Source: Thermoanaerobaculia bacterium
GTDB lineage: Bacteria; Acidobacteriota; Thermoanaerobaculia; Multivoradales; UBA5704
Length of the DNA stretch: 64,000 nucleotides
Direction of reading: 5' to 3'
Assembly (NCBI GenBank): GCA_036002325.1
Contig: DASYTJ010000026.1
Coordinates: 2,416 to 66,415, forward strand
Shown here: positions 1 to 64,000 of the stretch, piece by piece
Layout: the number at the start of each line of letters is the position of its first letter
Numbering within the stretch: position 1 is the first letter of the stretch
Notes under the pieces: model-generated
Seen by the model: only the letters and a program-made list of their open reading frames with translations
Databases searched by the model: none
What the model was told of the DNA's origin: nothing
Program-made: the position numbers and the translations under genes

Positions 1-2
1 TG

Positions 3-200
3 CAGGCATCGACATGGTTCGACCTGGATCCCCATCCGCTCAAGGTCGCCGCACCCCCTCCGCGCCAAAACCCGCGCGTCATGTTCGCGCACCTGGAGGA
101 AGACCTGAACTACGGTAAAGCGTACCTTACCACAGCCTGTGGAGATCCACGACTGACACCAGTCTACTTTAAGAATCCTGCAATTGAAAGGCAGATTTGA
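3..200 (+). CDS. C-terminal end (65 aa) of a CDS entering from upstream of the window; function unknown
   Basis: Frame 3 is open from the window edge to TGA 198-200 (..WFDLDPHPLKVAAPPPRQNPRVMFAHLEEDLNYGKAYLTTACGDPRLTPVYFKNPAIERQI). It is convergent with the next gene and followed by a palindromic hairpin. It is absent from the ORF track because it has no start in the window. Confidence 0.4.
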   Translation, partial: QASTWFDLDPHPLKVAAPPPRQNPRVMFAHLEEDLNYGKAYLTTACGDPRLTPVYFKNPAIERQI

Positions 201-232
201 GGGGTGCAGAGCGCGCCCTTGCGTGCTTCAGG

Positions 233-262
233 GGCAGGGGCGCAGCATGCTGCGCCCCTGCC
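233..262. terminator. 30-bp perfect palindrome between convergent genes (possible bidirectional terminator hairpin)
   Basis: GGCAGGGGCGCAGCA/TGCTGCGCCCCTGCC with 15-bp arms. It lies between the stop at 198-200 (+) and the stop at 274-276 (-). There is no U-tract. Confidence 0.45.
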
Positions 263-273
263 AGTCTGCAGGC

Positions 274-2475
274 CTACTTCACCGGCTGTGCCGCGCCGCT
301 GTGGACGGCCTGCTCCATCAGGGTGCGGATCTCCTTCTTCGCCTCCTCGCCGGCGGCCTCCTGCTGGCGTCCCAGCTCTTCCTGCTGGCGGCCGAGCTCC
401 TCCTGCTGGCGGCCGAGGGCTTCCTGCTGCCTTCCCAGCTCTTCCTGCTGCTGGCCCAACGCCTCCATCTTCCCTTCGAGCTCGCGCTCGCGCCGCTCGA
501 GGGTCGCGTCATCGTCGTCGCGGCCCATGCGCTCGGCCGAAAGAGCCGCCATCTGGGCGCCGAGGGCTCCCTGCTGGCCTCCCAACTGGCCCTGCCTGGC
601 GCCCAGCGCTCCCTGCTTGGCGCCCAGCTCACCCTGGCGCGCCCCGAGAGCTCCCTGCCTGGCGCCCAGCTCCATCTGCGGCTTGAAGATCTCCTCGGCC
701 TGCTTGAGCACCGCCGGGTCGCGGACGACGTACTCCCTACCGTCGTGGCGGAACCACAGGATGGCCTCCTTCGAGTCGCCGCGGAGCCGCTTCAGTTTCC
801 GGAAGTCGTCCATGTCGCCGCTCATCATGCTCGCCGAGTCGTTGCCGTAGAGCAGGATCCAGGAATCCCCATCGTCGCTCGAAACCCAGGAGTAGCCGTG
901 TTTCCGCGGAGCGGGCGGAGCCGGCGGCGCCATGGGAGCCGCCGCGTAGGCCCGCGGAGCGCCGGGAGGGACGCCGGCCCAAGCCGTCCTGGCTGCCGGC
1001 AGAGGGGCGCCCGGTCGCGGCGCGGCGGCCGGCAAGGGAGCGCCGACCAGAGCAGGAGCGGCCATCGGCGCCGCACCGGGAGTCGGCCCCGCCGCGGGCC
1101 TTGGAGCCGCGGGGGCCAAGGCCCCTGCCACACCACCGGGGACACCGCCTGCCACCCCACCAACAACGCCTCCAGGGATACCGCCGGCGACCCCGCCCTT
1201 GACGCCCCCCGGAATGGCACCCTCAACCCCGCCGATGACACCACCCACGACACCGCCCGGAATCCCCTCCGCCACAGCCGCGGGCGCCTCCGCCGGCTCG
1301 GCTTCTTCGGCCGCCTCGGCCACTGCCGGCGCCGTCGCTTCGGTCGCCTCGGAAGCGGGCTCGGCCTGCGCCTCCGGCGCCGGCTGCTGGGCCACGATAC
1401 GGAGGGGGATCAACCCCGCGAGAACCGCCGCCCCTGCCAGCCACCACCAGCCGGAGAGACGGCGTTTGTTGTCGGAACTCTGCTGAAGCATCTGAAGTCT
1501 CCTTTTGAGGTTCTGCAGCGAAGGTGAGGCGCCCGCAGCGGCGAGACCGGTCTCTCGCGGGGCCACACCCCACCGGAGAAGAAGGCGTCCGTAGGCCTGG
1601 GGCGCCGACCCCAGGACGCGGAGCACCTCCGCGTCGCACGCGGCTTCGCGGGCGATCGCGTATTCACGGGCGGCCAGCGCCGCCAGCGGATGAAAGAAAA
1701 AGATCCGGTGCGCCAGGGCCGGCACCCAGCCGAGCCAGAGATCCCTCCGGCGCAGGTGGACCAACTCGTGGCAGAGCGTCATCGAGATCTCCGCCGGCGC
1801 GAGACGCGCCAGGCCGGATTCAGGGAGCAGCACCAGCGGCCGCAGCAGGCCGATCGCCTGCGGCGTCCGTACCTCCCGCGAGCCGCGCAGATCCGGCTGC
1901 CGGCGCAGCGCCAGCAGCGCGCACAGCTCGGCGAAGATCGTCCGGATCCAGGCCTCTTGCAGCGGCTCCGCGCGCCGTACCACCCCGCGGGTGAAGCGGA
2001 GCTGGCGGAAAGCCCTGACGGATTGGAGAGCGAGGCCGGCGAGCCAGAGGAGGAGAATCGCGGTCCATCCAATCCGTTTCGCCCCCTCCCGAACCCTCAC
2101 CCCTGACCCCTCTCCCGCCCCCTCCCTCCCCACCTCACCGGGAGAGGGGAAAACAACATCCGGAGAAACGGCTTCTTGCTCGATCTCGCTCCCTCCTCTC
2201 CCGGTGGGGGCGGGAGGGAGGGGTCGGGAGAGGAGGGCCGGGGTGGTGAGGGCCGGCAGGAGCGGCAGCTCGACGGGGACGATCCAGACGAGTCCCACCA
2301 GCAGCTTCAGGCACGCGGCCCACCAGAGGCCGCAGCGCACCGAGGCCGGCAGGCGCGGGAAGAGGCGGCAGGCGAGCCAGACGGCGGCGATGAACAGGGC
2401 GCCCTGGAGGGAGGTCCGCAGCAGCGCCTCGATGAGAGTTCCGGAACCGAGCCCCACCGCCGCGAGCGCGCTCAT
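274..2475 (-). CDS. BlaR1/MecR1-type M56 family membrane metallopeptidase signal transducer with a non-canonical C-terminal half
   Basis: ATG 2475 overlaps the stop of the upstream BlaI-like gene (ATGA). The N-terminus has TM segments, and the HEXXH zinc motif sits in M56 context (LCHELVHLRRRDLWLGW). The track ORF 274-3018 is over-extended at its 5' end. The C-terminal half has GGV repeats, a Pro/Ala linker, a globular segment and heptad repeats instead of a penicillin-binding sensor. Confidence 0.85.
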   Translation of the reverse strand: MSALAAVGLGSGTLIEALLRTSLQGALFIAAVWLACRLFPRLPASVRCGLWWAACLKLLVGLVWIVPVELPLLPALTTPALLSRPLPPAPTGRGGSEIEQEAVSPDVVFPSPGEVGREGAGEGSGVRVREGAKRIGWTAILLLWLAGLALQSVRAFRQLRFTRGVVRRAEPLQEAWIRTIFAELCALLALRRQPDLRGSREVRTPQAIGLLRPLVLLPESGLARLAPAEISMTLCHELVHLRRRDLWLGWVPALAHRIFFFHPLAALAAREYAIAREAACDAEVLRVLGSAPQAYGRLLLRWGVAPRETGLAAAGASPSLQNLKRRLQMLQQSSDNKRRLSGWWWLAGAAVLAGLIPLRIVAQQPAPEAQAEPASEATEATAPAVAEAAEEAEPAEAPAAVAEGIPGGVVGGVIGGVEGAIPGGVKGGVAGGIPGGVVGGVAGGVPGGVAGALAPAAPRPAAGPTPGAAPMAAPALVGAPLPAAAPRPGAPLPAARTAWAGVPPGAPRAYAAAPMAPPAPPAPRKHGYSWVSSDDGDSWILLYGNDSASMMSGDMDDFRKLKRLRGDSKEAILWFRHDGREYVVRDPAVLKQAEEIFKPQMELGARQGALGARQGELGAKQGALGARQGQLGGQQGALGAQMAALSAERMGRDDDDATLERRERELEGKMEALGQQQEELGRQQEALGRQQEELGRQQEELGRQQEAAGEEAKKEIRTLMEQAVHSGAAQPVK
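2084..2252. repeat. GC-rich composite palindromic repeat element (two inverted hairpin modules) lying in-frame inside the BlaR1-like CDS
   Basis: CCCTCACCCCTGACCCCTCTCCC...CACCGGGAGAGGGG and its inverted partner CCCTCCTCTCCCGGTG...GGGAGAGGAGGGCCGGGGTGGTGAGGG flank a lower-GC spacer of about 40 bp. Same sequence family as 46478-46529 and 47716-47867. Confidence 0.6.
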
Positions 2476-2861
2476 GGCTCCTCCTTCCGCTGCGATTGGA
2501 GCTTCGCCACCAGCTCTTCCAGCTCGGCCAGCTCCTCGTCCGAGACCCGCGCCTCCTCCGTGAGGTAGGTCACGAAAGGCGACACGTTGCCGCCGAGCGT
2601 CTTCTCGACGAATGTCCGCACCACGTCCCGCATCACCTGCCCGGGGCTGGCCGGCGAGAAGTACTGATAGACCCCCGCGACCTGCCGGCGATCGAGATGT
2701 CCCTTCTGGCGCAGGCGCTCCATCATCGTCAGCACCGTCGAGCGGGCCAACCCGCGCGGCACGCCGAACCCCTCCGCCGCCTGTCCCACCGTGGCGCCTC
2801 CCTGCTCCGCCACGTACTGCAGCAGCGCCAGCTCTTGATCTCCGATCGACTTGGGCTTCAT
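2472..2861 (-). CDS. BlaI/MecI/CopY family winged-helix transcriptional repressor
   Basis: 129 aa. The N-terminal wHTH (LALLQYVAEQGGATVGQAAEGFGVPRGLARSTVLTMMERLRQKGHL) and C-terminal dimerisation helix are typical of the family. GGAGGG lies just upstream of ATG 2861. The gene is translationally coupled to the M56 gene. Confidence 0.9.
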   Translation of the reverse strand: MKPKSIGDQELALLQYVAEQGGATVGQAAEGFGVPRGLARSTVLTMMERLRQKGHLDRRQVAGVYQYFSPASPGQVMRDVVRTFVEKTLGGNVSPFVTYLTEEARVSDEELAELEELVAKLQSQRKEEP

Positions 2862-2896
2862 CGTCCCTCCGTCTGCCTACATCTGTCATCATCCTA

Positions 2897-2922
2897 CCCT
2901 TGACGACATCTGTCGTCAAGGG
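2897..2922. promoter_or_regulatory. Putative BlaI/CopY-type operator (12-bp perfect inverted repeat around an ACAnnTGT core)
   Basis: CCCTTGACGACA-TC-TGTCGTCAAGGG about 35 bp upstream of the blaI-like start. A second box, TACATCTGTC, lies at 2878-2887. Confidence 0.6.
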
Positions 2923-3069
2923 TGTACGCCGACGAGCGGGGAAAGTTTTGAGGCTTCCTCGAAACCTGCGAGGCACCTTGGTAGAGGAGGGACCGATCGG
3001 AACGAAGAGCAGCAGCAAAAGGCCGGCACCCGACGGGGTGTGGCGTCGTATTGGCCCGATTGAGTCTCC

Positions 3070-3663
3070 CTACTCCCCCCACCGCACCTCGAACGTGCAG
3101 TAAGGGCTCCCTTCCCAGATGCAGGCGACCTCCCGGGCCGAGCCCTGGACGCCGAAGGCCTTGAGGTAGCCATGGAGGATGCCGACGAAGGTCTCGCAGG
3201 GCGTCGGCCGGCCGGGCCGGTAGAGGAGGGCGCGTCCCGGCTCGATCTGCGGCGGCGGCCAGGTCTGGTTGGCGTAGTACGTCGTGTCGTTCTGCGACGC
3301 CTGCTCGAGGACTTGGAAGGCTTCCAGGATCGTCTTGCCCTGGAACATCTCGGGGTTGGCGCGCAGACGGCTGGGGATGATCTGCTCGCCCAAACGCGCC
3401 ATCGAAAGGCCCGCGCGCGCCGCCCGGTCGCAGATCAAGGCAACGTCACGGCCGGGATACATCTCCTCCGGAAGAAAGACCTTGTTCCCCAGATCCCACT
3501 TGATGGATTCCACCAGCGCCGGTCCGCCGAGGACTCCCGCGGCGGCCAGATAGGCAATGGCATAGCGACCCTTGGTCTTTCCCTCGAAGCTCTGGACGAA
3601 GCGCTCGTGGGCGGCGCTCTTGGCGAAGGCGACCGCGGCAAGCTGCGGGCTTTCGGAGATCAT
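3070..3663 (-). CDS. V4R (4-vinyl reductase-like) domain protein, function unknown
   Basis: 197 aa. The C-terminal Cys/Gly pattern PCETFVGILHGYLKAFG...EVACIWEGSPYCTFEV matches the V4R small-molecule-binding domain signature as I remember it. Confidence 0.55.
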   Translation of the reverse strand: MISESPQLAAVAFAKSAAHERFVQSFEGKTKGRYAIAYLAAAGVLGGPALVESIKWDLGNKVFLPEEMYPGRDVALICDRAARAGLSMARLGEQIIPSRLRANPEMFQGKTILEAFQVLEQASQNDTTYYANQTWPPPQIEPGRALLYRPGRPTPCETFVGILHGYLKAFGVQGSAREVACIWEGSPYCTFEVRWGE

Positions 3664-3728
3664 CGGGCATCCCCCCTCATTTGAAGAAACGAAGCATGGT
3701 CGTCTTCAAAGCAGGGTGCCGGGACGTG

Positions 3729-4403
3729 CTAAGAATGCGCCGCTGACGTCCCCTTTGGAGGAAAGGCGAAGCCGCGTGCGGTCACCGTGATCCAGGCGAT
3801 CCGCCCCTCCGGCAGCTTGCCGAAGGGGGGTGCATAGACGCTGTCGCCCGCGGCGGGGATGTAGGCCTCGTAAGGGAGCGCGCGGATCGCGGCGGCGTCG
3901 AGCACCTTTCCGCCCGCGGAGTAGGACCAGTCCTCCTCGTTGTGAAGGAACTCCCCCGGGTCCACGACGCCGAGCTTCAAGCTCCCTGAACCTGCGGGCC
4001 GGACCACGACTCCGGCGCTGGGCCGGTCGGTCATCAGCACCAGCTCCTGGGCCACCGCGAGGGCCTTGCCGCGGATCTCGATCAGCAACGCGTGGAGATC
4101 CTGCATGCCGGCGCCGGACGACGCCCAGGCGAGGAGAACGAAGTGGCGGTCATCCAGCCGGTACTGAGGACCGGGGATGGGCACTCCGAAGTCCTCGCTT
4201 CCCTGGAGGACCAGCGGCTCGAGCGTGCCGAGAGCGATCTTCACGCGGTTCGCGTAGTGCATCGTCCCGGTGCTCCCGGTTTCCGGATAGGTGGCCGAGA
4301 TCTCCAGCCCGGGCGGCTCGGCGCCGGCGGAGACGGCCTGGAGTAAAAAGAGCGTTGCGACAGCGACCAGACTGCGCCGTTCAAAGCCTTGCCTCACCAG
4401 CAC
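3729..4403 (-). CDS. Secreted hypothetical protein
   Basis: GTG 4403 is preceded by AGGAGG (4407-4412). Sec-type signal RRSLVAVATLFLLQAVSAGA. The track ORF (to 4541) extends 5' without support. Confidence 0.6.
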   Translation of the reverse strand: MLVRQGFERRSLVAVATLFLLQAVSAGAEPPGLEISATYPETGSTGTMHYANRVKIALGTLEPLVLQGSEDFGVPIPGPQYRLDDRHFVLLAWASSGAGMQDLHALLIEIRGKALAVAQELVLMTDRPSAGVVVRPAGSGSLKLGVVDPGEFLHNEEDWSYSAGGKVLDAAAIRALPYEAYIPAAGDSVYAPPFGKLPEGRIAWITVTARGFAFPPKGTSAAHS

Positions 4404-4410
4404 GTTCCTC

Positions 4411-4947
4411 CTAACTGGGTGCGACCTTCCGGTATCTCGTCGCCTTTCGTCCTCGGCTGTACGTCTCGATCCCCAGCTCCTTATCCGCCCACATCTTCTC
4501 GAGGATCCGAACGAGGGTGGACCTTGCTGGTTCGTATCCAAGCGCCTCTTCCAGATCGTGCCGGTCGAAAACCTCGGGGAGTTGGGGGAGCACGTTCTGG
4601 ACCGCCCGCTTGAGCCCTCCCGGCGACGTCAGCCGGATCTTCTCCGGTTGCCCGGCAGGGTGTTGCTTCTCTACTTGCGTCCCAACAGGGACTTGCTCCT
4701 CGCTTGAGCCTTGCGGCCCACCTGTCTCTTGAGTCTCACCAGGGCTTTGCGTCTCATCCGGTAGCGGCTTCTTGCCTTCCTGCTCTTCGCCCCACGGGTC
4801 CCCTCCTGCGGAGGGGACTGCCGAAGCGAGCCACAGCATCTCGAGCGCGCGGAGCTTGGCGAGATGCGCGGTCCGGATGAGCTCGAGATCCTCCTCGTAT
4901 TGCTTTTCGAGCGCGCGCCGGCGCTTCTCGTATTCATTGTGCCGCAT
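4411..4947 (-). CDS. Hypothetical protein with an N-terminal coiled coil, an acidic/Pro-rich linker and a C-terminal winged-helix-like segment
   Basis: ATG 4947 (MRHNEYEKRRRALEKQYEEDLE) is preceded by AAGGGA. The C-terminus DLEEALGYEPARSTLVRILEKMWADKELGIETYSRGRKATRYRK looks like a wHTH. The stop lies 8 nt before the next gene. Confidence 0.5.
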   Translation of the reverse strand: MRHNEYEKRRRALEKQYEEDLELIRTAHLAKLRALEMLWLASAVPSAGGDPWGEEQEGKKPLPDETQSPGETQETGGPQGSSEEQVPVGTQVEKQHPAGQPEKIRLTSPGGLKRAVQNVLPQLPEVFDRHDLEEALGYEPARSTLVRILEKMWADKELGIETYSRGRKATRYRKVAPS

Positions 4948-5038
4948 CGAATTCCCTTTGGCCGCATTGCGATTGCAGTTCCAATCCATCGTATCCGATC
5001 GCTACGGACATGAGCGGCGGCCTCCATCGAAGAGGAGC

Positions 5039-5342
5039 GGACGGTTCGCCCCGAGGTATGGACGGTTCGTGCCGCGCGATGGGCCACAACGAGCGAGGTC
5101 TGGACGGTTGGCGCCGCTTCCGCTACCGGCCACTATCCCACGTGGACGGTTGCAGCCGCGAATCCAACTGCCCACTCCGGGTTGTGGACGGTTCGCGTCT
5201 CGGGCCGCAAACCGTCCAGACCTCGGATGGACGGTTCAAGCCGGGACACGAACCGCCCGCACCGCGAGCCCAACCGTCCACTCCGCGGCCGGAACCGCCC
5301 GCCTCCCGGTCATCGCAGCCACGGGACCGGCGCCAACCGTTC
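5039..5342. repeat. Phased array of 11 copies of an 8-bp core (6 direct GGACGGTT, 5 inverted AACCG[T/C][C/T]C) on a 21/42-bp register
   Basis: Direct copies start at 5039, 5060, 5102, 5144, 5186 and 5229. Inverted copies start at 5210, 5251, 5272, 5293 and 5335. The array is intergenic between the wHTH-like gene (-) and the beta-glucosidase gene (+). Confidence 0.8.
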
Positions 5343-5443
5343 CGACTGCCGCGATGGACAGGTAGAAGCCGGCTCGAACCCTCCGTGGGCCGGAGCGGCT
5401 CTCGACATTCGCGGTCTGTGGCTGCGATAGAGTCCGGCATCCA

Positions 5444-6793
<1,350 letters not shown>

Positions 6794-7013
6794 CCGAAGG
6801 GCCTACCCGCAGAAGCCTCCGTCCACACTCCAGACAACTCCGTCCAGGTCCCGGACGCCGGCCCCTCCGCCAACGGCCGGAGATCCCGCAAACCTCTGAT
6901 CCGCATAGGTTTCTCCGCTTCCGCGGCAAGGTATCAGTCTTGCAGAACAAGGTCCGCCAAAGGCAACACCGTACGTGGCAGCCTCACGGCCGAACGGCTT
7001 TCGGAGACGAACC

Positions 7014-8033
7014 ATGTCCCACGAAACGATCGAAGATCCCTGGAGCCTTGCGGTCCTGCTGGTGGAGGATGATCCGGCCGCGGCGCGGGTCGTCCGCGAA
7101 CGGCTGGCGAGCGAGCGCCGCGGCCACCTCGCCGTCGAGGTCGTCCCCCGCCTGGAGCAGGCCGTCGAGGCGCTGCGGCAGCGGGCGTACGACGTCCTGC
7201 TGATCGACCTGGCGCTGCCGCGGGAGCCCGGCCTGGAGACGCTGCTGGGCGCCCAGATGCTCGCGCAGCGGATCCCGATCGTGGTGATGACCACCTACCC
7301 CGACGAGGAGCTGGGCGTGCGGGCGGTGGAGGCGGGCATCCAGGAATATCTGATGACGGGCGGCGGCATTCCCGCGGACCTCGGCGGCACTCTGCGCCAC
7401 GCGGCGATCCGCCACCGCATCGTCGCCAAGCTGCGTCGGAGCTGCCAGGTCGCCGCCTGCCGCGCCTCGCGCGATCCGGCGACGGGGCTGGCCAGCCGGC
7501 CCGCGTTCCTGCGCAAGCTGTGGGACGCGCTGGAATTCGCCGAACGTTTCCACGAGCGGCCCGCTCTCCTCCTGGTGGAGCCGGAGGACTTCGCGGCCGT
7601 CAAGGAGCGGCTGGGCCCGGTGCTCGGAGCCAACCTGTTGCAGGAGCTCAGCCGCCGCCTGAGCTGGTGCGTGCGCCGCAGCGACTGTCTCGGGCGCCTG
7701 ACGGACGAGGAGTTCGCCGTCCTGGTGCCGCACGCCGCGACGTCGCCCGCCATCCGCATGATAGCGGAGCGAATCCGCCTCACCTTTACCGCGCCGTTCC
7801 GCACCGGCGGTCCGAGCCTCCGGTTGCGCGCCAGCCTCGGCGCCGCCTGGTACCCGATGGACGGCGAAACGGTTGGGGCCCTCGTCAAGGCCGCCGAAAC
7901 GGCCCTGGCGGAGGCCCGAGACCTCGGCGGCAACCGCTGCCAGCTCTTCCGCGGCCACGACGTGCCGCCCTGGCCGGAAGACGTGGCGAGTGCGCTTTCG
8001 CTGCAGCAGACCGCCGCGGGAGGTCCCGGATGA
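7014..8033 (+). CDS. Response regulator with a receiver domain fused to a degenerate GGDEF domain
   Basis: ATG 7014 with GGAGA upstream. REC domain (VLLVEDDPAAARVV...DVLLIDLALP). The GGDEF-type domain has TDEEF in place of GG[DE]EF (CLGRLTDEEFAVLV). Confidence 0.85.
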   Translation: MSHETIEDPWSLAVLLVEDDPAAARVVRERLASERRGHLAVEVVPRLEQAVEALRQRAYDVLLIDLALPREPGLETLLGAQMLAQRIPIVVMTTYPDEELGVRAVEAGIQEYLMTGGGIPADLGGTLRHAAIRHRIVAKLRRSCQVAACRASRDPATGLASRPAFLRKLWDALEFAERFHERPALLLVEPEDFAAVKERLGPVLGANLLQELSRRLSWCVRRSDCLGRLTDEEFAVLVPHAATSPAIRMIAERIRLTFTAPFRTGGPSLRLRASLGAAWYPMDGETVGALVKAAETALAEARDLGGNRCQLFRGHDVPPWPEDVASALSLQQTAAGGPG

Positions 8034-10861
8034 CCGCCGAGCGCACGGAGATCGAGCGCGAGCTGGAGCGCAGCAACCGGGAGCTGAGAACCTTCCGCCG
8101 GCTCTCCAAGATCGGGCTCACGACGCCGCTGGACGGGACCACCCTCGGCAGCATGCTGGAGGTGATCTGCGAGGAGACCGGCTTGCCCCTGGCGGCCCTC
8201 GAGCTCTACGACGCTGCAGGGGAGATGATGAGGCTCGCGGCGCACCTCGGCTTTGCCGAGGAAGGGGCCAGAGACCTGGAGTGGACCGCCGACGGCAGCG
8301 TCTCGGGGCAAGTCGCCCGCTTCGGCGTCCACTTCGTCGAGGCCAGGGACCGGGAAGGAGGCCCGAGCAGCGGCGCGGCGCGCCGGTTCGCGGCCCGAAC
8401 CTTCGTCTGCGTACCGATGAAAGCCGAGGGAAGAGTGCTTGGCGCGCTCAGCCTGGGATGCCCCGAGGAGCTCGCGATCGACCAGCGCTTCGTCGACTGG
8501 GTTGCCGACCTCGCCGGCCACGTCGCCGCGATCACCGAGCGCAAACGGACGGCCCAGGCGCTGCACGAGAACGCCGCGCGCCTGCGTCTGCTCATCGAGC
8601 AGATGCCGGCCCTGGTGTGGACCACCGACTCCGACCTCCGCTTCACCTCCTCCCAGGGGGCAGGCCTGGCCGCCATCGGCCTGCAGGCCGGAGAGGTGGA
8701 TGGCCGGCTGGTACCCGAGTTCAGCGAGGCGGGTATTTCCGTCGCGGCCCACCGCCGGGTCCTGGAAGGCGAGTCGGTGAGCTTCCAGGGGCGCCTGCGC
8801 GGCCGGATGTTCGAGGCCCACGTCGAACCCCTGCGCGACGGCAGCGGAGCGATCGTCGGCTGCATCGGCGTGGCTCTCGACGTCACCAGCCGCCACGAGG
8901 CCGAGGAGGAGCTGCGGGGGATCACCGATACTCTTCATGCCCTGGTCGAGGCCTCGCCACTCGCCATCCTGACACTCGATCTGGAAAGCCGGGTGACCTC
9001 CTGGAGCCCGGCCGCCGAGCGCACCTTCGGCTGGAAGGCGGAGGAAGTCCTCGGCCGGCGCCTGCCCTTCGTACCCGACGACAAATGGGACGAGCACATC
9101 TCCTTGCGCGACCGGGTGCTCGCCGGCGAGCTCTTCACCGGTCTCGAGACCCGACGGCTGGACACCAGCGACCGCAAGCGGGCCGAGCAGGCCATCCGCC
9201 GGCTGGCTTCCGTGCCCGAGCCGAGCCCCGAGCCCCTGGTCGAGCTGGACCTCGCCGGCAACACTCTCTACGTCAACCAGGCCGCCCGCAACCGCTTCCC
9301 GGACCTCCAGGCCCTGGGGAGCTGGCATCCGGTGCTCGCCCACGTCGCCTCCGTCCTGCCGCGGTTCCGCCACGGCGAGAAGCGGTCTTTCTCCTTCGAG
9401 GTCAGCCACGAGCAGTCCGTCTACCATCAGATGGTCTACTACGTGCCCGACAGCCTCCTGGTGCGGGTGTTCCTCCACGATCTCACCGAGCAGCACCGCG
9501 CCAAGGAGCTGCTGCGGCGGGAGACTCTCTACGACCGGCTCACGGAGCTGCCCAACCGCGCCGCGTTCCTGCAACAGCTCGGCGTGCGCATCGAGCAAGG
9601 CGACGCCGGCTTCTCCGTGCTCTCTCTCAACCTCGACCGCTTCAAGGTGGTCAACGACAGCCTCGGGCAAGGGGCCGGCGACCAGCTGCTGGCGAGCATC
9701 GCGCAGCGGATCTCCGCCTGCCTGGGGCCGGGCGGCACGGCGGCGCGGCTGGGCAGCGACGAGTTCGCCGTCCTGCTGCGCGAAGCGGACGCGGCCGGCT
9801 CCCTGGAGCTCGCCGCGAGCCTCCGTGAGGCGATCGGCAGGCCGCTGGAGATCGCCCGCCAGGAGATCTTCCCCAGCGTCAGCATCGGCGTCGTCGCCGG
9901 CGAGCGCCACGAAGACGCCGAGTCGGTGCTGCGCGACGCGCACATCGCCATGTACCGCGCCAAGTCTCTGGGCGGCGGCCGCTGCGAAGTCTTCGATCCC
10001 GCCATGGGCAGCCGCTCGCTCGACCGGCTGCGCCTGGAGAATGAGCTGCGCCGGGCCATCGAGCGGAGCGAGCTGGAGATGCACTATCAGCCGATCGTCC
10101 GCCTGGCCGACGGCGCGGTCACCGCCTTCGAAGCCCTGCTGCGGTGGCCCCGACGCGACCGCGGCGATGCCATCCCGCCCGCTGATTTCGTCGCCGTCGC
10201 CGAGGAGTCCGGCCTCATCCTGCCGCTCTCCTACTGGACGCTCGGTCAGGCCTGCCAGTGGCTGCGTGACGGCGGCGAGGAAGGACCCGCCTTGCATCTC
10301 AACGTCTCCGGCCGGCTGTTCTCCGACTTTACCCTGGCCGACCGCGTCCAGGAGGCACTGGCGGAAAACCGCGTCCGCGGCGAGCGGCTCGTGCTGGAGA
10401 TCACCGAGAGCGTGCTGATGGACGACGCCGAGGCCGCTGTGGGGATCCTGGCCCGCATCAAGGCCCTGGGGGTCGGCCTGGCGGTCGACGACTTCGGCAC
10501 CGGCTACTCCTCGCTCTCCTATCTGCAACGCTTCCCGATCGACCACCTCAAGATCGACCGCTCCTTCTTGGCCTCGCTGGGCGGGCCGGGAGAGAACCAC
10601 GAGATCCTGCGCGCCATCCTGACTCTCGCCCGCGGTCTCGGCATCGAGGTGATCGCCGAAGGCGTCGAAACCGAGGACCAGCTCGACCGGCTCCTCACTC
10701 TGGGTTGCGATCTGGCGCAAGGCTACCTCTTCGCTCTTCCCATGGACCGGGAAACGGCGCGGGCCCTGCTCGCAGCGCCGCCCTCCTGGATCGGCCTGAT
10801 CGAGCGCTCCGCGGCCTCGCCGGTGAACGTCACACCGCTGCGCCGGCCGGCTGTGTCATGA
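8030..10861 (+). CDS. GAF/PAS sensor protein with GGDEF and EAL domains (c-di-GMP turnover)
   Basis: ATG 8030 overlaps the previous stop (ATGA). Contains PAS-like repeats, the GGDEF variant RLGSDEFAVLL, and EAL motifs FEALLRW and DDFGTGYSSLSYL. The track ORF 7520-10861 is over-extended at its 5' end. Confidence 0.9.
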   Translation: MTAERTEIERELERSNRELRTFRRLSKIGLTTPLDGTTLGSMLEVICEETGLPLAALELYDAAGEMMRLAAHLGFAEEGARDLEWTADGSVSGQVARFGVHFVEARDREGGPSSGAARRFAARTFVCVPMKAEGRVLGALSLGCPEELAIDQRFVDWVADLAGHVAAITERKRTAQALHENAARLRLLIEQMPALVWTTDSDLRFTSSQGAGLAAIGLQAGEVDGRLVPEFSEAGISVAAHRRVLEGESVSFQGRLRGRMFEAHVEPLRDGSGAIVGCIGVALDVTSRHEAEEELRGITDTLHALVEASPLAILTLDLESRVTSWSPAAERTFGWKAEEVLGRRLPFVPDDKWDEHISLRDRVLAGELFTGLETRRLDTSDRKRAEQAIRRLASVPEPSPEPLVELDLAGNTLYVNQAARNRFPDLQALGSWHPVLAHVASVLPRFRHGEKRSFSFEVSHEQSVYHQMVYYVPDSLLVRVFLHDLTEQHRAKELLRRETLYDRLTELPNRAAFLQQLGVRIEQGDAGFSVLSLNLDRFKVVNDSLGQGAGDQLLASIAQRISACLGPGGTAARLGSDEFAVLLREADAAGSLELAASLREAIGRPLEIARQEIFPSVSIGVVAGERHEDAESVLRDAHIAMYRAKSLGGGRCEVFDPAMGSRSLDRLRLENELRRAIERSELEMHYQPIVRLADGAVTAFEALLRWPRRDRGDAIPPADFVAVAEESGLILPLSYWTLGQACQWLRDGGEEGPALHLNVSGRLFSDFTLADRVQEALAENRVRGERLVLEITESVLMDDAEAAVGILARIKALGVGLAVDDFGTGYSSLSYLQRFPIDHLKIDRSFLASLGGPGENHEILRAILTLARGLGIEVIAEGVETEDQLDRLLTLGCDLAQGYLFALPMDRETARALLAAPPSWIGLIERSAASPVNVTPLRRPAVS

Positions 10862-11241
10862 CGGACGTCGCCGATCCGCCGGACATGGAGCGCTTCGCCT
10901 TTTCCAGCGATCCGCCGGGCGCGGACGGGAACGCGACGGCGTGGGCGAAGGCCTGGGAAGAGCACAACACCCGCCTGTTCGACCTCCTCAAAGGGATCGA
11001 ACGCGACGCCGTCGAGCCCGTCTCGAAGCTGCTGGAGCGGCTCCAGGAGTGCCGCCAGAGCCTGGGAGACCCGCCGGATGCGCGTCTGCGCCGCGTCTGG
11101 CGCAACCTCCTCGCCGAGCTGTGGGAGGCCGCCCGCGCCGCCCTCTACGGCGACCTCGGGCCGGCGCGCCAGCACGCCGGCGCCGCCCGTCGCCTGGAGC
11201 GCGAGCTGCGGCAGATGCTGGAGATCTCCTGCGGAGGCTAG
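10858..11241 (+). CDS. Hypothetical helical protein, translationally coupled to the GGDEF-EAL gene
   Basis: ATG 10858 overlaps stop 10859-10861 (ATGA). 127 aa with no recognisable motif. Confidence 0.5.
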   Translation: MTDVADPPDMERFAFSSDPPGADGNATAWAKAWEEHNTRLFDLLKGIERDAVEPVSKLLERLQECRQSLGDPPDARLRRVWRNLLAELWEAARAALYGDLGPARQHAGAARRLERELRQMLEISCGG

Positions 11242-11360
11242 CTTTGCCCGGTACTCCCGTGCCGGGCTAGGAGAAAGACGGCCCCCCCGGGACGGACCGT
11301 GCCCCGACCCCAAGGATCTCCGCGGAATCTTTTCTTCAGGGCAGGGCCGGCCGTATCGGC

Positions 11361-12878
11361 TCAAGCCGCCTCTTCCATCGGCCGCTCCGCCGGGACCACC
11401 GCGGCGGGATCCACGCCCAAGGCGCGGAAGCGGTTGAGCAGGTCGTCCTTGTCCACCGCCTTGAGGTAGGCCTCCCGCGGTTCGACGATCCTGGCCTCCA
11501 CCAGCTTGGCCAGCGAATCGTTGAGCAGTTGCATGCCGGCCTTGCGGCCGATCTGCATCAGCGACGGGATCTGGAAGGTCTTCCCCTCACGGATCAGGTT
11601 GGCGATGGCCGGCGTGCAGATCATGATCTCGTAGGCGGCGATACGGCCGCCGCCGATCTTCTTGAGCAGGGTCTGGGCGATGACGGCCCGCAGGCTGCTG
11701 GAGAGCATGAGCCGGATCTGCGCCTGCTGGCTGGGCGGGTACTGATCGATTAGCCGGTCGACGGTCGAGGGCGCCGTCGTGGTGTGCAGGGTGCCGAAGA
11801 CGAGGTGGCCGGTCTCCGCCGTCTCGATGGCGATCGCCGTCGTCTCCAGGTCCCGCATCTCGCCGACCAGCACGACGTCCGGGTCCTCGCGCAGGGCGGC
11901 ACGCAAAGCGCGCTCGAACGAGCCGGTGTGGCTTCCCACTTCGCGGTGGTGGACGAGGCACCCCTTGGAGGGATGGACGAACTCGATCGGATCCTCGATG
12001 GTGATGATGTGATCGCTGCGCGTCTCGTTGACGCGGTCGAGGATCGCGGCGAGCGTCGTCGACTTTCCCGAGCCGGTCGGTCCGGTGACGAGCACCAGGC
12101 CGCGCGCCAGGTCGGCGAGCTGGCAGACGACGGGGGGCAGCCCCAGCTCGGCGGCCGAGGGGATCTTGTAAGGGATCTGGCGGAACACGGCGCCGATCCC
12201 CTCCCGCTCCCGGAACAGGTTGGCCCGGAAACGCCCCTTGCCCGGCAGCTCGACGGCGAAGTCGGTGTCGTTGGTGGCCTCGAACTCTTCGCGGTTGCGC
12301 TGCGGGGCCACGGCGAAGAGCAGCTTCTTGAGCTCGACGGCGGCCGGCGGCGAGTACTCGGGCAGCGGCAGCAGATCGCCGTGCAGGCGCATCCGCGGCG
12401 TCTGGCTCGAGGAGAGGTGGAGGTCCGAGCCGCCGCGCGCCACCAGCAGCCGCAGCAGGGTCTCGATGGGCGGCAGGGGCCGGGCGTCCGGCGTCGTGGA
12501 GAGCGCGATCACCGGCATGGCGGATGGCTCCGGCAGCTCCGGCTCGGAGGTCATGGAAAGCGGCGGCGCAGGTGCCGCCATCGCCTTGTGGGCGCCATTC
12601 GTGGCGAGGTGCGCGGTCCAGCCGCTCCCCTGAGATACAAAGTGAAAGGTTCGCTCCCCGATCCGATAATCGAACTCGGCCGGCAGCGAAGCGGCGCTGG
12701 CTTCTCCGGGCGCCACCTCCGCCACCAAGCGGGCGATCGTGGGGGCGTCCAGCGGCACGCCCGTGAGCTGGTGCTCCAGTCCGGCGCGCAGCAGGCACGG
12801 CGGCCGGCCCGGCTCGAGGATCACCGCCTCCACGCGCCTCTGCGATGCGGTCGTCAGCAGCTTGTCGAGAATCGCCAT
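11361..12878 (-). CDS. pilT: PilT-family (type IV pilus retraction-type) secretion ATPase with an extra N-terminal domain
   Basis: ATG 12878. Walker A GPTGSGKST, Walker B region DVVLVGEMRD, His box GHLVFGTLHT and PilT-type AIANLIREGK. About 150 extra N-terminal residues resemble a second, degenerate PilT N-domain. The track ORF extends to 13301. Confidence 0.85.
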   Translation of the reverse strand: MAILDKLLTTASQRRVEAVILEPGRPPCLLRAGLEHQLTGVPLDAPTIARLVAEVAPGEASAASLPAEFDYRIGERTFHFVSQGSGWTAHLATNGAHKAMAAPAPPLSMTSEPELPEPSAMPVIALSTTPDARPLPPIETLLRLLVARGGSDLHLSSSQTPRMRLHGDLLPLPEYSPPAAVELKKLLFAVAPQRNREEFEATNDTDFAVELPGKGRFRANLFREREGIGAVFRQIPYKIPSAAELGLPPVVCQLADLARGLVLVTGPTGSGKSTTLAAILDRVNETRSDHIITIEDPIEFVHPSKGCLVHHREVGSHTGSFERALRAALREDPDVVLVGEMRDLETTAIAIETAETGHLVFGTLHTTTAPSTVDRLIDQYPPSQQAQIRLMLSSSLRAVIAQTLLKKIGGGRIAAYEIMICTPAIANLIREGKTFQIPSLMQIGRKAGMQLLNDSLAKLVEARIVEPREAYLKAVDKDDLLNRFRALGVDPAAVVPAERPMEEAA

Positions 12879-12889
12879 GGCCCGCGCTC

Positions 12890-13420
12890 CTAGGGGATGA
12901 CCCGCACGATGGCGTCCCGGTTGATGTACATCACCGCGGCCGGTGCGAGGAAGAGCAGGAACCGCTCTTCCGAGAGATTGAGCAGGTCCGAGAGCCGGCA
13001 GCGCGCGCTCGGCAGCACGTAGAGGAACTCGCCGTCGAGCACGTAGCCGCTCTGCACGGTGACCCGCGCCCGCTGCCGCACGGCGCCGACCTCCTCCAGA
13101 TGCGATACCTCGGGCAGGATCCCGGAAACGCGGACGTAGGAGATCCAGTTGAGGCTCAACAACTCCACCTGGTCGCCGACCTTGCAGGGCAGAAACCGCG
13201 TTCCCGGATCGTTCAGCCGCTCGCCCATCGTCTCCCGGCCTCCGCCCTGTGCGCTCGCCAGACGCAGGTAGAACGAGGTCATGATCGACTCGCCGTCCCA
13301 CAGGATGACCTCGGCCGCGATGCCCGCCACGCTCTGCTTGTAGCTGTCCAAGGTCGGCGGAGACGCTTTCGTCCCCGGCCAGGCCTCGCGAATCGCCAGA
13401 TTGCTCCGTGCTCCTATCAT
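12890..13420 (-). CDS. Hypothetical protein (176 aa), operonic with the PilT-like ATPase
   Basis: ATG 13420 is preceded by GGAGGAG. The stop lies 11 nt before the pilT-like start. Only this 3' part of the long track ORF 12890-14326 looks genuine. Confidence 0.6.
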   Translation of the reverse strand: MIGARSNLAIREAWPGTKASPPTLDSYKQSVAGIAAEVILWDGESIMTSFYLRLASAQGGGRETMGERLNDPGTRFLPCKVGDQVELLSLNWISYVRVSGILPEVSHLEEVGAVRQRARVTVQSGYVLDGEFLYVLPSARCRLSDLLNLSEERFLLFLAPAAVMYINRDAIVRVIP

Positions 13421-13626
13421 GGCTCTCCTCCGCTTCGTCAGTTCGTCGTCTTCGGCGGCTCTAGAGTGCAAGAGCGATACCGGCCCGAAAACCTTTCGTT
13501 TCCTGGGGAAAGCGACCGCTCGTTCATCCGAAATTCGGAAATCGTCCAGACGGTGGACGAGATCCAGCGGGTGTCCGGCGGCGGGCTCGCCTGGAAAAAC
13601 ACGGCTCTCAGGGGGTTGCGGCGGCC

Positions 13627-13642
13627 TGGCACGGGCCGTGCT
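13627..13642 (+). promoter_or_regulatory. Sigma-54-type promoter candidate (TGGCACG-N4-GTGCT) upstream of the first fibre-subunit-like gene
   Basis: CTGGCACGGGCCGTGCT against consensus YTGGCACGrNNNTTGCW, with correct GG/GC spacing, about 95 nt upstream of ATG 13736. The core is also a palindrome, and 16 nt of it recur at 15175-15190. Confidence 0.4.
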
Positions 13643-13735
13643 CAACCCAGGCAACGAAACCACGCCGCGAGGCGGACAACCAAGCGGGAACCGCGATTTA
13701 CGCGGCCCACGGCTTTCAACGAAAGGGAGGCATCC

Positions 13736-14281
13736 ATGTTCAGTCGAAAAGTGTTCTTGGGAGTCATCGTTCTCCTGCTGGCGGTCGCGGGCGCGGCCGG
13801 GGCGCAGACCACCGTCACGCTCCCGGACACCAGCCAGACCACCACGCTCACCGCGAGCGTCAGCGAGCAGGCGCAGGTGACAGTGCCGTCGGGCGTGACC
13901 TTCAACGTCACCAACGTCGCCAGCAGCACGGCGGCGAGCGCCGCCTCGGTGACGGTGAGCAACATCGTGCTGGCGACCGCCACCAAGCAGCTCAAGGTCT
14001 CCATCCAGGGCGGGGCCGCGTCGTTTACGCCGCCGGTCGTCGGCGCCACCACCTGGGCGGTCGGCGACGTGACCTGGAACGCCGCCACTTGGACGAACGC
14101 CACCGGCGCCTCCGGCACGCTGAGCAACAGCTCGTACACCGAGGTGGCCACCTGCGCCGCCGACGCTGCGACCTGCAGCACCACGGGGCTCGTCTTCACC
14201 CTCGGGGCGAAGAGCACGGTCAAGCGCTCGGGCAGCCATACGCTGAGCATGACCTGGAAGTTCGAGAGCATCGGCACGTAG
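13736..14281 (+). CDS. Secreted Thr/Ser/Ala-rich beta-type protein, putative major fibre/fimbrial subunit (paralog 1)
   Basis: GGGAGG upstream of ATG 13736. Signal peptide MFSRKVFLGVIVLLLAVAGAAGA-Q. Contains a C-x6-C pair and the C-terminal motif TWKFESIGT. A close paralog lies at 18050-18595. Confidence 0.7.
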   Translation: MFSRKVFLGVIVLLLAVAGAAGAQTTVTLPDTSQTTTLTASVSEQAQVTVPSGVTFNVTNVASSTAASAASVTVSNIVLATATKQLKVSIQGGAASFTPPVVGATTWAVGDVTWNAATWTNATGASGTLSNSSYTEVATCAADAATCSTTGLVFTLGAKSTVKRSGSHTLSMTWKFESIGT

Positions 14282-14300
14282 CGGAGGGTGGTTGTTTGTA

Positions 14301-14331
14301 GGGGCGGCTCCATGGGGCCGCCCCACTTTTT
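14301..14331 (+). terminator. Rho-independent terminator/attenuator after the first subunit gene
   Basis: GGGGCGGC-tccatggg-GCCGCCCC followed by ACTTTTT, located 20 nt after stop 14281 and 16 nt before the next start. Confidence 0.7.
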
Positions 14332-14346
14332 GGGAGATCTGCTGCC

Positions 14347-15174
14347 ATGAAAATGATCCGCGCCACGCTTCTGCTCCTCGCCCTGCTGCTGCTCGGCCGC
14401 GCGCCTGCTCCGGCGATCCAGTTCTCGTCGAGCTTCGAGTCGATCAAGATCGACGGCCGGCCGGGCGAGGTGGTCAGCCGGGAGTTCCGGCTCCGCCTGT
14501 CGCCGGGAGGGAAGCGGGCCCAGTTCAAATCCCGCACCGAGGACTGGTGGGCCAGCGAGGACGGCGCCAACTCCTACTACCGGCCGGCGGGAACTCTCCC
14601 CCGTTCCTGCGCCACCTGGATCACGCTGAACCCGGTGGAGACCGCCGTCGAGCCGGGCGGCACCCTGGCGATCCGCGTGACCGCCGCCATTCCGCGCGGC
14701 GTCAAGCCCGGCGGCTATTGGTGCGTGCTGACGGTGGACGAGGTGCCGGATCCCTTGACGGCGCCGGCGGGAGTCGCGGTGCAATTCCTGTCCTCCGTGT
14801 CGGTGGGGATCTTCATCAACATCGAGCCGGTGACGCGCGCCGCCGAGATCCGTGACGTCGAGCTCGCCCGAGGCCAGGCGCGCCTCAAGGTCTGCAACCT
14901 CGGCAACGCCCCGCTCGGCGCCGAAGGCCGGATCGAGTTCCTGCGGCCCGGCGCCTCGGCTCCGGCGGCGACGGCGGTCATCCGGCGGGCCACGGTGCTC
15001 ACCGATCCGGCTCCCTGCCGCGTGCTGTCGGCGGACCTGCCCGCTTCGTCTTCGCTGCCGGCGGGTAAGTACCTCGTGCTGATCCTCCTCGACATCGGAG
15101 TCGATCACTATCTCGGCGTCCAGAAAGAGATGGAGATCGGGCGTGATCTCCTCGCCCCGGTTGCCGGCCGCTAG
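14347..15174 (+). CDS. Secreted two-domain Ig-like periplasmic protein (chaperone-like by position)
   Basis: Signal peptide MKMIRATLLLLALLLLGRAPAPA. Two beta-sandwich-like halves (GEVVSREFRLRLSP...GGTLAIRVTAAIP; ARLKVCNLGNAPLGAEGRIEF...GKYLVLILLDIG). No motif I can assign to PapD-type chaperones. Confidence 0.6.
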   Translation: MKMIRATLLLLALLLLGRAPAPAIQFSSSFESIKIDGRPGEVVSREFRLRLSPGGKRAQFKSRTEDWWASEDGANSYYRPAGTLPRSCATWITLNPVETAVEPGGTLAIRVTAAIPRGVKPGGYWCVLTVDEVPDPLTAPAGVAVQFLSSVSVGIFINIEPVTRAAEIRDVELARGQARLKVCNLGNAPLGAEGRIEFLRPGASAPAATAVIRRATVLTDPAPCRVLSADLPASSSLPAGKYLVLILLDIGVDHYLGVQKEMEIGRDLLAPVAGR

Positions 15175-17431
15175 GGCACGGGCCGTGCTCTGCGGCCTGC
15201 TCCTCGCCGCGGGCGCGCGGCCCGCTCCTGCCGCCGAGCCGGGCTGGACGGTCACGGTGCGAGGCCTGGACGTCACCCGGGCCGCCGCTCCCGTGATCTC
15301 CGGACCCGTGCTGCTGGTGGACGCGGCCGCCCTCGCCCCTACGCTGCGGCTGGTCGTCCGCGCCGCCGGGCGCGAGGCGTCGGTGCGCGACGTCGCCGGC
15401 GTCGAGTGGCGGGGCACGGCGGGCGACTCGCTCTTGACGGCCCCGGGCCGCAGCATGAACCTCGAGCGCTCGCTACGCATCGAGGGCCGGTCGGTGTACC
15501 TCCCGGCGAGCGCCGTCGCGGAGCTGGCAGGTCTCCGTCTCGTCGTCGATCCCGAAGCCCGCACGGCAGGGCTCGAGGACGCCGCGGGCGCCGCCGGCGT
15601 TTCACCCGCCGGCTGGCAGAGCTTCAGCCGGCCGAAGCCGGCCCCGCCCGGCGGCAAGAGCCCCGCCGCCTCGCGGCCCGAGCCACGGGACCTCCGGCTG
15701 CCGCCGGACCATGAGACGCTGCGGGTCGGCCTCGGAGTCGGCACCGTGCCGGGGGCCGACGGCGGCGCCGAGCTCACCGCCTCGGGCGCTCTGTGGGGTT
15801 ACGAAACGGGTCTCAACGCCCTGCTGACCGGCGGGCCGGAGGGCCTGGAAATCCAGAGCGGCCACGCAATGCTCACCGATCCGGACCGGGGCTGGGGCGC
15901 CGAAGGCGGAGACCTCTTCACCGAGATCTGGGGATTCGCCCGCGGCGCCCGTTTCCGCTGGCAGCGGGGGGAAGGCGACCGGGCGGTCTGGCCGGCGCTG
16001 TCGGTCTACCTGGAGGATCCCCGCGGCGGCAATGAAGGGACCGTGCTCGCGTACCACGAGGAGGCGCGCGTGGGGCGCTTCACGCTGCTCGAAGGCGAGC
16101 TGGCCTCCGACGGCTCCTGGGTGGCGAGCGGCCGTGTCCAGCGGCAGCGGATGAGCCTGTTCGGATATTACCGGCAGGACTCCGGCCGCTTCGACGCGCA
16201 GGGCGAAGGCCTCGCGGCTTCCTTCGAGCTGCCACTCGGCCTCTCCTTCCAGGCTTCGCTGTCGCGCAGCGGCTCGGGCCGCCAACGCCTGGACGGCCGG
16301 ACCTTTTCGCTCCGGATCCCTCTCCGCCCGGGCCTCGACGCCGGCGTCGAGAGCACGCGCACGGAGGGCGCCGCGACCCGCGGCCGGATCGACGCCGTGG
16401 TGGCGAGCGCCGCCCTCGGCCGCCTGCAGGTCCGCAGCCGCTTCCAGCGGCGGGAGACCGCAATCGCGCTGCTCTCCTTCGGCCGCTCCGTGCGCCTGCG
16501 CCAGGACGAGCTGTTCACCTCCGCCTCCTGGATCGCCGGCTCGCGGCTGCGGCTGGAGGCGCAGCTCGCCGAGCGCTGGCCCGAGCGCGGCGCGCGGGAG
16601 GAGTGGCGGCAGATCAACGCCTCCTACAGCCTCTCGCCGCGCACCTCGCTGCAGCTCTTCGCCGCTTCGTCGTCCTCGGGCCTCGCGGACACCTTCCGCC
16701 TGCGGATCGACCGCGAGATCCGCCCCGGCTTCGCCCTCTACGCCGAGTACGGCGACGTCGTCACCTTCCAGTCTCTCGCCTCCGGACCCGGCGAAGACCG
16801 GTCCCGCTTCCGCATCATGGTCCGCCGCACCTGGGACGTCGCCACTCCGGCCTCGCGCAGCGCCGTGGAGGGCGTTCTCGGCAGCAGCGGCGACCTGCCG
16901 ACCGCCGGCCTGCCGGTGCAGCTCGGCCCCTACCGGACCGTGACCGACGCCGACGGCCGCTACGCCTTCGCCCATGTCCCGCCGGGCCGCTACGTGCTGG
17001 GCGTGCCTCCCGAGGGCCTCCCCGCCGACGCCACGGCCGGTCCGCCCGCCGCCGTCCAGGTGAAGCGTAGGCGCACCCAGCGCGTCGACCTGTCCGTCGT
17101 CCCCCTGAGCGAGGCCCGCGGCTGGGTGTACGTGGACCGCGATGGCGACGGCCGGCGCGATCCCGGCGAAGGGATCGGCGGCGTCGCCCTGACCCTGGAC
17201 GACCGCACGACCGCCAGCGCCCCCGACGGCTCCTTCGGCTTCTTCAACCTGCCGCCCGGCTCTCACCGATTGCGGATCGAGACCGGCCTGCTGCCCGCGG
17301 GGATCGAGGCCCTGCCGCCGCTCGAGATGAGCATCGGTCTGCCGCCGGGCCAGTCGATCGATCACCTGGAGCTGCGCCTCCAGGAGAAGACCAAACCCGT
17401 CGTCTTCCAGGAGGCCCGGCGATGGAAGTGA
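15143..17431 (+). CDS. Large secreted outer-membrane-type protein (usher-like by position) with an N-terminal soluble domain, a beta-strand-rich core and two C-terminal CarboxypepD_reg/Cna-B-like repeats
   Basis: GTG 15143 overlaps the previous gene by 32 nt. Signal RLPAARARAVLCGLLLAAGARPAPA-A. A long region of alternating hydrophobic/polar strands follows. C-terminal repeats are DADGRYAFAHVPPGRYVL and DGSFGFFNLPPGSHRLRIE. Confidence 0.6.
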   Translation: MISSPRLPAARARAVLCGLLLAAGARPAPAAEPGWTVTVRGLDVTRAAAPVISGPVLLVDAAALAPTLRLVVRAAGREASVRDVAGVEWRGTAGDSLLTAPGRSMNLERSLRIEGRSVYLPASAVAELAGLRLVVDPEARTAGLEDAAGAAGVSPAGWQSFSRPKPAPPGGKSPAASRPEPRDLRLPPDHETLRVGLGVGTVPGADGGAELTASGALWGYETGLNALLTGGPEGLEIQSGHAMLTDPDRGWGAEGGDLFTEIWGFARGARFRWQRGEGDRAVWPALSVYLEDPRGGNEGTVLAYHEEARVGRFTLLEGELASDGSWVASGRVQRQRMSLFGYYRQDSGRFDAQGEGLAASFELPLGLSFQASLSRSGSGRQRLDGRTFSLRIPLRPGLDAGVESTRTEGAATRGRIDAVVASAALGRLQVRSRFQRRETAIALLSFGRSVRLRQDELFTSASWIAGSRLRLEAQLAERWPERGAREEWRQINASYSLSPRTSLQLFAASSSSGLADTFRLRIDREIRPGFALYAEYGDVVTFQSLASGPGEDRSRFRIMVRRTWDVATPASRSAVEGVLGSSGDLPTAGLPVQLGPYRTVTDADGRYAFAHVPPGRYVLGVPPEGLPADATAGPPAAVQVKRRRTQRVDLSVVPLSEARGWVYVDRDGDGRRDPGEGIGGVALTLDDRTTASAPDGSFGFFNLPPGSHRLRIETGLLPAGIEALPPLEMSIGLPPGQSIDHLELRLQEKTKPVVFQEARRWK

Positions 17432-18036
17432 ACAGGACTCGAATGTCGACACCAATGGCGTGCGCTCTTGGCGTCGCCCTTCTGGCGGCGGCGACCGCCT
17501 ACGGCCAGGAACAGGTTCGCATCCAGGTGCCGGAGAGCGTCGTCTTCGAGGTGCTGGACGCCAAGACGAAGAGCGGGGCGCCGCCGTCCCGGCTGGCCTT
17601 CGACCAGGCGATCCTGGCTTCCGACCACCGCCTGCGGGTCAGCGTGCGGGCGGAAAGGCTGGACTTCGCGAGCTCGGGCGCTCCGCCGCGGATCTTCTTC
17701 ACCGCCCACGGCGCCCGCGGCGGCACCGGGTTCAGCGGACCGCTGCGCGAGACGGACTTCACTCCGGTCTTCGAAGGCGATCCCTTCGCTCTCGCCGGCG
17801 GCGTGGAGATCGCCTGGACCCTCGAACGCTTCCAGGATCTCGGCGGCGCCCGCGTCTATCCCGTCTTCCTGCGCTGGAAGGTGGAATCCGTTCCCGGCGG
17901 GAACCGGCCCGGCAACCGGTTCCCGGACGCCGGAGATCCGCTCGCCGCGGCGTCGGGCCGAGCGTCTGCGGCCTCCGGCAGCCCGGGATTCGCTCATGAC
18001 GCGGCGGCACGGGAGCTGCCGCCTCCGCCGCGCTGA
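17422..18036 (+). CDS. Secreted divergent paralog of the subunit-like proteins (putative minor subunit/adaptor)
   Basis: AGGAGG lies 7 nt upstream of ATG 17422, which overlaps the previous stop. Signal MACALGVALLAAATAYG-Q. Ends its conserved part with FLRWKVESVP, compared with TWKFESIG in the paralogs. Confidence 0.6.
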   Translation: MEVNRTRMSTPMACALGVALLAAATAYGQEQVRIQVPESVVFEVLDAKTKSGAPPSRLAFDQAILASDHRLRVSVRAERLDFASSGAPPRIFFTAHGARGGTGFSGPLRETDFTPVFEGDPFALAGGVEIAWTLERFQDLGGARVYPVFLRWKVESVPGGNRPGNRFPDAGDPLAAASGRASAASGSPGFAHDAAARELPPPPR

Positions 18037-18049
18037 AAGGGAACGATCC

Positions 18050-18595
18050 ATGGCCGGAAAGCGGATTCTCGGAGCTCTCGTCGCCGCGGCACTGACAACA
18101 GCCGCGGCGGCCGGCGGTCAGACCACGGTGACGCTGCCCGACACCAGCCTGACCACCGAGGTCTACACGAAAGTCGCGGAGACGGCGGACGTCACCGTGC
18201 CGGCGGGCGTCATCTTCCCCGTCCTCAACGTCGCCGCCGGCACCACGGCCGGCGCCGCCTCCATGACGGTCAGCAACATCCTGCTGGAGACGGCGACCAA
18301 GCAGCTCAAGATTTCCATCCAGGCCGGCGCAGCGTCCTTCACTCCTCCCGTGAGCGGCGCCACCACGTGGTCGGCCAGCGACGTGACCTGGAACGCCGCC
18401 ACCTGGACGAACGCCACCGGCGTCGGCGGAATTCTGAGCAGCAGCGCCTTCACCGAGGTCGCCACCTGCAACGCCAACGTTGCGAGCTGCGGCACGACCG
18501 GGCTCGTCTTCACCCTGGCGCCGAAGAGCACGGTCAAGCGCGCGGGCGACCACATCCTGTCCATCACCTGGAAGTTCGAAAGTATCGGCCTGTAG
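18050..18595 (+). CDS. Secreted Thr/Ser/Ala-rich beta-type protein, putative fibre subunit (paralog 2)
   Basis: AAGGGA upstream of ATG 18050. Signal ILGALVAAALTTAAAAGG-Q. Collinear with 13736-14281 (QTTVTLPDTS..., ATKQLK[VI]SIQ[GA]GAASFTPP, DVTWNAATWTNATG, C-x6-C, TWKFESIGL). Confidence 0.7.
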   Translation: MAGKRILGALVAAALTTAAAAGGQTTVTLPDTSLTTEVYTKVAETADVTVPAGVIFPVLNVAAGTTAGAASMTVSNILLETATKQLKISIQAGAASFTPPVSGATTWSASDVTWNAATWTNATGVGGILSSSAFTEVATCNANVASCGTTGLVFTLAPKSTVKRAGDHILSITWKFESIGL

Positions 18596-18639
18596 CACCG
18601 CTTGACAATCCGTACCAGAGCGGTACAGAATCAATCGTG

Positions 18640-18664
18640 TTTATTGAGATGAAATCTCAATAAA
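18640..18664. promoter_or_regulatory. AT-rich perfect palindrome (11-bp arms), candidate metalloregulator operator upstream of the TonB-dependent receptor
   Basis: TTTATTGAGAT-GAA-ATCTCAATAAA in an otherwise GC-rich region. A TTGACA hexamer at 18602-18607 with TACAGA 16 nt downstream precedes it. Confidence 0.45.
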
Positions 18665-18824
18665 GAGTTTCTCCTCCGGGATCCGACTCGCGGAACCCGG
18701 TGAAAAACAAACGAGGTGACCCGGCCTCACCTGGCAAGCGGTGCCGGACCACCCCGACGACCCGAGGCGCACGGAACCTCCGCGAGCGGCGGCCCGTGGC
18801 CTTTGGTACAGGAGGCATCTTACC

Positions 18825-21137
18825 ATGCAGGTCTCGCCTCGCCTTGCGCTCTTCCTTGTTGCCTTCAGTACGATGCAGTCGGTCTTCGCCGCGACATCCG
18901 ATCCGCCGGCTGAATCCCGCGAGCCGGCTACCGCGGAAGCGGCGACGGCCGATGCCGAGCCGCCCACTTTCCTCGATGCCATTACCGTGACGGCGACGCG
19001 GAGCCCGAAGAGCGTCAAGGACGCTCCGGGGTCCGTCTCGGTGATCGACGCGGCGCGGATCGAGCGGGAGATGGCGGCCGACGCCCGCGATCTGGTCCGT
19101 TTCGAGCCGGGCGTCTACGTCGAGGGTGACGTGACCCGCCTGGGCCTCTCGGGCTTCAACATCCGCGGCGTCGGCGGCAACCGGGTGCTCACCCAAGTGG
19201 ACGGCATTCCTACCGCGGAGCAGTTCAGCTTCGGTCCGCTCAGCGTGCCGCAGACGTTTCTCGATCTCGACGCGGTCTCCTCAGTGGAGATCGTGCGCAG
19301 CGCCGCTTCGTCGCTCTACGGCAGCGACGCGCTGGGCGGCGTCGTCTCCGTGGTCACCAAGGATCCGCGGGATCTGCTCGATGGCGGCCGGAGCGCCTTC
19401 CGGCTGCGGGCCGGCTACGACGGCCGGGACCGCGAGGTTTCCGAGAGCCTCACCGGCGCCTTCGGCAGCCAGAGATGGGACGGCTCGCTGCTGGTCTCCC
19501 GCCGCGACGGCGAGGAGATGGACAATCAGGGGACCGTCGAAACCGCCAACAGCTCGCGCACGGCGCCCAATCCGGCCGACCGCGAAGGGACGCAGGCGCT
19601 GGGCAAGGTGGTCTTCCGGCCGAGCGGCTCCTTGACGTGGCGTCTGGGGCTCGAGCGCTACGCCGGCCGGACAGACACCGCGGTGCTGAGCTCGCAGGGC
19701 CTCGTCGACATGAGCGCCGGCTTTCCGCCCGGCGCGGTCTTCACCATCGACACCACGAACTTCGACGCCCGCGACGAGGTGGACCGTTCCCGCCTCTCGC
19801 TGGAGCAGTCGCTGCAGCGTTCCGGCGGTCTTTTCGACACTCTCTTCTGGCGGCTCTACGGCCAGGACAGCGAGTCCGAGCAGCACACGGTCGAGCGCCG
19901 CGTCACCACACAGGGCGGCTCGGTCCTCGGCCCCATCCGCACCACCAGCGTGGACCGTTTCGGGCTGCTGACCTTCGAGCAGCGGCGGCTCGGCGGCGAG
20001 GCGCAGATGATGCGCTACGTCGAGGTGCGGAGCGTGCCGGTGCTGTTCACCTATGGCGCGAGCGCGGGCCGCGACAGTTTCGATCAGCTCCGCAACCGCA
20101 GGGACGTGAATCTTGCCACCGGCGCCACCGTGCCGGGCGCGCTGCCCTTCCCCACCAAGTACTTCCCGGAGAGCGAGGTCACCGAGCTTGGGGCCTACTT
20201 GCAAGCCGAGCTGGAGCTGGCCGGCGGCCGCCTGCGGCTCACTCCCGGCCTGCGCTTCGACCGCTTTGATCTCGACGCCGACCAGGACGACCGGATCTAT
20301 CGGAGCGGCAACCCCGGGACGCTGCCGCCCGCCGACCTCAGCGACGCGGCGCTCTCGCCCAAGCTCTCTCTCGTCTACGCGCCCAAACCTTCTCTCGCGG
20401 TCTTCGCGCAGTACGCCCGCGGCTTCCGGGCGCCGCCGTACAGCGAGGTCAACAACGGCTTCACCAACGTGGCGAGCGGCTATACCACTCTCGCCAATCC
20501 GGACCTCCGGCCCGAGACGAGCGACAACTACGAGGTGGGCGTCCGCGCCGCCATGGGCAAGGCGAGCCTGAGCTTCACGGTCTTCGACAACCGCTACGAG
20601 GACTTCATCGAGACGGTGACGGTGGGATTCAACCCGGCGACCGGGCTGATCGAGTTCCAGCCGCGGAACGTGACGGAGGCGAGGATCCACGGCGTTGAAG
20701 TGGCGGGCGACGCGGCCCTCGGTTCCCTGCTGCGCCTGCGCGGCAGCTTCGCTTGGATCGAAGGGGAGAACCGCACCGCGGACGTGCCGCTCAACACGAT
20801 CCCCCCGGCCCGGCTGGTGCTCGGCCTGCAGCTCCGCCCGTCCGGCAGCCGCTTCGGCGCCGAGCTGGTCTCCACCGTCGCCGCCGGCAAGGACGAGGAC
20901 GATCTGGACACCTCCGCCGTCCGCCAGTTCGCGGCCCCCAGCTACGAGGTCTTCGACCTCACCGCGTTCATGGAGATCACCGAGCGGCTCTCCGTGCACG
21001 CGGGCGTGTTCAACCTGCTCGACGAAACCTACTGGGAGTGGGCCAACGTGCGCGGCGTCGCCGCCGCCTCGCCAGTCCTCGACCGCTACACCAGTCCCGG
21101 CCGCGCGGCGGCGGCATCGCTGCGCTGGCATTGGTAG
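18825..21137 (+). CDS. TonB-dependent outer-membrane receptor (haem/haemoglobin-transferrin-type features)
   Basis: AGGAGG lies 9 nt upstream of ATG 18825. Signal peptide present. Plug region (ITVTATRSPKSVKDAPGSVSVID, VEIVRSAASSLYGSDALGGVV). FRAP and NPDL boxes (GFRAPPYSEVNNGF...LANPDLRPE). The C-terminus is aromatic (...SLRWHW). Confidence 0.9.
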   Translation: MQVSPRLALFLVAFSTMQSVFAATSDPPAESREPATAEAATADAEPPTFLDAITVTATRSPKSVKDAPGSVSVIDAARIEREMAADARDLVRFEPGVYVEGDVTRLGLSGFNIRGVGGNRVLTQVDGIPTAEQFSFGPLSVPQTFLDLDAVSSVEIVRSAASSLYGSDALGGVVSVVTKDPRDLLDGGRSAFRLRAGYDGRDREVSESLTGAFGSQRWDGSLLVSRRDGEEMDNQGTVETANSSRTAPNPADREGTQALGKVVFRPSGSLTWRLGLERYAGRTDTAVLSSQGLVDMSAGFPPGAVFTIDTTNFDARDEVDRSRLSLEQSLQRSGGLFDTLFWRLYGQDSESEQHTVERRVTTQGGSVLGPIRTTSVDRFGLLTFEQRRLGGEAQMMRYVEVRSVPVLFTYGASAGRDSFDQLRNRRDVNLATGATVPGALPFPTKYFPESEVTELGAYLQAELELAGGRLRLTPGLRFDRFDLDADQDDRIYRSGNPGTLPPADLSDAALSPKLSLVYAPKPSLAVFAQYARGFRAPPYSEVNNGFTNVASGYTTLANPDLRPETSDNYEVGVRAAMGKASLSFTVFDNRYEDFIETVTVGFNPATGLIEFQPRNVTEARIHGVEVAGDAALGSLLRLRGSFAWIEGENRTADVPLNTIPPARLVLGLQLRPSGSRFGAELVSTVAAGKDEDDLDTSAVRQFAAPSYEVFDLTAFMEITERLSVHAGVFNLLDETYWEWANVRGVAAASPVLDRYTSPGRAAAASLRWHW

Positions 21138-21147
21138 GAGGCATTTG

Positions 21148-22104
21148 ATGAAACCGATGCGATCGATCTGCGCCGCCGTCCTGCTGGCAGCGTTTTCCCT
21201 GGCGGGCGCGAGCGTGCAAAGCGCCGCCGCTGCGGAACCGGACCCTTACGGCCTTCTCATCATGGCCCACGGCGGCACGCCGGAATGGAACCAGGCCGTT
21301 CTCGACGCCGTCCAGCCGCTACGCGATCGTTACCCGGTCGAGGTGGCCTTCGGCATGGCCGACGCCTGCTCGATTCAGGAGGCCGTCGGCAAGCTGGAGG
21401 GGCGGGGCGTCCGCAAGATCGGCGTGGTGCGGCTCTTCGTCAGCGGCGAGAGCTGGTACGAGCGCACCGAGCAGATCCTCGGCTTGCGCGACGGCGCTCC
21501 CGCCGCCGCGCCCGAGTCCGCGTGTGAAGGCGGCCACGATCACGGCGCCGGCGCTCACCGCATGGCGCTGTTCCGGATCCCCGCGCAAGCCTCCTTCGCG
21601 CTCTCCCGTCAGGGCCTTGCGGAGGCTCCGGAGATGGGAGCCATCCTGGCCGAGCGCGCCGCCGCCCTCAGTCGTAACCCGGAAAGAGAAGACGTCCTCG
21701 TCCTGGCGCACGGTCCCGGCGACGATGCGGAGAACGAGCGCTGGCTCGCCAGTCTGGACGCCCGTGCGGAGGAGATCCGGCGTTCCCGTCCGTTCCATCG
21801 CGTGGCGGCGATGACGCTGCGGGAAGACTGGCCCGAGAAACGGCAGGCCGCCGAGCAAGCGGTCCGCGATTTCGTGAGCCGCGCCACCGGCGAAGGACGG
21901 CAGGCGATCGTGGTCCCGTTCCGTCTCTACGGGTTCGGACCGTATGAAAAGGTCTTCGCGGGGCTCGGCTACGTTGCGGACCGCCAGGGTTTGCTGCCAC
22001 ACGCCTTTGTCACGGATTGGATCGCGCGCCAGGCCGGGGAGCTGCGCTCTGGGAGCCGCAGCGTTGACGACCGCCAGGAGCCAGCGAATGGATCGTCCCC
22101 TTAG
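21148..22104 (+). CDS. Signal-peptide-bearing CbiX/SirB-like (class II chelatase fold) protein
   Basis: AGGAGG upstream of ATG 21148. Signal MKPMRSICAAVLLAAFSLAGASVQSAAA. Two CbiX-like halves start LLIMAHGG and VLVLAHGPG, with a His-rich loop CEGGHDHGAGAH between them. Confidence 0.55.
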   Translation: MKPMRSICAAVLLAAFSLAGASVQSAAAAEPDPYGLLIMAHGGTPEWNQAVLDAVQPLRDRYPVEVAFGMADACSIQEAVGKLEGRGVRKIGVVRLFVSGESWYERTEQILGLRDGAPAAAPESACEGGHDHGAGAHRMALFRIPAQASFALSRQGLAEAPEMGAILAERAAALSRNPEREDVLVLAHGPGDDAENERWLASLDARAEEIRRSRPFHRVAAMTLREDWPEKRQAAEQAVRDFVSRATGEGRQAIVVPFRLYGFGPYEKVFAGLGYVADRQGLLPHAFVTDWIARQAGELRSGSRSVDDRQEPANGSSP

Positions 22105-22447
22105 CGCCTCCGCTGCGACCGCCGATCAGGACCGGCGGACCACCCAAGGCCGAATCTGCCGCTGTCCGCACTGCGAACTTCTACAGCTCCGGTTCGGCAA
22201 CCTCTCGGCGCACCTGGACGCCGAATCCCTGCTCCTGCTGGCGAGCCGGGTTCAGTATGCGTTCACCGCCGTCGGACCGAAGCTGACCGGCGACCAGAGG
22301 GTGGTGATTCCCTTCGGTCCCGGCCACTTCTCCCTGTTGCTGGACCGCACCGAACTTACGGAGCTTCACCGTCTGGTCCAGGACGGCTTGAAATGGCTCG
22401 ACGGGCAGGAGGCGGCGAAAGATCCGGCGACGCTCCGCGTGCATTGA
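22088..22447 (+). CDS. Hypothetical 119-aa protein with a CRCPHC motif
   Basis: ATG 22088 overlaps the end of the CbiX-like gene by 17 nt. No recognisable family. Confidence 0.4.
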   Translation: MDRPLSASAATADQDRRTTQGRICRCPHCELLQLRFGNLSAHLDAESLLLLASRVQYAFTAVGPKLTGDQRVVIPFGPGHFSLLLDRTELTELHRLVQDGLKWLDGQEAAKDPATLRVH

Positions 22448-22487
22448 GCGGGCGGACGAGCGCGGCCCCCGGCGGGCTCGACGCCCG

Positions 22488-22865
22488 CTAGAACGCCGTC
22501 GCCGCGGTGAACTCCTCCCATTCGCGGGAGTCGATGTGCTGGTACTCCCGCCAGCGGCTGATCTTGCCGTCGGCGATCTTGACGAGCACGGTGCCGTGGT
22601 AGCGGTACGTGCCCTCGTAGCTGTACTCCGCCGCGCCGATCTGCTGTTCCTCGTCGAAGACGACCGTGTGCCACACCGTCCGCTGGTCGTAGCCCTCGTC
22701 GGCCTCGAAGAACGCCCGCAGCTCGGCCCTGCCGTTGAAGGAATAGCGCGTCGGATCACCGTAGCGGACGTCCTCGGCGAAAAAGCTCGCCGCCGTGGCG
22801 TAATCGCGGCGCGACCAGGCGTCGGCGAGGGATTGGAGGAGATTTCGGAACTCGGTTTTGGTCAT
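22488..22865 (-). CDS. SnoaL-like / NTF2-fold family protein
   Basis: MTKTEFRNLLQSLADAWSRRDYATAASFFAEDVRYGDP... has the typical SnoaL-like N-terminus. ATG 22865 is preferred over the TTG at 22883. Confidence 0.7.
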   Translation of the reverse strand: MTKTEFRNLLQSLADAWSRRDYATAASFFAEDVRYGDPTRYSFNGRAELRAFFEADEGYDQRTVWHTVVFDEEQQIGAAEYSYEGTYRYHGTVLVKIADGKISRWREYQHIDSREWEEFTAATAF

Positions 22866-22866
22866 G

Positions 22867-23232
22867 TCAGTCGCCCAGTCCAATTCGCTTTTTCCACGTG
22901 TCCGGATGGCGACGCTGATGGAGCACAGCTATGACCACGACGCTCTCGTTCTCCGCAGCGAAATATACGGAGTACGGGAAATGCCGGAGATGGCCGCGTC
23001 GGATGGTGAGTTTCAACCGAGGGAAATGGAGAGGGTGTTCAGTGATCCGGTCAAGGAGTTGTCTGGGCTCACGTGTGAACCGGTCTCCAAGGCCGGACCG
23101 CTGGAGGTCATTTCAGAAAGCCGCCTCTTCAGCATCGCGTCTCGCCTCAGGAACGTCTTCAGGCCGGCCGGCAATCCGATCCCAGAGTGACTGAACATAA
23201 TCGACTTTCTCGTCAATCGAGAGCTCATCGAA
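22867..23232 (-). pseudogene. Degraded type II toxin-antitoxin remnant: an antitoxin fragment fused in-frame to a RelE/ParE-family toxin carrying an internal TGA
   Basis: A single minus-strand frame reads ..DELSIDEKVDYVQSLWDRIAGRPEDVPEARRDAEEAAF*NDLQRSGLGDRFTREPRQLLDRITEHPLHFPRLKLTIRRGHLRHFPYSVYFAAENESVVVIAVLHQRRHPDTWKKR.. There is no usable start codon. The TGA at 23113-23115 sits where this family has Trp. Confidence 0.6.
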
Positions 23233-23281
23233 TCCTGGCGGGAGGGAGGGGTAGGCTGCAAGCCATCGTAAGGTCCTCCGA

Positions 23282-24337
23282 TCAGCTTCCAGTATAGCCC
23301 GTCAACCGCTCGATCACCCGATCCCACGTGATCTGCCGCACCTTCGTCTGTCCCGCCAAACCCATCGTTCGGGCCCGTTCGCGGTCACGGAAGAGGACGT
23401 CGATCTGCGCTCCGATCTCGCTCGGCGAGTCGGACGGGCAGACGAAGCCGTTGACGCCGTCCTCCACGAATTCGAGGACGCCGCCCGCGTCCGCGGTGGT
23501 AATGACCGGCTTCGCGGCCTTGAAGGCTTCGACGGTGACGTAGCCGTAGTCCTCGTCGTAAGGCGCATAGAAGACGCCGAGACAGTTGGCGTACTGCTCG
23601 ACGACGTCGCGGTCCTCGATGCGGCCGAGCAGCTCGACCTTCCCTTGCAAACCCAGACGGTCGATCAGCGCGGCCAGGCTCTCGCGCTCGGGGCCGCTGC
23701 CGCCGATAAGGCAGCGAACCGGGGTTTCGGTGTGCTTCATGGCGCGGACCAGCAGATCGAAGCGCTTGAGCGGATCGAGGCGACCGAGGGTGAAGATCGC
23801 GTCGCCGAAGCTGCCCGGGCGAAGCAGCGGATCGAGCTTCGGCGGCGGGTAGAGCACCTCGGCCTCGATCTCGTTGAAACGACGCAGGCGTTCCGCCACG
23901 TTTCCCGAGATGGTATAGACCGCGCGGGCTTCGGAGAGGGTGCGGCGGTCCATGGCGCGGATCATCGCCAGCGCCTTGGCGTCCCGAGGCTCCCGGTCCG
24001 AGAAGTCGCTATAGCGCGTGCCTAGCAGGTCGTACGCCTGCCGGAGCTGGTGGATGAGCCATACGACCTTGTTGGGATGCTTGACGAGATAGGACGGGAA
24101 CCGCGTCGCGATGACCAGGTCGATCCGCCGACCCTCGGCCTCGGTGAGGTTGATCAGCCGCCAAGCGAGGCTGCCCTTCAGCAGCTCGGTGCGGTTGGGC
24201 CAGTGGAACGGCAGCGCGGCGACGTCCACCTCGAAGTCGCGCGAGCGGAGCTCGTCGCGCAGGGAGTCCACCAGCATCTCGGCGCCGCCGTAGGCGAACG
24301 GCACCTGGGTGGCGCAGATGACGATGCGCGGCTTCAC
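23282..24337 (-). CDS. GT4 family (GT-B fold) glycosyltransferase
   Basis: GTG 24337 overlaps the upstream stop (GTGA). C-terminal GT4 signature region FYAPYDEDYGYVTVEAFKAAKPVITTADAGG. The track ORF is over-extended to 24517. Confidence 0.85.
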   Translation of the reverse strand: MKPRIVICATQVPFAYGGAEMLVDSLRDELRSRDFEVDVAALPFHWPNRTELLKGSLAWRLINLTEAEGRRIDLVIATRFPSYLVKHPNKVVWLIHQLRQAYDLLGTRYSDFSDREPRDAKALAMIRAMDRRTLSEARAVYTISGNVAERLRRFNEIEAEVLYPPPKLDPLLRPGSFGDAIFTLGRLDPLKRFDLLVRAMKHTETPVRCLIGGSGPERESLAALIDRLGLQGKVELLGRIEDRDVVEQYANCLGVFYAPYDEDYGYVTVEAFKAAKPVITTADAGGVLEFVEDGVNGFVCPSDSPSEIGAQIDVLFRDRERARTMGLAGQTKVRQITWDRVIERLTGYTGS

Positions 24338-24759
24338 TCGCCGTCCTCGGCGGGCCGGTCCTTCTCCGGGAAGCGTTGCTCCACGGCTTCGAGGCGGGCC
24401 GCGAGCCGGCGCAGCTCGCGGGCGGCGCGTTCCTGCGACTCCGCGAGGTCCTCGATCAGCTTCGCCGCCGACTGGTTGAAGCCGTTCTGCTGCTCGAGGA
24501 CCGGACGCATGAACCACTTGAGGAACAGGTGGAAGAACGCCTTGCGCGCGAAGACGATCAGCCGACCCAGCCGCGGCCGGTGCGAGAGGGCGACCGGCTC
24601 CTGCACGTACTCCTTGGCCTTGAGCGCGAGAAGCGCGTTGCGGGTCTCCTCCCCGCCGGCGGCGAGGGTGGTGGTCTCGGCCCGCCGCTGCCGCACGCCG
24701 GAGCGGACCTGCTGGAGAACCTCGGCGACGCGGAGGTCGTCGGGGGAGGGATCGGACAT
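24334..24759 (-). CDS. Hypothetical coiled-coil protein coupled to the GT4 gene
   Basis: 141 aa. The stop overlaps the GT4 start. Contains SHRPRLGRLIVFARKAFFHLFLKWFMRPVLEQQNGFNQ, a segment I associate with N-termini of polysaccharide-locus methyltransferases (from memory, unverified). Confidence 0.55.
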   Translation of the reverse strand: MSDPSPDDLRVAEVLQQVRSGVRQRRAETTTLAAGGEETRNALLALKAKEYVQEPVALSHRPRLGRLIVFARKAFFHLFLKWFMRPVLEQQNGFNQSAAKLIEDLAESQERAARELRRLAARLEAVEQRFPEKDRPAEDGE

Positions 24760-24772
24760 GATGGTCCGGATT

Positions 24773-27700
24773 CTAGATCACGGGCAGATCCGGCCGGCGG
24801 GACGGTGCATTGTCCTCGGGCTCTTCGGCGATCGAGAGGGAACGGGCGAGTAGCTCGTGGATGACCAGGAGGTCGACCGGCTTGGTCAGGTGATGGTCGA
24901 ATCCCGCCTCCCGCGCGAGGTGCTGGTCCTCCTCCTGTCCATAGCCGGTCAAGGCCACGAGCAGGGCTCTTGCGGTCCGCCGACGCCGCCGCAGCCGGCT
25001 GGCGACCTGGTAACCATCCAGCCCGGGCAAGCCGATGTCGAGCAGGACGACCTCGGGATGGAACGAGTGGGCCTTCGCCAGCGCCGCCGGTCCGTCGTGA
25101 GCGGTCTCTACTTGGTGCCCCTTCAAGCGCAGGAGGAGGGCCAGACTCTCGGCCGTATCCACGTTATCGTCCACCACCAGGACGCGGCGCGGCGGGACAA
25201 CGAGAGGGGAGAGCGCCGGACTTACGACGATCCTGTCCGCGGCCTCGCCGTGGCGTTCCGGCGCCGTCTCCGCCGGTGGCAGGACGGGCAAGCGCACGAC
25301 GAGCTCGCTGCCCTGTCCCGGCCCCGCGCTATGGGCTTCGACGCTGCCGCCGTGCAGCTCTACCAGGCGTTGCACCACCGTCAATCCGATCCCCAACCCT
25401 CCCCGCGCCCGATCGGACGAGCGGTCCGCCTGCACGAACAGGTCAAAGACGCGCGGCAGCGTTTCCGGAGCCATGCCGATGCCGTCGTCGCGCACTCGCA
25501 CGACGACCCCGCCGGGAGGCTGGGGCCCGCCGACCGCCGGCTCCGCCGTCACCCAGAGATGCCCGCCCCTGAGGGTGAACTTGGAGGCGTTGTTCAGCAG
25601 GTTGCCGAAGACCTGTTCCAGCCGGACGGGGTCCGCGTCGAGGAAGACCGGCTCGCCCGGCAGCGACAGCGACAGCTCCTGGCCGCGCGACTCGATGAGG
25701 TGCCGGGTCAGCCCCACCGCCCGCTCGAGAACGGTCGCCAGCTCCACCCGCTCTCTTTGCAGACCGACCTTTCCCCCGGTGATGCGGGACACGTCGAGCA
25801 GGTCGTCGATCAGCCGGGCCATGTTGCGAATCTGCCGGTTCATCATGGCCCGCGCCTGCTCGACCGCGGCGCCATCGGCGTTGGCGGTCTCCAGCACCTG
25901 CGCGGCATTGAGCAGGGGTGCCAGGGGGTTGCGCAGCTCGTGAGCCAGGAGGGCCAGGAACTCGTTCTTGCTGCGGTCGGCCGCGGCCAGCTCCTCGACG
26001 CGCTGGTGTAGAACCTCTTCCAGTTGCTTGAGCTTGTCCACGTCGACGAGCAGGATCACCGCGCCGTCGATCTCGTTCTCCAGGGTCCGGTACGGCCGGA
26101 CGCGCAGCGAATACCAGCGCCTCTGGCTGTCCTGGACCTCGCGTTCCCTGGGGCTCGCCGTGTCGATCACCTCCGCCAGCAAGGGCTCCAGATCGGGAAC
26201 GCTGAGCTTGAGCTTGATGTCGCCGATCGGCCGGCCGACGTCGGTGGGGACCAGGTTGAAGATCTCTCCCGCCCTCGGCGTGAAGCGCCGGACGCGCAGG
26301 TCCGGCCCCAACATGATGATGGCCATCTCGACGCTGCCGAGAAGGTTGATCAGATCGTTGCTGAGCTGGTTGAGCTCCAGGTTGCGGTTCTGCAGCTCGT
26401 CGTTGACCGTGGCCAGCTCTTCGTTGCTCGACTGGATCTCCTCCTTGGAGGTCTCCAGCTCTTCGTTGATGCTCTGCAGCTCCTCGTTGGCCGACTGCAC
26501 CTCCTCATTGGCCGACTGCAGCTCTTCGTTGGCGGCTTCCTGCTGCTCGATCACCGATTGCAGGTATTCGCCCGTGGCGGCCAGCTCCCGCGCCAACCGG
26601 GCGTTCTCCCGTTCTACGGCTTCCTCCTCCGAGACAGCCCGGGGCCGGGACCTCGGGGCCTTGCCCCTGCCCCTGCTCCCCCGCGGCGGAGAGGCAGGTG
26701 ATGGAGCGGGCTCTTCGAACAGGACCAGGAAGCCGCGTTCCCCTGCCGAGCTTCCTTTCAGTGGAACCACCTCCAGGTTGACCTCCCGGGTGCCGCCATC
26801 AGACTTGACCCGCACCCCCTCCTCGCGGACCGGGGCGTCGTCCTTCCTGGCCCTGTTGACCGCGGCCCGCAGGGTGACCAGCAGCCCTTCCCGCGTCATC
26901 CTGAGCAGGTTCAGGCTGGCTTTGCCCGGCGCCGGCGCCAGATAGGGTCCGGTGTCGCCGCGGAACTGCAGGATCTCCAGATCGGCGTTGACCAGCACGC
27001 CGGGCGGGGCGTATCTCGCCATGAGGATGCGGTCGGCCTCTTTCTGCACCTCGGATACGGCCCCGGCTGGCTGCCAGCGGCCCGGGCCGTGGCCGGGCCC
27101 GCTTCGACCCTGGTAGAGGCCGGCAGCCTGGCCGAGGGTCACCCGGTGCGTCCCCGGCTTCTTGGCGTAGATCTTGTGCTTGGCGTCTTCGGCCTCGAAC
27201 AAAGTGCGGTAGGAGCCGATCGTCTCCGAGCTCCCCAGCAAGAGGAAGCCGGCCGGCTTCAAAGCAAAGTGCAGGCGTGGCACGAGCTTCTGTTGCAGCG
27301 CCGGCTCCAGGTAGATCAGCAGGTTGCGGCAACTGACGAGGTCGATCTGGGAGAAGGGCGGGTCGGTCAGCACGTTGTGCCGGGCGAACACGCACATGTC
27401 GCGGATCGGCTTGCTGATGCGGTAGCTGCCGTCCACCTCCGCGAAGAACCGCCGCAGGCGCTCCGGCGAGACGTCGTGCGCGATGTTCTGCGAGTACACG
27501 CCCTTGCGGGCCTTGTCGATGCACTCTTCGTTCAGGTCGGTGGCGTAGACCTGGACCGGGAGCTGGCTGCCCCTGGCCGCGGCGAGCTCGGCGAAGAGGA
27601 TGGCGATGGAGAACGCCTCCTCGCCGGTCGAGCAGCCCGGCACCCAGACGCGCAGCGGCTCTTGCCCGGAGCGGTTCTTGAACAGCTTGGGCAAAACCCT

Positions 27701-28657
27701 CGTCTTGAGCGCCTCGAACGTCTCCGGGTTGCGGAAGAAGCTCGTCACTCTGACCAGGGTGTCCTGGTAGAGGGCCTCCACCTCGCCGGGATTCTTCCGC
27801 AGGAAGCGCGCGTAGTCCGGCAACCCCTGCATCTTGTGCAGGACCATGCGGCGGCTGATGCGGCGGTAGAGGGTGTTCGCTTTGTAGAGGCTGAAATCGA
27901 CGCCCTTGACCTTGCGCAGGATCTCCAGGATCTTGCCGAGGTCGGGCTCGCCCGCGGACGCCTGGCGCCGGTCCGGCGCCACGTACGGATGCCGGGCGAG
28001 GCGCCCGATCTCCTTGGCGATCTCGTCCGGAGGGAGCACGAAGTCCACGCAGCCGCTGGCAACGGCGCTTTGCGGCATGCTGCTCTGTTGGGCCGTGTTG
28101 TCCTGAGCGAAAGTGATCCCGCCCTCGGCCTTGATCGCCTCCAGCCCCAAGGTGCCGTCGGTGGCGGTGCCGGAGAGGATCACGCCGATCGCTCTCTGCC
28201 CCTGCTCCTTCGCCAGGGAGCGGAGGAAGAAATCGATCGGGTGGTGCCGGCCGCGAGCTTCCTCCCGGGGAAGCAGTTGCAGGACTCCCCGCGAGATGAC
28301 CATGTTGCGGTCGGGAGGGATGACGTAGACGCGGTCCGGCTTCACCCGCAGCTCATCCTGGACTTCCGTGACCGGCATCGCGGTCGTCCGGGACAGGATC
28401 TCCGCCAACAGGCTGGGGTGTTTGGGGGCCAGGTGCTGCACCAGGACGAAGGCCATGCCGGTGTCGACCGGCAGCGCGCCGAGCATCTGGATGAAGGCCT
28501 CGAGCCCGCCGGCCGAGGCGCCGACGCCGACGATCGGGAAAGGGGAGCTTGCGGCCTGCGCGCTGGTTTCTTCCACTGGAGGTTCAGCCGCGGCAGGCGG
28601 AGCCGGTTCGGTTTCGGGAGGTGAGGGTGAGGTTGGCCTCCGTCTTCGGGCCGCCAT
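24773..28657 (-). CDS. CheB methylesterase - CheR methyltransferase - PAS - hybrid histidine kinase with a C-terminal receiver
   Basis: ATG 28657. CheB (IVGVGASAGGLEAF...VLVQH), CheR (VWVPGCSTGEEAFSIAILF), NEEL-type coiled coil, HisKA (LAHELRNPL), HATPase (GGLGIGLTVV) and REC (VLVVDDNVDTAE). The track ORF extends to 28786. Confidence 0.9.
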   Translation of the reverse strand: MAARRRRPTSPSPPETEPAPPAAAEPPVEETSAQAASSPFPIVGVGASAGGLEAFIQMLGALPVDTGMAFVLVQHLAPKHPSLLAEILSRTTAMPVTEVQDELRVKPDRVYVIPPDRNMVISRGVLQLLPREEARGRHHPIDFFLRSLAKEQGQRAIGVILSGTATDGTLGLEAIKAEGGITFAQDNTAQQSSMPQSAVASGCVDFVLPPDEIAKEIGRLARHPYVAPDRRQASAGEPDLGKILEILRKVKGVDFSLYKANTLYRRISRRMVLHKMQGLPDYARFLRKNPGEVEALYQDTLVRVTSFFRNPETFEALKTRVLPKLFKNRSGQEPLRVWVPGCSTGEEAFSIAILFAELAAARGSQLPVQVYATDLNEECIDKARKGVYSQNIAHDVSPERLRRFFAEVDGSYRISKPIRDMCVFARHNVLTDPPFSQIDLVSCRNLLIYLEPALQQKLVPRLHFALKPAGFLLLGSSETIGSYRTLFEAEDAKHKIYAKKPGTHRVTLGQAAGLYQGRSGPGHGPGRWQPAGAVSEVQKEADRILMARYAPPGVLVNADLEILQFRGDTGPYLAPAPGKASLNLLRMTREGLLVTLRAAVNRARKDDAPVREEGVRVKSDGGTREVNLEVVPLKGSSAGERGFLVLFEEPAPSPASPPRGSRGRGKAPRSRPRAVSEEEAVERENARLARELAATGEYLQSVIEQQEAANEELQSANEEVQSANEELQSINEELETSKEEIQSSNEELATVNDELQNRNLELNQLSNDLINLLGSVEMAIIMLGPDLRVRRFTPRAGEIFNLVPTDVGRPIGDIKLKLSVPDLEPLLAEVIDTASPREREVQDSQRRWYSLRVRPYRTLENEIDGAVILLVDVDKLKQLEEVLHQRVEELAAADRSKNEFLALLAHELRNPLAPLLNAAQVLETANADGAAVEQARAMMNRQIRNMARLIDDLLDVSRITGGKVGLQRERVELATVLERAVGLTRHLIESRGQELSLSLPGEPVFLDADPVRLEQVFGNLLNNASKFTLRGGHLWVTAEPAVGGPQPPGGVVVRVRDDGIGMAPETLPRVFDLFVQADRSSDRARGGLGIGLTVVQRLVELHGGSVEAHSAGPGQGSELVVRLPVLPPAETAPERHGEAADRIVVSPALSPLVVPPRRVLVVDDNVDTAESLALLLRLKGHQVETAHDGPAALAKAHSFHPEVVLLDIGLPGLDGYQVASRLRRRRRTARALLVALTGYGQEEDQHLAREAGFDHHLTKPVDLLVIHELLARSLSIAEEPEDNAPSRRPDLPVI

Positions 28658-28773
28658 GGGAACGTAGACTACAACGTTTCGGTGCCGAAGGGGAGTGGCT
28701 CGGCACATTTCCTGCATATCCCATTTCGGGTTCCTCTGTCCCCTCTCGGCATGGCAGTTGCAGTGGAGATTTA

Positions 28774-28817
28774 ACGCAGTACTCAAGCTGTAGCGACGCA
28801 GTACTCAAGCTGTAGCG
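28774..28817. repeat. Perfect 22-bp tandem direct repeat (x2) immediately upstream of the XRE regulator gene
   Basis: ACGCAGTACTCAAGCTGTAGCG at 28774-28795 and again at 28796-28817, in the divergent intergenic region. Confidence 0.85.
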
Positions 28818-28838
28818 CCAAGGGAGGGTGTGTGTACG

Positions 28839-29069
28839 ATGGGGACGATTGATCAGGCCGAATATCAGATCATGGTTGATCGCCTGCGGCAGGCTCGCGA
28901 GAAATCCGGGCTGACCCAGGACGAGGTGGCCGAGGAGCTCAGGAAGCCGCAATCGTACGTCAGCAAGGTGGAGAATGGGGATCGCCGGATCGACCCGGTC
29001 GAGCTCTGCTACTTCGCGGCGCTTTACGGCAAGTCGATTACCTGGTTCGTGAACGAGAAGTGCGCCTAG
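28839..29069 (+). CDS. XRE-family helix-turn-helix transcriptional regulator
   Basis: GGGAGGG lies 10 nt upstream of ATG 28839. HTH_3-type sequence LRQAREKSGLTQDEVAEELRKPQSYVSKVENGDRRID. Confidence 0.85.
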   Translation: MGTIDQAEYQIMVDRLRQAREKSGLTQDEVAEELRKPQSYVSKVENGDRRIDPVELCYFAALYGKSITWFVNEKCA

Positions 29070-29209
29070 AGCGAGGGGCCGTAGCTTGAGCTGGCTCGCT
29101 TCGTGCAGTGACGTCCTTCCGGTTTCACCTTAGAGTTCCGGCCCTCTTTCGCGGCAGGCGTTGCGCGCCAGAGCGGTCCGAGGACTACCACCTACTGGAA
29201 GGAACGCTG

Positions 29210-29656
29210 ATGAAACGACACATGGTTCTGGGTCTCTCGGCCCTCCTGCTCTCCCTGATCGCGGTGGCTCCGGCCGCCGGCGACGTGTCCAAGACGACGA
29301 TCTGCCGGATGGACTACACGCTCAAGAGTTGGTCGGCTTTTTACAAAACGTCGCGCGGATCGGGAACGATCACCTGCGACAACGGACAGACGGCGCGAGC
29401 GAAGATCTCCGCCAAGGGCGGCGGCCTGACGGCCGGCAAGTCCGAGGTCCGTGAGGGTCACGGCAAGTTCTCCGAGGTCGCCGACATCAAGGAATTGTTC
29501 GGCAGCTATGCCAGCGCCACCGCCGCCGCGGGCGCCGTCCAGTCTGCCGAAGCACAGGCCCTCACCAAGGGAGAGGTCTCCCTGGCCCTGGCCGGCAACG
29601 GGACGGGCGTGGAGCTCGGCGTGAGCTTCGGCAAGTTCACCATCACCAGGCGGTGA
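29210..29656 (+). CDS. Secreted hypothetical protein (148 aa)
   Basis: ATG 29210. Signal MKRHMVLGLSALLLSLIAVAPAAG. Two Cys residues. No recognisable family. Confidence 0.6.
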   Translation: MKRHMVLGLSALLLSLIAVAPAAGDVSKTTICRMDYTLKSWSAFYKTSRGSGTITCDNGQTARAKISAKGGGLTAGKSEVREGHGKFSEVADIKELFGSYASATAAAGAVQSAEAQALTKGEVSLALAGNGTGVELGVSFGKFTITRR

Positions 29657-29662
29657 TCCCTC

Positions 29663-29698
29663 CGCGGCCGCCGCGCGCCTGCGCGAGCGGCGGCCGCG
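29663..29698 (+). terminator. GC-rich hairpin after the secreted-protein gene (possible terminator, no U-tract)
   Basis: CGCGGCCGCCGC-N12-GCGGCGGCCGCG starting 7 nt after stop 29656. Confidence 0.35.
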
Positions 29699-29716
29699 AC
29701 TCGACCTTGAATTCCC

Positions 29717-31408
29717 GTGCGAGGAAAGACCAACGACCGCAGCCGTGAGGTTGCCGCGCTTCTGGCGGCGGCGCGCGCGGTGCTGGAGAACCGCGCCTTC
29801 GCCGACGCGGCGCGCGCGGTCCTGGGGCCGTGCAAGACGATCCTCGGCGCCGATGCCGGCCTCGTCGCCGTGTGCGCGGCGGACGGCAAGGGCTTCGCGG
29901 TCGCCCTCCTCGATCCCGGCAACTTCGAGCTCGGCTCCGCCGCCGGCCTGCCCGCGCCGCTCCGCCGCCTGAGCGCCCTCGCCGCCAAGGGCCGCACCGT
30001 CTTCGCCAACGACCTGTCGAAAAGCACAGCGAAGGAGTCCCCTCCCGGGCGCCGCTCAGTTCCGGAGAGCGCGCTGCTGGCGCCGATCATCATCGCCGGC
30101 GACGCGGCGGGGCTCCTCGGCCTGATCGACAAGCCCGGGGGCTTCTCGGCGGCCGACTGCGAGCTCGCCGAGGTTTTTGCCGAGATGATCGCGGTGGCGA
30201 TGCTCCGGCACGAGGCCGAGCAGCGCGCCCGGCACGTCGCCGACTCGCTGCGCGAGGCGACCGTGGCGCTCACCCGCAGCCTCGACCGCGAGACCGTGCT
30301 GACGACCCTGCTCGATCGCCTGCGGCGGATGGTCCCTTTCGACCGCGCCACCGTCATGCTCGTCGACGAGGCGTCGCGGGTCTCCGTCCGGGCCGTCTTC
30401 GACGGCGACCGCGTCGTTCCTCTGACGCCCGAGGTGCGGCCGGAGTTCGATCCGACCGATCATCCGATCGTCCACGGCATTTTGACGACCGGCACGGCGG
30501 TACTGATTCCCGACGTCCGCGCCCATCCCGAGTGGAGCCTGCCAACGGATGGCTCGTCCGAGGCGAGTTGGATGGGGATCCCGCTGTTCGCGCGCGGCGA
30601 AGTGGCCGGTTTGGTCTCGCTGTCCAAGCGCGAGCCCGGCTACTTCAGCGACGAGCACGTAAGGCTGGCCGAGGCGATGTCGTCCCAGGCTTCGGTGGCC
30701 GTCGAGAACGCGGTTCTCTTCGAGCAGATGCAGGCATCGACGGCAAGGATGCAGTCGCTTTCACGCCGCCTCGTCGAAGTGCAGGAAAGCGAGCGGCGCC
30801 ACATTGCCCGCGAGCTTCACGACGAGGCGGGTCAGGCCCTGGTATCGCTGCGCTACGGACTCCGCTTGCTGGAGAGGGAAATCGACGCGGGCGGAAGCGT
30901 TACCGAACGGGTGGCGGAGCTCGTGCAGCGGACCGATGCCGTCATCGACAGCCTGCACCGTCTGGCCGCAGACCTGCGGCCGGTGAGCCTGGATCACCTG
31001 GGGCTCGATGCGGCTCTCCGCCAATACTCGCGGTCGGCGGGGTCCGAGCTCGGCCTCGAGGTCCGTTTCAAGGCGCGCGGGTTCACCAGCGAGCGTCTCC
31101 CGGCGGCGGTGGAGACGGATCTCTACCGCGTGGTCCAGGAGGCGATGACCAACGTCGCGCGCCACGCCCGCGCCACCCGGGTCGACGTGTTGGTGGAGCG
31201 CCGCGGCGACCGGGTCCTGGTGATGGTCGAGGACGACGGCGTCGGGTTCGAACCGGAGCTGGCCCAGCTCGGAGATCACTTCGGTCTCCTGGGCATAAGG
31301 GAGCGAGCCGAGGCCCTGGGCGGGACCCTGGCGGTGGAAAGCGCGCCCGGGGCAGGGACCACCGTCGTGGTGGAGGTGCCGAGTGTCGATCCGCATCCTG
31401 ATCGCTGA
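29717..31408 (+). CDS. GAF-domain sensor histidine kinase (NarX/DegS-type HisKA_3)
   Basis: GTG 29717. Two GAF-like regions. HisKA_3 H-box ERRHIARELHDEAGQAL. HATPase motifs (NVARHA, DDGVGF, GTTVVVEVP). Confidence 0.9.
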   Translation: MRGKTNDRSREVAALLAAARAVLENRAFADAARAVLGPCKTILGADAGLVAVCAADGKGFAVALLDPGNFELGSAAGLPAPLRRLSALAAKGRTVFANDLSKSTAKESPPGRRSVPESALLAPIIIAGDAAGLLGLIDKPGGFSAADCELAEVFAEMIAVAMLRHEAEQRARHVADSLREATVALTRSLDRETVLTTLLDRLRRMVPFDRATVMLVDEASRVSVRAVFDGDRVVPLTPEVRPEFDPTDHPIVHGILTTGTAVLIPDVRAHPEWSLPTDGSSEASWMGIPLFARGEVAGLVSLSKREPGYFSDEHVRLAEAMSSQASVAVENAVLFEQMQASTARMQSLSRRLVEVQESERRHIARELHDEAGQALVSLRYGLRLLEREIDAGGSVTERVAELVQRTDAVIDSLHRLAADLRPVSLDHLGLDAALRQYSRSAGSELGLEVRFKARGFTSERLPAAVETDLYRVVQEAMTNVARHARATRVDVLVERRGDRVLVMVEDDGVGFEPELAQLGDHFGLLGIRERAEALGGTLAVESAPGAGTTVVVEVPSVDPHPDR

Positions 31409-32021
31409 CGACCACTCGATCGTCCGGTCCGGTCTCCGGGCGCTGCTGCGAGCCGATCCCGATCTCGAGGTCGTCGGCGAGGCGGGAGATGGCGGGGAGA
31501 CGCTGCGCTTCGCCGAGACGCTGCGCCCCGATATGGTTTTGCTCGACATCACCATGCCGCCCGAGAACGGCATCAAGACCGCGCAGCGGCTGAAGGAAAG
31601 GCACCCGGAGCTCATCGTGCTGTTCCTCACCATGCACGAGGACGAGAGCCTGCTGCACGAAGCGCTGCGCGCCGGCGCCGCCGGCTACGTGATCAAGCGT
31701 GCCGAGGAGTCCGAGATCATCCAGGCGATCCATGCGGCGAGCCGCGGCGACATCTACGTGCACCCCGCGATGACCCGCGCGCTCCTTCACCAGCCTGTTA
31801 CAACGGAGCACCGGCGCGGGTCGCCGGTGGATGCGCTCACCCCGCGCGAACTCGACGTCTTGCGCCTCCTCGCCAGAGGCAACACCAACCGGCAGATCGC
31901 CGGCCTGCTCGGCCTGTCGATCCGCACCGTCGAGAACCACCGTGCCAACCTGATGGGCAAGCTCGGGCTGGTCAGCCGGGTCGAGCTGGTGAATTATGCC
32001 GAGGAGCACAACCTGCTCTGA
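31383..32021 (+). CDS. NarL/FixJ (LuxR-type) response regulator
   Basis: GTG 31383 overlaps the kinase 3' end. REC (ILIADDHSIVRSGL...MVLLDITMP) plus a LuxR HTH (LTPRELDVLRLLARGNTNRQIAGLLGLSIRTVENHR). Confidence 0.9.
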   Translation: MSIRILIADDHSIVRSGLRALLRADPDLEVVGEAGDGGETLRFAETLRPDMVLLDITMPPENGIKTAQRLKERHPELIVLFLTMHEDESLLHEALRAGAAGYVIKRAEESEIIQAIHAASRGDIYVHPAMTRALLHQPVTTEHRRGSPVDALTPRELDVLRLLARGNTNRQIAGLLGLSIRTVENHRANLMGKLGLVSRVELVNYAEEHNLL

Positions 32022-32125
32022 ACGCCACACTGGTCCCGAGACCTTGACAACTCCGTAGAAACGACGTCGCCCGCCCGGGTTGCCCCGAGCGGGCCCTATG
32101 TCCTGCACGCCCTCGCAAGGCAGAC

Positions 32126-32680
32126 CTACGCCTTGTGAACGGAGAGAACTTTGGTCACGCCTGTGACGTATTTGATGGCCTTGGCCGCCTCTGCGCGTCG
32201 CGCGGCGGTGAAATCTTGGCCGAACCTGAGCGTCACCACGCCGTTGGCGGCCTCGGTACCGATCTTGAATCCATCCGAGCCCATCTTCTTGACCAACGCA
32301 AGGCGGACCCGCGTCGCGAGGACGGCATCCTTCACTTCGGCCTCGGCTTCACCGGCTGCGACACCGGCCTTGTCGGGATTCTCCACGCCGGCTTCGAGGA
32401 CGATGTCGTTCTGCACGCTGGTCACGCCGGCGACCGACTTGGCGATCGTCCCGGCGAGCTCGCGGGTCTCGCGCTTGTCGACCGTTCCCTTGAGCTGCAG
32501 GGCTCCGGCGTTGGAATCGACGTCCACGTGCAGGCTGTCGGTGCCCAGTTTGTTGAGCAGAGCGAGCTTGACGTTCAATGTAGTGGTCCAATCCGCCTGG
32601 TTGTCCGCGGCGTTTGCCGCGGTTCCACCGATCAGCACCGCGCCGATCAGAACTATCTTTACCAGCATCTTCGTTTGCAT
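32126..32680 (-). CDS. Secreted BON-domain (OsmY-like) protein with two BON repeats
   Basis: Signal MLVKIVLIGAVLIGGTAANA. BON-like repeats (VKLALLNKLGTDSLHVDVDSNAGALQLKGTV...; VRLALVKKMGSDGFKIGTEAANGVVTLRF). Confidence 0.8.
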   Translation of the reverse strand: MQTKMLVKIVLIGAVLIGGTAANAADNQADWTTTLNVKLALLNKLGTDSLHVDVDSNAGALQLKGTVDKRETRELAGTIAKSVAGVTSVQNDIVLEAGVENPDKAGVAAGEAEAEVKDAVLATRVRLALVKKMGSDGFKIGTEAANGVVTLRFGQDFTAARRAEAAKAIKYVTGVTKVLSVHKA

Positions 32681-32737
32681 GAGCTACCGTCCTTTCAGGA
32701 GCGGCCTCTAACTTAGCCTTTCGATCCGCCGCCCGTA

Positions 32738-32785
32738 GAGCACTTACTACCCGGCAGCCGGGCCGGGACGTAGGTAGAAACCACC
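32738..32785 (-). promoter_or_regulatory. Conserved bipartite upstream motif, copy A (faces the BON gene)
   Basis: Minus-strand reading GGTGGTTTCTACCTAC-N16-CGGGTAGTAAGTGCTC. It ends 57 nt before ATG 32680. Confidence 0.6.
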
Positions 32786-32803
32786 CCCCTGGCCCACCGT
32801 GCC

Positions 32804-33007
32804 CTACTTCTTGATCGCCTTGGCAACCCCGCCGACGAACTCGCCGACCTTTCGACGCGCCTTGCCCAGGCTCTCCTCGACGGCGCCGCCGGCGCGCTGC
32901 CGGGAGCCCTCCCGCTCCAGTGCGCTGTTGCCGGTGATGATGCCGGCGGCTTGCTTCACCCGCCCCTTCACCTGCTTCACCTTGGCGCGCGATTCTCGCT
33001 GTCTCAT
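32804..33007 (-). CDS. csbD: CsbD-family stress protein (67 aa)
   Basis: AAGGAGA upstream of ATG 33007. KVKQVKGRVKQAAGIITGNSALEREGSRQRAGGAVEESLGKARRKVGEF is typical of CsbD. Confidence 0.8.
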   Translation of the reverse strand: MRQRESRAKVKQVKGRVKQAAGIITGNSALEREGSRQRAGGAVEESLGKARRKVGEFVGGVAKAIKK

Positions 33008-33098
33008 GGCGTCTCCTTTGCGGATCTCGAAGATCCGTGTCGTGGCCCTTGCGCTTCGTGCGGGACCGTCATCAAACCTAGTCCTCCGACGCCCCACC

Positions 33099-33194
33099 GG
33101 GAAGAGCACTTTCTACCCAGGAGCACCCGCCGCCTAGCGGGTAGAAACTACGGCGCCGGCGTCCCTGCTCCCACGTAGTAAGTGCTCTTCCCGG
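33099..33194. promoter_or_regulatory. Two back-to-back copies (B1 facing csbD, B2 facing the Trp-rich protein gene) of the bipartite motif, sharing one GGGTAGAAAC block
   Basis: B1 (minus reading) is GTAGTTTCTACCCGC-N17-TGGGTAGAAAGTGCTCTTCCC. B2 (plus reading) is GGGTAGAAACTACGG-N17-CACGTAGTAAGTGCTCTTCCCGG. Confidence 0.6.
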
Positions 33195-33244
33195 CGGCGG
33201 CTCGAAGGGCTAGGTTGGGGATGTTCTTGAAAGGACGGTACCTC

Positions 33245-34600
33245 ATGAGACGAACTGCAATGTTGGCCCTGCTGGCGGCGGTCGTCGCCGGCGCGGCTTA
33301 TGGCCAGGCTGATCCCTACGGCGGTCCGCCCGGCAGCCGGGATCCGAACGACGACTACTGGCGCCAACCGGCCGATGCCTACGATCGTCAGCCGGACTAT
33401 GACTATGTCCGCGACGAGGCTCCGGCCGTCGATGTCGGCTTTTTCTACGACGAGCTGTCTCCCTACGGCGAGTGGGTGAGGCACCCCCAGTACGGCTGGG
33501 CGTGGTTCCCCCGCCACATCCACGCGGGATGGCGTCCGTACTCTCTCGGCCGCTGGGTGGAGAGCGACTACGGCTGGACGTGGGTTTCCGATGAACCGTT
33601 CGGCTGGGCGACCTACCACTACGGTCGCTGGGCCTGGGACCGCCAGATCGGCTGGTTGTGGGTGCCCGGCACCGACTGGGGACCGGCGTGGGTGGCATGG
33701 CAGCAGGGCAACGGCTACGTCGGCTGGGCGCCGCTGCCGCCGACGGTCGGCTTCGAGATCGGAGTCGGCATCCGGCTCGGCGGCTTCAACCTCAGGCTCG
33801 GGATCGCACCGCGCGATTACGCCTTCGTCGAGGAGCGTCGATTCCTCGATTCCCGCATCAATGACTACGTCGTGCCGGCGGCACGCAACGTCACGATCAT
33901 CAACAACACCACGAACATCACCAACTACACCGTCGTCAACGACCGGGTGATCAACCACGGCGTGCCGATCGAGCGCATCGAGCGGGCGGCCGGCAGGAGA
34001 GCAACGCGTTTCCGCGTCGCCACCGCGCCCACCCCGCGCGGCGCGGGCGTGCAACGCGACGTGATCACCATCTACCGGCCGCGGGAAAGCAAGCTGGAGA
34101 CAGTCAGGGTCGCACGGCGCAACAACGCCGGCCTGCCGCAGGCGGCGCCACGGCCGAACCGGTCCGAAGGGCAGTCTCCGACCGCCTGGATCGCTCCGGT
34201 CCCCCCTATTCCGGTCGCTCCGCGCACCAAGCCCGCGCCACGGGACAACAACGAGCGCCAGTACCAGCGCGAGCAGAAGGACCTGAAGGCGAGCCAGGAC
34301 AGGGAACGGCGAGACCTGGAACGGACCCACCGGCAGGAGACGGCTCAGGCGCAGGCCAGGCCCAACGCCAACGAGGTAGCGCAGCGCCACCGCGCCGAGC
34401 TGCAGGCGCAGCAGGAGCAGCGCAACAGCGCCGAGAAGCAGTTGCAGACCCGCCAGCGGATCGAGCGCAAAGCCGCGCAGGCGAGCGCGGCCGAGCTCCG
34501 GCGGGCGAAGCCGGCGGCAGAGCCGGGCAGACCCAAGAAGGAGAACGACAAGGAGAAGGAGAAGAAGGACGACGACCAGCAGCACCCGCGACCGTTCTGA
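33245..34600 (+). CDS. Secreted Trp/Tyr/Gly-rich repeat protein with a highly charged Gln/Arg/Glu C-terminal tail
   Basis: ATG 33245. Signal MRRTAMLALLAAVVAGAAYG. Aromatic repeats (YGEWVRHPQYGWAWFP, GWTWVSDEPFGWATYHYGRWAWD, GWLWVPGTDWGPAWVAW). The track ORF starts at 33182. Confidence 0.75.
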   Translation: MRRTAMLALLAAVVAGAAYGQADPYGGPPGSRDPNDDYWRQPADAYDRQPDYDYVRDEAPAVDVGFFYDELSPYGEWVRHPQYGWAWFPRHIHAGWRPYSLGRWVESDYGWTWVSDEPFGWATYHYGRWAWDRQIGWLWVPGTDWGPAWVAWQQGNGYVGWAPLPPTVGFEIGVGIRLGGFNLRLGIAPRDYAFVEERRFLDSRINDYVVPAARNVTIINNTTNITNYTVVNDRVINHGVPIERIERAAGRRATRFRVATAPTPRGAGVQRDVITIYRPRESKLETVRVARRNNAGLPQAAPRPNRSEGQSPTAWIAPVPPIPVAPRTKPAPRDNNERQYQREQKDLKASQDRERRDLERTHRQETAQAQARPNANEVAQRHRAELQAQQEQRNSAEKQLQTRQRIERKAAQASAAELRRAKPAAEPGRPKKENDKEKEKKDDDQQHPRPF

Positions 34601-34803
34601 TTCGGTTCAGCGGCGGGCCGGGCGTGGCGAGGCGTCGCCGCGCTCGGGGCGTACCCAGGAGGCTGCAGGGAAACGGCGGGAGTACACGCAATGCGGCTCG
34701 TCGGAGCGATGTGCTTTCTGGCGGTGGCGAGTTTGGGAGCGCGGGCGGATGCCGAGGAGATGGCACCGGGAACCCCGATTGTGTCGGTGCGTATCGAGCG
34801 ACC

Positions 34804-34858
34804 GGGTAGTTCCTACCTAGCTCCGGTTCCCCTCTCGGGTAGAAAGTGCGCTTCCCGG
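34804..34858 (+). promoter_or_regulatory. Conserved bipartite upstream motif, copy C (faces the 29-aa membrane peptide gene)
   Basis: GGGTAGTTCCTACCTAG-N16-CGGGTAGAAAGTGCGCTTCCCGG. It ends 56 nt before ATG 34915. Confidence 0.6.
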
Positions 34859-34914
34859 ATGAGGTGCCGCAGGACTAATCTCGAGATGGTAGGTCCTGAA
34901 AGGAGAGGAGAATT

Positions 34915-35004
34915 ATGAGCACCACCACGTTGATCATCGTGGTCGTCGTATTGGTCCTTCTCTTTGGTGGCGGTGGCGGCTACTACTGGCGCAGACGGCG
35001 CTGA
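34915..35004 (+). CDS. 29-aa single-pass membrane peptide (not in the ORF track)
   Basis: AAGGAGAGGAG upstream of ATG 34915. MSTTTLIIVVVVLVLLFGGGGGYYWRRRR, then TGA 35002-35004. Preceded by motif copy C. Confidence 0.55.
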   Translation: MSTTTLIIVVVVLVLLFGGGGGYYWRRRR

Positions 35005-35283
35005 ACAGCTTCCTTCCTGGTCAACAGGCGCCGATGAGGACTCAGAATCGTGCTCTTGGCGATTTTGCGTCCGACGGGTCCAGTGACCATGGTGGGCGCC
35101 GGTGGTAATACGATCGGGGGATGCGCCGCAGGCGTGGCGGCGGCGGCCATTCCGGCGCTCGATGTGATCGGAATGACGCTTCTCATCGGCCTGATCGCCG
35201 GGGCCGGACTGTTTGTCATGAGGTTCTCCGCCTAGATTCTTGGCGGAGCTTGATCATCGCCTGCCAGGTAGGTGCGCGGTGGG

Positions 35284-36297
35284 TCACGACTCAGCCAGCT
35301 GCACCAGCTGCTTTCCTTGGTTTTTCCCCTGCAGCATTGCGATGAAGGCCTGCGGCGCGGCTTCGATGCCTTGGGCGACGTCCTCCCGGTACTTCAGCTT
35401 CCCCTGCTTCAGCCACCTGGCCAGTTGCTCGCGGCCCTCGGGGAACCGCTCGGCATAGCTAGAGACCAGGAAGCCCTGCACCTTCGCCTGCTTGACGATC
35501 AACTGACCCAGCCAGCGCGGCCCCACCTCGGGCTCCTCCAGGTTGGACTGCGAAATCTGTCCGCAGACGGAGATCCGCGCCCCGGCGTTGATCCATCGCA
35601 CGATTGCATCGGTGATCGCCCCGCCTACGTTGTCGAAATAGACGTCGATGCCGTCGGGGCAGAGCTCCGCGAGCTTGGTGTGGAAATCCACGGCGGTCTT
35701 GTAATTGAATGCCGCGTCGAAACCGAGCTCGTCGAGCAACCACGAGATCTTGGCGTCGGCGCCTGCCACTCCCACGACGCGGCACCCCTTGATCTTCGCG
35801 ATCTGGCCGACGAGCATCCCGACCGCTCCTGTAGCCCCGGACACCACGACGGTCTCCCCAGGTTGCGGGTCGCAGATATCGAGCAGGCCGAAATACGCCG
35901 TGAGACCCGGCATGCCCAGCACTCCGAGAGCCGTCGAGATCGGTGCGAGGCTGGGGTCGATTCTCCTCAGCTCGCGCCCCTGGGCGACGGCGTACTCCTG
36001 CCATCCCAACATCCCCTCGACCGTATCGCCGGCTCGCAGCTCCGGATCTGCGGACTCCACCACGAAGGCGACCGCTCCGCCGATCATGACTTCCCCGATG
36101 GCAACCGGCCGGGCAGAGGAGCCGGCATCACTCATCCGCCCTCGCATGTAGGGATCGAGCGACAAGTAGACCGATCGAACCAGCACTTCGCCTGCGGCAG
36201 GTGAAGGCAACGGAGAGTAGACCAGATGGAAGTCCGACACCTTGGGAAAACCCACCGGCCGCGAAGCGAGGGTGATCCGCCTGTTCACTGTTGCCAT
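35284..36297 (-). CDS. NADP-dependent oxidoreductase of the MDR superfamily (PTGR1/YncB/CurA-like alkenal/enone reductase)
   Basis: 337 aa. N-terminus FHLVYSPLPSPAAGEVLVRSVYLSLDPYMRG. Nucleotide-binding motif GETVVVSGATGAVGMLVGQIAKIKGCRVVG. Confidence 0.85.
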   Translation of the reverse strand: MATVNRRITLASRPVGFPKVSDFHLVYSPLPSPAAGEVLVRSVYLSLDPYMRGRMSDAGSSARPVAIGEVMIGGAVAFVVESADPELRAGDTVEGMLGWQEYAVAQGRELRRIDPSLAPISTALGVLGMPGLTAYFGLLDICDPQPGETVVVSGATGAVGMLVGQIAKIKGCRVVGVAGADAKISWLLDELGFDAAFNYKTAVDFHTKLAELCPDGIDVYFDNVGGAITDAIVRWINAGARISVCGQISQSNLEEPEVGPRWLGQLIVKQAKVQGFLVSSYAERFPEGREQLARWLKQGKLKYREDVAQGIEAAPQAFIAMLQGKNQGKQLVQLAES

Positions 36298-36424
36298 GCG
36301 ATTCGACCGGCCTGCGTCTGCGGGCGGCTACTCCTTCTTCTTCACAACGAGCAGAACCCCGCCGACCACGATCGCACCGACGCCGGCCCACACCGGGATG
36401 TTGACCGTTTCCTTGTCCTGCGGC

Positions 36425-38806
36425 TCATGGCGTCTTGACGCTCGGCGGGGCTGCTGGGGGCTGTGTGGGGCCGGCTGGACGAATCACTATCTCGCCGTTC
36501 GGTGATTCCATGAGCGGCGCGTCGGGGCCCGGCACCGGCCGCTCAGCGCGTCTCGCCTCCGCCTGCATCGCCAGATACTGGTCGATTCCGTGCTCGATCT
36601 CGCGGGGAAAGTGCGGCGCCCGCCCGACGAGTTGGTCCTGGTAGACGCGGAGCATGATCTCGCGGAAGATCGGCAGCGCCGTGCGCCCGCCGGTCTCCCT
36701 CTTCCCCAGCGGGCGATTGTCGTCGAAGCCGATCCGGACCGCCACGGTGATCCCCGTTGTCCCGTAGGTGGACCCCACGAACAGCGCATCGCGGAAGTCG
36801 CTCGTCGTCCCGGTCTTGCCCATCACCGGGATCGGAAAATCGCGGTCGTCGAGGCTGTGGGCGGTGCCGTGACGCAGTCGAACGACGCCCCGGAGCCCCT
36901 CCTGGATGGAGCGCAAGGCCGCGGAGCGGATCGCTCGCGCGCCCCGCGGCGCCTCGTACAGCCCGTCGCCGGAGACGCCGGTCACGCGGTCGATAATGTG
37001 CGGTTCCGCCAGGACGCCCGAGGCGATGGCGCGATAGGCGTCCGCCAATTCCAGCAGCAGGACCTCCGACGCCCCGAGTGCCGTGGACAGGTAGGGTTGC
37101 AGCGGGGTGCGGATCCCCATCTCGTTGGCGGTCTGGATCACGGTGTTGACGCCGATCTCACGCGTGATCCACACGGCCACGGCGTTGCGCGACTCGGCCA
37201 GGGCCTGGCGCAGCGGAATCGAGCCCTTGAACCGGTGGTCGTAATTGGCGATCCACTTGATGCCGCCGTCGCCGACCGGCACGCCGATCGGTTCGTCGGG
37301 GACCTGGGTGTCGAGGCCCATACCCGACTCGAACGCGGCGAGGTACACCAGCGGCTTCATCGCGGAGCCCGGCTGGCGTAGCGAGCCCGTGACGCGGTTG
37401 TAGTCGGAGTAGCGCGTATCGCGATCTCGGTAGACCCGCCGCCCGCCGGCCTCGGCCAGGATCGCCGCGTCCGCATTGCCGAGCACCACCACCGAGCCCT
37501 GGATCAATCCCTTCCCCTTCGGGTGCCGCTTCTCGTACAGGGCTAAACCGTGCTCGAGGGCTTCGTTGACGATCGTCTGCACGCGTGCGTCGACCGTCGA
37601 GTGGACCGAGATCCGCCCCTGGAGCAGGTCTTCGACGCGGTAGCGACTCCCGCCATGCTGGGTCAGCTCTTCGAGGACGTGCTCGATCGCGGCGGGAGCG
37701 TCGGTCTTGATCGGGCTGTGAAGGGCGACGCGGATCGGTTCGCCCTGGCAGCGCTTCGCGAGACTCTCCGGGATGTACCCGTTGCGCGCCATCAGGGCGA
37801 GAATCTGGTTGCGGCGGCCCAGCAGCCGCTGGTTGCCGGGCTCGGGTGAGTAGGCCTGCGGCGACTTGCCGATCGCAGCCAGAAGCGCAGCGTTGCCCGC
37901 ATCGTCCGGCGTATAACTCGACAAGGGTTTGCCAAAGTAGTACTCGGATGCGGCGGCAAAGCCGTAGCGGCCGTTACCCAGGTAGAGGAAGCTGGCGTAG
38001 CGCGCGAAGATCTCGCGCTTGGCCTGGTCCTCCGATCCATACCGCCTGCGCATCTCTTGCTCGAGCCAGAGCGTCAGGCGCACCTCCTCCATTTTTCGCA
38101 GGAGCTTGTTCGTGGCGGAGGCTCCCAGGACCACGGAGAGGAGCCGGGGTGGGGCCAGGCCGGTGTGGAAGAGCGCGTCTCCGTCGGCGCGGCTCGTCAG
38201 GTCCTGCAGAAAGTAGCCGCGAACGAGTTGCTGCGTCAGCGTCGAGCCCCCCTGCGGCAGGAGCAGCCGCAACCCGTGACCGCCCTTCCGCCATACAGCC
38301 AGCGAGCGGACCGCCGCCTTCTGGGCCACCCGTGGCAGGGCACGGTAGTCCACACCGGAATGGGTGAAGAAGCTCTTGTCCTCGGCCGCCAGGATCGCCT
38401 GGCGCAGGATGAGCGGCACCTCGTCGTAGGTCACGACCCGCCGGTACTCGCGCGCCAGCTCGATCAGCACCTTGCCGTGAACGTCGCGGACGGCGCCGGT
38501 GGTGGGGAGCTCGAACCGGATGAACGGCTCGAGGTCGGGCACGCCGGCGCGTTCGAAGTAGACGTGGTGGAGCAGCCCCGCCGCCGGGGACAGGAGCAGC
38601 GCGACGAAAAGGAGCGGCGCCACGGGAAGGAGCGCCACGCCGAGGAGCACGGCACGGCGCCGCGTGGCTTTCAGCCGTGCGGCCAAGCGCCGGGCGACGC
38701 GCAAATGCGCCAAGAGGGCCCGCTGCCGCTCGCGAATTGTGTCGAGTGGCCTCGCCGGGTCCATTTCCACCAGAGAGCCTGCTGCTATAACGATTCTTCG
38801 GTTCAT
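36425..38806 (-). CDS. Class A (PBP1A-family) bifunctional penicillin-binding protein
   Basis: ATG 38806 (MNRRIVIAAGS). GT51 motifs EDKSFFTHSGVD and GGSTLTQQLV. Transpeptidase motifs SAMKP (SxxK), SRN and KTGTT. The track ORF start 38872 lies inside the upstream motif. Confidence 0.9.
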   Translation of the reverse strand: MNRRIVIAAGSLVEMDPARPLDTIRERQRALLAHLRVARRLAARLKATRRRAVLLGVALLPVAPLLFVALLLSPAAGLLHHVYFERAGVPDLEPFIRFELPTTGAVRDVHGKVLIELAREYRRVVTYDEVPLILRQAILAAEDKSFFTHSGVDYRALPRVAQKAAVRSLAVWRKGGHGLRLLLPQGGSTLTQQLVRGYFLQDLTSRADGDALFHTGLAPPRLLSVVLGASATNKLLRKMEEVRLTLWLEQEMRRRYGSEDQAKREIFARYASFLYLGNGRYGFAAASEYYFGKPLSSYTPDDAGNAALLAAIGKSPQAYSPEPGNQRLLGRRNQILALMARNGYIPESLAKRCQGEPIRVALHSPIKTDAPAAIEHVLEELTQHGGSRYRVEDLLQGRISVHSTVDARVQTIVNEALEHGLALYEKRHPKGKGLIQGSVVVLGNADAAILAEAGGRRVYRDRDTRYSDYNRVTGSLRQPGSAMKPLVYLAAFESGMGLDTQVPDEPIGVPVGDGGIKWIANYDHRFKGSIPLRQALAESRNAVAVWITREIGVNTVIQTANEMGIRTPLQPYLSTALGASEVLLLELADAYRAIASGVLAEPHIIDRVTGVSGDGLYEAPRGARAIRSAALRSIQEGLRGVVRLRHGTAHSLDDRDFPIPVMGKTGTTSDFRDALFVGSTYGTTGITVAVRIGFDDNRPLGKRETGGRTALPIFREIMLRVYQDQLVGRAPHFPREIEHGIDQYLAMQAEARRAERPVPGPDAPLMESPNGEIVIRPAGPTQPPAAPPSVKTP

Positions 38807-38861
38807 GGAGGTACCGTTCTTTCTCGAACGTGCCTCCAATCTAGTCTTCGGATTCCCAACA

Positions 38862-38914
38862 GGGAAGCGCATTTACTACCCGGGAGCAGGAGCACGACGT
38901 GGGTAGAAACCACC
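38862..38914 (-). promoter_or_regulatory. Conserved bipartite upstream motif, copy D (faces the PBP1A gene)
   Basis: Minus-strand reading GGTGGTTTCTACCCAC-N16-CGGGTAGTAAATGCGCTTCCC. It ends 55 nt before ATG 38806. Confidence 0.6.
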
Positions 38915-38986
38915 CTGCCGGCGCGGCTAGGAGCTCCCAGGGCGAACGCTCCCGCTCCTTGCCGAGCGGCGCCCGAGGAGTCTGGC

Positions 38987-39022
38987 AAAAAAGCGCCCTC
39001 ACCTGAGGTTGGAAGCCGGCGC
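38987..39022 (-). terminator. Possible intrinsic terminator of the upstream minus-strand membrane-protein gene
   Basis: Minus-strand reading GCGCCGGCTTCCAACCTCAGGTGAGGGCGC followed by TTTTTT. A T6 run is rare in this sequence. The stem is imperfect. Confidence 0.35.
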
Positions 39023-39235
39023 CGCCCCCCCCCGAGTTGGGGAACAGCCCCCCCGAGTTGGGGGAGGGCCATACCTACTCGGGGGAGGCATCCCCCAATT
39101 CGAGGCGGTCTCCCCCGCTTTGGTACCGAGGCCAGCATGGTCCCCCGGCCGGAGGCCAGGGCTCCCCCGCGCGACGGAAAACCCGCCGGCGCAGACGACG
39201 CTGCGCGCTTCAACAACGGCCGGACCGGAATCCGC

Positions 39236-41038
39236 TCAGAAACCTTCGCCGGTAAAGTCGAGGAAGACTCCGAGATCCCGCGGATCGCCACTCTTGGGAT
39301 CGCGGCGAGCGGGCACGAAGCCGCCGGTGGTCTCCAGCGTGAAACGGTAGAAGAAGTCGCGGGGGAAGAACCCCAGGTTCCGCGCCACGGGCTCAACGGC
39401 CAGATCAGCCGGAGTGCCATTGCGTTTCCCTTCGCTGTCGAAACGGACGCGCAGGCGGTCCACGCCGCTGTCGAGGACCAGCTCGTTGTCCGCCGAAAGG
39501 GAGTAGACGAGGAGCTCCAGCCGCGGCAGCGGAGCCGGCGAGACGACGATCACCTCGGAGCGCGTCGAGCCGCGCACCCAGACGCCGTGCGGGTGACGCT
39601 CTTCGGCGAAGAAGCTGCGGCGCGGCACGATCCAGACGGCGTTGCCCCAGGTCTGGGTGTAGTAGCCGGGGAGCCGGTTGCCCGGGAGCAGGGTCAGCTC
39701 GAGCGGCAGCCGCTGGAAGGCGGGAGCGTCGGCGTAGACCGCCTCGGGGGCGAGACGCGGCAGGGAGCCGGCGACGGCCAGCACCGTCCAGAGTGCGGCG
39801 GCGGCGAAGGGGAGCACGAGGCTGCGGCGGACGGCGATGCGGCCGGGCAGGAAGAGGAACGCCGGGTAGATCGCCGCCAAGTAGCGGCTGCCGAGAAAAC
39901 CGGCGGCGCCGGCGAAGTCGTGCGGGTGGGCGAGCAGAACCGCCAGGACGTACACCCCCAAAGCTCCGAGCAGAAGGTGCCGGGAACGATCTTTGGGACT
40001 CGCGACGTAAAGACCGAGAGCGAAGAGCGCGAACGGGAAATAAGGGAGGAGCCCGGTGAAGCGGCCGGCGAAGATGTAGCCGAGATTCCGGGGCAGCAGC
40101 TTCAGGCCGGCGGCGAGATCCGAGGACGTGCCGGCGGCGGTCTCCGCCCCGTATCCCTGCCAGAGATCGCGCGGACTTTCGAGAGGGAACTCGGCCTCGA
40201 AGGTGCGGCGCTGCGCTCCTCCGTAGGCGCTCCACTCATGCGTGCCCACCCGCTGCAGCAGCGCGAGGCCGCCAATTGCCAGAAGGGCGCCGGTGACGAT
40301 GGCCAGCGCGCCGCGCCACCGGCGGCGCGCTGCGAGGTCGACGAGGATCGGCAGGCCGAGCAAAGCGAGGAGCGGACTCGACATCGACGCGGCGCCAAGA
40401 AGGACGCCCGCGCCGGCGAACGCCGCCAGATGACTCCGCCGCCACTCCGGGCGCTTGCGCAGGGCCTGCCACGCCAGGAGCGGGAAGAAGCCGCAGGCCA
40501 TGAGGAAGACTTCGGGTTCCAGCCGGAACGCGCACGCGAAGGCGGCCGACGCGAAGAAGAAGCCGCAGACGAAGAGGGTGGCGAGTCCGGTCTCGCGGCG
40601 CCAGAACCATAGTGCCGCGCCGGTCATGGCGAGGAACAGAGCCATGTTGAAGACGGCGATCCCGCGCAGACCCATAAGGGCATAGAACGGCAGCGCCGCC
40701 AGCGGATAGGCCAGGGGCCGGCCGTAACGCAGGGTCTTGCCGCCGTCGTCGGTGAACAGGGTCAGACCGGCGGGACCGCCATCCCAGATGCGATTGGCCC
40801 GTTCGAGGTCGGCCTCGCGGTAGGCGAGGTCGTGATCGTGCCAGAGGCTCTGGATCATCATCACCGAGGTGGCCTCGTCGCCGGCGGGGAGCGGCGAGCG
40901 GACGCCGGCGAGGGATGCCGCGAGGCCGAGCAGCAGGAGCGCCGGGCAGAGGACGGAGAGGGCTCGCGGGCGCATTGGGGGGAGGGAAGGGTTGCGGAGT
41001 CGGCGTAACGATACACTCGTTGTTCGTGTCTTGCCCAT
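39236..41038 (-). CDS. Polytopic membrane protein with a C-terminal soluble domain, GT-C (ArnT/PMT-like) glycosyltransferase candidate
   Basis: About 12 predicted TM helices. The first extracytoplasmic loop has Asp-rich SLWHDHDLAYREADLE. Lies in a glycosyltransferase cluster. An alternative start is ATG 40975. Confidence 0.6.
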   Translation of the reverse strand: MGKTRTTSVSLRRLRNPSLPPMRPRALSVLCPALLLLGLAASLAGVRSPLPAGDEATSVMMIQSLWHDHDLAYREADLERANRIWDGGPAGLTLFTDDGGKTLRYGRPLAYPLAALPFYALMGLRGIAVFNMALFLAMTGAALWFWRRETGLATLFVCGFFFASAAFACAFRLEPEVFLMACGFFPLLAWQALRKRPEWRRSHLAAFAGAGVLLGAASMSSPLLALLGLPILVDLAARRRWRGALAIVTGALLAIGGLALLQRVGTHEWSAYGGAQRRTFEAEFPLESPRDLWQGYGAETAAGTSSDLAAGLKLLPRNLGYIFAGRFTGLLPYFPFALFALGLYVASPKDRSRHLLLGALGVYVLAVLLAHPHDFAGAAGFLGSRYLAAIYPAFLFLPGRIAVRRSLVLPFAAAALWTVLAVAGSLPRLAPEAVYADAPAFQRLPLELTLLPGNRLPGYYTQTWGNAVWIVPRRSFFAEERHPHGVWVRGSTRSEVIVVSPAPLPRLELLVYSLSADNELVLDSGVDRLRVRFDSEGKRNGTPADLAVEPVARNLGFFPRDFFYRFTLETTGGFVPARRDPKSGDPRDLGVFLDFTGEGF

Positions 41039-41040
41039 CT

Positions 41041-41145
41041 CCTCGCCCGGCGCTTCCGCACCGGGCTATCGAGACGTCGCCCAGAGGGCGATTCGCTTCA
41101 GAGAAGCGACGTTTCGGTAGCCCGGTGCGGAAGCGCCGGGCGAGG
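41041..41145 (+). ncRNA. 105-nt hairpin (40-bp stem) in the leader of the GT4 gene at 41163
   Basis: Arms 41041-41080 and 41106-41145 are complementary at 38 of 40 positions. Both exceptions are G-U pairs only in the plus-strand transcript. The hairpin ends 2 nt before the AGGAGGG Shine-Dalgarno sequence. Confidence 0.5.
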
Positions 41146-41162
41146 AGAGGAGGGCCGGGGAG

Positions 41163-42425
41163 GTGAGGGCCCGTGCCCTCCTCCGCTTCGCCTCGCCGCG
41201 CCGCCTGCGCCGGACCTTCCTCTGGCTGCGCGAGGTGGCGGGCGAGATTCGACTTCGGCGCGCCGAGCCGCGCCTTACGGTGGCGGTGGACGTCAATTCG
41301 TTCTACGAGCCGCTGACCGGCGTCGGCTGGTACCTCCACCAGCTCCTGGTCCATCTGGCCGGGTGTAACGATCTCCGCCTGCGTCTCTATGGCCAGAGCC
41401 TGGTCGAAGAAGACCCCGGCGCGCCGCGGCCGGTGGCGGATTTCCCGCACGGTCCCGCCATCGAGCGGGTGATCTACAGCGCGCCGGACGGTCTGGTGAT
41501 CCCGCCCTGGCGGGCGCACCAGATCCTGCGCCGTCTGGCTCCCCTGCTCGTTGCGGCGGACGGCAACGACGTCCTCTTCGCGCCGAACTATCTCTTCCCT
41601 CCGCTCTTCCGCTTCGCCCACGGCGCCCGGGTGGCGACGGTGCATGACCTCGGCGTACGCAAGGTGCCATGGGCCGTGCGGCCGGACGCCGGCGAGGCGC
41701 TGCGCGACCGGCTCGAACGGACGTTCTTCGAGGCGGACCAGTTGCTCACCCCCAGCGAGGCGGTGCGGCAGGAGCTGATCGAGATCGGCGTGCGGCCGGA
41801 CGGAGTACGGGCGATCCATCACGGCACCGGCCTGGTGGCGGAAGCCGGCCCGGGGACTCCCCCGGCGGAGACTCCGCCGCGCTATGCGCTGCACGTGGGC
41901 ACCGTGGAGCCCCGCAAGAACGTCCCCACCCTGCTCGCCGCCTGGCAACGGCTGCGCGCGCGCCGCGCCGACCCGCCGCCACTCGTCCTCTGTGGCGGTT
42001 TCGGCTGGAAAGCGGCGGCGGTCCGGAGCGAGATCGCGGAGGCCGAGCGGGAGGGCTGGGTGGTCCATCTCGGCTACGTCGGCGCGGCGGAGCTGGCGGC
42101 GCTCTACCGCGGCGCCGAGTTGGTGGCGCTGCCGTCTTTCTACGAGGGTTTTGGCCTGCCTGCGATAGAGGCCCTGGCGGCAGGTACGCCGCTCGTGGCG
42201 AGCGATCTGCCCGTGCTGCGCGAAGTGGCGGGCGACGCGGCCCTCTACGCGCCACCGGACCGGCCGGACCTCTGGGCAGAGCGGATCGCGGCGCTGCTGG
42301 CGGACCCCGGGCTGCGGCAGCGGCTGACGCGCAGAGGGCTCGAGCGGGCGCGGCTCTTCGATTGGCGCCAGGCGGCGGCGGAGACGGCTCGGGCCTTTCG
42401 CGAAACTTCCCGCTCGCCGCGATGA
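41163..42425 (+). CDS. GT4 family glycosyltransferase
   Basis: GTG 41163 lies 8 nt after AGGAGGG. GT4 signature ALPSFYEGFGLPAIEALAAGTPLVASD. Confidence 0.85.
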   Translation: MRARALLRFASPRRLRRTFLWLREVAGEIRLRRAEPRLTVAVDVNSFYEPLTGVGWYLHQLLVHLAGCNDLRLRLYGQSLVEEDPGAPRPVADFPHGPAIERVIYSAPDGLVIPPWRAHQILRRLAPLLVAADGNDVLFAPNYLFPPLFRFAHGARVATVHDLGVRKVPWAVRPDAGEALRDRLERTFFEADQLLTPSEAVRQELIEIGVRPDGVRAIHHGTGLVAEAGPGTPPAETPPRYALHVGTVEPRKNVPTLLAAWQRLRARRADPPPLVLCGGFGWKAAAVRSEIAEAEREGWVVHLGYVGAAELAALYRGAELVALPSFYEGFGLPAIEALAAGTPLVASDLPVLREVAGDAALYAPPDRPDLWAERIAALLADPGLRQRLTRRGLERARLFDWRQAAAETARAFRETSRSPR

Positions 42426-42441
42426 AGTACACTCCCCGCCC

Positions 42442-44688
42442 ATGTCCCCGGGCCGTTCCGATCGCGCCGTGCACCTCGTCCTGTCCGCTCTGATCGCGGC
42501 CACTCTTCTCGGCGGCGCGCTGTTCCCGGCCGCGCCGCGGGCCTTCCAGGCGATCGTCTTCGCGGCGATGCTCGCCGCGCTGTGGGGAACGGGATCGCGC
42601 CTCTGCCGCTGGCTGGTCGGCGACTGGGAGCCGCTGAGCCGCCGGATCGCCGCGTTCACGTTCGCCGTCGGCGTCGCGGTCGTGCCGGCGACCTGGATGG
42701 GCCACTTCGGTGTGCTGCGGCCGGGACCGTTCCTGATGTGGACGGCGGCGGCCTTTCTGCTGAGCCTGTTGTTGCCGGAGAGCAACGCAGCGGCGGGGAC
42801 TGGCCCCGCGCCGACGAAAGACACCTCGCGGTCCGAACGCATCGAAACCGCGCTCCTCATCGCCGCCGCGCTGGCGATCGGCCTCATCCTCCTGCGCGAA
42901 GTGAAGGGCATGCGGTACCTGCCGCCGGGCTCGTACGACGACCTGTCGTACCACCTTTCCGCGGTCGCCACCTGGATCCGCCACGGCGACCTGCGGATGA
43001 TCCGGTTTTCGATGGGCGATACGAGCACGCCTTACTACCCGATCCTGGGAGAGATGTCCTCATGGGTGCTGTTCGCGCCGTTTCGCGACAGCGACGTGGC
43101 GGCGCGCTGGACGCAGCTTCCCTTCGCTTGCTTCTCCATTCTGGCGGCCGCCGCCATCGCCCGGCGGCTGGGCCTGGGGCGGCGGGACGCGGCGCTGGCC
43201 GCCGTCGCGTACGCCGGCATCTACCATGTCTTCCCCTTCCTCGCGATGGGGGCCGGCAACGATCACAGCCTGTCCTTCTTCACTCTCGCCGCCGTCGACG
43301 GCTCGCTCGCCTTCGCCCGGCGCCCGCGCGCGGGAGAGGCCGTGGCGACCGGCACCGCGCTGGGGCTGCTGCTCGCCACCAAGTACATCGCCGTCCTCTT
43401 CGCGCCCGTGCTCGTCGCGCTGCTGCTCCTCGCCTTGCTGGTCGATCGGCGGCGGCGGGAAGAAACGGAGACTGCCGGCGCGGGATCGTTGGCCGGCCTT
43501 GCCACTCTGCTCGTCGCCGTGATGCTCGCCACCGGCGGCTACACCTACCTGCGGAACGCGGTGACGGCGGGCAACCCGATCTTCCCGGCGCCGGTGCGGG
43601 TCCTCGGCGTCGAGCTCTTCCCGGGATGGGTGAACCTTCTGGAGCGCGACACCTCTCCCGAGTATCAGATCGACGTCTGGCACTTCCTGACCCGGCGGAC
43701 GCGGCTGTTCGGCCACTACTTCCCGTTCACGTTGCTCCCCGCCGCTCTGCTGGCGCCGCTGCTGGCCCTGGCGCGGCGCCGGTGGCGGGAGGCGCTGGTG
43801 TTCACGTTGCCGGCGGTCTTCTTCCTGCAGTTCCGTTTCCTGATACACGATCACCGGGATATCCGCTACTTCCTTCCCGGGATCGCTCTCGCCGCCGTGG
43901 CGTTCGCCTGGCTGCTCGCTCGCATCGGTCCCCGGATCTTCCCCTTCCGAGCCGCCATTCTGGTGTGGATCGTCTGGCAGGAGGTCCGGCTCTTCCACCG
44001 GCCGAACGTATGGAAGCTCCTGGTGACGCTGGCCCTCCTCGGCATCGGAGCGCTGCTGGAGATCGCCTGGCGGAAATGGCGGGCGCGGCCATGGGCTCCG
44101 AACCTGCGATCCTGGAGCGAGAGGTGGGGACCGGTCGCCGCGGCGGCGCTGGTGGCCATCGCCGCCCTGCCGGCCGGGTGGATGATCGGAAAGTATCAAG
44201 CGGTGAAGCTCGGCCGCGAGCCGGCGCCGCTGGCGCTCGAGCGGCTGGCCGGGCCGGACGGCGCGCGCGTGGCCTACGCCGGGCTGAACAAGCCGTATCT
44301 TTTCTTCGGCAGCCGCCTGCAGAACCAGTTGGAGATCGTGCCGCGGAGCCGCGCCCTTGCCGCGCGCACCTACCGCTGGGGAAGCGGGATGGCCGAACCC
44401 TACGCAATGGGCCCCTACCGTCGGTGGCGAGGCAACCTGGAACGGCTGGGGATTGAATTCGTGGTCCTCATTCGGACGCCGTGGTCGGACCCGGAGGGGA
44501 GCTGGCTGACCCACCGGGCAAAGGACTTCCAGCTCGCCTATCGGGACGCGGAGACGGAGATCTGGCGGGTCTTGCCCAGTGAGAAGGCAACCAGGAAGCG
44601 CGGCGGAGCAAGTCGTCCAGTGCACCGGCGAAGAGGACCAGGAGCGGGATCGAGGCCTGGAGCAGGAAACGGTTCCAACTCGTCCTGA
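42442..44688 (+). CDS. Large polytopic membrane protein with a C-terminal soluble domain (GT-C / polymerase-like candidate)
   Basis: 748 aa with more than 12 hydrophobic segments and loop motif PPGSYDDLSYHLSAV. Function is inferred from context only. Confidence 0.6.
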   Translation: MSPGRSDRAVHLVLSALIAATLLGGALFPAAPRAFQAIVFAAMLAALWGTGSRLCRWLVGDWEPLSRRIAAFTFAVGVAVVPATWMGHFGVLRPGPFLMWTAAAFLLSLLLPESNAAAGTGPAPTKDTSRSERIETALLIAAALAIGLILLREVKGMRYLPPGSYDDLSYHLSAVATWIRHGDLRMIRFSMGDTSTPYYPILGEMSSWVLFAPFRDSDVAARWTQLPFACFSILAAAAIARRLGLGRRDAALAAVAYAGIYHVFPFLAMGAGNDHSLSFFTLAAVDGSLAFARRPRAGEAVATGTALGLLLATKYIAVLFAPVLVALLLLALLVDRRRREETETAGAGSLAGLATLLVAVMLATGGYTYLRNAVTAGNPIFPAPVRVLGVELFPGWVNLLERDTSPEYQIDVWHFLTRRTRLFGHYFPFTLLPAALLAPLLALARRRWREALVFTLPAVFFLQFRFLIHDHRDIRYFLPGIALAAVAFAWLLARIGPRIFPFRAAILVWIVWQEVRLFHRPNVWKLLVTLALLGIGALLEIAWRKWRARPWAPNLRSWSERWGPVAAAALVAIAALPAGWMIGKYQAVKLGREPAPLALERLAGPDGARVAYAGLNKPYLFFGSRLQNQLEIVPRSRALAARTYRWGSGMAEPYAMGPYRRWRGNLERLGIEFVVLIRTPWSDPEGSWLTHRAKDFQLAYRDAETEIWRVLPSEKATRKRGGASRPVHRRRGPGAGSRPGAGNGSNSS

Positions 44689-45997
44689 CGATGTTGACGG
44701 GCTCGAGGCTGATCGAGTAGGCGGTCCAGGCGATCCCCAGCGGCGCCGCGGCCGCCAGAGCCAGGGCCGGCGCAGCGCGGCGCCGCAGGCCTCGCACGCC
44801 GGCGAGGAGGACCAGCAGCGCGGCGGACCAGAAGAGATCCCAGTCCATGAGCTCGTGCCAGATCCGCGGCAGGAGGAGCGGGAGGCGCCGGACCGCTCCG
44901 GGCCAGAGGCCGCTCCAGGCGACAATGCGTTGGTAGCTCTGGAACCGGTCGGGGATCTCCGAGCGCCAGGCGAACAGCAGGATCAAAGCCGCGGCCATGA
45001 TTCCGGCGGCCAGAGCGAAGGGTTTCCACCGGCGCGCCAACCGGCGGTGAACGGAATTCAGCTCGGCCCGTCCATGCCCCAGGAACGCGGCCAGGGTCAA
45101 GGCCCACAGCGCCAGGGGCGCGCCCTCGTTCTTGGTCAGGACGGCCGCGCCTAGCAGGAGCCCGGCCGCCGCCCCGTCCGAGAGCCGCGGCCGGGGCTTC
45201 AGCAGAAGCAGCAAGCCGGCGCCGTAGAAGCAGGCCAGCGGCAGGTCGCTGTAGGCGCTGATCGCGCCGCCTTCGAGCTCGAAGGCGGGCACCGGGAGGA
45301 GAGCGGCCGCGAGGGTCGTGAGGGCCGCGGCGCGGCGGCCCGTCCACCGCCTCGCGCCGCCGTAGAGGATGAGCAGCCAGGCAGGGAAAAAGCAGGCGTA
45401 CAGGCCGCGGAAGAATTGCTGGTCCTGCCCTGCCCGCCACAGCTCGAGCACCGCGGCCTGGGCCACCGGCAGGAGCACCGGATACCATGGGTGGCTGATG
45501 TACCAGCCGCTCTGCGTGAGCACGCGCGGGGTTACCGTGCCCTCGGCGCGCAGGTAGCGCGCTTGGGTGGCCCAGGTCATCCTGCCGTCCCAATCGCGGG
45601 CCGGGTAGGTGAGCGCATCGCCGAGGACGGCGAGGAAGACCAGCGCCGAAACGACGATCGCCGTGACCTGCGGCACCGTCCACCTGGCGCGGCGGGTGCG
45701 GCGGCGAGCCGGCTGCCGTGGACCGCGGCGCCGACTCCAGATGAGGATAGCGAGCCAAACCAGGATCGGCGCCGAAGCCACGGTCAGGATGGCCGGGCTT
45801 CGCAGCGGCACGGCGAACCAGTAGGAGAGCGCGTAGAGGGTGCCGGCCACCCAGGCGACGCCCAACAGGAAGCCATGGGCGAGCCGGCGGCCCGGCGGCA
45901 GGGCCCGCAGCGCCGGCAGAAGCTGGACGAGGGCCGCGCCCGGCAGGAGGAAGAGCGCCACTCCCGCGAGCTGGGCCAGCTTCTCAAACGCCGTCAT
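44468..45997 (-). CDS. Polytopic membrane protein, GT-C (family 39/ArnT-like) candidate
   Basis: 509 aa with many TM segments and motifs YPARDWDGRMTW and AVLTKNEGAPLA. Its 3' end overlaps the convergent gene by 221 nt. Confidence 0.6.
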   Translation of the reverse strand: MTAFEKLAQLAGVALFLLPGAALVQLLPALRALPPGRRLAHGFLLGVAWVAGTLYALSYWFAVPLRSPAILTVASAPILVWLAILIWSRRRGPRQPARRRTRRARWTVPQVTAIVVSALVFLAVLGDALTYPARDWDGRMTWATQARYLRAEGTVTPRVLTQSGWYISHPWYPVLLPVAQAAVLELWRAGQDQQFFRGLYACFFPAWLLILYGGARRWTGRRAAALTTLAAALLPVPAFELEGGAISAYSDLPLACFYGAGLLLLLKPRPRLSDGAAAGLLLGAAVLTKNEGAPLALWALTLAAFLGHGRAELNSVHRRLARRWKPFALAAGIMAAALILLFAWRSEIPDRFQSYQRIVAWSGLWPGAVRRLPLLLPRIWHELMDWDLFWSAALLVLLAGVRGLRRRAAPALALAAAAPLGIAWTAYSISLEPVNIVRTSWNRFLLQASIPLLVLFAGALDDLLRRASWLPSHWARPARSPSPRPDRRAGSPLPGGSASSPPGPTTASE

Positions 45998-46457
45998 GAG
46001 AGCGGTCGAGCGCGCGCAGGAACTCTTCGCGCTCCATCAGGACCGGCGCCCGGGGCTCGCTGTAGGCGATGATCACCCAGCGGGAGCCGGAAGGCAGCCG
46101 GCGGCGGAGTGTTTCGCCGTCGGGGAGCTCGTTCCAGCCACCGAGGAAGCGCGCGCGGCGCGGCGCCAGCTCGAACCGTACCCAGTAGGCGCCGCCGCCT
46201 TCGCCTTCCGTACTGCCGCGGACGAGCAGGTACTCGCCGTCACGCGGGATGGTCCGGCGGAGCCGCTCGATCGCCCGCACATAGGTGATCCCCAGGATGT
46301 GGCGGCGGACGGCGAGAGAGTCCTGACCGGCCAACGCGGAGGTCTGGCTGAGCCAGCCATAGACGCGCTCCGCCGTCGCGGCCCCCGAGTGTGCCAGGAA
46401 GAGTGCGAAGACCCCCAGCGCCAGGGCGCGGAAGGCAGAGCCGGCGAAGCTGGACAC
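45984..46457 (-). CDS. Hypothetical protein with an N-terminal signal/anchor
   Basis: GTG 46457. MSSFAGSAFRALALGVFALFLAHSGAATA. The 3' end overlaps the next gene start by 14 nt. Confidence 0.5.
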   Translation of the reverse strand: MSSFAGSAFRALALGVFALFLAHSGAATAERVYGWLSQTSALAGQDSLAVRRHILGITYVRAIERLRRTIPRDGEYLLVRGSTEGEGGGAYWVRFELAPRRARFLGGWNELPDGETLRRRLPSGSRWVIIAYSEPRAPVLMEREEFLRALDRSHDGV

Positions 46458-46477
46458 GCGGGATGTCTATCACGGTT

Positions 46478-46529
46478 CGAGCTCACTCCAGCCCCTCTCC
46501 TTCAGGAGAAGGGGCAGGGGGTGAGCTCG
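46478..46529. repeat. GC-rich palindromic repeat element (single hairpin module)
   Basis: CGAGCTCACTCCAGCCCCTCTCC-TTCA-GGAGAAGGGGCAGGGGGTGAGCTCG in a divergent intergenic region. Confidence 0.7.
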
Positions 46530-46582
46530 AGCCTGCGGTCTCTAAAACCTTGGAACCGCGGCCTGCCGATAGAATCCGCGCC

Positions 46583-47698
46583 ATGCCGGCCCTGCCCACC
46601 GTCGCGGTCGACCTGCGCGCCCTGGTCCCCGCGCCCACGGGTATCGGTGTCTACACCCGTTCGCTGCTGCTGGCGCTCGCCGCACGCAACGGCATGCGCT
46701 ACCTGGGGATGGCCCACCGTCCGCCGCGCGGCGCCGCCGAGCTGCGAGCGGCGGGGATCGCCATCGAGCATCACGAGGCTCCTCTCGGCGTGCTCTGGCA
46801 GCAGCTACGGCTGCCGCGACGACTGGGACGGGGAGACGTCGACCTGCTCTGGTCGCCGCTCATCACCCTGCCGCTCCGCTGCCCGGTGCCGGCGGTCGCC
46901 ACCGTCCACGACTTGACGGCGCTGCTCTTCCCCGAAGCCCACACGCTCAAGGTACGGTGGAGCCTGCTGCCGTTCCTCCGCTCCTCGCTCGAGCAGGCGC
47001 GCCGGCTGGTGGCCATCTCCGCGGCTACGGCCCGGGACCTCGCATTCCACTTCCCCGATTGCGCGGACAAGGTGCGGGTGATCTACCCCGGGATCGATCC
47101 CGAGTTCAGGCCTGGAACGCCGGAGGAGATCGCGGCCATGCGAGGCGAGCTGGAGACGCCTGACGGCTATCTCCTCTACGCCGGGACGCTCGAGCCGCGC
47201 AAGAACGTCGGCGCCCTGATCGATGCCTGGGAGCTGCTGCGGGCGGAGGATCCGGGGACGCCGCCGCTCGTCCTCGCCGGCCCTCACGGCTGGGGGGGCG
47301 AGAGGCTGGCACGGCGGATCGAGAAGCTGCGTCCGCAAGGTCTGCGCTGGCTCGGGAGAGTCGAGCGCCCGCGGCTGGTGCGGCTCTTTCAGGCCGCCCG
47401 CATCTTCATTTTTCCGTCGCTCTACGAGGGCTTCGGGCTCCCCGCCGCCGAGGCCCTCGCTTGCGGCGTGCCGGTGGTGGTCGCGAATACCTCCAGCCTG
47501 CCGGAGGTGGTGGGCGACGCGGGCCTGCTCGCGGATCCGGGCGACGCCGGAGCGCTCGCGGGACGGATCCAGCTCCTGCTCGCCGATCCCGGCAAGGCGG
47601 CGGAGCTCGCCGCCCGCGGCCTCGAACAGGCGGCCCGCTTTCGCTGGGACCGGGCGGCACGGGAAATGGAGGAGGTGTTCTTCGAGACTCTCGGTTGA
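46583..47698 (+). CDS. GT4 family glycosyltransferase
   Basis: ATG 46583. N-terminus VAVDLRALVPAPTGIGVYTRSLL. Signature FPSLYEGFGLPAAEALACGVPVVVAN. The track ORF starts at 46391. Confidence 0.9.
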   Translation: MPALPTVAVDLRALVPAPTGIGVYTRSLLLALAARNGMRYLGMAHRPPRGAAELRAAGIAIEHHEAPLGVLWQQLRLPRRLGRGDVDLLWSPLITLPLRCPVPAVATVHDLTALLFPEAHTLKVRWSLLPFLRSSLEQARRLVAISAATARDLAFHFPDCADKVRVIYPGIDPEFRPGTPEEIAAMRGELETPDGYLLYAGTLEPRKNVGALIDAWELLRAEDPGTPPLVLAGPHGWGGERLARRIEKLRPQGLRWLGRVERPRLVRLFQAARIFIFPSLYEGFGLPAAEALACGVPVVVANTSSLPEVVGDAGLLADPGDAGALAGRIQLLLADPGKAAELAARGLEQAARFRWDRAAREMEEVFFETLG

Positions 47699-47715
47699 GC
47701 AGGCGATCTGCCCGC

Positions 47716-47867
47716 GAAACCTCACCCCCTGGCCCCCTCTCCACGAAGTGGAGAGGGGGAACGAAACAAAACCGGTCCTGCCCGAAAAGGTGCGCGCTCG
47801 GCAAGACTCTTCACCTGCGCTCCCCCTCTCCAGCTCCGCTGGAGAGGGGGCCGGGGGGTGAGGTTTC
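47716..47867. repeat. Composite GC-rich palindromic element: two hairpin modules in inverted orientation flanking a lower-GC spacer (MITE-like)
   Basis: GAAACCTCACCCCCTGGCCCCCTCTCCA-cgaag-TGGAGAGGGGG ... CCCCCTCTCCA-gctccgc-TGGAGAGGGGGCCGGGGGGTGAGGTTTC. The outer 28-nt arms are inverted repeats with 1 mismatch. Confidence 0.7.
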
Positions 47868-47952
47868 GGAGGGCATGCCGCTGCCCGATCCAAACCCTAG
47901 AAGACGTGTAAGGTAGAATCCCCCGTCCTATCATCCGCTCCGGGAGCGCTTT

Positions 47953-49113
47953 TTGCCCTACACCATCGGCATCGACGCCCGCAAGATTCAGGACTTCGGG
48001 ATCGGCACCTACGTCCGGAACCTCATCCGATCGCTCGCCGCGCTCGACTCGGAGAACCGCTACGTGCTGCTGGCGAAACCGGGAGACCGCGAGGGGCTGC
48101 TCGACCTGCCGGACAACTTCCAGGTGGCGCTCGAGAGCTCTCCGGTCTACTCCGTTCGCGAGCTGATCTCCCTCAGTTGGCATCTCTTCCGGCGGAAGCT
48201 CGACCTCTACCACTCGACCCACTACGTGCTGCCGGCCTGGGTGCACTCCAAGGTCGTGGTGACGATTCACGACATCATCCACCTGCTCTACCCGGAGTTT
48301 CTCCCCAGCAACCTCGCCTTCCTTTACGCGCAGCGCATGATCCGCCGCAGCCTGACGCGCGGCGACCGCATCATCGCCGTGTCGCAGACCACCCGCAGCG
48401 ATCTTATGCAGCACTTCGAGGTGGACGGCCGCAAGATCGAGGTGGTCTACAACGGCGTCGAGGATTCCTTCCGCCGGCGGCTGGCGTCCGAGGAGCTGCA
48501 GCGCTGGCTGCGCGACCTGGGAATCGTCCAGCCCTACGTCCTCTTCGTGGGCAACCCGGCCAAGCCGCACAAGAACCTGGACACCGTCGTGCAGGCTTAC
48601 GCGCGGGCGCGGCGAATGGCGCAGTTCGACGCGCCGCTGATCTGCGTCGGCAGCCGGCAGGGCTCGGAGTACAAGATCCGGCAGCGCGCCGAGTACCTGG
48701 GCATCGGCGACAAGGTCCGGCTGCTCGGCCACGTGGCGCAGGAGGCGCTGCCGGCCATCTACCAGGGAGCCACGCTGTTCCTCTATCCGACCCTCTATGA
48801 GGGCTTCGGCTTGCCGGTGATCGAAGCGATGGCCTCGGGGGTGGCGGTGATCACGTCCAACACGTCGGCCCTCAAGGAGATCGCCGAGGGGTACGCGCTG
48901 CTGGTGGATCCGCTGGACCTCGACGGCATTGCCAAGGCCATCGCCCACCTGATGGGGAGCCCCGAGCGCCGCTCCGCCTTCGCGGAACGCGGCGCCGGAC
49001 GCGCCGAGGACTTCCGCTGGCAGGAAACCGCGCGGGAGACGCTGGACATCTACCTGGCGGCGATCGAAGGTCGTCCTCTGGCGCCTGCCCGTTCACGCGG
49101 AGACGAGGCGTGA
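47953..49113 (+). CDS. GT4 family glycosyltransferase
   Basis: TTG 47953 (PYTIGIDARKIQDFGIGTYVRNL). Signature LYPTLYEGFGLPVIEAMASGVAVITSN. Confidence 0.85.
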   Translation: MPYTIGIDARKIQDFGIGTYVRNLIRSLAALDSENRYVLLAKPGDREGLLDLPDNFQVALESSPVYSVRELISLSWHLFRRKLDLYHSTHYVLPAWVHSKVVVTIHDIIHLLYPEFLPSNLAFLYAQRMIRRSLTRGDRIIAVSQTTRSDLMQHFEVDGRKIEVVYNGVEDSFRRRLASEELQRWLRDLGIVQPYVLFVGNPAKPHKNLDTVVQAYARARRMAQFDAPLICVGSRQGSEYKIRQRAEYLGIGDKVRLLGHVAQEALPAIYQGATLFLYPTLYEGFGLPVIEAMASGVAVITSNTSALKEIAEGYALLVDPLDLDGIAKAIAHLMGSPERRSAFAERGAGRAEDFRWQETARETLDIYLAAIEGRPLAPARSRGDEA

Positions 49114-50249
49114 CTCCGCCCGCTCTCACGCCGCCCTTCCCCAGGCCGCCGCAGCCCCGGGTCGCCCTGGTGCACGACTGGCTGACCGGCATGCGCGGCG
49201 GCGAGAAGGTCATCGAGGTCCTGGGTGGGATGTTCCCTGAAGCTCCTCTCTTCACCCTCTTTCATTTCCCGGGCAGCGTGAGCTCAGCCATCGAGTCGCA
49301 TCCGATCCGCACCAGCTTCCTGCAGCGGGCGCCCGGCATTCGCGACCACTACCGGCGCTATCTGCCGCTCTTCCCTGCGGCCATCGAGGAGTTCGACCTC
49401 TCCGGCTTCGACGTGGTCGTGAGCTCCAGCCACTCCGTCGCCAAGGGGGTCATCGTGGCGCCGGAGGCTTTCCACTTCTGCTACTGCCACACGCCGATGC
49501 GCTATGCCTGGGACCAGGAGCACGCCTACTTTCCCGACCGCACCGGCGTCGTGGCCCGGCTGCGGTCGCTGGCGTTGACGGCGCTGCGCGCCTGGGACGT
49601 TTCCTCGGCCGCGCGCGTAAACCTCTTCGCAGCCAACTCGCGCTTCGTGGCGCGCCGCATCAAGACCTACTACCGCCGGCCGGCGGTAGTGGTCCACCCG
49701 CCGGTGGACGTGGAGTTCTTCACTCCCGGTCCGGCCGGCGAGGAGGCCGAAGGGGAAGGGTACTGCCTGATGGTCTCGGCTCTCGCGCCGTACAAGAGGG
49801 TCGAGCAGGCCATGGCGGCCTGCGAGAAGCTGCGGCTCGAGCTACGCGTGGTCGGCGAAGGGCCCGAGCGGCAGCGGCTGGAGGCGATGGCCGGCCCGCG
49901 GGTGCATTTCCTCGGCAGCGTCGACCCGCAGAGGCTGCGGGATCTCTACCGCGGCGCCCTCCTCTTCCTTCAGCCCGGTATCGAGGACTTCGGCATCGCC
50001 TCGGTGGAGGCGCTCGCCTGTGGCACTCCGGTGGTCGCGGTGGCCCGCGGCGGCATCCTCGACGTGGTCGAGGACGGCCGGCACGGCGTCCTCTATCCGG
50101 ACTGGGCGGGCCCCGCGGCGCTGGCCGAAGCGATTGACAAAGCTCGCCGGATCGGATTCAATTCCTTGGACCTGCGCGATCGAGCCGAATCGTTTTCCGT
50201 CGCGCGATTCAGCGATCGCGTCCGTTCTCTGCTGTCTCATCGGTTGTGA
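49110..50249 (+). CDS. GT4 family glycosyltransferase
   Basis: GTG 49110 overlaps the previous stop (GTGA). RVALVHDWLTGMRGGEKV. Signature LQPGIEDFGIASVEALACGTPVVA. Confidence 0.85.
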   Translation: MTPPALTPPFPRPPQPRVALVHDWLTGMRGGEKVIEVLGGMFPEAPLFTLFHFPGSVSSAIESHPIRTSFLQRAPGIRDHYRRYLPLFPAAIEEFDLSGFDVVVSSSHSVAKGVIVAPEAFHFCYCHTPMRYAWDQEHAYFPDRTGVVARLRSLALTALRAWDVSSAARVNLFAANSRFVARRIKTYYRRPAVVVHPPVDVEFFTPGPAGEEAEGEGYCLMVSALAPYKRVEQAMAACEKLRLELRVVGEGPERQRLEAMAGPRVHFLGSVDPQRLRDLYRGALLFLQPGIEDFGIASVEALACGTPVVAVARGGILDVVEDGRHGVLYPDWAGPAALAEAIDKARRIGFNSLDLRDRAESFSVARFSDRVRSLLSHRL

Positions 50250-50267
50250 GTTGAGGGCTCCTCTCTT

Positions 50268-51695
50268 TTGATCCAAGAACGCCACCGCAAGACGGCCGGC
50301 CTTTACCTCTTCACCGACCTCGCGTCGACGCTCGCGGCTTTTCTCGGCGCGTGGTTGCTGCGTTTCGAGGTGGAGGTCATTCCGGTCACCAAGAACGTGC
50401 CGGACTTCGGGCCGTACTTGCGCCTCGTGCCGTTCGTCCTCGTGCTCTGGCCGATGGTCTTCTACTTCCACGGCCTCTACCAGAGCCGGCGCGGCCGCAG
50501 CCGGGTCGACGAGGTGCTCACCATCGTTCTCGCCGTGCTTCTCGCCACCGTGCTGCTGTCGGTGGTCATCGCCTGGTACCGGCCGCCGGCGGCGCCCGGC
50601 AGCCCCGAGTACTTCACCTACAGCCGCGCCTTCCTTGGCCTCTTCGCGCTGGCGGATCTGGTGTTCGTCGCCGGAACGCGCATGGCGGTGCGCGAGGGCC
50701 TGCGGCGCGTCCGCAGCTCGGGCCACAACCTGCAGCGCATCCTCGTCGTCGGCGCCGGACTGCTGGGCCGCGAGATCACGACCAAGATCCTCGCTCACCG
50801 CGAGATGGGCTTCGAGGTCGTGGGGTTCCTCGACGACGACTCCGGCAAGGCGGGCACCACCATCTGCGGCGTTCCCGTCCTCGGCACGCTCCGCCAGGCC
50901 GAGGAGGTGCTGGCTGCGCAGCGCATCGATCAGGTTTTCATCACTCTGCCGCTCGAGGCGCACAAGAAGGTCCTGCAGCTCCTCGACCTCATGGCCCGCG
51001 AATGCGTCGAGATCAAGCTGGTGCCCGACATCCTCCAGTACGCGACGCTGAAGGCCGCGCTGGAGGACCTCGACGGCACGCCGGTGATCAATCTCTCGCA
51101 GGTGCCGCTGCAGGGCTGGAACAGCATGGTCAAGCGCGCGATGGACCTCGCCGTCGCCACCGCCGCGCTCATCGTGCTGCTCCCTCTCTTCCCCGTCCTC
51201 GCGCTCGCCATCTGGCTCGAGGACCGCGGCCCCGTGTTCTACCGCCAGGAGCGCATGGGGCTCGACGGCCGCCCGTTCATGATCCTCAAGTTCCGCTCCA
51301 TGCGCGTCAACGCCGAAGCGACCAGCGGGCCGGTGTGGGCGATCAAAGACGATCCCCGGCGCACCCACGTCGGCCGCATCCTGCGCCAGTGGTCGCTCGA
51401 TGAGCTGCCGCAGATCTGGAATGTGCTGACCGGCGACATGTCGATCATCGGCCCGCGGCCCGAGCGGCCGACTTTCGTGCGCGAGTTCAAGCACAAGATC
51501 CCGCGCTACATGCTGCGCCACCGCGTCAAGTCCGGCATCACCGGTTGGGCGCAAGTCCACGGTTGGCGCGGCAACACCTCGATCAAGAAGCGCATCCACT
51601 ACGACCTCTACTACATCCAGAACTGGTCGCTGTCGCTCGACTTCAAGATCCTCTGGATGACGCTGCGGCACGCGCTGCGGCTCAACGCCTACTAG
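50268..51695 (+). CDS. Exopolysaccharide-type polyprenyl glycosylphosphotransferase (priming sugar transferase)
   Basis: TTG 50268. N-terminal TM helices, a central Rossmann-like region (ILVVGAGLLG), and a C-terminal bacterial sugar transferase domain (KRAMDLAVATAALIVLLPLF, KFRSM, IIGPRPERP). Confidence 0.9.
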   Translation: MIQERHRKTAGLYLFTDLASTLAAFLGAWLLRFEVEVIPVTKNVPDFGPYLRLVPFVLVLWPMVFYFHGLYQSRRGRSRVDEVLTIVLAVLLATVLLSVVIAWYRPPAAPGSPEYFTYSRAFLGLFALADLVFVAGTRMAVREGLRRVRSSGHNLQRILVVGAGLLGREITTKILAHREMGFEVVGFLDDDSGKAGTTICGVPVLGTLRQAEEVLAAQRIDQVFITLPLEAHKKVLQLLDLMARECVEIKLVPDILQYATLKAALEDLDGTPVINLSQVPLQGWNSMVKRAMDLAVATAALIVLLPLFPVLALAIWLEDRGPVFYRQERMGLDGRPFMILKFRSMRVNAEATSGPVWAIKDDPRRTHVGRILRQWSLDELPQIWNVLTGDMSIIGPRPERPTFVREFKHKIPRYMLRHRVKSGITGWAQVHGWRGNTSIKKRIHYDLYYIQNWSLSLDFKILWMTLRHALRLNAY

Positions 51696-51866
51696 CCCTT
51701 CAAAGCGCGAACCCGCATCCAGCCTCATTTTGCGAGGCATGGCGCCGTCGCGCTCTTTCGTCCGCCGTGTGGCGGATGCGCTCGTGTCTCAAGTCGCGGA
51801 ACGCCTCTCGCGAACCGATTTTCGGGACTCTTGAAGCCGGCACAAAGGGTTGAGGCGTAAAACCCC

Positions 51867-51896
51867 TTGACGCCCAACATGTTGTGGGCGTACCCT
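51867..51896 (+). promoter_or_regulatory. Sigma-70-like promoter candidate for the histone-like gene
   Basis: TTGACG (51867-51872), an 18-nt spacer, then TACCCT (51891-51896). It overlaps the palindrome CGCCCAACATGTTGTGGGCG. Confidence 0.4.
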
Positions 51897-51949
51897 AATC
51901 ACATTATCTGCCCCACGCATGTGGGCACAACCAAGAAAGGAGACGGAGG

Positions 51950-52090
51950 ATGGCAACGAAGAAGAAGCCCGCGAAGAAGGCCGCGCCGAAGAAGGCCGCT
52001 GCGAAGAAGCCGGCTGCGAAGAAGGCCACGGCGAAGAAGAGCACTGCGAAGAAGACCACCGCGGCCAAGAAGGTCTCCGCGAAGAAGTAG
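51950..52090 (+). CDS. 46-aa Lys/Ala-rich histone H1-like nucleoid protein (not in the ORF track)
   Basis: AAAGGAGACGGAGG upstream of ATG 51950. MATKKKPAKKAAPKKAAAKKPAAKKATAKKSTAKKTTAAKKVSAKK, then TAG 52088-52090. Codons are almost all G/C-ending, unlike the two listed overlapping frames. Confidence 0.7.
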   Translation: MATKKKPAKKAAPKKAAAKKPAAKKATAKKSTAKKTTAAKKVSAKK

Positions 52091-52234
52091 CGAGTTCAGA
52101 TGCAAGGCGACGTTCTGGATCTTTCCGGGGGCGCTGTTTTCATGTCGGCTTCCCTTGTTTCCTTCCCCAGCGTCGCCCAGCACGATGCATCCGCCTGCGC
52201 CCCGTGGCGCGATCGTCGTGCCGGCTCTCAGCAG

Positions 52235-52981
52235 TCAACGCGCGGTGCTCAGCAGCCGCGCCGCAGCACCATCCACCAGCCACAACCGATTTCCTTCCAC
52301 CGCCTGCGCGGGATAGCGGTCCGGCTCGCGCTCCCCTTCGATCACCGTCCGTAACGCCGCCGCTTTCTCCGCGCCGCTGACGAGGAACAGCGTGCGCCGC
52401 GCGTGGTTCAGCGCCGGCGGCGTCAGCGTGATGCGGAAGGCTCGCTGCTCCTCCACCCACGGCGCCACCACCAGCCGCCGGCGCTCGCGGAGGGCGGCGC
52501 TGCCGGGAAAAAGCGACGCGGTGTGGGCGTCCTTGCCGAGACCGAGCAGCACGAGATCGAAGCGCGGCCATTCGCCCGGCGCCAGAGCGAAGAAGGAACG
52601 CAGCTCCGCTTGATAGAGCAACGCCGCGCGTTCGGCGTCGGCTTCTTCGGCCGCGATGCGGTGGATGTTCTCGGGCGGCACCGGAACGGCGTCGAGCATC
52701 GCCTCGCGCGCCATGCGGAAGTTGCTCTCCGGGTGATCGGGCGGCACGTGCCGCTCGTCGCCCCAGAAGAAATGCATCGCGTGCCATGGCAGGCACTCGC
52801 GGTAGGGATCGCCGGCCAGCAGCCGGTAAAGGCCGCGCGGCGTGGAGCCGCCGGACAGGCACCAGGTGAAACGATCGTTCTCGTCCGCAATCCGCCGGGC
52901 GCACGACGCGATCTCGTCGGCCGCCGCGCGCAAGAGCTCCGCGGCGTCGGTGAAGACGCGGATCTCGCTCAGCTCCGCCAC
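52235..52981 (-). CDS. pgl: 6-phosphogluconolactonase
   Basis: GTG 52981 overlaps the zwf 3' end. Motifs [24 protein letters not shown] and [15 protein letters not shown]. The track ORF is over-extended to 53461. Confidence 0.85.
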
Positions 52982-54510
52982 CGCCGCCCGTGCCGCTGGA
53001 TGAGCTCGTCGGTCTCTTTCGGTCCCCAGGTGCCGGCGGCGTAGTTGGGAAAGCTGCGCGGCGCGAGCGCCTGCCAGACGTCGAGGATCGGCGTCACCAC
53101 GCACCATCCCGCCTCCACCATGTCGCTGCGGTGGAAGAGCGTCGAGTCGCCCAGCATGCAGTCGTAGAGCAGCGTCTCGTAACCGGTGTGCGGCTGGCTG
53201 CCGAAGTAGTCGGCGTACTCGAACTCCATCTTCACCGTGCCCAGACGCACGACGGGGCCGGGCACCTTGCCTTCGAAGCGCAGCGAGATCCCCTCGTCCG
53301 GCTGGATGTGCAGCACCAGCAGATTCGGGTTCAGCCGCTCGACCGGCGTGTCGCGGAACAGCATGTGCGGCGCCTGCTTGAACTGGATGGCGATCTCGGT
53401 GACCCGCTTCGGCAGGCGCTTGCCGGTGCGGAGGTAGAACGGCACGTCGGCCCAGCGCCAACTGTCGACGAACAGCTCCAGCGCCACGAAGGTTTCGGTC
53501 GCGGAGCTCGGCGATACCGACTTCTCGGCGCGGTAGGCGGGCACGTGCTCGCCGTCCACCACGCCCTCGCCGTACTGGCCCCGCACGGTGTGGCGCAGCA
53601 CGTCCTCGGGCGAGAACGGGCGGATCGCCGAGAGCACCTTCACCCGCTCGTCGCGCACCGCGTCGGCGCCGAAAGAGACGGGCGGCTCCATGGCGGTGAA
53701 GGCGAGCAACTGGAACATGTGGTTCTGCACCATGTCGCGCAGCGCCCCGGCCTCCTCGTAATAGCCGCCGCGGCCCTCGACGCCCACCGTCTCGGCGACG
53801 GTGATCTGCACGTGATCGATGTAGCGACGGTTCCAGATAGGCTCGAAGATGCCGTTGGCGAAGCGGAACGCCATGATGTTCTGCACCGTCTCCTTGCCGA
53901 GGTAGTGATCGATGCGGTAGATCTGCCGTTCGCGCAGCACCTCGCGGATCTGGCGGTTCAGAGCGCGCGCGGACTCGAGGTCGTGCCCGAACGGTTTCTC
54001 GATGATCACGCGGCGCCAGCGCCCTTCCTCTTCCTTCATCAGGCCGGCGTCGCTGAGGCGGCGGATGTAGTCGCAGAAGACGCTCGGCGGCACGGCGAGG
54101 TAGTAGAGAACGTTGCCGGCGGTGCCCATCTCCTCGTCGAGCTTCGCCAGCGTGCGGCCCAGCCGCTCGAGGGATGCCGCGTCGTCCGCTTCACCGGTGA
54201 CATAGCGCAGCCGGCGCGTCAGCCACGCGACGCGCTCGCCTTCGACCTCGACGGTGGCGAAACGGCGCAGGTCCTCCTCCATCTGCCGGCAGAACTCGTC
54301 GTCGGACATCGGCGTGCGGCCGACGCCCACGACGGCGAGCTCTTCCGGCAGCAGGCGGTTGACGCTCAGGTTGTAGAGGGCCGGGATGAGCTTGCGTTTC
54401 GTCAGGTCGCCGGTGGCGCCGAAAATGACCATGGCGCACGGCGGCGCGGGCCGGGCCTGCCACTCGGCCGGCTGGCCTGCCCTCTCTTCGTCGGTCGCGG
54501 CGAGCGTCAT
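52969..54510 (-). CDS. zwf: Glucose-6-phosphate dehydrogenase
   Basis: ATG 54510 overlaps the gnd stop. Motifs [23 protein letters not shown] and RIDHYLGKE. Confidence 0.95.
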
Positions 54511-55484
54511 CGCTTCGCCTCGACGTGGCCGCCGAATTTTTGGCGCATGGCGGAGAGCACCTTCTCCGCAAACGTGTGCTCCTGCCGGGAGCGGAAACGG
54601 TCGAAGAGCGACGATGCGAGCACGTGCACCGGCACCGCCTCCTCGATGGCGGCCTGGATCGTCCACCGGCCCTCGCCCGAATCCTGCACGAAGCCGGTGT
54701 ACTCGGCGAGCTCCGGGCTTTCGGCGAGCGCGCTCGCGGTCAGGTCGAGCAACCAGGAGGAGACGACGCTGCCGCGCCGCCAAAGCTCCGCGATGTCGGC
54801 GAGGTCGAGCTCGTAACGGTGCTCCGCCGGGAGATTCTGCGAGGCGGCGTTGCGAAAGATGTCGAAGCCCTCGGCGTAGGCCTGCATCAGGCCATATTCG
54901 ATGCCGTTGTGAACCATCTTCACGAAATGTCCGGCGCCGGCCGGGCCGCAGTGCAGGTACCCTTCCTCGGCCGTGCTCTTCCTCCCCTCGCGGCCCGACG
55001 CCGGCGGGAGATTGCCGCGGCCGGGAGAGAGCGTCTGCCAGATCGGACCGAGCCTTGCGACCACCTCGCGTTCGCCGCCGATCATCAGACAGTAGCCCCG
55101 CTCCAGTCCCCAGACGCCGCCGCTCGTGCCGGCGTCGACGTAATGGATCCCCTTCTCCGCCAGCTCCCGGGCGCGCCGCGCGTCGTCCTTGAAATGGGAG
55201 TTGCCGCCGTCGACGATCACGTCTCCCTTTTCCAGCCGCTCGCTCAGCTCGCGCACCATGGCTTCGGTGGGCTCGCCCGCCGGCACCATCAGCCACGCGA
55301 TACGCGGCGGCCGCAGCCGCGACACGAATTCATCGAGCGTGCCGGAGCCCGCGGAACCCTCTGCCACCAGCTCCGCAACGGCGTTCGGGTTCAGGTCGTA
55401 GACGACGCACTCGTGCCCGCCGCGGAGCAGCCGCCGCACCATGTTGCCCCCCATGCGGCCGAGACCGATCATGCCGATCTGCAT
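54507..55484 (-). CDS. gnd: 6-phosphogluconate dehydrogenase (decarboxylating), short GndA/YqeC-like form
   Basis: GAGGAGGAAG upstream of ATG 55484. [35 protein letters not shown] and [13 protein letters not shown]. Confidence 0.9.
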
Positions 55485-55574
55485 CGCTTCCTCCTCTATG
55501 ACAGTCTATACCTGTGTGCTGAGGCGGACAGGCCCCGGCTTTGCAGGGCACCTCGACACAAGGGAGGAACGGGC

Positions 55575-56282
55575 ATGGGCAAGATCGAGATCATCAAGGG
55601 CAGGCTCGGCACGGCCGCGGCTGGCGTTCTTTTGATTCTTTCGGCGGTCCCCGGTCACGCCGAGGTTGCGATCGCCGGCAAAGCCGGCACGCTGGGAGCC
55701 GGCGCCGAGGTGACGGTGGGCCTCTCGCGGCAATTGAACGCCCGGCTCGGCGTCAACGGCTACAGCTACTCGGACCGCCGCGAAGCGAGCGGCATCGAGT
55801 ACGACGGCGAGGCCAAGCTCCGCACCGGCACGGCTCTGCTCGACTGGCATCCTGGAGGCGGCGGCTTCCGCCTCACCGGCGGGGCGGTCTACAACGACAC
55901 CACGATCGAGGGCACCAGCATTCCGCCCGCCTCGGGGATCTACAACATCGGCGGCGTTCCGGTGCCGGTCTCCTTCGTGCGCACGCTGAACGCCAAGGCC
56001 GATTTCGATCCAGTCGTTCCCTACGCCGGGCTCGGCTGGGGCAACGCGGTGGCCCCTGACAAGAAGCTCGGCTTCTTTATCGATCTCGGAGTGATCTTCC
56101 AGGGCAAGGCGGACGTGACGCTGACGCCGAACATCCCCGCCGACAGCCCGATCAACACGACGCCGGGAGCCCGGGAGGCACTGGACATCCTGCTGCGGCG
56201 CGAGGAGCAGGACCTGGAAGAGGACGCCGCGGACTACGATCTGTATCCGGTGTTGTCGATCGGATTGTCGTACAAGTTTTGA
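55575..56282 (+). CDS. Small outer-membrane beta-barrel protein
   Basis: GGGAGGAA upstream of ATG 55575. Signal AAGVLLILSAVPGHA. Alternating beta-strand pattern. The C-terminus LSIGLSYKF ends in Phe. Confidence 0.75.
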   Translation: MGKIEIIKGRLGTAAAGVLLILSAVPGHAEVAIAGKAGTLGAGAEVTVGLSRQLNARLGVNGYSYSDRREASGIEYDGEAKLRTGTALLDWHPGGGGFRLTGGAVYNDTTIEGTSIPPASGIYNIGGVPVPVSFVRTLNAKADFDPVVPYAGLGWGNAVAPDKKLGFFIDLGVIFQGKADVTLTPNIPADSPINTTPGAREALDILLRREEQDLEEDAADYDLYPVLSIGLSYKF

Positions 56283-56285
56283 GGA

Positions 56286-57836
56286 TCACTCGTAGTGTCG
56301 GACCCGCGGCCATAGCTCCCGTACGGGCATCTTCAGGCCGCGGCAAACGTAGACCGGATCGCGGTCCTCGTAAGGCATGCAGCGGCCGCAGCGGATCTCG
56401 CCCGCTCGCTGCAGATCGGCGCAGACGGCGCGGTTGTCCTCCTCGTCGCCGCCGATGACGATGATCACGTTCCTGCTTTCCTCAGGTGGCCCCCACAGAA
56501 AGTAGCTGTTGTGGCCGCTGATCGCGCCGGGCAGTCCGTAGGCACGGCCCAGGACATCCACCGCGCCGGCCTCGCCGTAGTTCTGGCCGAAGACCGTGGC
56601 CCGCGCCTGCTCGGCCGGGGTCAGCGTGCGATGGACGCGAGCCACCTCGGCCACCATCTCCGGCCAGCCGTGCATGTCGGCGAAGTACTGCGGCAGATCT
56701 CCCATCCGGTGCCTCTCGTCGGAGCCCGGCCGCAGCCCCAGGACGCTCTGATAGCGGAGGAACGATTCGATCGGCAGGACCGGCAGCACCAGGGGAGCCG
56801 TCAGCGCGCCGCCGGCGACGAGCAACAGAACGATCGTTCCGGCGAGAGCCGGCCTGAGCCAAGCCTGGTGTAAACGTGCGAGCCTGCCTTCGATCGCCGT
56901 GCCTCCCGCCGCGAACAGCACCGGGTAAGCCGGAGCGAGGTAGTAGGGCTTGGAGTGCTGCGTCAGGAGCACGGCGAGGGCGGTCACGTAGATCCAACCG
57001 AGCGGCCGAAACGTCCGGCCCTGGCGGGAGAACAGCAACCAGCCAAGCCCTGACAACCAGACCGGCAAGGTCAGCGGATGCATCTGCCGCACCTGCTCGG
57101 CGAGGAACGCGAGCGGCGAGAACGCGACGTTCTTGTGGGCTTCAGCGTTGCGAATGAACTCCAGCGTCGGCCAGCCGTGAGCCACCTCCCAAAGAATGTT
57201 GGGCAGGAAGAGGAGAGCCGCGACCGCGCCGCCCAACCAGATCCATGGCGAACGCAGCGCTCGCCGCTCCGGCGTGAGCAGCACTCCTACGAACACCCCG
57301 AGGCCGAAGAAGAGCATGCTGTGCTTGTTCTCCAACCCCAGGCCGGCGACGACGCCGAACAGCAGCCAGAGCTTCGGGTTCCCCGTCTTCACGATGCGCG
57401 CGACGACCAGGGTCCCGAGCGTCCAGAAGAGGAGGTCGAAGACGTTCATCGAAAAGATGTGGAAGCTGAAGAGGTAGACCGGCACGATCAGCACGCATAG
57501 CGCGGCGAGCCCCTGGGCGAAGAGCCCGCCGCCCAGCTCGCGGGCGAGCCGGCCGGTAAGGTAGATGACCACGGCCCCCGTCAAGGCCGAAACGAGCCGC
57601 AGCGCCACCAGTGAATCGCCGAAGACCGCGGTGACCAGGCGCGCCACCAGCGCCACGAAGGGCGGGTGATCCACGTAGCCGAAGTCGAGGTGCCGGCCGC
57701 AGACGACATAGTAGAACTCGTCGCGGAACCAGCCGTAGGAGCGGAGGCAGAGAAGGTGAAGCCCGACGCCGGCGAGGGCGATACAACCCAGGAGCAGGTC
57801 GCTCCGGCGCTGCGTGCTAAGCTCCCGTGCCGCCAT
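56286..57836 (-). CDS. Glycosyltransferase family 39 (ArnT/PMT-like) membrane protein
   Basis: ATG 57836. GT39-type first loop SYGWFRDEFYYVVCGRHLDFGYVDHPPFVAL. Multiple TM helices. Confidence 0.8.
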   Translation of the reverse strand: MAARELSTQRRSDLLLGCIALAGVGLHLLCLRSYGWFRDEFYYVVCGRHLDFGYVDHPPFVALVARLVTAVFGDSLVALRLVSALTGAVVIYLTGRLARELGGGLFAQGLAALCVLIVPVYLFSFHIFSMNVFDLLFWTLGTLVVARIVKTGNPKLWLLFGVVAGLGLENKHSMLFFGLGVFVGVLLTPERRALRSPWIWLGGAVAALLFLPNILWEVAHGWPTLEFIRNAEAHKNVAFSPLAFLAEQVRQMHPLTLPVWLSGLGWLLFSRQGRTFRPLGWIYVTALAVLLTQHSKPYYLAPAYPVLFAAGGTAIEGRLARLHQAWLRPALAGTIVLLLVAGGALTAPLVLPVLPIESFLRYQSVLGLRPGSDERHRMGDLPQYFADMHGWPEMVAEVARVHRTLTPAEQARATVFGQNYGEAGAVDVLGRAYGLPGAISGHNSYFLWGPPEESRNVIIVIGGDEEDNRAVCADLQRAGEIRCGRCMPYEDRDPVYVCRGLKMPVRELWPRVRHYE

Positions 57837-59142
57837 GATGCGACGCCTCCTTTCGCTAACGACCGCGCTTCTGCTGGCCGGCTGCGCCACACGCGCGACC
57901 GCGCCCACCGCCGGGGACCATGACCCGATGAACCGTATCGCCGAATCCTATGCCAAGCTGGTGCTCGCCGTCGGGCAGCACGACGCCGATTACGTGGACG
58001 CCTACTATGGTCCGCCGGAGTGGCGGACGGAGGCCGAGGCGCGCAAACGTCCGCTGCCCGAGATCCGCGCCGAAGCCGAAACGCTGATCGCGGACCTGCA
58101 GGCCCATCCGCAGAGCGGCGACGAGATGGTCCGGCTTCGCTACCAGTACCTCGTACGTCAGCTCCAGTCGATGGTTTCCCGCATCGACATGCTGGCGGGC
58201 AAGAAGCTGACCTTCGACGAAGAGTCCCAGGCGCTCTACGACGCCGTGGCCCCTCATCACGACGCCGCGCACTTCCAGCGCATCCTCGATCAGCTCGAGA
58301 AGGTCGTGCCCGGCGACGGGCCGCTCTCGCAGCGCGTCGAGGCGCTCCGGCAGCAGATCGTCATTCCACGCGACCGGCTGGACGCCGTGTTCAAGGCCGC
58401 CATCGATGAGTGCCGGCGCCGCACGCTGCAGCACGTTGAGCTGCCGCCCGGCGAAAGCTTCGTCGTCGAGTACGTCACCAACAAGTCCTGGAGCGGCTAC
58501 AACTGGTACAAAGGCGGCTTCCACAGCCTGATTCAGGTCAATACGGACCTGCCGATTTTCATTGACCGGGCCATCGACCTCGCCTGCCACGAGGGCTATC
58601 CGGGCCACCACGTCTACAACTCGCTGCTCGAGAAGCATCTCGTGCGCGACCGCGGCTGGCCCGAGTTCTCGGTCTACGCTCTCTTCTCGCCGCAGTCGCT
58701 GATCGCGGAAGGCACGGCCAACTTCGGTATCGAAGTGGCCTTCCCCGGAGACGAACGGACCGCCTTCGAACGCGAGCGGCTCTATCCGCTGGCCGGGATC
58801 GATCCCGCCAAGGCGGCCACCTACGCCGAGGTCCAGCGCCTTCTCCAGGGGTTGAGCTACGCCGGCAACGAGGCGGCCCGGCGCTATCTCGACGGCGAGA
58901 TCTCCCGCGCGGACGCCGAGGCCTGGCTCGTGCGCTACGCCCTCATGTCGCCCGAGCGGGCGGCGCAGCGCGTCCGCTTCATGGACCAGTACCGGAGCTA
59001 CGTGATCAATTACAACCTCGGCCAGGATCTCGTGCGGCAGTACGTCGAGAGCCGGGGCGGCACCGCGGAGCAGCCGGCAAAGCGGTGGGAGGAATTCGCG
59101 AAGCTGATCTCCTCGCCGCGGCTGCCCTCGGGATTGCAGTAG
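57835..59142 (+). CDS. DUF885-like lipoprotein with an HExxPGHH motif
   Basis: MMRRLLSLTTALLLAGC lipobox. CHEGYPGHHVYNSL. The start could be ATG 57835/57838 or GTG 57814. Confidence 0.65.
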   Translation: MMRRLLSLTTALLLAGCATRATAPTAGDHDPMNRIAESYAKLVLAVGQHDADYVDAYYGPPEWRTEAEARKRPLPEIRAEAETLIADLQAHPQSGDEMVRLRYQYLVRQLQSMVSRIDMLAGKKLTFDEESQALYDAVAPHHDAAHFQRILDQLEKVVPGDGPLSQRVEALRQQIVIPRDRLDAVFKAAIDECRRRTLQHVELPPGESFVVEYVTNKSWSGYNWYKGGFHSLIQVNTDLPIFIDRAIDLACHEGYPGHHVYNSLLEKHLVRDRGWPEFSVYALFSPQSLIAEGTANFGIEVAFPGDERTAFERERLYPLAGIDPAKAATYAEVQRLLQGLSYAGNEAARRYLDGEISRADAEAWLVRYALMSPERAAQRVRFMDQYRSYVINYNLGQDLVRQYVESRGGTAEQPAKRWEEFAKLISSPRLPSGLQ

Positions 59143-59148
59143 TCCCGG

Positions 59149-59286
59149 CCACCGAAGCTTCCAACGGGCCACCGAAGCTTACGACGGGCCACCGAAGCTT
59201 CCAACGAGCCACCGAAGCTTCGGCGAGCCACCGAAGCTTCGGCGCGCCACCGAAGCTTCCGACGGGCCACCGAAGCTTACGACGGG
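59149..59286. repeat. Seven tandem copies of a 19-20 bp unit CCACCGAAGCTT-N7/8
   Basis: Units start at 59149, 59169, 59189, 59209, 59228, 59247 and 59267. The 12-nt core is invariant. Two units form the CCGAAGCTTCGG palindrome. The array is intergenic. Confidence 0.9.
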
Positions 59287-59321
59287 CTGGCCTTTGAGGT
59301 GCCGCGATATAGGATCGGAGG

Positions 59322-60161
59322 ATGAACGACGCGACCTCTTCCCAATCTTCCGCCGTCGCCACCTTCCGCGCGTTGCACGAGTCCGGCTGCTTCGTCCTGC
59401 CCAACCCGTGGGACGCGGGAACGGCCGTCTACCTCGAGCATCTCGGGTTCAAGGCCCTCGCCACCACCTCCGCGGGCGCCGCTTTCACCCGCGGTCTGCC
59501 GGACGGCGCCGTTTCTCTCGACGCCATGCTCGCGCACTTCCGCGAGATCGTGGCGGCGACGGCGCTGCCCGTGAACGCGGACTTCCAGGCGGGGTACGCG
59601 GACGAGCCTGAAGGCGTCGCCGCGAACGTGGCGCGCTGCATCGAGACCGGCGTCGCCGGACTGTCGATCGAGGATTCGACCGGCGACAGCGCGAAGCCCC
59701 TTTATGAATTCAGCCTGGCGGTCGAACGCGTCAAGGCCGCTCGCACCGCCATCGATGCCGCGGGCGTCCCGGTGGTCCTCACCGCGCGCTGCGAAGCCTG
59801 GCTGGTTGGGTATCCCGATCCCGCCCGCACGGCGCGCGAGCGGCTCGTCGCCTTCGCCGAGGCCGGCGCCGACTGTCTCTATGCTCCCGGACTCCGCGAG
59901 CCGGAGGAGATCGCGGCGATCGTCAAGGCAGTCTCTCCGCAGCCGGTCAACGTGTTGGCGTTCAGGGCGAACCGCACGCTCACGGTTTCTCAGCTTGCGG
60001 ATCTCGGTGTTCGCCGCATCTCCGTCGGCTCGTCCTTGGCAAGAGTTGCGTGGGGCGCCTTCGTCCGCGCCGCGCGCAACATCGCGACCGCGGGCACGTT
60101 CGAAGACTTCGCGGATACGGCTTCCTCCGAGATCGACGCGGTCTTCGCGAAGCGAGGATAA
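59322..60161 (+). CDS. Isocitrate lyase/PEP mutase superfamily protein (2-methylisocitrate lyase / oxaloacetate decarboxylase-like)
   Basis: FRALHESGCFVLPNPWDAGTAVYLEHLGFKALATTSAG and GLSIEDS. Confidence 0.8.
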   Translation: MNDATSSQSSAVATFRALHESGCFVLPNPWDAGTAVYLEHLGFKALATTSAGAAFTRGLPDGAVSLDAMLAHFREIVAATALPVNADFQAGYADEPEGVAANVARCIETGVAGLSIEDSTGDSAKPLYEFSLAVERVKAARTAIDAAGVPVVLTARCEAWLVGYPDPARTARERLVAFAEAGADCLYAPGLREPEEIAAIVKAVSPQPVNVLAFRANRTLTVSQLADLGVRRISVGSSLARVAWGAFVRAARNIATAGTFEDFADTASSEIDAVFAKRG

Positions 60162-60163
60162 TC

Positions 60164-60376
60164 CTACTTTTCCCAGAATATAATGAGCAGCTTGAACGCG
60201 TAATATCCCAAAGCAAAGACCGTGAAGAGCCCTCCGAGGCCCTTCGACACGCTGTCAGCCCACGGCCGATCAACAAGCCAGAAGATGAGGAAGCCTGCGA
60301 TGAGACAGAGGATCGCCGCAGCGGCGCATGCCAGCGCGAAACCGACCAGGACTTTCGGCTTTGCCGGATCGATCAT
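60164..60376 (-). CDS. Small two-pass membrane protein (70 aa)
   Basis: ATG 60376 overlaps the stop of the preceding small ORF (ATGA). VLVGFALACAAAAILCLIAGFLIFWLV...LGGLFTVFALGYYAFKLLIIFW. Lower GC than the surroundings. Confidence 0.5.
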   Translation of the reverse strand: MIDPAKPKVLVGFALACAAAAILCLIAGFLIFWLVDRPWADSVSKGLGGLFTVFALGYYAFKLLIIFWEK

Positions 60377-60528
60377 GTCGCCCTCGCGGCACGCTCGCGC
60401 GTCCACGTCTCGGAGACCTCACGCCCTTTGGCGTGATCATCCACCACCAGGATCAGCTGGTAATTGTGGTCGCTGTACTGGATCATGGCGTCTTCGCGGT
60501 AAGAGCATACCTGACCTGCCTCGATCAC
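60373..60528 (-). CDS. Small 51-aa ORF translationally coupled between the transglutaminase gene and the membrane peptide gene (not in the ORF track)
   Basis: GTG 60528 overlaps the TGA of the transglutaminase gene (GTGA). VIEAGQVCSYREDAMIQYSDHNYQLILVVDDHAKGREVSETWTRERAARAT. The stop overlaps the next ATG. Confidence 0.4.
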   Translation of the reverse strand: MIEAGQVCSYREDAMIQYSDHNYQLILVVDDHAKGREVSETWTRERAARAT

Positions 60529-62603
60529 CCCGCCTTGCGCATCCCCTTTTCCGCCTCCTCCAGCGCCTCCTTCAGCGCCTCGAGATCCTCGTCTTCCAAC
60601 GCCTGGCCGCCGAAGCTCTCGCGTAAGTAGAAGTCGATGACGCGCGCGGCAGGCGCGGCGGCCTCGGGGTAGCGCGCCTCAGCTTCGCGGCTCACGGCGA
60701 GCGGCGGCACGGAGTCGGCGAGCGGCACGCCCGAGCGGCCAAGGCGGCGTCGAAGGCGGCGGTAGGCGGCGGTGGCGCTGAGCGGCGGACGCAGGCGGAG
60801 ATAAAGGACCCACACGCCAACGGCGGCCAGCGTGAGCCCGAGAGCCAGAGGCAGCGGCACGTCGGGCAGCCAGGGGCGCTCGGTAGCCTGCAGGGAGCCG
60901 TCCGGGTTGAGCGCCTCCAGGCCCGAAGATGCACCGGGCTCCTCCGGCTTCTCGTCGCGATTGAAGACCGACCAGAAGTCGCCCCACATCTGCCGCAGGC
61001 TGCTGAAGATCTGGAGCTGGTCATAGAGGCCGAAAGTGAGGACGTAGCGGTCCCAGCGGAAGAGCACGAAGTCCCAGGCCTGCTGCGCCAGGAGCCAGCT
61101 CCCTTCGCCGGCCTCGCCCGGCCGGCCGGCCGGCGGCGTCGGATCGAAGATCCGCCAGCCTTGACCGGCGACGTAGGCTTCCACCCAGGCGTGGGCGTTG
61201 TTCTGGCGCACGATGTAATAACCCTCGAAGGGGTTGTACTCGCCGCCGAGGAAGCCCGTGACCAGCCGCGCCGGAATGCCCTGCGAGCGGAGCATCAGCA
61301 CCATGGCCGAAGCGAAGTACTCGCACTGCCCGCTGCGATAGCGGAAGAGGAAGTCCTCGATCGGGTTCTCCGGCGAGCGCCCCACGAAATCGAGGGTGTA
61401 GGAGTAGCTGTCCATCAGATAGCTCTCGAGCCGGCGGGCGCGCTCGGCGGCCGTCCCCTGACCCATCGCCCGGCCGGCGAGCGCGGTGATGCGCGGCGTC
61501 ACACCGGTCAAGTCGAGCGAGCCGTGCCTTCCACTGGCCGGCGGCGAGCCCACGAGCACCTCTTCCTTGGCCAGGCCGACCCGGTACTCCGCCACTTCCA
61601 AGGGGCTGAAGGGGAACGACACGGCTCCGCCTTCGTCGATCGACAGCGTCGACGCCCGGGGCTCGATGGCGGCGGTCTCCACCGGCAGCGGCATGCTCTG
61701 GCTGTGCAGCGGCTGAAGCCAGATCCGCGCCCAGTGGACGGGCTTCGCGGGGCTGAGAGCGTAATGGAAGCCACGGGTGCGCTGCAGACCGCTGCGCATC
61801 GGCGAGCGCCGCCAGCTCCCTCGCTGATAGACCTCGTAGGTGGCGGCCTTGAAGCGCATCTCGCGGTCCGGATCGGCGCCGCCCTCTTCGAGCACCCGCA
61901 TGGCCACCTCGCGGCTGCCGCGGATGCGTCCGATCGAGTCCAGCGTCACCTGGTCGGAAAAGCCCGCAGCTTCCAGGGCCAGGGCGTTGTTACCGCCGCG
62001 GCCCATGATGAACGGCGCCCGCACGCGCGGCAGCACCAGGAAGAGCGGCACCGCGAGCACCAGAGCGGCGGCCGTGGCGACGATCAGGAAGCCGCGCAAC
62101 GGCAGGGTGGCGAGCGCCAGGTCTTCGCGGCCGAAACCGGCGAGGACGTGAAGGAAGGCGAAGCGCGTCAGCACCACCAGCGTCAGCACCACGAAGGCGA
62201 CGAGGTAGAGCACGATCGAGGGGTGGACGCTGGTGCCCATGGCGGCGAGGAAGATGAAGAAGATGCCCATCAGCGCCTGCCACTTGTCGCGCTCGCGCAC
62301 GAGGGCGAAGAGCTTCACGAGCACCGCGAACAGGCAGAGATGGAGCACCGGCTGCACCAACCCGCGGCGGAAGCCGAAGAAATCGATCAGGAAGATCGGC
62401 AGGTAGGCGAGCCCCAGGACGTTCATCCCCCACTGCGGCAGCCACCGCGGGGGATCGAAGCTGGCACGGCGCAGGAAGAGGGCGACGCCGAGCATGAAAC
62501 AGGCCACCACGACCCAGCCCACGATCTCGTTGAACGGCAGTGGCAGGGGCGCCAGCAGGGCCAGCCCTCCCAGCAGCAGCCGTTTCTGCCGGCCGAAGCT
62601 CAT
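60525..62603 (-). CDS. Transglutaminase-like membrane protein (TgpA-type: N-terminal TM region, Cys protease-like core, C-terminal TM/DUF4129-like region)
   Basis: Catalytic-core context GQCEYFASAMVLMLRSQGIPARLVTGF...NAHAWVEAY...FDPT. ATG 62603 overlaps the DUF58 stop. Confidence 0.85.
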   Translation of the reverse strand: MSFGRQKRLLLGGLALLAPLPLPFNEIVGWVVVACFMLGVALFLRRASFDPPRWLPQWGMNVLGLAYLPIFLIDFFGFRRGLVQPVLHLCLFAVLVKLFALVRERDKWQALMGIFFIFLAAMGTSVHPSIVLYLVAFVVLTLVVLTRFAFLHVLAGFGREDLALATLPLRGFLIVATAAALVLAVPLFLVLPRVRAPFIMGRGGNNALALEAAGFSDQVTLDSIGRIRGSREVAMRVLEEGGADPDREMRFKAATYEVYQRGSWRRSPMRSGLQRTRGFHYALSPAKPVHWARIWLQPLHSQSMPLPVETAAIEPRASTLSIDEGGAVSFPFSPLEVAEYRVGLAKEEVLVGSPPASGRHGSLDLTGVTPRITALAGRAMGQGTAAERARRLESYLMDSYSYTLDFVGRSPENPIEDFLFRYRSGQCEYFASAMVLMLRSQGIPARLVTGFLGGEYNPFEGYYIVRQNNAHAWVEAYVAGQGWRIFDPTPPAGRPGEAGEGSWLLAQQAWDFVLFRWDRYVLTFGLYDQLQIFSSLRQMWGDFWSVFNRDEKPEEPGASSGLEALNPDGSLQATERPWLPDVPLPLALGLTLAAVGVWVLYLRLRPPLSATAAYRRLRRRLGRSGVPLADSVPPLAVSREAEARYPEAAAPAARVIDFYLRESFGGQALEDEDLEALKEALEEAEKGMRKAG

Positions 62604-63688
62604 CCCGCCAGCCTTTCCACGGCGCCGGGCTCCAGATGAACCCTGAGCTGCGGCGCCCGCGGATCGCCCGAGGTCAATGGCTCGCCGCCGCGCGGCCGGG
62701 GCTCGATCAAGGCCAGAGCCTCCAGCACCGCCAGCCGCTGCCGCGGTCCGCCGGCGAAGCTCAGGATGCGATCGCGCGTCACCAGCTCGATCTCATAGCC
62801 GCGCGCGAGATGGTCGACGGCGATCGTCGCCGCCTCGCTCACCAGCCGCTCGAAGCGGCTCCGCTCCGCCGGGTCCTTGAGCTCGCCGACGGCGTTGTCG
62901 AAGAGGATGGAGAGCCGGCGGCTGCGTTCGGTGGCCCGCTCGGTGAAGATCAGCTCGCCGGTGCGCGCCGTCTGCTTCCAATGGATGCCGCGGGGATCGT
63001 CGCCGCGGCGGAAGCGGCGAAGGGCGTACAGATCGTGCCCCGAGCCGGCGCGGCGGCTGGCGTCGTCACCCGCCTGCTCCGTCTCCCGGGGACGCGTGCC
63101 GTCTGAGGGGAACAGCTCGGGGAAGACCAGCACCTCGAGATCCACGCGGTAGCGCACGCCCTTGCGGAAGAAGCCGAAGGGAAAGAGGCTGGAGACGTGG
63201 ACGTAGGGGAAGCGGTGGAAGCCGCGCGTGGCGACCAACATCTCGACCTGGCCGACGCTCTTGCCCCGGCGCGGCAGGTAGGGGATGAGCAGCGGTTGCG
63301 CCGTGCGCGAGAGAGTGAACAGCAGGAACCAGCGCGGGAAGATGCGGGCGCGGCTGCGCAGCGTGAAGCCCACGCTGAAGGGGCGGTTGGCGAAGGTCTC
63401 CCCGGGCGGTTCCAGCGCAGCCTCGAGACCGCGCACGTTGCCGCGCGAGACCAATCCGGAAAGAATGAGGACGGAGAGCATCAGCGCCAGCACCATGTAG
63501 AGAGCGTTGTTGCCGGTGTTGGTGGCGGCGATCGCCACCACCACGGTGAGCAGGACGTACCACAGGCCGACCGTGGTGATGCGGATGCCTTCGGGTACGG
63601 CGCGGCGGGAGAAGATCCCTCCCGGCCGGCGGGAGCTGTGGCGGGACGAATCAGCACCGGCCCGGCGGCCGAGCCAGGAGAGCTTCAC
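62600..63688 (-). CDS. DUF58 family protein (MoxR-associated, vWA-like)
   Basis: GTG 63688 overlaps the MoxR stop. Two N-terminal TM helices. DUF58 signature LRRFRRGDDPRGIHWKQTARTGELIFTE. Confidence 0.8.
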   Translation of the reverse strand: MKLSWLGRRAGADSSRHSSRRPGGIFSRRAVPEGIRITTVGLWYVLLTVVVAIAATNTGNNALYMVLALMLSVLILSGLVSRGNVRGLEAALEPPGETFANRPFSVGFTLRSRARIFPRWFLLFTLSRTAQPLLIPYLPRRGKSVGQVEMLVATRGFHRFPYVHVSSLFPFGFFRKGVRYRVDLEVLVFPELFPSDGTRPRETEQAGDDASRRAGSGHDLYALRRFRRGDDPRGIHWKQTARTGELIFTERATERSRRLSILFDNAVGELKDPAERSRFERLVSEAATIAVDHLARGYEIELVTRDRILSFAGGPRQRLAVLEALALIEPRPRGGEPLTSGDPRAPQLRVHLEPGAVERLAG

Positions 63689-64000
63689 AGCGGTACGGGC
63701 GTCGCCGCCACCACCCGCTCGATCGCCCGCCTCGCCTGATCCAGCTCCGCCGCGCCACGCTTGAGGACGACGCGGTGCGCCAGCACGGGAGCGGCCAGGC
63801 GCTGCACGTCGTCGGGGATAGCGTAGCTGCGCCCTTCGCAGAGCGCCAACGCTTGAGTGGCGCGAAAGAGAGCCTGCAGGCCGCGAGTGGACACGCCGAG
63901 CAGGAAGTCGCCGCCATGACGGGTGGTCTCGGCGAGGGAGAGCATGTAGTCGGCCAGCTTGTCGGCGATGCGGACCCGCGCCACGCGGGCCTGGAGCTCC
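63685..64000 (-). CDS. MoxR-family AAA+ ATPase, C-terminal part (the 5' end lies outside the window)
   Basis: C-terminal lid region YMLSLAETTRH...GVSTRGLQALFRATQALALCEGRSYAIPDDVQRLAAPVLAHRVVL is typical of MoxR. Confidence 0.8.
   Translation of the reverse strand, partial: ELQARVARVRIADKLADYMLSLAETTRHGGDFLLGVSTRGLQALFRATQALALCEGRSYAIPDDVQRLAAPVLAHRVVLKRGAAELDQARRAIERVVAATPVPL

Follow-up and report, generated by a model that had tools for sequence, protein, structure and literature searches.

A 21-bp-phased box array upstream of a predicted winged-helix gene in Acidobacteriota: a putative cooperative autoregulatory cassette

Inspection of the window—here the whole stretch of 64,000 nt of DNA that was analysed—revealed a non-coding array of twelve short boxes held on a 21-bp lattice, adjoining the promoter region of a gene for a 178-aa protein and linked to that gene across its family. 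We consider it probable that the array serves as a cis-acting docking platform for the adjacent protein, and that array, promoter and gene together constitute a cooperative autoregulatory cassette. Such cassettes were found in Acidobacteriota only, mainly in the class Thermoanaerobaculia.

A preliminary description of this DNA had listed eleven boxes. All of them are present, and a twelfth, absent from that list, lies exactly 42 bp beyond the box at 5335, with 59 nt between its end and the ATG of the neighbouring GH1 gene (Table 1). Exact copies of GGACGGTT number eight in the 64-kb window, all eight inside 5039–5279, as against 1.98 expected, and none of 100 shuffles reached this count. Permitting one mismatch adds the boxes at 5251, 5293, 5335 and 5377 to the exact set, and a PWM scan called one further weak inverted site at 5124. 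Both in the window and in the PWM, information is confined to a core of ~9 bp, (C/T)GGACGGTT, with nearly uninformative flanks. The array is also, as had been argued, not a simple tandem duplication, since Tandem Repeats Finder matched two short 21-bp stretches and nothing more.

Taken modulo 21, box starts fall into phase 20/0 on the plus strand and phase 1/2 on the minus strand. For all 12 boxes taken together, period 21 gives a mean resultant length of 0.95, a value equalled by none of 200,000 random placements at this period and likewise never attained when 20,000 placements were tried at every period between 8 and 60; the claim that the sites are phased on one helical face thus withstood permutation. 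Between plus- and minus-strand boxes the offset is small and constant, as would be expected if the contact centre were near mid-box; this we infer, and both orientations would therefore share one lattice and one helical face. No second copy of the array was found in the 64-kb window. Two other places in the window with 21-nt periodicity (101–700 and 26390–26533) are coding heptad repeats.

Table 1. Features of the putative cassette in the window (coordinates of the forward strand of the window).
Feature	Coordinates	Strand	Description	Basis
Downstream gene	3729..4403	-	~223 aa, signal-peptide-like N-terminus, no family match	co-oriented; same arrangement in L001
Gene for presumed cognate binding protein	4411..4947	-	178 aa	helix, disordered linker and winged helix in model
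Putative promoter/leader region of the 4411-4947 gene	4948..5038	-		comparison with ~18 CTTGCc-N17-19-TAcGCT loci
Whole array	5039..5384	.	12 YGGACGGTT-type boxes, 21-bp lattice, 17 lattice slots spanned; non-coding	phasing and flat codon-position GC
Box GGACGGTT	5039..5046	+	nearest to gene 4411-4947; AACCGTCC in gene orientation	PWM score 17.8
Box GGACGGTT	5060..5067	+		exact count and PWM scan
Box GGACGGTT	5102..5109	+		exact count and PWM scan
Box GGACGGTT	5144..5151	+		exact count and PWM scan
Box GGACGGTT	5186..5193	+		exact count and PWM scan
Box	5210..5217	-	plus strand reads AACCGTCC; in orientation-switch zone	exact count and PWM scan
Box GGACGGTT	5229..5236	+	final box of plus orientation	exact count and PWM scan
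Box GGGCGGTT	5251..5258	-	one mismatch	mismatch search and PWM scan
Box GGACGGTT	5272..5279	-		exact count and PWM scan
Box GGGCGGTT	5293..5300	-	one mismatch	mismatch search and PWM scan
Box GAACGGTT	5335..5342	-	one mismatch; under PWM listing threshold	mismatch search
Twelfth box, AACCCTCC / listed as GGAGGGTT on -	5377..5384	-	one mismatch; in register	mismatch search and PWM scan

An AlphaFold model of the 178-aa protein (32-sequence alignment) comprises a helix (residues 3–42, pLDDT >90), a disordered Glu/Thr/Pro-rich linker (residues ~48–105) and a confidently predicted winged helix (residues 111–174); modelled on its own, the C-terminal domain reached a pLDDT of 84. Foldseek returned as its nearest folds the winged helices of DNA-bound SlyA, RovA, PadR and CodY, generic matches at E ~7e-3, led by the SlyA–DNA structure 3q5f (E = 7e-3, prob 1.0, TM 0.66 over 71 columns). 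The protein had no Pfam hit at E <0.1 and no NCBIfam match, and a profile search of PDB sequences gave a single chance hit (E = 2.6). Its family numbers 493 representatives at 50% identity; the named members are all hypothetical proteins, from Acidobacteriota only and mostly from the class Thermoanaerobaculia, and distant homologues of the winged-helix domain alone (130–144 aa) are all unannotated proteins of Acidobacteriota. In the family alignment, the N-terminal helix shows a very highly conserved surface, suggestive of a partner or of higher-order assembly. A phage or plasmid origin was rejected, with no relatives of the family in IMG/VR, PLSDB or INPHARED and only a weak hit in a PHROG search (E = 0.006).

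Homologue loci were taken from assemblies and from one genome per species, and the 700 bp upstream of each gene was analysed. The complete genomes CAWAUI010000004.1 and OY970373.1 are among those with family members. Within these segments, identical 6-mers recurred almost only at distances of 21, 42, 63, 84, 105 and 126 bp, the summed recurrences amounting to 907 at 42 bp and 724 at 21 bp vs. a background median of 9. On-lattice recurrences had a median of 124.5 upstream of the gene compared with 3 (maximum 14) in 73 control segments from the same loci, and 24 of the 26 testable homologue loci scored above every control. The arrays hold 12–22 boxes over 300–500 bp, while three loci (L008, L032 and L034) possess few boxes or a different operator. 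Neighbouring genes are variable, both upstream (GH1 in the window; PIN, TIR-HTH, PFK and AbiEi-like genes elsewhere) and downstream (NRPS, BlaI/BlaR1, ECF sigma factor, methyltransferase, or convergent genes), and an all-against-all ORF comparison of 31 loci—the window plus 30 related ones—found no conserved partner gene. Some cassette copies lie directly before NRPS genes. As the neighbours differ across loci, the GH1 gene is an incidental one, and comparison of the loci assigns the array to the 178-aa gene at 4411–4947 on the minus strand. The earlier suggestion that this gene, described as coding for a coiled-coil plus winged-helix protein, is the partner of the array is thereby strengthened, and the question of which flanking gene has the array conserved next to its orthologues is answered in favour of the same gene.

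The cassettes are chromosomal (contigs of 0.3–8.4 Mb) and occur up to three times per genome: one 5.9-Mb contig carries two of them, and one metagenome-assembled genome (MAG) carries three. A metagenome scan for three spaced GGACGGTT boxes returned at least 120 loci. Unrelated tandem repeats made up most of the matches listed, namely coding repeats, satellites of the GGTTAGG type and perfect repeats of 42 bp. No family gene was contained in the 120 loci listed, and among the matches listed only L149 resembles the family arrays. L149 is an orphan array of the same box type, situated before an unrelated PD-(D/E)XK gene on a 7-kb contig that carries no family gene.

Boxes of the (C/T)GGACGGTT type occur at 12 loci (111 boxes, which make up the PWM set), and the remaining loci carry GGGCGGTT, GGACAGTT, GGAAGCTT, GGACGC or GATCCGGA instead. 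Paralogues within a single genome may differ in this respect: MAG U3379 combines GGGCGGTT with GGACGC, and MAG 12C18O_34 combines GATCCGGA with GGACAGTT. Orthologues from different MAGs have a common box (L022 and L024; L012 and L018, the latter pair at 51% protein identity). Across the loci compared, box type covaries with protein lineage, and the variants appear to track the protein rather than the host genome, although this covariation is confounded with phylogeny and does not amount to proof.

Might the boxes be bound by some other factor, e.g. a global regulator, with the 178-aa gene as one of its targets rather than as the source of the binder? The link between protein and box draws on co-occurrence and covariation, and both the orphan array before the PD-(D/E)XK gene and the retention of GGACGGTT among proteins 44–57% identical would be in line with such a factor. 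However, a single global factor predicts one box type per genome, whereas paralogous cassettes within a genome differ; the array stands beside the gene in the 24 of 26 loci whatever the neighbours; and the box 7-mer is strongly depleted outside the arrays (12.5 per kb within vs. 0.14 per kb outside; 89-fold). We regard this explanation as distinctly unlikely.

Between orthologous arrays, boxes are 95.5% identical vs. 86.2% for spacers (Fisher p = 2e-8), a difference that is inflated somewhat by the exact-match definition of a box. Indels between orthologous arrays measure 21, 42, 63 or 105 bp, and evolution thus preserves the lattice. These observations bear on whether the array has any protein-binding function at all, or is instead a neutral tandem repeat, a stretch of translated repeats, or a hairpin structure in RNA or DNA. 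ORF 5010–5648 is indeed open through the array and overlaps the GH1 start codon, but it has no Pfam match, and the GC content of the array barely varies with codon position in any of the six frames (0.67–0.71), unlike that of the flanking genes (GC3 0.85–0.92, GC2 0.44–0.51). Translation of the repeat, a possibility raised in the preliminary description, was ruled out on this basis. Likewise in apparent favour of a structured element, the array with its convergent boxes shows an excess of folding energy over shuffled sequence when treated as single-stranded RNA (z = −3.4 and −4.8 on the two strands). This excess is explained by the presence of inverted copies of one box, as any set of inverted repeats gives the like. 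Arrays of a single orientation, such as that of L022, are unable to form a hairpin, which excludes an RNA or cruciform hairpin as the conserved feature. A known RNA family was ruled out as well, the best Rfam match to the array (E = 0.61) lying far under the gathering score. Among sequencing runs, no RNA evidence for the window sequence was found, the sequence occurring in soil-metagenome DNA runs only. Finally, boxes and lattice are kept across proteins ~40% identical while the spacers diverge. A lack of binding function is already contradicted by the comparative data and extremely improbable.

Read in gene orientation, the arrays follow a common rule: a distal block of GGACGGTT boxes pointing toward the gene is succeeded by a shorter, gene-proximal inverted block of AACCGTCC. 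The window array obeys this rule, with the switch at ~5210–5229; that of L022 is almost unidirectional. Locus comparison further uncovered a sigma-70-like family promoter, cctCTTGCc-N17-19-cTAcGCT, 40–60 bp before the ATG at ~18 loci (L009 and L015 exemplify copies with the consensus promoter), while a consensus promoter and terminator scan of 4800–5600 in the window returned nothing. The gene-proximal box lies 6–7 nt upstream of the −35 element in ~8 loci, and in L011 the −35 is enclosed by an inverted pair of boxes. In the window, CTTCGA (5027–5032) occupies the place of the family −35 (cctCTTGCc), 6 nt after the proximal box; candidate −10 elements are TAGCGA (4999–5004), at a gap of 22 nt from CTTCGA, or TACGAT (4988–4993), 5 nt further. 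These hexamers are off the family consensus, and the window copy may be weakly expressed or use an alternative promoter.

A box that sits just upstream of the −35 without covering it corresponds, by analogy, to the geometry of phased activator arrays and would fit activation too, whereas a box inside the promoter spacer would repress. Of the cooperative-repressor array envisaged in the preliminary description, the cooperative array has accordingly held, but the term repressor is not secured, given that in ~8 loci the proximal box does not cover the −35. The gene downstream of the regulator (3729–~4403) starts ~8 nt after the regulator's stop codon and is therefore probably co-transcribed. The same holds in L001. 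It might be cargo of the cassette rather than part of a conserved module, as its presence is not conserved across the other loci.

In the autoregulatory cassette that we favour, one C-terminal winged-helix domain would contact each ~9-bp box, (C/T)GGACGGTT, the N-terminal 40-residue helix would join protomers into a dimer or oligomer, and the ~55-residue linker would allow the DNA-binding domains to reach boxes of either orientation. Boxes of both orientations would be centred on one 21-bp, i.e. two-turn, lattice, and because they share it, the bound domains would all lie on one face of the DNA with neighbours able to interact. Binding would then be strongly cooperative and occupancy switch-like. 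Given the position of the proximal box relative to the −35 in ~8 loci, occupancy of the boxes would control the gene's own promoter and any co-transcribed genes. That the protein physically binds the boxes and oligomerises is inferred, as are the direction in which it would regulate and the physiological output. As 12–22 sites far exceed the needs of autoregulation, the cassette probably does more than provide simple feedback.

A further reading, which we hold to be a minor but real possibility, is that of a nucleoid-type protein with a 'private address' that polymerises only on its own 300–500 bp array, acting as a heritable bistable switch or structural landmark and representing an unrecognised kind of chromosomal element. 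The 21-bp lattice would here be set by the length of the 40-residue coiled coil (~60 Å, ~18–21 bp), with a filament running along one DNA face; the opposed box blocks would nucleate filaments that meet head to head; and the orthogonal copies in a genome would diversify by joint change of box and recognition surface, with the Glu-Thr-rich linker as a potential phosphorylation input.

Plasmid centromere-binding proteins show autoregulation as a by-product of another role, and the array could in the same manner be primarily a structural or chromosome-organising element, with a filament or bridged complex serving as landmark, anchor, insulator, pairing site or centromere-like handle. This would account for a site number and an integer lattice of a strictness that go beyond what a promoter needs, for the very highly conserved surface of the N-terminal helix, and for the many seemingly monocistronic copies, which are followed by a convergent gene and have no evident output. 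The plan of coiled coil, linker and DNA-binding domain is also that of the filament- and bridge-forming H-NS-like and Rok proteins (PMC6936261). Nevertheless, a primarily structural role is unlikely: the loci share neither a partner NTPase nor any other conserved neighbour, up to three paralogous cassettes with differing box specificities per genome are unexpected for a centromere, collections of plasmids and phages yielded no relative of the protein, and the register between proximal box and −35, kept in ~8 loci, points to promoter function.

Besides a cooperative regulator array, which is the reading that stood, the preliminary description had offered an iteron array and a centromere, neither of which did. 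A replication origin or incompatibility locus of the iteron type, stemming from a plasmid now integrated or lost, would explain direct, partly inverted repeats at two-turn spacing upstream of a winged-helix gene, a layout similar to that of the iteron plasmids P1, pPS10 and R6K. It is very improbable nonetheless, as the protein combines just one winged helix with a coiled coil and matches no Rep family (Rep_3-type tandem winged-helix), the 4900–5500 region lacks both a DnaA box, even with 2 mismatches allowed, and an AT-rich stretch (at most 57% AT over 30 bp), PLSDB, INPHARED and IMG/VR gave no hits, and the loci reside on the above chromosomal contigs, several per chromosome. A partition centromere was rejected because no adjacent gene for a ParA, ParM or TubZ motor NTPase was present among the 31 loci. 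Convergent box orientation and the position of the array directly upstream of a small winged-helix gene also recall a replication fork trap of the RTP/Ter type, in which opposed polar sites adjoin the gene for a winged-helix contrahelicase, as TerI/TerII do next to rtp in Bacillus subtilis. This we consider scarcely plausible: genomes carry several paralogous cassettes with different boxes, some arrays (e.g. L022) are almost unidirectional, the sign of the GC skew is unchanged at 5 kb in the window, and a fork trap leaves the conserved promoter register unexplained.

If binding by the adjacent protein is true, the cassettes would define an unannotated family of ~490 clusters at 50% identity in which each member comes with its 12–22 cognate sites already mapped. 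Natural orthogonal pairs of box and protein (GGACGGTT, GGGCGGTT, GGACAGTT, GGAAGCTT and GGACGC) would then offer a system for the evolution of winged-helix specificity as well as potential parts for synthetic switches, and the array a compact system for how helical phasing and site number yield cooperativity. It would likewise open a view on gene control in Acidobacteria, a dominant soil phylum that is genetically almost unexplored. For annotation, the recurring combination of a 'hypothetical protein plus odd repeat' would acquire a name and a testable role.

Several known systems share features with the cassette. Iterons of theta plasmids (P1 RepA, pPS10 RepA, R6K pi) are sites ~two turns apart, some of them inverted, upstream of an autoregulated winged-helix gene, and their specificity diversifies between relatives. 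The repeated sites described here are similarly placed at ~two helical turns (21 bp, R = 0.95), but, unlike a theta-plasmid Rep, the 178-aa protein is without a WH1–WH2 fold, the region is without an AT-rich unwinding element or DnaA box, and the loci are not on plasmids. In ParR/parC, TubR/tubC and the omega/heptad system of pSM19035, a small protein binds 7–12 short repeats, both direct and inverted, cooperatively over its own promoter to give a higher-order complex. Such plasmid centromere-operators employ ribbon-helix-helix or TubR-type binders and repeats at 7–12 or 20 bp, and they require a ParA, ParM or TubZ motor encoded next to them on the plasmid. The present array resembles them in abutting the promoter of its presumed binder (~8 loci), yet differs in having no ribbon-helix-helix or TubR binder, no adjacent motor and no plasmid. 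MarR, SlyA and PadR regulators are commonly autoregulated and bind one or two palindromes; they are not known to bind a lattice. With them the protein shares the predicted winged-helix fold of its C-terminal domain (SlyA–DNA 3q5f, TM 0.66); in contrast, it has no Pfam match, no dimer interface formed from helices flanking the winged helix, and a separate 40-residue helix followed by the ~55-residue disordered linker.

Among chromosomal regulators, BvgA~P binds the Bordetella promoters Pptx and Pfha as units two helical turns apart on one face, the site closest to the promoter adjoining the −35 (PMC7250471). At Pptx, six BvgA~P dimers are spaced at 22 bp, and in such arrays many modest sites act jointly, such that deletions must comprise whole lattice units for phasing (PMC7250471). 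The 21-bp spacing and the last box at 6–7 nt from the −35 in ~8 loci are comparable. BvgA, however, belongs to the response regulators, is phosphorylated and carries a LuxR-type HTH; it forms at most six dimers on head-to-head heptad pairs at 22 bp and drives target genes, whereas here 12–22 single ~9-bp boxes in blocks of opposite orientation lie upstream of the regulator's own gene, which encodes an unrelated coiled-coil plus winged-helix protein. Neither Pfam nor the model revealed a receiver domain or a LuxR/OmpR-type output domain in the 178-aa protein.

Bacillus Rok (~180–190 aa) consists of an N-terminal coiled coil (residues 1–43), a non-basic flexible linker and a C-terminal winged helix (PMC6936261). 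The same domain plan appears in the AlphaFold model of the 178-aa protein, but, unlike Rok and H-NS, which bind AT-rich DNA loosely throughout the genome, its presumed target is a GC-rich 9-mer of a private array. Rok, H-NS, Lsr2 and MvaT were not among the top 50 Foldseek matches and gave no match in the profile search of PDB sequences. Streptomyces BldC, described as a 68-residue MerR-like protein without a coiled coil, is reported to multimerise cooperatively, head to tail, on direct repeats whose number varies (PMC5859096). The likeness is one of a small regulator whose occupancy would be set by the number of short repeats in a promoter, and the difference lies in the GC-rich boxes, 21-bp lattice and two orientation blocks of the arrays reported here.

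Our literature searches retrieved no description of the protein family or of the array. The underlying principle is familiar: a cooperative winged-helix protein with phased sites that resemble operators or iterons. The novelty lies in the protein family and in 12–22 sites placed on a strict integer lattice in two opposed blocks, together with what appears to be a self-contained chromosomal cassette that has seemingly diversified into orthogonal pairs of box and protein within genomes.

Beyond the regular arrangement of phased boxes, promoter and family gene, several cassettes carried modified or damaged parts. At locus L030, the array comprised 22 boxes in two successive convergent sets (about seven forward, five inverted, six forward and two inverted), an arrangement suggesting that the entire operator was duplicated. 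Four further loci retained a full array beside a frameshifted or truncated family gene: two in MFD-labelled MAG assemblies, where sequencing errors are possible (L029, L033), and two in other MAG assemblies, where the gene lacked its winged-helix part (L031, L035). Arrays may outlast their genes, or a paralogue may serve them in trans.

A metagenome contig of 7004 bp (L149) harbored nine CGGACGGTT boxes at a spacing of exactly 21 bp, followed by two inverted boxes; no family gene was found on this contig, and a gene of the PD-(D/E)XK (PDDEXK_2) nuclease/transposase family follows the array at a distance of 116 nt. This is an orphan array that follows the same lattice and the same orientation rule as the family arrays.

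As for the regulator gene of the window, its GC3 of 0.73 was clearly lower than that of its neighbors (0.85–0.92), which may stem from the low-complexity linker or from a different history. Both of its promoter hexamers deviate from the family consensus (cctCTTGCc-N17-19-cTAcGCT) and lie 22 nt apart, so expression of this copy may be weak or may depend on another promoter. Inspection of the linker (residues ~48–105) and of the homologue alignment (A1) revealed a disordered segment of varying length with (S)ET, ETQ and SETL motifs recurring family-wide. This recurrence suggests a short linear motif, possibly with candidate Ser/Thr phosphorylation sites.

Downstream of the cassette, two kinds of gene occurred at more than one locus. 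In L009 and its orthologous loci L013, L014, L016 and L017, a co-oriented NRPS gene encoding Condensation and AMP-binding domains comes immediately after the regulator gene, and in another subfamily (L020) the start of an NRPS, with TubC_N docking and Condensation domains, lies 3 kb downstream. These NRPS-associated regulators may be cluster-situated regulators. The second neighbor, a BlaI-type repressor gene, is co-oriented with and downstream of the cassette in three loci (the window, L002 and L029), accompanied in the window and L002 by a gene for an M56 BlaR1-like sensor; this association is more suggestive of orthologous synteny than of a link in function.

Coordinates of array variants, regulator-gene segments, downstream genes and other repeats
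Sequence	Coordinates	Feature
Window	101-700	21-nt periodic region, in ORF 274-3018
Window	2472-2861 and 274-3018	BlaI/BlaR1
Window	3070-3663	197-aa protein
Window	4411-4947(-)	Regulator gene
Window	4632-4806	Linker
Window	4988-5032	Promoter hexamers
Window	26390-26533	21-nt periodic region, in ORF 24773-28786
Window	63381-63411	GGGCGGTT pair
L002	4703-7359	BlaI/BlaR1
L009	3499-6471	NRPS gene
L020	5954-6391	NRPS start
L029	3701-4267	BlaI
L030	-671 to -84 (relative to gene start)	Double array
L084	520-600; 3370-3492; 5650-5743	GGGACGGTTCT box sets
L128	20-118	GGGACGGTTCT box set
L149	6173-6391	Orphan array

For the 197-aa protein encoded in the window, the only annotation is a weak V4R-domain match that falls below threshold (E = 0.0025; 18 bits vs. 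a cutoff of 31). Both remaining 21-nt periodic regions of the window are coding heptad repeats: the C-terminal part of the BlaR1-like protein contains QGALGARQGELGA / EELGRQQ repeats, and a large sensor histidine kinase has the EELQSANEELQS coiled coil. Two isolated copies of GGGCGGTT, 23 bp apart and off the 21-bp lattice, are probably due to chance. Palindromic sets of GGGACGGTTCT boxes occurred on two unrelated metagenome contigs, L084 (three sets within 12 kb) and L128, e.g. as three forward and three inverted copies at ~22-bp spacing; no family gene was detected on either contig, and these sets look like a different regulon with a similar core.

Follow-up and report, generated by a model that had tools for sequence, protein, structure and literature searches.

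The textbook example of donor-strand assembly is the chaperone-usher pilus, documented almost only in Proteobacteria. The genes of the Acinetobacter Csu system follow the order csuA/B-...-csuC-csuD-csuE (CsuA/B-A-B-C-D-E). Ushers contain a plug, a domain of about 75 residues that interrupts the barrel between strands 6 and 7. The type V pili of Bacteroidia (FimA/Mfa) are made of lipoprotein subunits processed by a protease, and they have no usher. WxL clusters, found in monoderm hosts, encode small and large WxL proteins together with WxLIP (DUF916/PF06030 plus DUF3324/PF11797); these systems are peptidoglycan-associated, lack any outer-membrane component and in most cases comprise an LPXTG protein as well. 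No polymerization is known for WxL proteins. WxLIP is predicted to complete the sandwich of the WxL protein with one strand, and virtually all WxLIP have a C-terminal transmembrane helix (PMC10599100). Classical and alternate chaperone-usher systems occur only among beta- and gamma-proteobacteria, and the archaic class, to which the Csu components named in the same paper belong, is also known from Cyanobacteria and Deinococcus-Thermus (PMC4654587). In archaic and alternative chaperones, the C-terminal carboxylate of the subunit is anchored by an Arg and a Tyr, which lie in strand F of domains 1 and 2, respectively (PMC4654587).

The locus described here was found in a window of 64,000 nt (positions 2,416-66,415, forward strand, of contig DASYTJ010000026.1, assembly GCA_036002325.1) from a Thermoanaerobaculia bacterium of UBA5704. 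Five co-directional plus-strand open reading frames, g1 to g5, span positions 13736-18595 of this window, as seen in Table 1. On balance, we think this operon probably codes for a chaperone-usher-like pathway in which donor-strand complementation and exchange build a surface fiber or another surface polymer. It would be a divergent variant of the chaperone-usher pathway and not a wholly new one, since its parts are recognizable by fold as relatives or analogues. By eye, all five N-termini have a hydrophobic core between a positive n-region and a small-x-small cleavage motif. The coordinates and N-termini agree with a sequence-only reading of the locus as five same-strand genes with Sec-type signals. 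None of the five has a lipobox Cys; for this reason, and because an usher-like barrel is predicted, type V pili were rejected as a match. The database call places the start of g3 14 aa downstream of the GTG start used here. Overlaps of 32 nt (g2/g3) and 10 nt (g3/g4) and gaps of 13 nt (g4-g5) and 65 nt (g1-g2) separate or join the genes. The hairpin in the g1-g2 gap is a candidate partial terminator or mRNA stabilizer that could raise the g1:g2 expression ratio, and type 1 and P pili likewise have an intergenic hairpin after the major-subunit gene. A TonB-dependent receptor gene lies directly downstream of the cassette.

Table 1. Features of the g1-g5 cassette, with positions counted in the 64,000-nt window
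Feature	Position	Strand	Description
g1	13736..14281	+	181 aa; candidate major subunit; signal peptide aa 1-23, N-terminal extension aa 24-43, beta-rich body, C140/C147, C-terminal TWKFESIGT
g1 N-terminal extension codons	13805..13864	+	QTTVTLPDTSQTTTLTASVS; candidate donor strand; alternating L/A/V in TLTAxV
g1-g2 intergenic hairpin and T-run	14301..14334	+	From terminator-like scan (scan coordinates 14301-14324); 10-bp stem, 9 GC
g2	14347..15174	+	275 aa; candidate periplasmic chaperone with two Ig-like domains, ~aa 33-159 and ~aa 166-264 (AF2)
g3	15143..17431	+	762 aa; GTG start; predicted outer-membrane usher-like protein (AF2, Foldseek)
g3 N-terminal periplasmic domain	15248..15577	+	Predicted; aa 36-145, mixed alpha/beta; followed by disordered linker aa 148-182 (AF2)
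g3 predicted beta-barrel core	15710..16849	+	aa 190-569; 24 consecutive beta-strands with short turns (DSSP on AF2 model)
g3 C-terminal beta-sandwiches	16862..17386	+	CTD1 aa 574-654, CarboxypepD_reg-like; CTD2 aa 656-748, SdrD_B-like (Pfam, AF2)
g4	17422..18036	+	204 aa; short-class subunit, candidate tip/initiator; mature N-terminus QEQVRIQVPESVVF
g5	18050..18595	+	181 aa; second long-class subunit; extension and C-terminal motif as in g1

Synteny was examined in 42 other species-level genomes of Acidobacteriota and Armatimonadota, all uncultured MAGs. The order g1(x1-3)-g2-g3-g4 was kept in 42 of 42 loci, with g4 detected in 38. Since four gene families recur in identical order in these genomes, the cassette is not a chance arrangement. 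The sequence-only reading had proposed a check of synteny in Acidobacteriota, and synteny is conserved there and in Armatimonadota too. Archaic (sigma) Csu has the same succession of major subunit(s), chaperone, usher and tip subunit. An extra copy of the g1 type after g4, as in the window, was also seen in loci L012 and L019, and other loci have two to three copies before g2. Both phyla contribute to the roughly 8 of 42 loci with a similar hairpin and T-run between g1 and g2. No further conserved neighbor genes were found around the loci, the TonB receptor included.

Pfam, NCBIfam and PDB sequence searches of g1-g5 returned nothing named besides the two C-terminal sandwiches of g3. None of the five products matched a PapD, usher, SCPU or Fimbrial HMM, so canonical chaperone-usher motifs are as unrecognizable as they had seemed from the letters, and no HMM puts the products in a characterized system. 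In this respect, the cassette differs from Csu, as sequence comparison detects no likeness to the Usher, PapD_N/C, SCPU or Fimbrial families. There is no Pfam or NCBIfam model for the family, which occurs only in some Acidobacteriota and Armatimonadota of soil and has distant relatives in Deinococcus.

Fold comparison was more informative for g3. In its AF2 model (pLDDT 81), 24 strands lie between an N-terminal domain and a pair of C-terminal sandwiches. The ten best Foldseek matches in the PDB were all full-length FimD or PapC (E 8e-16 to 2e-12), followed by SdrD (1e-10) and by porins and TonB receptors at 1e-7 or weaker. The usher matches span the full length at about 10% identity, with TM-scores of only 0.25-0.33; such low scores are expected for multi-domain proteins and are no proof of a common architecture. 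The best overall fold matches of g3 are therefore the ushers of type 1 and P pili, and through FimD/PapC it also resembles the outer-membrane protein of Csu, with an N-terminal domain, a barrel and two CTDs. Pfam detected CarboxypepD_reg (aa 586-648) and SdrD_B (aa 661-714) as the only domains, and together with AF2 this confirmed the layout first proposed for g3, an N-terminal domain, a beta core and two CarboxypepD_reg/Cna-B-like sandwiches. Weak matches to Cu_amine_oxidN1 were found in the N-terminal domain of 13 of 23 family members (best E 2e-4), and two members weakly matched Porin_4. Usher (PF00577), PapC_N (PF13954) and PapC_C (PF13953) gave no match at E<=10 in g3 and 22 homologues, and hhalign of the g3 family profile against FimD found nothing (probability 0.6%).

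On the earlier question of whether g3 is predicted as a 24-strand barrel with a plug, the model agrees in its strands and top matches, but not in the plug. By DSSP on the AF2 model, no plug-sized insert was present, as no non-hairpin insert occurs anywhere in aa 190-569, and only 8 residues separate strands 6 (aa 264-273) and 7 (aa 282-289). The predicted barrel thus differs in its missing plug from the ushers of Csu and of type 1 and P pili. It also differs in its flanking domains, which are Cu_amine_oxidN1-like at the N-terminus and CarboxypepD_reg/SdrD_B-like in the CTDs.

The AF2 model of g2 (pLDDT 90.4) showed two Ig-like beta-sandwich domains in a PapD-like fold, in line with the two Ig-like halves noted before. 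The best PDB matches in Foldseek were the Enterococcus WxLIP structures 9i1y and 9i25 (E 1e-10), of which 9i25 is the WxL-bound form. CsuC, YadV, CupB2, CfaA, FimC, DraB, Caf1M and PapD came next (E 2e-9 to 1e-7), with CsuC as the best chaperone match (E 2e-9). WxLIP and, after it, more than 30 pilus-chaperone chains, many of them from type 1 and P pili, together covered E 1e-10 to 1e-7 (target-normalized TM-scores 0.5-0.6). Judging from the model, g2 is at least as close to Gram-positive WxLIP as to PapD-type chaperones. Among 120 family members, PapD_N (PF00345) and PapD_C (PF02753) gave a single match, to PapD_N at E 0.095, and 80 weakly matched the ASH domain (OCRL-like), which we take to belong to Pfam's PapD-like clan. 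Alignment of the g2 family profile with FimC by hhalign found nothing. This null result and that with FimD set the cassette apart from type 1 and P pili, and its host phyla also lie outside the beta- and gamma-proteobacteria. No transmembrane helix was found in g2, which ends about 10 residues past the last strand of domain 2. Csu likewise relies on a periplasmic chaperone of two Ig domains, CsuC, and the near-invariant R110 and invariant Y242 of g2 lie in the penultimate strands of domains 1 and 2, where CsuC keeps Arg89 and Tyr196 (PMC4654587).

The three small proteins are related, as had been proposed: g5 is a close paralogue of g1 (72% identity, E 1e-76) and g4 is a divergent one (23% identity, E 6e-9). 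There were 862 homologues of g1, and none of the best 120 of these, at 69-85% identity, has a Pfam domain. An exhaustive profile search with the subunits gave 297 representatives, and the 150 of these 297 that were listed are all small (75-269 aa). Across about 160 members scanned, Fimbrial (PF00419), SCPU (PF05229) and DUF4402 had no match at E<=10. The common C-terminal strand, W-[KR]-x-E-S, is present in g1, g4 and g5. The conserved C-x6-C loop, once ascribed to all subunits, holds for the g1/g5 type, in which C140 and C147 are invariant, but not for g4, which lacks the pair, or for the alignment of the wider family, in which it is not conserved.

The subunits fall into two classes, a long one with a conserved N-terminal extension of about 20 residues with alternating hydrophobic residues and a short one without it. 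In the alignments, the extension is kept in all long-class subunits and absent from the short class. The short class includes g4, as its mature N-terminus begins where the body of g1 begins. A short-class gene was found directly after g3 in nearly all of the 38 loci with a detected g4. As far as sequence can tell, this split, with the short gene after g3, is what one would expect if subunits exchanged donor strands and the tip subunit had none to give. In Csu, too, the small subunits are Sec-dependent and bear an N-terminal extension, which the subunit of the last gene lacks, and in type 1 and P pili the usher gene is followed by one for an adhesin-less 'short' subunit. In contrast to the two-domain adhesin of Csu, the tip candidate g4 is a single pilin-sized domain. 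The subunits stop 1-3 residues past the last conserved strand, except for the g4 tails of Thermoanaerobaculia. In the window, g4 has a Pro/Arg-rich C-terminal tail of about 45 residues after WKVESV, which does not fit simple carboxylate anchoring.

Conservation was uneven across the cassette. The most conserved gene is g1, with a median identity of 67% across loci, and the least conserved are g3 (33%) and g4 (34%); between the phyla, identity was 74% for g1, compared to 53% for g2 and 36% for g3. It is unusual for a major pilin to be far more conserved than its partners. In Csu, by contrast, the major subunit is the most variable component.

The 24-strand model of g3, the PapD-like model of g2 and the synteny all support the idea, first raised from the letters, of a chaperone/usher-like fiber operon with parts that sequence does not reveal. 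In the pathway we propose, Sec would carry all five products across the inner membrane, as their N-termini suggest. From its fold and conservation, g2 would be a soluble periplasmic protein that captures unfolded g1, g5 and g4 and completes their beta-sandwich with its own strand. R110 and Y242 may anchor the free C-terminus of the subunit, just past the W-K-x-E-S strand. The modeled g3 would receive the chaperone-subunit complexes and thread the growing polymer outward. As it has no N-terminal extension, g4 could accept a strand and could not donate one; thus, it would be the first to enter and would come to lie at the distal tip. Then g1, with g5, would be added repeatedly, with each incoming N-terminal extension displacing the chaperone strand in the preceding subunit. 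The hairpin after g1 might keep the major subunit in stoichiometric excess.

Related cassettes were found on megaplasmids of D. deserti VCD115, D. psychrotolerans S14-83, Deinococcus sp. NW-56 and Deinococcus sp. D7000. They hold true, full-length g2 homologues (HMM E 1e-25 to 1e-14), which adjoin small secreted T/S-rich proteins ending in TYTLES, TYVLADE or EYVLIDL and a protein of 839-1058 aa with a C-terminal CarboxypepD_reg/SdrD_B pair, as in g3. The large protein begins with Ig-like domains, compared to the Cu_amine_oxidN1-like domain of g3, and the gene order departs from that of g1-g5 in 3 of the 4 cassettes. Homology of the Deinococcus small subunits to g1 was not detected by HMM. At NCBI, the g2 homologue of D. 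deserti is called 'FimB/Mfa2 family fimbrial subunit', a label that probably rests on a marginal and partial Pfam Mfa2 match (21.7 bits with a cutoff of 21.2). Three Deinococcus g2 homologues matched nearly the full model of Pfam WxLIP_PGBD (PF06030) below cutoff (E 0.0017, 0.016 and 0.059), and g2 and its 119 homologues gave no match to this model. The top PDB sequence match of a combined g2 and Deinococcus profile was EfmWxLIP1, collinear over 226 positions at an E-value of only 0.25.

A faint likeness to WxL proteins had been noted in the C-terminal strand of the subunits. This lead proved real by way of g2 rather than g1: WxLIP is the best fold match of g2 and the top, if weak, PDB match of the widened g2 family profile. 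No g1-family member matched Pfam WxL (PF13731) in a scan of about 160, and hhalign of g1 with 6-8 WxL domains was not significant (P 0.07-0.14, probability <1%). The best local match in hhalign was the C-terminal W-x-hydrophobic strand, with identical spacing, and the greedy alignment was collinear through three motifs. The aromatic-x-hydrophobic motif, which lies only a few residues before the C-terminus, and the G-x-[YH] ahead of it are spaced alike in both families, as G-x-H-x-L-x-M-x-W-x-F in g1 and G-x-Y-x-x-x-L-x-W-x-L in WxL, with the first W of the dual motif absent in g1. In addition, Gram-positive clusters encode a small beta-rich WxL protein directly upstream of the two-domain WxLIP, as g1 lies directly upstream of g2. 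The cassette differs from WxL clusters in its hosts (Acidobacteriota and Armatimonadota), its predicted usher-like barrel, the absence of an LPXTG gene and a g2 that does not end in a transmembrane helix. It is conceivable, though we rather doubt it, that this cassette and its Deinococcus cousins are to bacteria with an outer membrane what the WxL/WxLIP system is to Gram-positive bacteria. In that case the g1-type subunits would be remote WxL-domain homologues, g2 a WxLIP homologue still acting as a soluble periplasmic chaperone, and g3 the usher that monoderms lost with the outer membrane.

The same likeness raises another explanation, which we consider unlikely: a diderm WxL/WxLIP-type envelope complex in which g2 stays stably bound to g1, g5 and g4, like WxLIP to WxL, in a non-polymeric adhesin layer on the envelope, with g3 as outer-membrane anchor or exporter. 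It draws on the fold match of g2 to WxLIP, including WxL-bound 9i25, on the weak but collinear EfmWxLIP1 match, on the subthreshold WxLIP_PGBD matches in Deinococcus, on the shared gene order and C-terminal motif spacing, and on the strand that WxLIP is predicted to supply to the WxL sandwich (PMC10599100). It is at odds with a g2 that lacks the C-terminal helix typical of WxLIP (PMC10599100) and with the g1 family's null results in the Pfam WxL scan and hhalign. Nothing in WxL clusters corresponds to the split into long and short subunits or to the usher-like barrel, and polymerization explains both.

We regard it as quite improbable that g3 is an usher-like exporter of monomeric g1, g5 and g4 with no donor-strand polymerization, building for example a hydrophobin-like or S-layer-like coat. 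The conservation of g1 fits a constraint on its whole surface, as in a lattice- or ligand-forming protein, better than a variable pilin, and g3 has no visible plug, so it may be gated in another way than pilus ushers are. Such export would leave unexplained both the need for a PapD-like partner and the contrast between a class with a conserved extension and a gene after g3 whose product almost always lacks it. A further reading, that the usher likeness is the generic similarity of large barrels, strikes us as very improbable. It would make the cassette an unrelated outer-membrane channel with periplasmic Ig-like accessories, acting for example in uptake or envelope maintenance. The low TM-scores and identity to FimD/PapC, the two weak Porin_4 matches and the TonB-dependent receptor next door are compatible with it. 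However, ushers align over the full length and beat all porins and TonB receptors in E-value by at least 4 orders of magnitude, the receptor is not a conserved neighbor, and a single known system accommodates both the independent PapD-like fold of the adjacent g2 and the paralogous subunits.

Because it has no detectable sequence similarity to known systems, the cassette would escape HMM-based surveys of secretion systems. If it is chaperone-usher-like, it would extend the known range of the donor-strand assembly principle. As a natural usher-like protein with no plug insert and with different accessory domains, g3 offers a comparison case for known ushers. The WxLIP-like g2 provides a concrete link, open to testing, with the WxL surface proteins of enterococci, listeriae and lactobacilli, which are poorly understood, and experiments are possible since the Deinococcus strains with related cassettes are in culture. 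Should the cassette be the counterpart of the WxL/WxLIP system, a single ancient machinery for donor-strand complementation would have given rise to two branches, WxL clusters and chaperone-usher pili, and the enigmatic WxL proteins would make sense as subunits that were once pilin-like.

The five plus-strand open reading frames of the operon were found exactly where the sequence-only reading had placed them, as listed in the table below. The genes g2 and g3 overlap by 32 nt and g3 and g4 by 10 nt, while 13 nt separate g4 from g5. All five products begin with a basic n-region followed by a hydrophobic core and then a small-x-small site, without a lipobox, and, when examined by eye, these N-termini were read as Sec signals, as had been proposed. 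The expected paralogy among the subunits was also seen, since g1 shares 72% identity with g5 and 23% with g4 (E 6e-9). The C-x6-C loop described as conserved in the subunits was present in the g1/g5-type proteins, but it did not extend beyond that type.

Features of the cassette and its surroundings (nucleotide positions are those of the window; aa, residues of g3)
Feature	Position	Strand	Description	Median identity to window
GAF-PAS-GGDEF-EAL protein	7073-10858	+	large c-di-GMP signalling protein, upstream of cassette	
PilT/T2SSE-type ATPase ORF	11361-13301	-	646 aa	
Divergent gene	12890-13420	-	176 aa, good Shine-Dalgarno sequence	
g1	13736-14281	+	181 aa, long-class subunit	67%
Hairpin + T-run	14301-14324		in 65-nt g1-g2 spacer; 10-bp stem, 9 G-C pairs	
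g2	14347-15174	+	275 aa, chaperone candidate	50%
g3	15143-17431	+	762 aa, GTG start, usher-like protein	33%
g3 N-terminal domain	aa 36-145		mixed alpha/beta (AF2)	
g3 linker	aa 148-182		disordered (AF2)	
g3 strand region	aa 190-569		24 consecutive beta-strands with short turns between (AF2)	
g3 C-terminal beta-sandwiches	aa 574-654, 656-748		AF2	
g4	17422-18036	+	204 aa, short-class subunit	34%
g4 C-terminal tail	17900-18036	+	Pro/Arg/Gly-rich	
g5	18050-18595	+	181 aa, long-class subunit	
Promoter-like site	18602-18631		strong, TTGACA-18-CAGAAT	
Palindrome	18640-18664		perfect, AT-rich	
TonB-dependent receptor	18741-21137	+	Plug and barrel domains, E 2e-59; directly downstream of cassette	

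The distribution of the cassette was determined by scanning 185,579 species, each represented by a single genome, with a g2 profile. Forty-two loci were found, all of them in MAGs. The hosts were Acidobacteriota (Thermoanaerobaculia, Vicinamibacterales and Bryobacterales/Solibacteraceae) and Armatimonadota (Chthonomonadales and Capsulimonadaceae), with one further bin, that of locus L041, labeled Actinomycetes. The cassette is fragmented in this bin, and the label is probably a binning artefact. In L041 (CAVYOK010000022.1) and L043 (CAVRLS010000013.1), the g2 and g3 coding regions are broken up among several reading frames, which could reflect pseudogenisation or indel errors of long-read assemblies. 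HMM mapping showed the order of one to three g1-type genes, g2, g3 and a g4-type gene in essentially all loci. The synteny, which was to be checked across Acidobacteriota, is thus kept there and in Armatimonadota as well. In a rough NJ tree built from g2, the Armatimonadota sequences group in a single clade that branches from within the Acidobacteriota, suggesting that the cassette was transferred between phyla. An Armatimonadota MAG (L011) shares 74%, 53% and 36% identity with the g1, g2 and g3 of the window, respectively. The constraint on g1, the putative major subunit, is unusually strong for a pilin-like protein. Packing over the whole surface, glycosylation or a recent transfer of g1 alone are possible causes.

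A regulator, a peptidase and a second outer-membrane protein were sought in the flanks of the cassette and none was found, nor was any other gene conserved next to it. The TonB-dependent receptor was likewise not a conserved neighbor across the loci. The 145-bp spacer between g5 and the receptor gene has a GC content of 52%, compared to 66-75% in the 1-kb stretches of the window. It holds the promoter-like site and the palindrome TTTATTGAGAT-GAA-ATCTCAATAAA, and it looks like an operator through which a regulator responding to metals or nutrients would control the receptor. A GGDEF/EAL neighbor was found in only seven loci. Besides the window, these are six loci (L003, L004, L009, L010, L023 and L039) with a homologue no more than 8 kb from the cassette, which may point to regulation by c-di-GMP in some lineages, though not universally. 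The ORF of the PilT/T2SSE-type ATPase is probably overextended at its 5' end because the ATPase domain occupies residues 396-549. The divergent 176-aa gene had no real Pfam match (DUF6812, E 0.14) and was confined, at 48-66% identity, to the five closest loci (L003, L004/L001, L009 and L010). It could encode a lineage-specific regulator.

At the sequence level, the cassette is an orphan. No Pfam or NCBIfam match was obtained for g1, g2, g4 or g5, and g3 matched only CarboxypepD_reg and SdrD_B over residues 586-714, the C-terminal sandwiches. PDB sequence searches with the proteins gave no match. Pfam scans of individual family members (54 + 105 subunits, 120 g2 and 23 g3 members) found no usher, PapD, SCPU, Fimbrial or WxL domain, and neither did the g1 and g2 family profiles when compared with the PDB. 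Alignment of the g2 and g3 profiles with Escherichia coli FimC and FimD by hhalign returned nothing. When 1.84 billion representative proteins were searched exhaustively with an HMM of g1+g4+g5, 297 proteins were retrieved, only the family's own representatives. The best 150 of the 297 were all small, and none of these 150 provided a bridge to a known family. These results agree with the earlier failure to recognize canonical PapD, usher or SCPU components.

The subunits fall into two classes. The long form (~175-190 aa) has a conserved extension of ~20 residues with alternating hydrophobic residues at its mature N-terminus, with the consensus x-T-V-x-L-P-D-x-S-Q-T-T-T-L-T-A-x-V-S-E-Q-A. The short form (~155-168 aa) begins at the E-[TS]-V-x-[IV]-x-V-P strand, which directly follows the extension in the long form. 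The gene after g3 was identified in 38 loci and encodes the short form in almost every one of them, with g4 of the window among these genes. In both forms, the C-terminus consists of W-[KR]-x-E-S and 1-3 further residues, as anticipated from the C-terminal W-K-[FV]-E-S-[IV] strand noted earlier. The exception is the g4-type proteins of Thermoanaerobaculia, including g4, whose W-K-V-E-S strand is followed by a Pro/Arg/Gly-rich tail of 40-60 residues. In Armatimonadota and in other orders, only 1-3 residues come after this strand in the g4-type proteins. Such a short form, encoded after the usher, would be able to accept a strand without donating one, as donor-strand exchange predicts of the tip subunit that is incorporated first.

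The AF2 model of g2 (120 sequences in the alignment, pLDDT 90.4) consists of two beta-sandwich domains, corresponding to the two Ig-like halves seen previously. Its best fold matches in the PDB were the Enterococcus faecium WxL-interacting protein (WxLIP) structures 9i1y and 9i25, the latter with long WxL bound (E 1e-10). The pilus chaperones CsuC, YadV, CupB2, CfaA, FimC, DraB, Caf1M, PapD and FaeE followed with E values of 2e-9 to 1e-7, and target-normalized TM-scores against pilus chaperones were 0.5-0.6. The ASH domain, a member of Pfam's PapD-like clan, was weakly matched by 80 of the 120 g2 members. Two residues of g2, R110 and Y242, which lie in the penultimate strands of domains 1 and 2, respectively, are invariant or nearly so. 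In archaic and alternative chaperones, the anchoring Arg and Tyr occupy the same two strands (PMC4654587).

The AF2 model of g3 (23 sequences, pLDDT 81) consists of an N-terminal domain, a linker, a beta core and two C-terminal sandwiches. The top ten Foldseek matches of this model in the PDB were all full-length FimD/PapC ushers (E 8e-16 to 2e-12), followed by SdrD (1e-10) and by porins, TonB receptors and AlgE (1e-7 or weaker). The TM-scores against FimD/PapC were low (0.25-0.33) and the identity was ~10%. The modeled g3 therefore resembles ushers at the level of architecture, short of proof of homology. A barrel of 24 strands with a plug had been considered, and the strands are present in the model but the plug is not. 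Unlike canonical ushers, the strand region has no plug-sized insert, with only 8 residues between strands 6 and 7, and the N-terminal domain weakly matches Cu_amine_oxidN1 (13 of 23 members) instead of PapC_N.

A tblastn search with g2 against plasmids revealed true g2 homologues on megaplasmids of cultured Deinococcus strains (D. psychrotolerans, Deinococcus sp. NW-56, Deinococcus sp. D7000 and D. deserti VCD115), scored by the g2 HMM over their full length at E 1e-25 to 1e-14. They adjoin small secreted T/S-rich proteins with a C-terminal TYTLES, TYVLADE or EYVLIDL and an 839-1058 aa protein with the C-terminal CarboxypepD_reg/SdrD_B pair of g3. Three of them matched nearly the whole Pfam WxLIP_PGBD (DUF916) model at E 0.0017, 0.016 and 0.059. 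A profile of g2 with the Deinococcus proteins placed EfmWxLIP1 on top in the PDB, collinear over query positions 45-270, at an E value of only 0.25. In combination with the ranking of fold matches, these results make it plausible, short of establishing it, that g2 and WxLIP are remote homologues. A Deinococcus 291-aa subunit profile had no match in the PDB. In D. deserti plasmid 2 (L048, 5821-6591), the g2 homologue is annotated as a "FimB/Mfa2 family fimbrial subunit"; the one piece of support seen for this label was a partial Pfam Mfa2 match of 21.7 bits (cutoff 21.2), the protein also has a weak WxLIP_PGBD match, and the label is probably misleading.

WxLIP is predicted to complete the WxL sandwich with a strand (PMC10599100), the same principle as donor-strand complementation by chaperones. 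The WxL clusters of Gram-positive plasmids have a small WxL gene directly upstream of that for WxLIP, just as g1 lies upstream of g2. Three collinear motifs are common to g1 and WxL domains: h-x-h-x-V-P-x-x-h-x-F in both, G-x-x-L-[RK]-h-S-h in g1 compared to G-W-x-L-x-V in WxL, and G-x-[HY]-x-x-x-h-x-W-x-[FL] near the C-terminus. This last motif, which includes the subunit C-terminal strand earlier found faintly reminiscent of WxL, has the same spacing in both, but hhalign of g1 with a few collected WxL sequences, though collinear, was not significant (P 0.07-0.14, probability <1%). WxLIP has a transmembrane helix that g2 lacks, and the cassette has a predicted outer-membrane barrel, which argues against membership in the WxL system.

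The closest known system by function and architecture is the chaperone-usher pathway and, by gene order, the archaic Csu type. Since none of the three component types belongs to the corresponding sequence families and the plug is missing, we kept the cassette outside the alpha-to-sigma classes, a classification reportedly set out by Nuccio and Baumler in 2007. Type V pili were ruled out by the absence of a lipobox in the cassette products, and type IV pili because the PilT-like ATPase next to the cassette is not a conserved neighbor. Cyanobacterial CT pili were also ruled out, as a published PSI-BLAST search found homologues of their pilins only in cyanobacteria (PMC12397347). Literature searches turned up neither an account of such a system in Acidobacteria, Armatimonadota or Deinococcus nor a link between WxL clusters and ushers.

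From the g2 and g3 folds, the synteny and the two-class pattern, we infer a possible course of assembly. All five products would be exported by Sec, and g2 would hold the subunits through strand complementation, where R110 and Y242 may anchor their free C-terminus. The outer-membrane assembly platform would be g3, with g4 the first to enter, and g1 and g5 would then polymerize via their N-terminal extensions. The hairpin after g1, similar to ones that recur in ~8 other loci, may keep the major subunit in excess.

Follow-up and report, generated by a model that had tools for sequence, protein, structure and literature searches.

General stress regulons are known to stand under sigma factors, as with RpoS, whose regulon takes in osmY and members of the yjbJ/CsbD and ymgE/yeaQ families, or with the alphaproteobacterial EcfG-PhyR system, and in Bacillus csbD is a textbook member of the sigma-B regulon. 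The promoter consensus of B. subtilis sigma-B and of mycobacterial SigF is GTTT-N12-17-GGGTAT, and typical ECF elements carry AAC in the -35 and CGT in the -10. Another system that bears on the present locus is DevR/DosR: DevR promoters require at least two boxes, some of them half-degenerate and some common to divergent promoters, and at the tgs1-Rv3131 promoter two Dev boxes centred at -42.5 and -63.5 lie in helical phase (PMC3177182). Both sigma-A region 4 and the alpha-CTD are reported to be contacted by the DosR dimer (PMC13486717). Here we report that a module of about 95 bp, present five times in the window (the whole 64-kb stretch of Thermoanaerobaculia DNA that was analysed), is very probably an operator plus promoter that works at the DNA level. 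On balance, we read it as a two-site activator operator on a weak sigma-A-type promoter, bound by the adjacent NarL-family response regulator, which is accompanied by a GAF kinase.

The first-pass annotation had described five copies of a bipartite motif, and all of them are present in the sequence at the coordinates and on the strands that it gave, with the motif ending 57, 91, 50, 56 and 55 nt before the start codon (units A, B1, B2, C and D), as it had measured. The downstream genes are also those that it had named, Pfam returning BON, CsbD, DUF6600 and Transgly plus Transpeptidase (class A PBP), with no Pfam match for the 29-aa ORF. With two mismatches or fewer, GGGTAGWAARTGC occurs 6 times in the 64 kb against 1.45 expected, a number reached by none of 100 shuffles, and all six matches fall within the five units. 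Moreover, a profile HMM built solely from copies in other genomes recovers exactly these units (E = 1e-20 to 3e-9), and over the 64 kb it finds nothing further except two weak opposite-strand echoes of B1 and D.

The five units have the same parts. Unit A (minus strand) comprises a distal box (GTGGTTTCTACC, 32773-32784) that fits the 12-mer consensus G-Y-R-S-TTW-CTACC, a proximal box (GGGTAGTAAGTGCTC, 32738-32752) found by the GGGTAGWAARTGC matches and the profile HMM, and a core promoter (32710-32737) delimited by conservation at each position over 212 copies, in which TACGGG (32732-32737), the poorest -35-like hexamer of the five units, is followed after 16 bp by TAAGTT (32710-32715); its predicted transcription start, at about 32703, precedes a BON-domain (OsmY-like) gene (32126-32680, minus; Pfam BON, E = 7e-16). 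Units B1 and B2 diverge from a common palindromic distal box at 33139-33152, which reads GGGTAGAAACTACG on the plus strand and GTAGTTTCTACC on the minus strand; the "degenerate left block" formerly assigned to B2 is this distal box of B1 seen on the other strand, and the three-box layout recurs at three other loci (L011, L070 and L101). On the minus strand, B1 (33075-33118) has the proximal box GGGTAGAAAGTGCTC (33104-33118), TTCCCG (33098-33103), 17 bp and TAGGTT (33075-33080), with a start predicted at about 33068 and a leader of about 61 nt before csbD (32804-33007, minus; Pfam CsbD, E = 2e-11). On the plus strand, B2 (33173-33216; profile HMM E = 2.6e-9) has ACGTAGTAAGTGCTC (33173-33187), TTCCCG (33188-33193), 17 bp and TAGGTT (33211-33216), with a start predicted at about 33223, upstream of a gene for a DUF6600 Trp-rich secreted protein (33245-34600, plus; Pfam DUF6600, E = 8e-36). 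The distal box of unit C (plus) is a perfect 5-3-5 palindrome (GGTAGTTCCTACC, 34805-34817), and its remaining parts (34837-34881) are the proximal box GGGTAGAAAGTGCGC (34837-34851), TTCCCG (34852-34857), 18 bp and TAATCT (34876-34881); the start predicted at about 34888 would serve an ORF for a 29-aa hydrophobic peptide (34915-35004, plus). Finally, unit D (minus) carries the distal box GTGGTTTCTACC (38902-38913) and, over 38838-38881, the proximal box GGGTAGTAAATGCGC (38867-38881), TTCCCT (38861-38866), 17 bp and TAGATT (38838-38843), with an HMM E value of 1e-20 and a start predicted at about 38831. It faces the gene of a class A PBP with transglycosylase and transpeptidase domains (36425-38806, minus; Pfam); 127 nt beyond it on that strand comes an ADH_N_2 oxidoreductase gene (35284-36297, minus), which may share its transcript.

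The module is not peculiar to this contig. A scan of species-representative genomes with the exact pattern gave at least 118 genome blocks; among the matches listed, 59 MAGs account for 114 of the 118, most of these MAGs bearing the label Thermoanaerobaculia, Holophagae/Holophagales or just Acidobacteriota (two are labelled Chondromyces and Methylomirabilota), the remaining 4 being chance matches in other phyla. To the 148 regex copies among these matches, 4 of which are the window's own, nhmmer added 74, of which 71 passed re-anchoring, so that 215 non-window copies were analysed. At least 55 genomes of uncultured Acidobacteriota of the class Thermoanaerobaculia have the module before envelope and stress genes. 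An ORF start preceded by an SD-like sequence follows within 330 nt in 180 of the 215 copies, with a peak of start codons at +73 to +75; the bias towards gene starts is strong.

The first-pass annotation had proposed a regulon signature, and this is supported: the module precedes orthologues of the BON, CsbD, small-peptide, DUF6600 and PBP1A genes in dozens of genomes. Among the matches listed, the family most often found downstream is that of the BON proteins, lipoproteins among them (54 copies), the 29-aa peptide family follows 27 copies, each time directly 3' of the motif, and eight DUF6600 orthologues lie under it elsewhere. PBP1A, whose membership had been called unexpected, is a conserved regulon member: homologues are present in seven motif-bearing blocks among the matches listed, with the motif directly upstream at L025, L062 and L079. 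Also downstream of the motif are CsbD, tiny membrane peptides, an NADPH-type oxidoreductase, a phospholipid methyltransferase, ice-binding-like proteins and a cyclic-glucan-synthase-like enzyme, and in some genomes (3-4 blocks among the matches listed) an ECF sigma factor gene lies downstream. These data also bear on the idea that the copies are a dispersed repeat or mobile element (REP/MITE-like, or a "mobile promoter" cassette) devoid of regulatory specificity. Many copies of about 95-110 bp, leader included, are indeed nearly identical, stand before unrelated genes and are grouped within islands. However, they are directed at a start codon that lies a set distance away, the profile HMM detects none in the remaining 58 kb of the window, the same gene families recur under the motif across the 59 assemblies (among the matches listed), and the information sits in discrete boxes and hexamers rather than evenly; we regard this as the least probable of the explanations considered.

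The conserved unit consists of the distal box (G-Y-R-S-TTW-CTACC), about 20 bp, the proximal box (GGTAG-WAA-GTGCKC), TTCnCG, 17 bp and TAGnTT, and the start codon is most often found 73-75 nt past GGGTAG. Both blocks are one 12-mer in opposite orientation. Their spacer, which bears the weak consensus TCGCGG..TGCTCCC, is 20 bp in 180 of the 215 copies and 19-21 bp in 212; in the window the distance from CTACC to GGGTAG is 20 (A), 21 (B1), 20 (B2), 19 (C) and 20 nt (D), instead of the 17/18 previously given. Box centres are 34 bp apart, about 3.2 helical turns; this is no whole number of turns, which counts against our reading. Fourteen divergent promoter pairs have two boxes, the proximal box of either promoter being the distal box of its partner, and in three further divergent pairs, as in B1/B2 of the window, a palindromic distal box is held in common. 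Within the proximal box, the half towards the promoter (GTGCKC) is near-invariant although it is not the palindromic partner of GGTAG, a finding for which binding by a plain symmetric dimer does not account.

The right-hand end of the motif had been set too early, conservation running about 30 nt further: in the window it continues through TTCCCG, 16-18 bp and then TAGGTT, TAAGTT, TAATCT or TAGATT, and in units A, B2 and D it reaches the start codon (GAAAGGACGGTAYCTC ATG). Outside the search pattern the conserved positions are T+15 (0.99), T+16 (0.96), T+38 (0.77), A+39 (0.81) and T+43 (0.86); TT stands at +15/+16 in 187 of 212 copies, and 188 of 212 have TAnnnT at +37 to +39 from GGGTAG, against a background of 0.18% per position. 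In the 101 copies in which the leader was long or none was identified, information content is high through the -10 hexamer, still amounts to 0.27 bit per position between +44 and +49, and from +50 onwards equals the background of 0.13 bit.

The first-pass annotation had offered two DNA-level options, of which a dimeric regulator fits, while an alternative sigma factor that would use the left block as its -35 and GGGTAG as its -10 is not supported. The latter reading, which would place the start about 7-10 nt past GGGTAG, within GTGCKCTTCCC, draws on the resemblance of GTTT and GGGTA to the elements of group-3 stress sigma factors, on the classic general-stress content represented by csbD and BON, and on a right block unusually invariant for a transcription-factor site. 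Yet GTTT and GGGTA are 25 nt apart, compared with 12-17 in the sigma-B/SigF class, the CTACC-to-GGGTAG distance being 19-21 nt; the distal box is itself palindromic and common to B1 and B2; and no sigma gene recurs in the islands among the matches listed. A transcribed leader would offer no explanation for the fixed TT at +15 and TAnnnT at +38, or for conservation that lasts to about +50 whatever the gene family, and a separate -35-like TT and -10-like TAnnnT stand downstream of GGGTAG in about 88% of copies. The identity of the blocks and their exchange of roles in the 14 divergent pairs rule out a -35/-10 pair of this kind, and the reading as a whole is very improbable.

What, then, reads TTCnCG-17-TAGnTT? 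Set against the E. coli consensus, the hexamers agree at only 3-4 of 6 positions, a scan of 32000-39500 for consensus promoters found none, and canonical pairs (TTGACA-17-TATATT and TTGACA-17-TAAATT) are present elsewhere in the motif-bearing MAGs. As poor consensus matches, the hexamers could belong to another sigma factor, that is, the boxes would be operators and the core elements would be read by a dedicated alternative sigma, for example the ECF sigma found under the motif in some genomes. The G at the third -10 position and the C/G-rich flanks are conserved, the hexamer pair is nearly confined to the boxes (101 of 149 TTnnCn-17-TAnnnT pairs in 0.89 Mb lie inside motif copies), and in 3 genomes among the matches listed the regulon includes the ECF gene. 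Nevertheless, TT...C and TA...T are the most conserved positions of housekeeping promoters, 17 bp is the canonical spacing, the typical ECF elements are absent, the ECF gene occurs in few islands only (among the matches listed), and weak core elements are expected of activator-dependent promoters. We consider a dedicated sigma improbable, and a weak promoter of the housekeeping (sigma-A) type is the best reading of the sequence.

An RNA element would require the inverted repeat, or the leader (GAGNCACGUUC...GGACGGUNUCUC AUG), to fold and control termination or translation, for instance as a thermometer-like hairpin sequestering the ribosome-binding site. The arms are able to pair over 8 bp, and over the ribosome-binding site of BON-, DUF6600- and PBP-type leaders an 11-bp hairpin can be drawn in which 78% of cells are paired and 6 pairs changed on both sides. 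Over the 215 copies, however, the arms vary without compensatory changes, as the first-pass annotation had noticed in five: the variable positions are paired in only 81 and 52 of 215 copies, T/T and G/G being the commonest combinations. This lack of complementarity largely refutes a stem formed by the boxes and supports its case for a DNA-level signal. The leader hairpin fares little better, with 78.3% of cells paired against 76.8% in shuffles and its covariation matched by 18 of 500; its inner stem is invariant, hence uninformative, and its outer stem would span the predicted transcription start. RNAalifold gave no consensus structure for the leaders, single-sequence folding z-scores run from -1.4 to +2.1, and Rfam holds no family that matches at gathering or relaxed thresholds. 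An RNA element is thus highly improbable.

The window also encodes a candidate for the box-binding factor. A soluble histidine kinase of GAF-GAF-HisKA_3-HATPase architecture (29717-31408, plus; Pfam), the candidate sensor, is followed by a NarL/LuxR-family response regulator with REC and GerE HTH domains (31383-32021, plus; Pfam). Among the matches listed, kinase and regulator are the third and fourth commonest gene families in motif blocks and sit directly beside motif copies; a kinase orthologue shares an 8-kb block with the motif in 20 of 59 assemblies, and a regulator orthologue (77-94% identical) does so in 17 of 59. Conversely, all three distinct long contigs reached from regulator orthologues carry 1-3 motif copies within 10 kb. 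Over its best 120 clusters the regulator is 85-94% identical, with a near-invariant HTH, and its best PDB sequence matches are NarL (6e-38) and VraR and DevR (2e-35). This genomic association suggests that the module is probably controlled by the two-component regulator encoded next door.

A less likely reading is that the same two-box operator and weak promoter are bound by a different factor, encoded elsewhere in the genome or by the XRE-type HTH gene (28839-29069) two genes upstream of the kinase, the two-component system being a mere island resident or regulon neighbour. The evidence for the response regulator is its linkage and the fit of the box inner half, TACCYA, to 6 of 7 positions of the NarL heptamer TACYYMT (PMC4886647); the 34-bp box spacing is unlike that of characterised NarL-family sites; and neither in the window nor in the regulator-anchored loci does the kinase-regulator operon have a motif copy in front of it, so that there is no autoregulatory signature. 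Against this, among the matches listed no other DNA-binding family recurs across the 114 blocks, the XRE gene is not among the recurrent families, and the ECF sigma appears in just 3-4 blocks, there downstream of the motif, whereas the exceptional conservation of the regulator and its HTH parallels that of the near-invariant boxes.

With the NarL-type regulator as the most probable box-binding factor, the system might work as follows. The soluble GAF kinase would phosphorylate the response regulator upon a cytoplasmic signal, and dimers of the HTH regulator would occupy both boxes. Transcription is predicted to start about 7 nt past the -10 hexamer (about +50 from GGGTAG), which would centre the proximal box at about -43 and the distal box at about -77 and typically leave a leader of about 24 nt bearing the ribosome-binding site. 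The dimer on the proximal box would recruit RNA polymerase to a promoter too weak alone, in a class-II-type activation (and not repression), assisted by the distal dimer, and the output would be a clustered envelope and stress regulon.

Compared with known systems, the locus shows a mixture of likenesses and differences: (i) As in DevS/DosT-DevR of M. tuberculosis, a NarL-family response regulator goes with a soluble GAF-GAF-HisKA_3 kinase, there are at least two boxes per promoter, some common to divergent promoters and some with one conserved and one divergent half, the predicted position of the proximal box (about -43) is close to that of the Dev box at -42.5 of tgs1-Rv3131, and the regulon served is of a stress or dormancy type. 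In contrast, the box here is GGTAG-N3-CTACC and not the Dev box of 18 bp, whose half-sites each need G5 and C7 for DevR to bind; the centres are 34 bp apart with a 20-bp spacer, while Dev boxes are adjacent at 21 bp; the kinase GAF domains have no sequence match to the haem-binding GAF domains of DosS/DosT; the regulator is no nearer to DevR than to NarL or VraR; and the genes concern the envelope and osmotic stress rather than hypoxic metabolism. (ii) As to NarL/NarP of E. coli, NarL has the solved structure nearest in sequence to the regulator (6e-38), and the strongly conserved inner half of both boxes approaches the heptamer (6/7; PMC4886647), but unlike in the 7-2-7 arrangement the halves within a box are everted, the heptamer-like parts of the two boxes point towards one another with about 14-16 bp between them instead of 2, and the module has no link to nitrate respiration genes. 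(iii) Sigma-B/SigF promoters share the letters GTTT and GGGTA, and differ from the module in its 25-nt spacing, interchangeable inverted blocks and separate downstream -35/-10 pair. (iv) The RpoS and EcfG-PhyR regulons strongly resemble this one in content, with BON/OsmY, CsbD, Transgly_assoc (YmgE/YeaQ family), small membrane proteins and glucan synthesis, whereas here an operator-binding regulator apparently acts on a housekeeping-type promoter in place of a dedicated sigma factor, and the genes are physically clustered with their regulator in islands.

All five copies of the bipartite motif reported by the first-pass annotation lie where it had placed them, as confirmed by reading the sequence, and they face the genes that it had named: a BON gene for unit A (minus strand), csbD for B1 (minus), a DUF6600 gene for B2 (plus), a 29-aa peptide for C (plus) and a class A PBP, PBP1A, for D (minus). 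The motif-to-start-codon distances that it gave were right as well. In the window, which matches a JGI metagenome contig and has a G+C content of 68.7%, GGGTAGWAARTGC with no more than two mismatches is matched six times against 1.45 expected; all six matches fall within the five units, and none of 100 shuffles reaches six. Across the 64 kb, a profile HMM built exclusively from the copies of other genomes picks out the five units, with E-values of 1e-20 to 3e-9, and no further one, apart from two weak opposite-strand echoes of B1 and D. The five are packed in 6.2 kb, the remaining 58 kb of the window being devoid of them. Three details of the original description need revision: (i) the spacer, given as 17/18 nt, is actually 19-21 nt; (ii) the left block of B2, considered degenerate, is really B1's palindromic distal box seen from the opposite strand, common to both units; and (iii) the right-hand end was set too short, since the conserved unit runs further downstream.

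The motif is genuine and reaches well beyond this stretch of DNA. When one genome of each species was scanned for exact matches to CTACC-N19-21-GGGTAGWAARTGCKC, with 8-kb blocks as output, at least 118 blocks were returned, 114 of those listed coming from 59 assemblies, mostly MAGs that carry the label Thermoanaerobaculia, Thermoanaerobaculaceae, Holophagae/Holophagales or plain Acidobacteriota; four of the 118 listed blocks are chance matches in other phyla. The listed blocks hold 144 exact copies (148 regex copies with the window's own four), and nhmmer found 74 more matches outside the exact pattern; re-anchoring retained 71 of these, for a total of 215 copies. Since two of these 215 (from Deinococcus and Virgibacillus) are chance matches, the number of Acidobacteriota assemblies with a secure copy is at least 55. 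A genome often contributes neighbouring blocks, as in JACQZW010000024.1 (16-56 kb), the complete MAG chromosome OY969426.1 (728-752 kb) and CAVRZJ010000006.1 (240-280 kb), so the copies sit in islands of tens of kilobases. Several copies each were also seen in two contigs with other labels, DATIVB010000199.1 (Chondromyces sp.; block L041, in which the gene downstream of the motif has a BON-like look) and DATHSO010000029.1 (Candidatus Methylomirabilota; block L117); both are probably mis-binned Acidobacteriota.

To describe the unit we number from the first G of GGGTAG, taken as 0, distal-box positions being counted from the last C of CTACC. In the distal box the search imposed CTACC alone, and the other conserved positions, namely G at -11 (0.98), T at -10 (0.83), A or G at -9, G at -8 (0.78) and T at both -7 and -6 (0.96 each), are independent of it. 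The resulting consensus, G-T-A-G-T-T-T-C-T-A-C-C, frequently forms a perfect 5-3-5 palindrome, as GGTAGTTCCTACC does in unit C. The proximal box, on the opposite strand, reads G-C-A-C-T-T-W-C-T-A-C-C, that is, the same 12-mer with GCAC replacing GTAG at its outer end. It is a half-palindrome, whose half on the promoter side (GTGCKC) is nearly invariant and yet is not the palindromic partner of GGTAG. From CTACC to GGGTAG there are 20 bp in 180 of the 215 listed copies and 19-21 bp in 212; the 20-bp spacer bears a weak consensus of its own, and the centres of the boxes lie 34 bp from each other, about 3.2 helical turns and thus no whole number. At 14 divergent gene pairs the arrangement becomes a fully symmetric unit, AAG-MGCAC-TTW-CTACC, N20, GGTAG-WAA-GTGCK-CTT, in which each box abuts its own TTCnCG-17-TAnnnT, serving that promoter as proximal box and the opposite one as distal box. 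Three more cases, like B1/B2 of the window, have one palindromic distal box common to two promoters. The first-pass annotation had left two options for such a site, a dimeric regulator or an alternative sigma factor with a GGGTA-type -10, and the first is favoured by boxes that are inverted repeats, occur at least twice per promoter and are used by divergent promoters.

The sigma-factor option is not supported, the blocks being inverted and interchangeable and their spacing too long. A sigma-B/SigF-type promoter would take GTTT and GGGTA as its two elements, but these are 25 nt apart, as against about 12-17 nt for that type, and the two blocks are inverted forms of a single 12-mer, swapping roles in the 14 divergent pairs. 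Since sigma reads -35 and -10 with different domains, elements serving as such could not swap, which argues against the blocks being a -35 and a -10. A start some 7-10 nt after GGGTA, as this reading would have it, is also indirectly disfavoured by conservation that extends to +43 and by a TAnnnT at +38. A sigma-54 reading, suggested by the GG...GC of GGGTAG..GTGC, was rejected as well: GG and GC are 8-9 nt apart and not 10, the neighbourhood has no NtrC-type activator, and the distal box repeats the sequence in inverted form.

That the motif acts as DNA and not as an RNA stem, as the first-pass annotation had argued from arms varying without compensation, is borne out in the larger set, which also speaks against a cruciform. 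The two most variable arm positions do not keep complementarity, being paired in 81 of 215 copies (T/T being the commonest combination) and in 52 of 215 (G/G the commonest), and there is neither an Rfam match nor a consensus fold: Rfam 15 gave no hit in the whole window at the gathering threshold and noise only in 32000-39500 at E <= 5, RNAalifold found no consensus structure in 54 leaders nor in the 39 of GGACGG type, and single-sequence folding of the five units is ordinary (z-scores -1.4 to +2.1). We also drew by hand a hairpin that would bury the RBS in BON-, DUF6600- and PBP-type leaders. Its cells are paired in 78.3% of cases against 76.8% in shuffles, its covariation score is equalled by 18 of 500 shuffles, and its well-paired inner stem is invariant; it is therefore kept as an unproven side feature.

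Downstream of the boxes, conservation continues outside the search pattern at T+15 (0.99), T+16 (0.96), C+17 (0.77), C+19 (0.72) and G+20 (0.79), and again in the -10 region at T+38 (0.77), A+39 (0.81) and T+43 (0.86). Among the 212 listed copies, 187 have TT at +15/+16 and 188 have a TAnnnT starting at +37 to +39, a hexamer with a frequency of 0.18% per position in the background of the flanks. Most often the upstream hexamer is TTCCCG or TTCACG and, after 17 bp, the downstream one TAGATT or TAGGTT; a pair with such a gap has the geometry of a housekeeping promoter of the sigma-70 family, activator-dependent (class-II-like) ones included. In 0.89 Mb of fetched DNA there are 149 TTnnCn-17-TAnnnT pairs, 101 of them inside motif copies. 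For the 101 copies with a long or unidentified leader, information content is high through the -10 hexamer, still amounts to 0.27 bit per position between +44 and +49 and reaches the background of 0.13 bit per position from +50, so that the conserved module ends where transcription would be expected to start. Only 3-4 of the 6 positions of each hexamer agree with the E. coli consensus, and a consensus scan finds no site, which we would read as weakness of the promoter rather than its absence. Because textbook promoters (TTGACA-17-TATATT and TTGACA-17-TAAATT) are present elsewhere in the same MAGs, those of the regulon look like a deliberately weak version of the normal type. The proximal box stops one base before the -35 hexamer, and a start near +50 (in the window at about 32703 for A, 33068 for B1, 33223 for B2, 34888 for C and 38831 for D) would place its centre near -43 and that of the distal box near -77; the site of a class-II-like activator is expected near -41.5 to -43. 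As roughly half of the listed copies have the start codon at +73 to +75, the predicted start leaves a leader of about 24 nt. A possible third box at the -10 region (GGACTAG) was rejected, as it fails to align with the consensus of the boxes.

The claim that the motif is a regulon signature is strengthened by the genes under it. An ORF with a Shine-Dalgarno-like sequence is faced by 180 of the 215 listed copies, with a peak of start codons at +73 to +75, which speaks against a dispersed repeat of REP or MITE type, and the same families recur. BON lipoproteins (54 copies) come first, followed by hydrophobic peptides of 26-30 aa (27), DUF6600 proteins and an unannotated secreted protein of 282 aa (8 each), ice-binding-like proteins (6), a 72-aa membrane protein often followed by an ADH_N_2 oxidoreductase (4), and cytochrome c, a giant GT2 + GH94 protein resembling cyclic-glucan synthases and ECF sigma factors (3 each). 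Phospholipid methyltransferases and outer-membrane beta-barrels account for 2 copies each, as do genes assigned by eye that we take to be aldehyde dehydrogenases. The class A PBP, whose inclusion had seemed unexpected, is instead a conserved member, with 3 clustered copies and homologues in at least seven motif-bearing blocks. The content is overwhelmingly related to the envelope, to osmotic stress or to desiccation, and it overlaps the classic general-stress regulons of RpoS, sigma-B and EcfG. The 26-30-aa peptides, the second commonest member, lie directly downstream of the motif in 27 of 27 listed copies; they match no Pfam family and have a MSTTTLIIVIVVLVLLFGGGGYYWRGRR-like layout (34915-35004 in the window, and for example blocks L008, L097 and L119) in which a hydrophobic helix is followed by a run of Gly, by YYWR and by a basic tail.

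In one block from another genome, L122, one copy of the motif stands before eight genes that look like an operon (10686-15061) and encode, in order, DUF6600, BON, a 49-aa, a 72-aa and a 40-aa protein, an ADH_N_2 oxidoreductase, a 66-aa protein and Transgly_assoc (YmgE/YeaQ family). Families of this operon have separate modules in the window, which suggests gain and loss of promoters as the island rearranges. The module also bears on gene calling: public calls begin downstream of the ATGs at 38806 (PBP1A, by about 14 codons, at ~38764) and 33245 (DUF6600, by 5 codons, at ~33260), and these ATGs lie at +72 to +75 behind the conserved GAAAGGACGGTAYCTC leader, as in their orthologues, so the longer ORFs are probably the correct ones. 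Just upstream of unit D, the intergenic stretch 39026-39125 carries a cluster of C5-8/G5-8 repeats, including a 21-nt tandem pair (CCCCCCCGAGTTGGGGRA) and several inverted copies, that could form long imperfect hairpins; Rfam overlaps it at noise level only. Between the upstream 600-aa ORF and unit D, a T-run (GGGCGCTTTTTTGCC; 38984-39000, minus strand) follows a GC-rich imperfect stem and looks like a terminator separating transcription units; the terminator scan missed it, its loop being too long.

As for what binds the boxes, unit A is adjoined by genes for a soluble GAF-GAF-HisKA_3 kinase (29717-31408) and a response regulator with REC and GerE-type HTH domains (31383-32021), as assigned by Pfam. 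In the listed motif blocks these are the third and fourth gene families, behind BON and the oxidoreductase; of the 59 listed assemblies, 20 have a kinase orthologue and 17 a regulator orthologue in the same 8-kb block as a motif copy, typically directly beside it. The inverse test, starting from orthologues of the regulator on long contigs of other samples, found 1-3 copies within 10 kb at 3 of 3 distinct loci, with the same neighbour genes. No other DNA-binding family recurs in the listed islands. The best 120 database clusters for the regulator are all at least 85% identical, with a nearly invariant HTH, a degree of conservation that would fit the near-invariance of the boxes. Its best solved relatives in the PDB are NarL, VraR and DevR, and the inner half of both boxes, TACCYA, agrees at 6 of 7 positions with the NarL/NarP heptamer TACYYMT (PMC4886647). 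By association and resemblance, which are not proof, the product of 31383-32021 is a strong candidate for the box-binding protein. In the window and at the regulator-anchored loci no copy lies upstream of the kinase-regulator operon as autoregulation would have it; in a few genomes a promoter with the motif is placed divergently to the operon. The sensor region of the kinase varies, from 563 aa with GAF-GAF in the window to 717-733 aa with GAF-PAS-GAF in several MAGs, and on one contig the called gene has 307 aa and is without GAF domains (variants are at 9103-10026 in block L120 and 7846-10026 in L122/L123). Upstream of the kinase gene, the region 24773-29656 contains three genes: a large CheB-CheR-PAS-HisKA-HATPase-REC fusion on the minus strand, kept at high identity only in L101, the closest relative; an XRE-type HTH gene (28839-29069); and a 144-aa ORF without Pfam match (29222-29656).

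Thermoanaerobaculia are almost uncultured, with a single cultured genus known, and we know of no regulon described for them; in the full-text literature we found nothing on Thermoanaerobaculia promoters or on an Acidobacteria BON/CsbD regulon. The two-box operator on a weak promoter, marking a class-wide envelope and stress regulon, is conventional in kind, an ordinary operator-plus-promoter arrangement, and previously undescribed. The motif provides a high-information handle on an envelope, osmotic or dormancy-type regulon in at least 59 assemblies, nominates one kinase and regulator pair as its controller and corrects start-codon calls such as those of PBP1A and DUF6600. As a wider model, which we put forward tentatively and consider less likely than not, the general or envelope stress response of Thermoanaerobaculia might be wired through a soluble GAF(-PAS)-GAF kinase, a NarL-type regulator and a two-box operator of unusually high information content (one 12-mer in both orientations, 34 bp from centre to centre) fused to a weak promoter and short leader, this cassette of ~95-110 bp having been placed before unrelated envelope genes that are gathered with the regulator in islands of 20-60 kb. 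Such wiring would differ from that of the RpoS, sigma-B and EcfG systems, each of which relies on a dedicated sigma factor.

On paper, the module works like the DevR/DosR system of M. tuberculosis, which it resembles in combining a NarL-family regulator with soluble GAF kinases. DevR promoters always have at least two boxes, those of tgs1-Rv3131 being centred at -42.5 and -63.5, in helical phase with each other; in some secondary boxes one half is conserved and the other degenerate, and divergent promoters use common boxes (PMC3177182). The activated DosR dimer is reported to touch region 4 of sigma-A and the alpha-CTD (PMC13486717). If the assignment of the regulator is true, a DevR-like control of stress or dormancy would operate in a phylum without a known mechanism. 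However, several differences separate the two systems: (i) the box sequence is another one; (ii) the boxes are centred 34 bp apart and not 21; (iii) the content of the regulon is different; and (iv) orthology with DosS/DosT-DosR was rejected, since in a PDB search only the ATPase domain of the kinase matches DevS/DosT, its GAF region showing no relation to their haem-binding GAF-A domain and weakly matching the GAF domains of PDE2A. Judged from its sequences, the Thermoanaerobaculia system is an analogue of DevR/DosR and not its orthologue.
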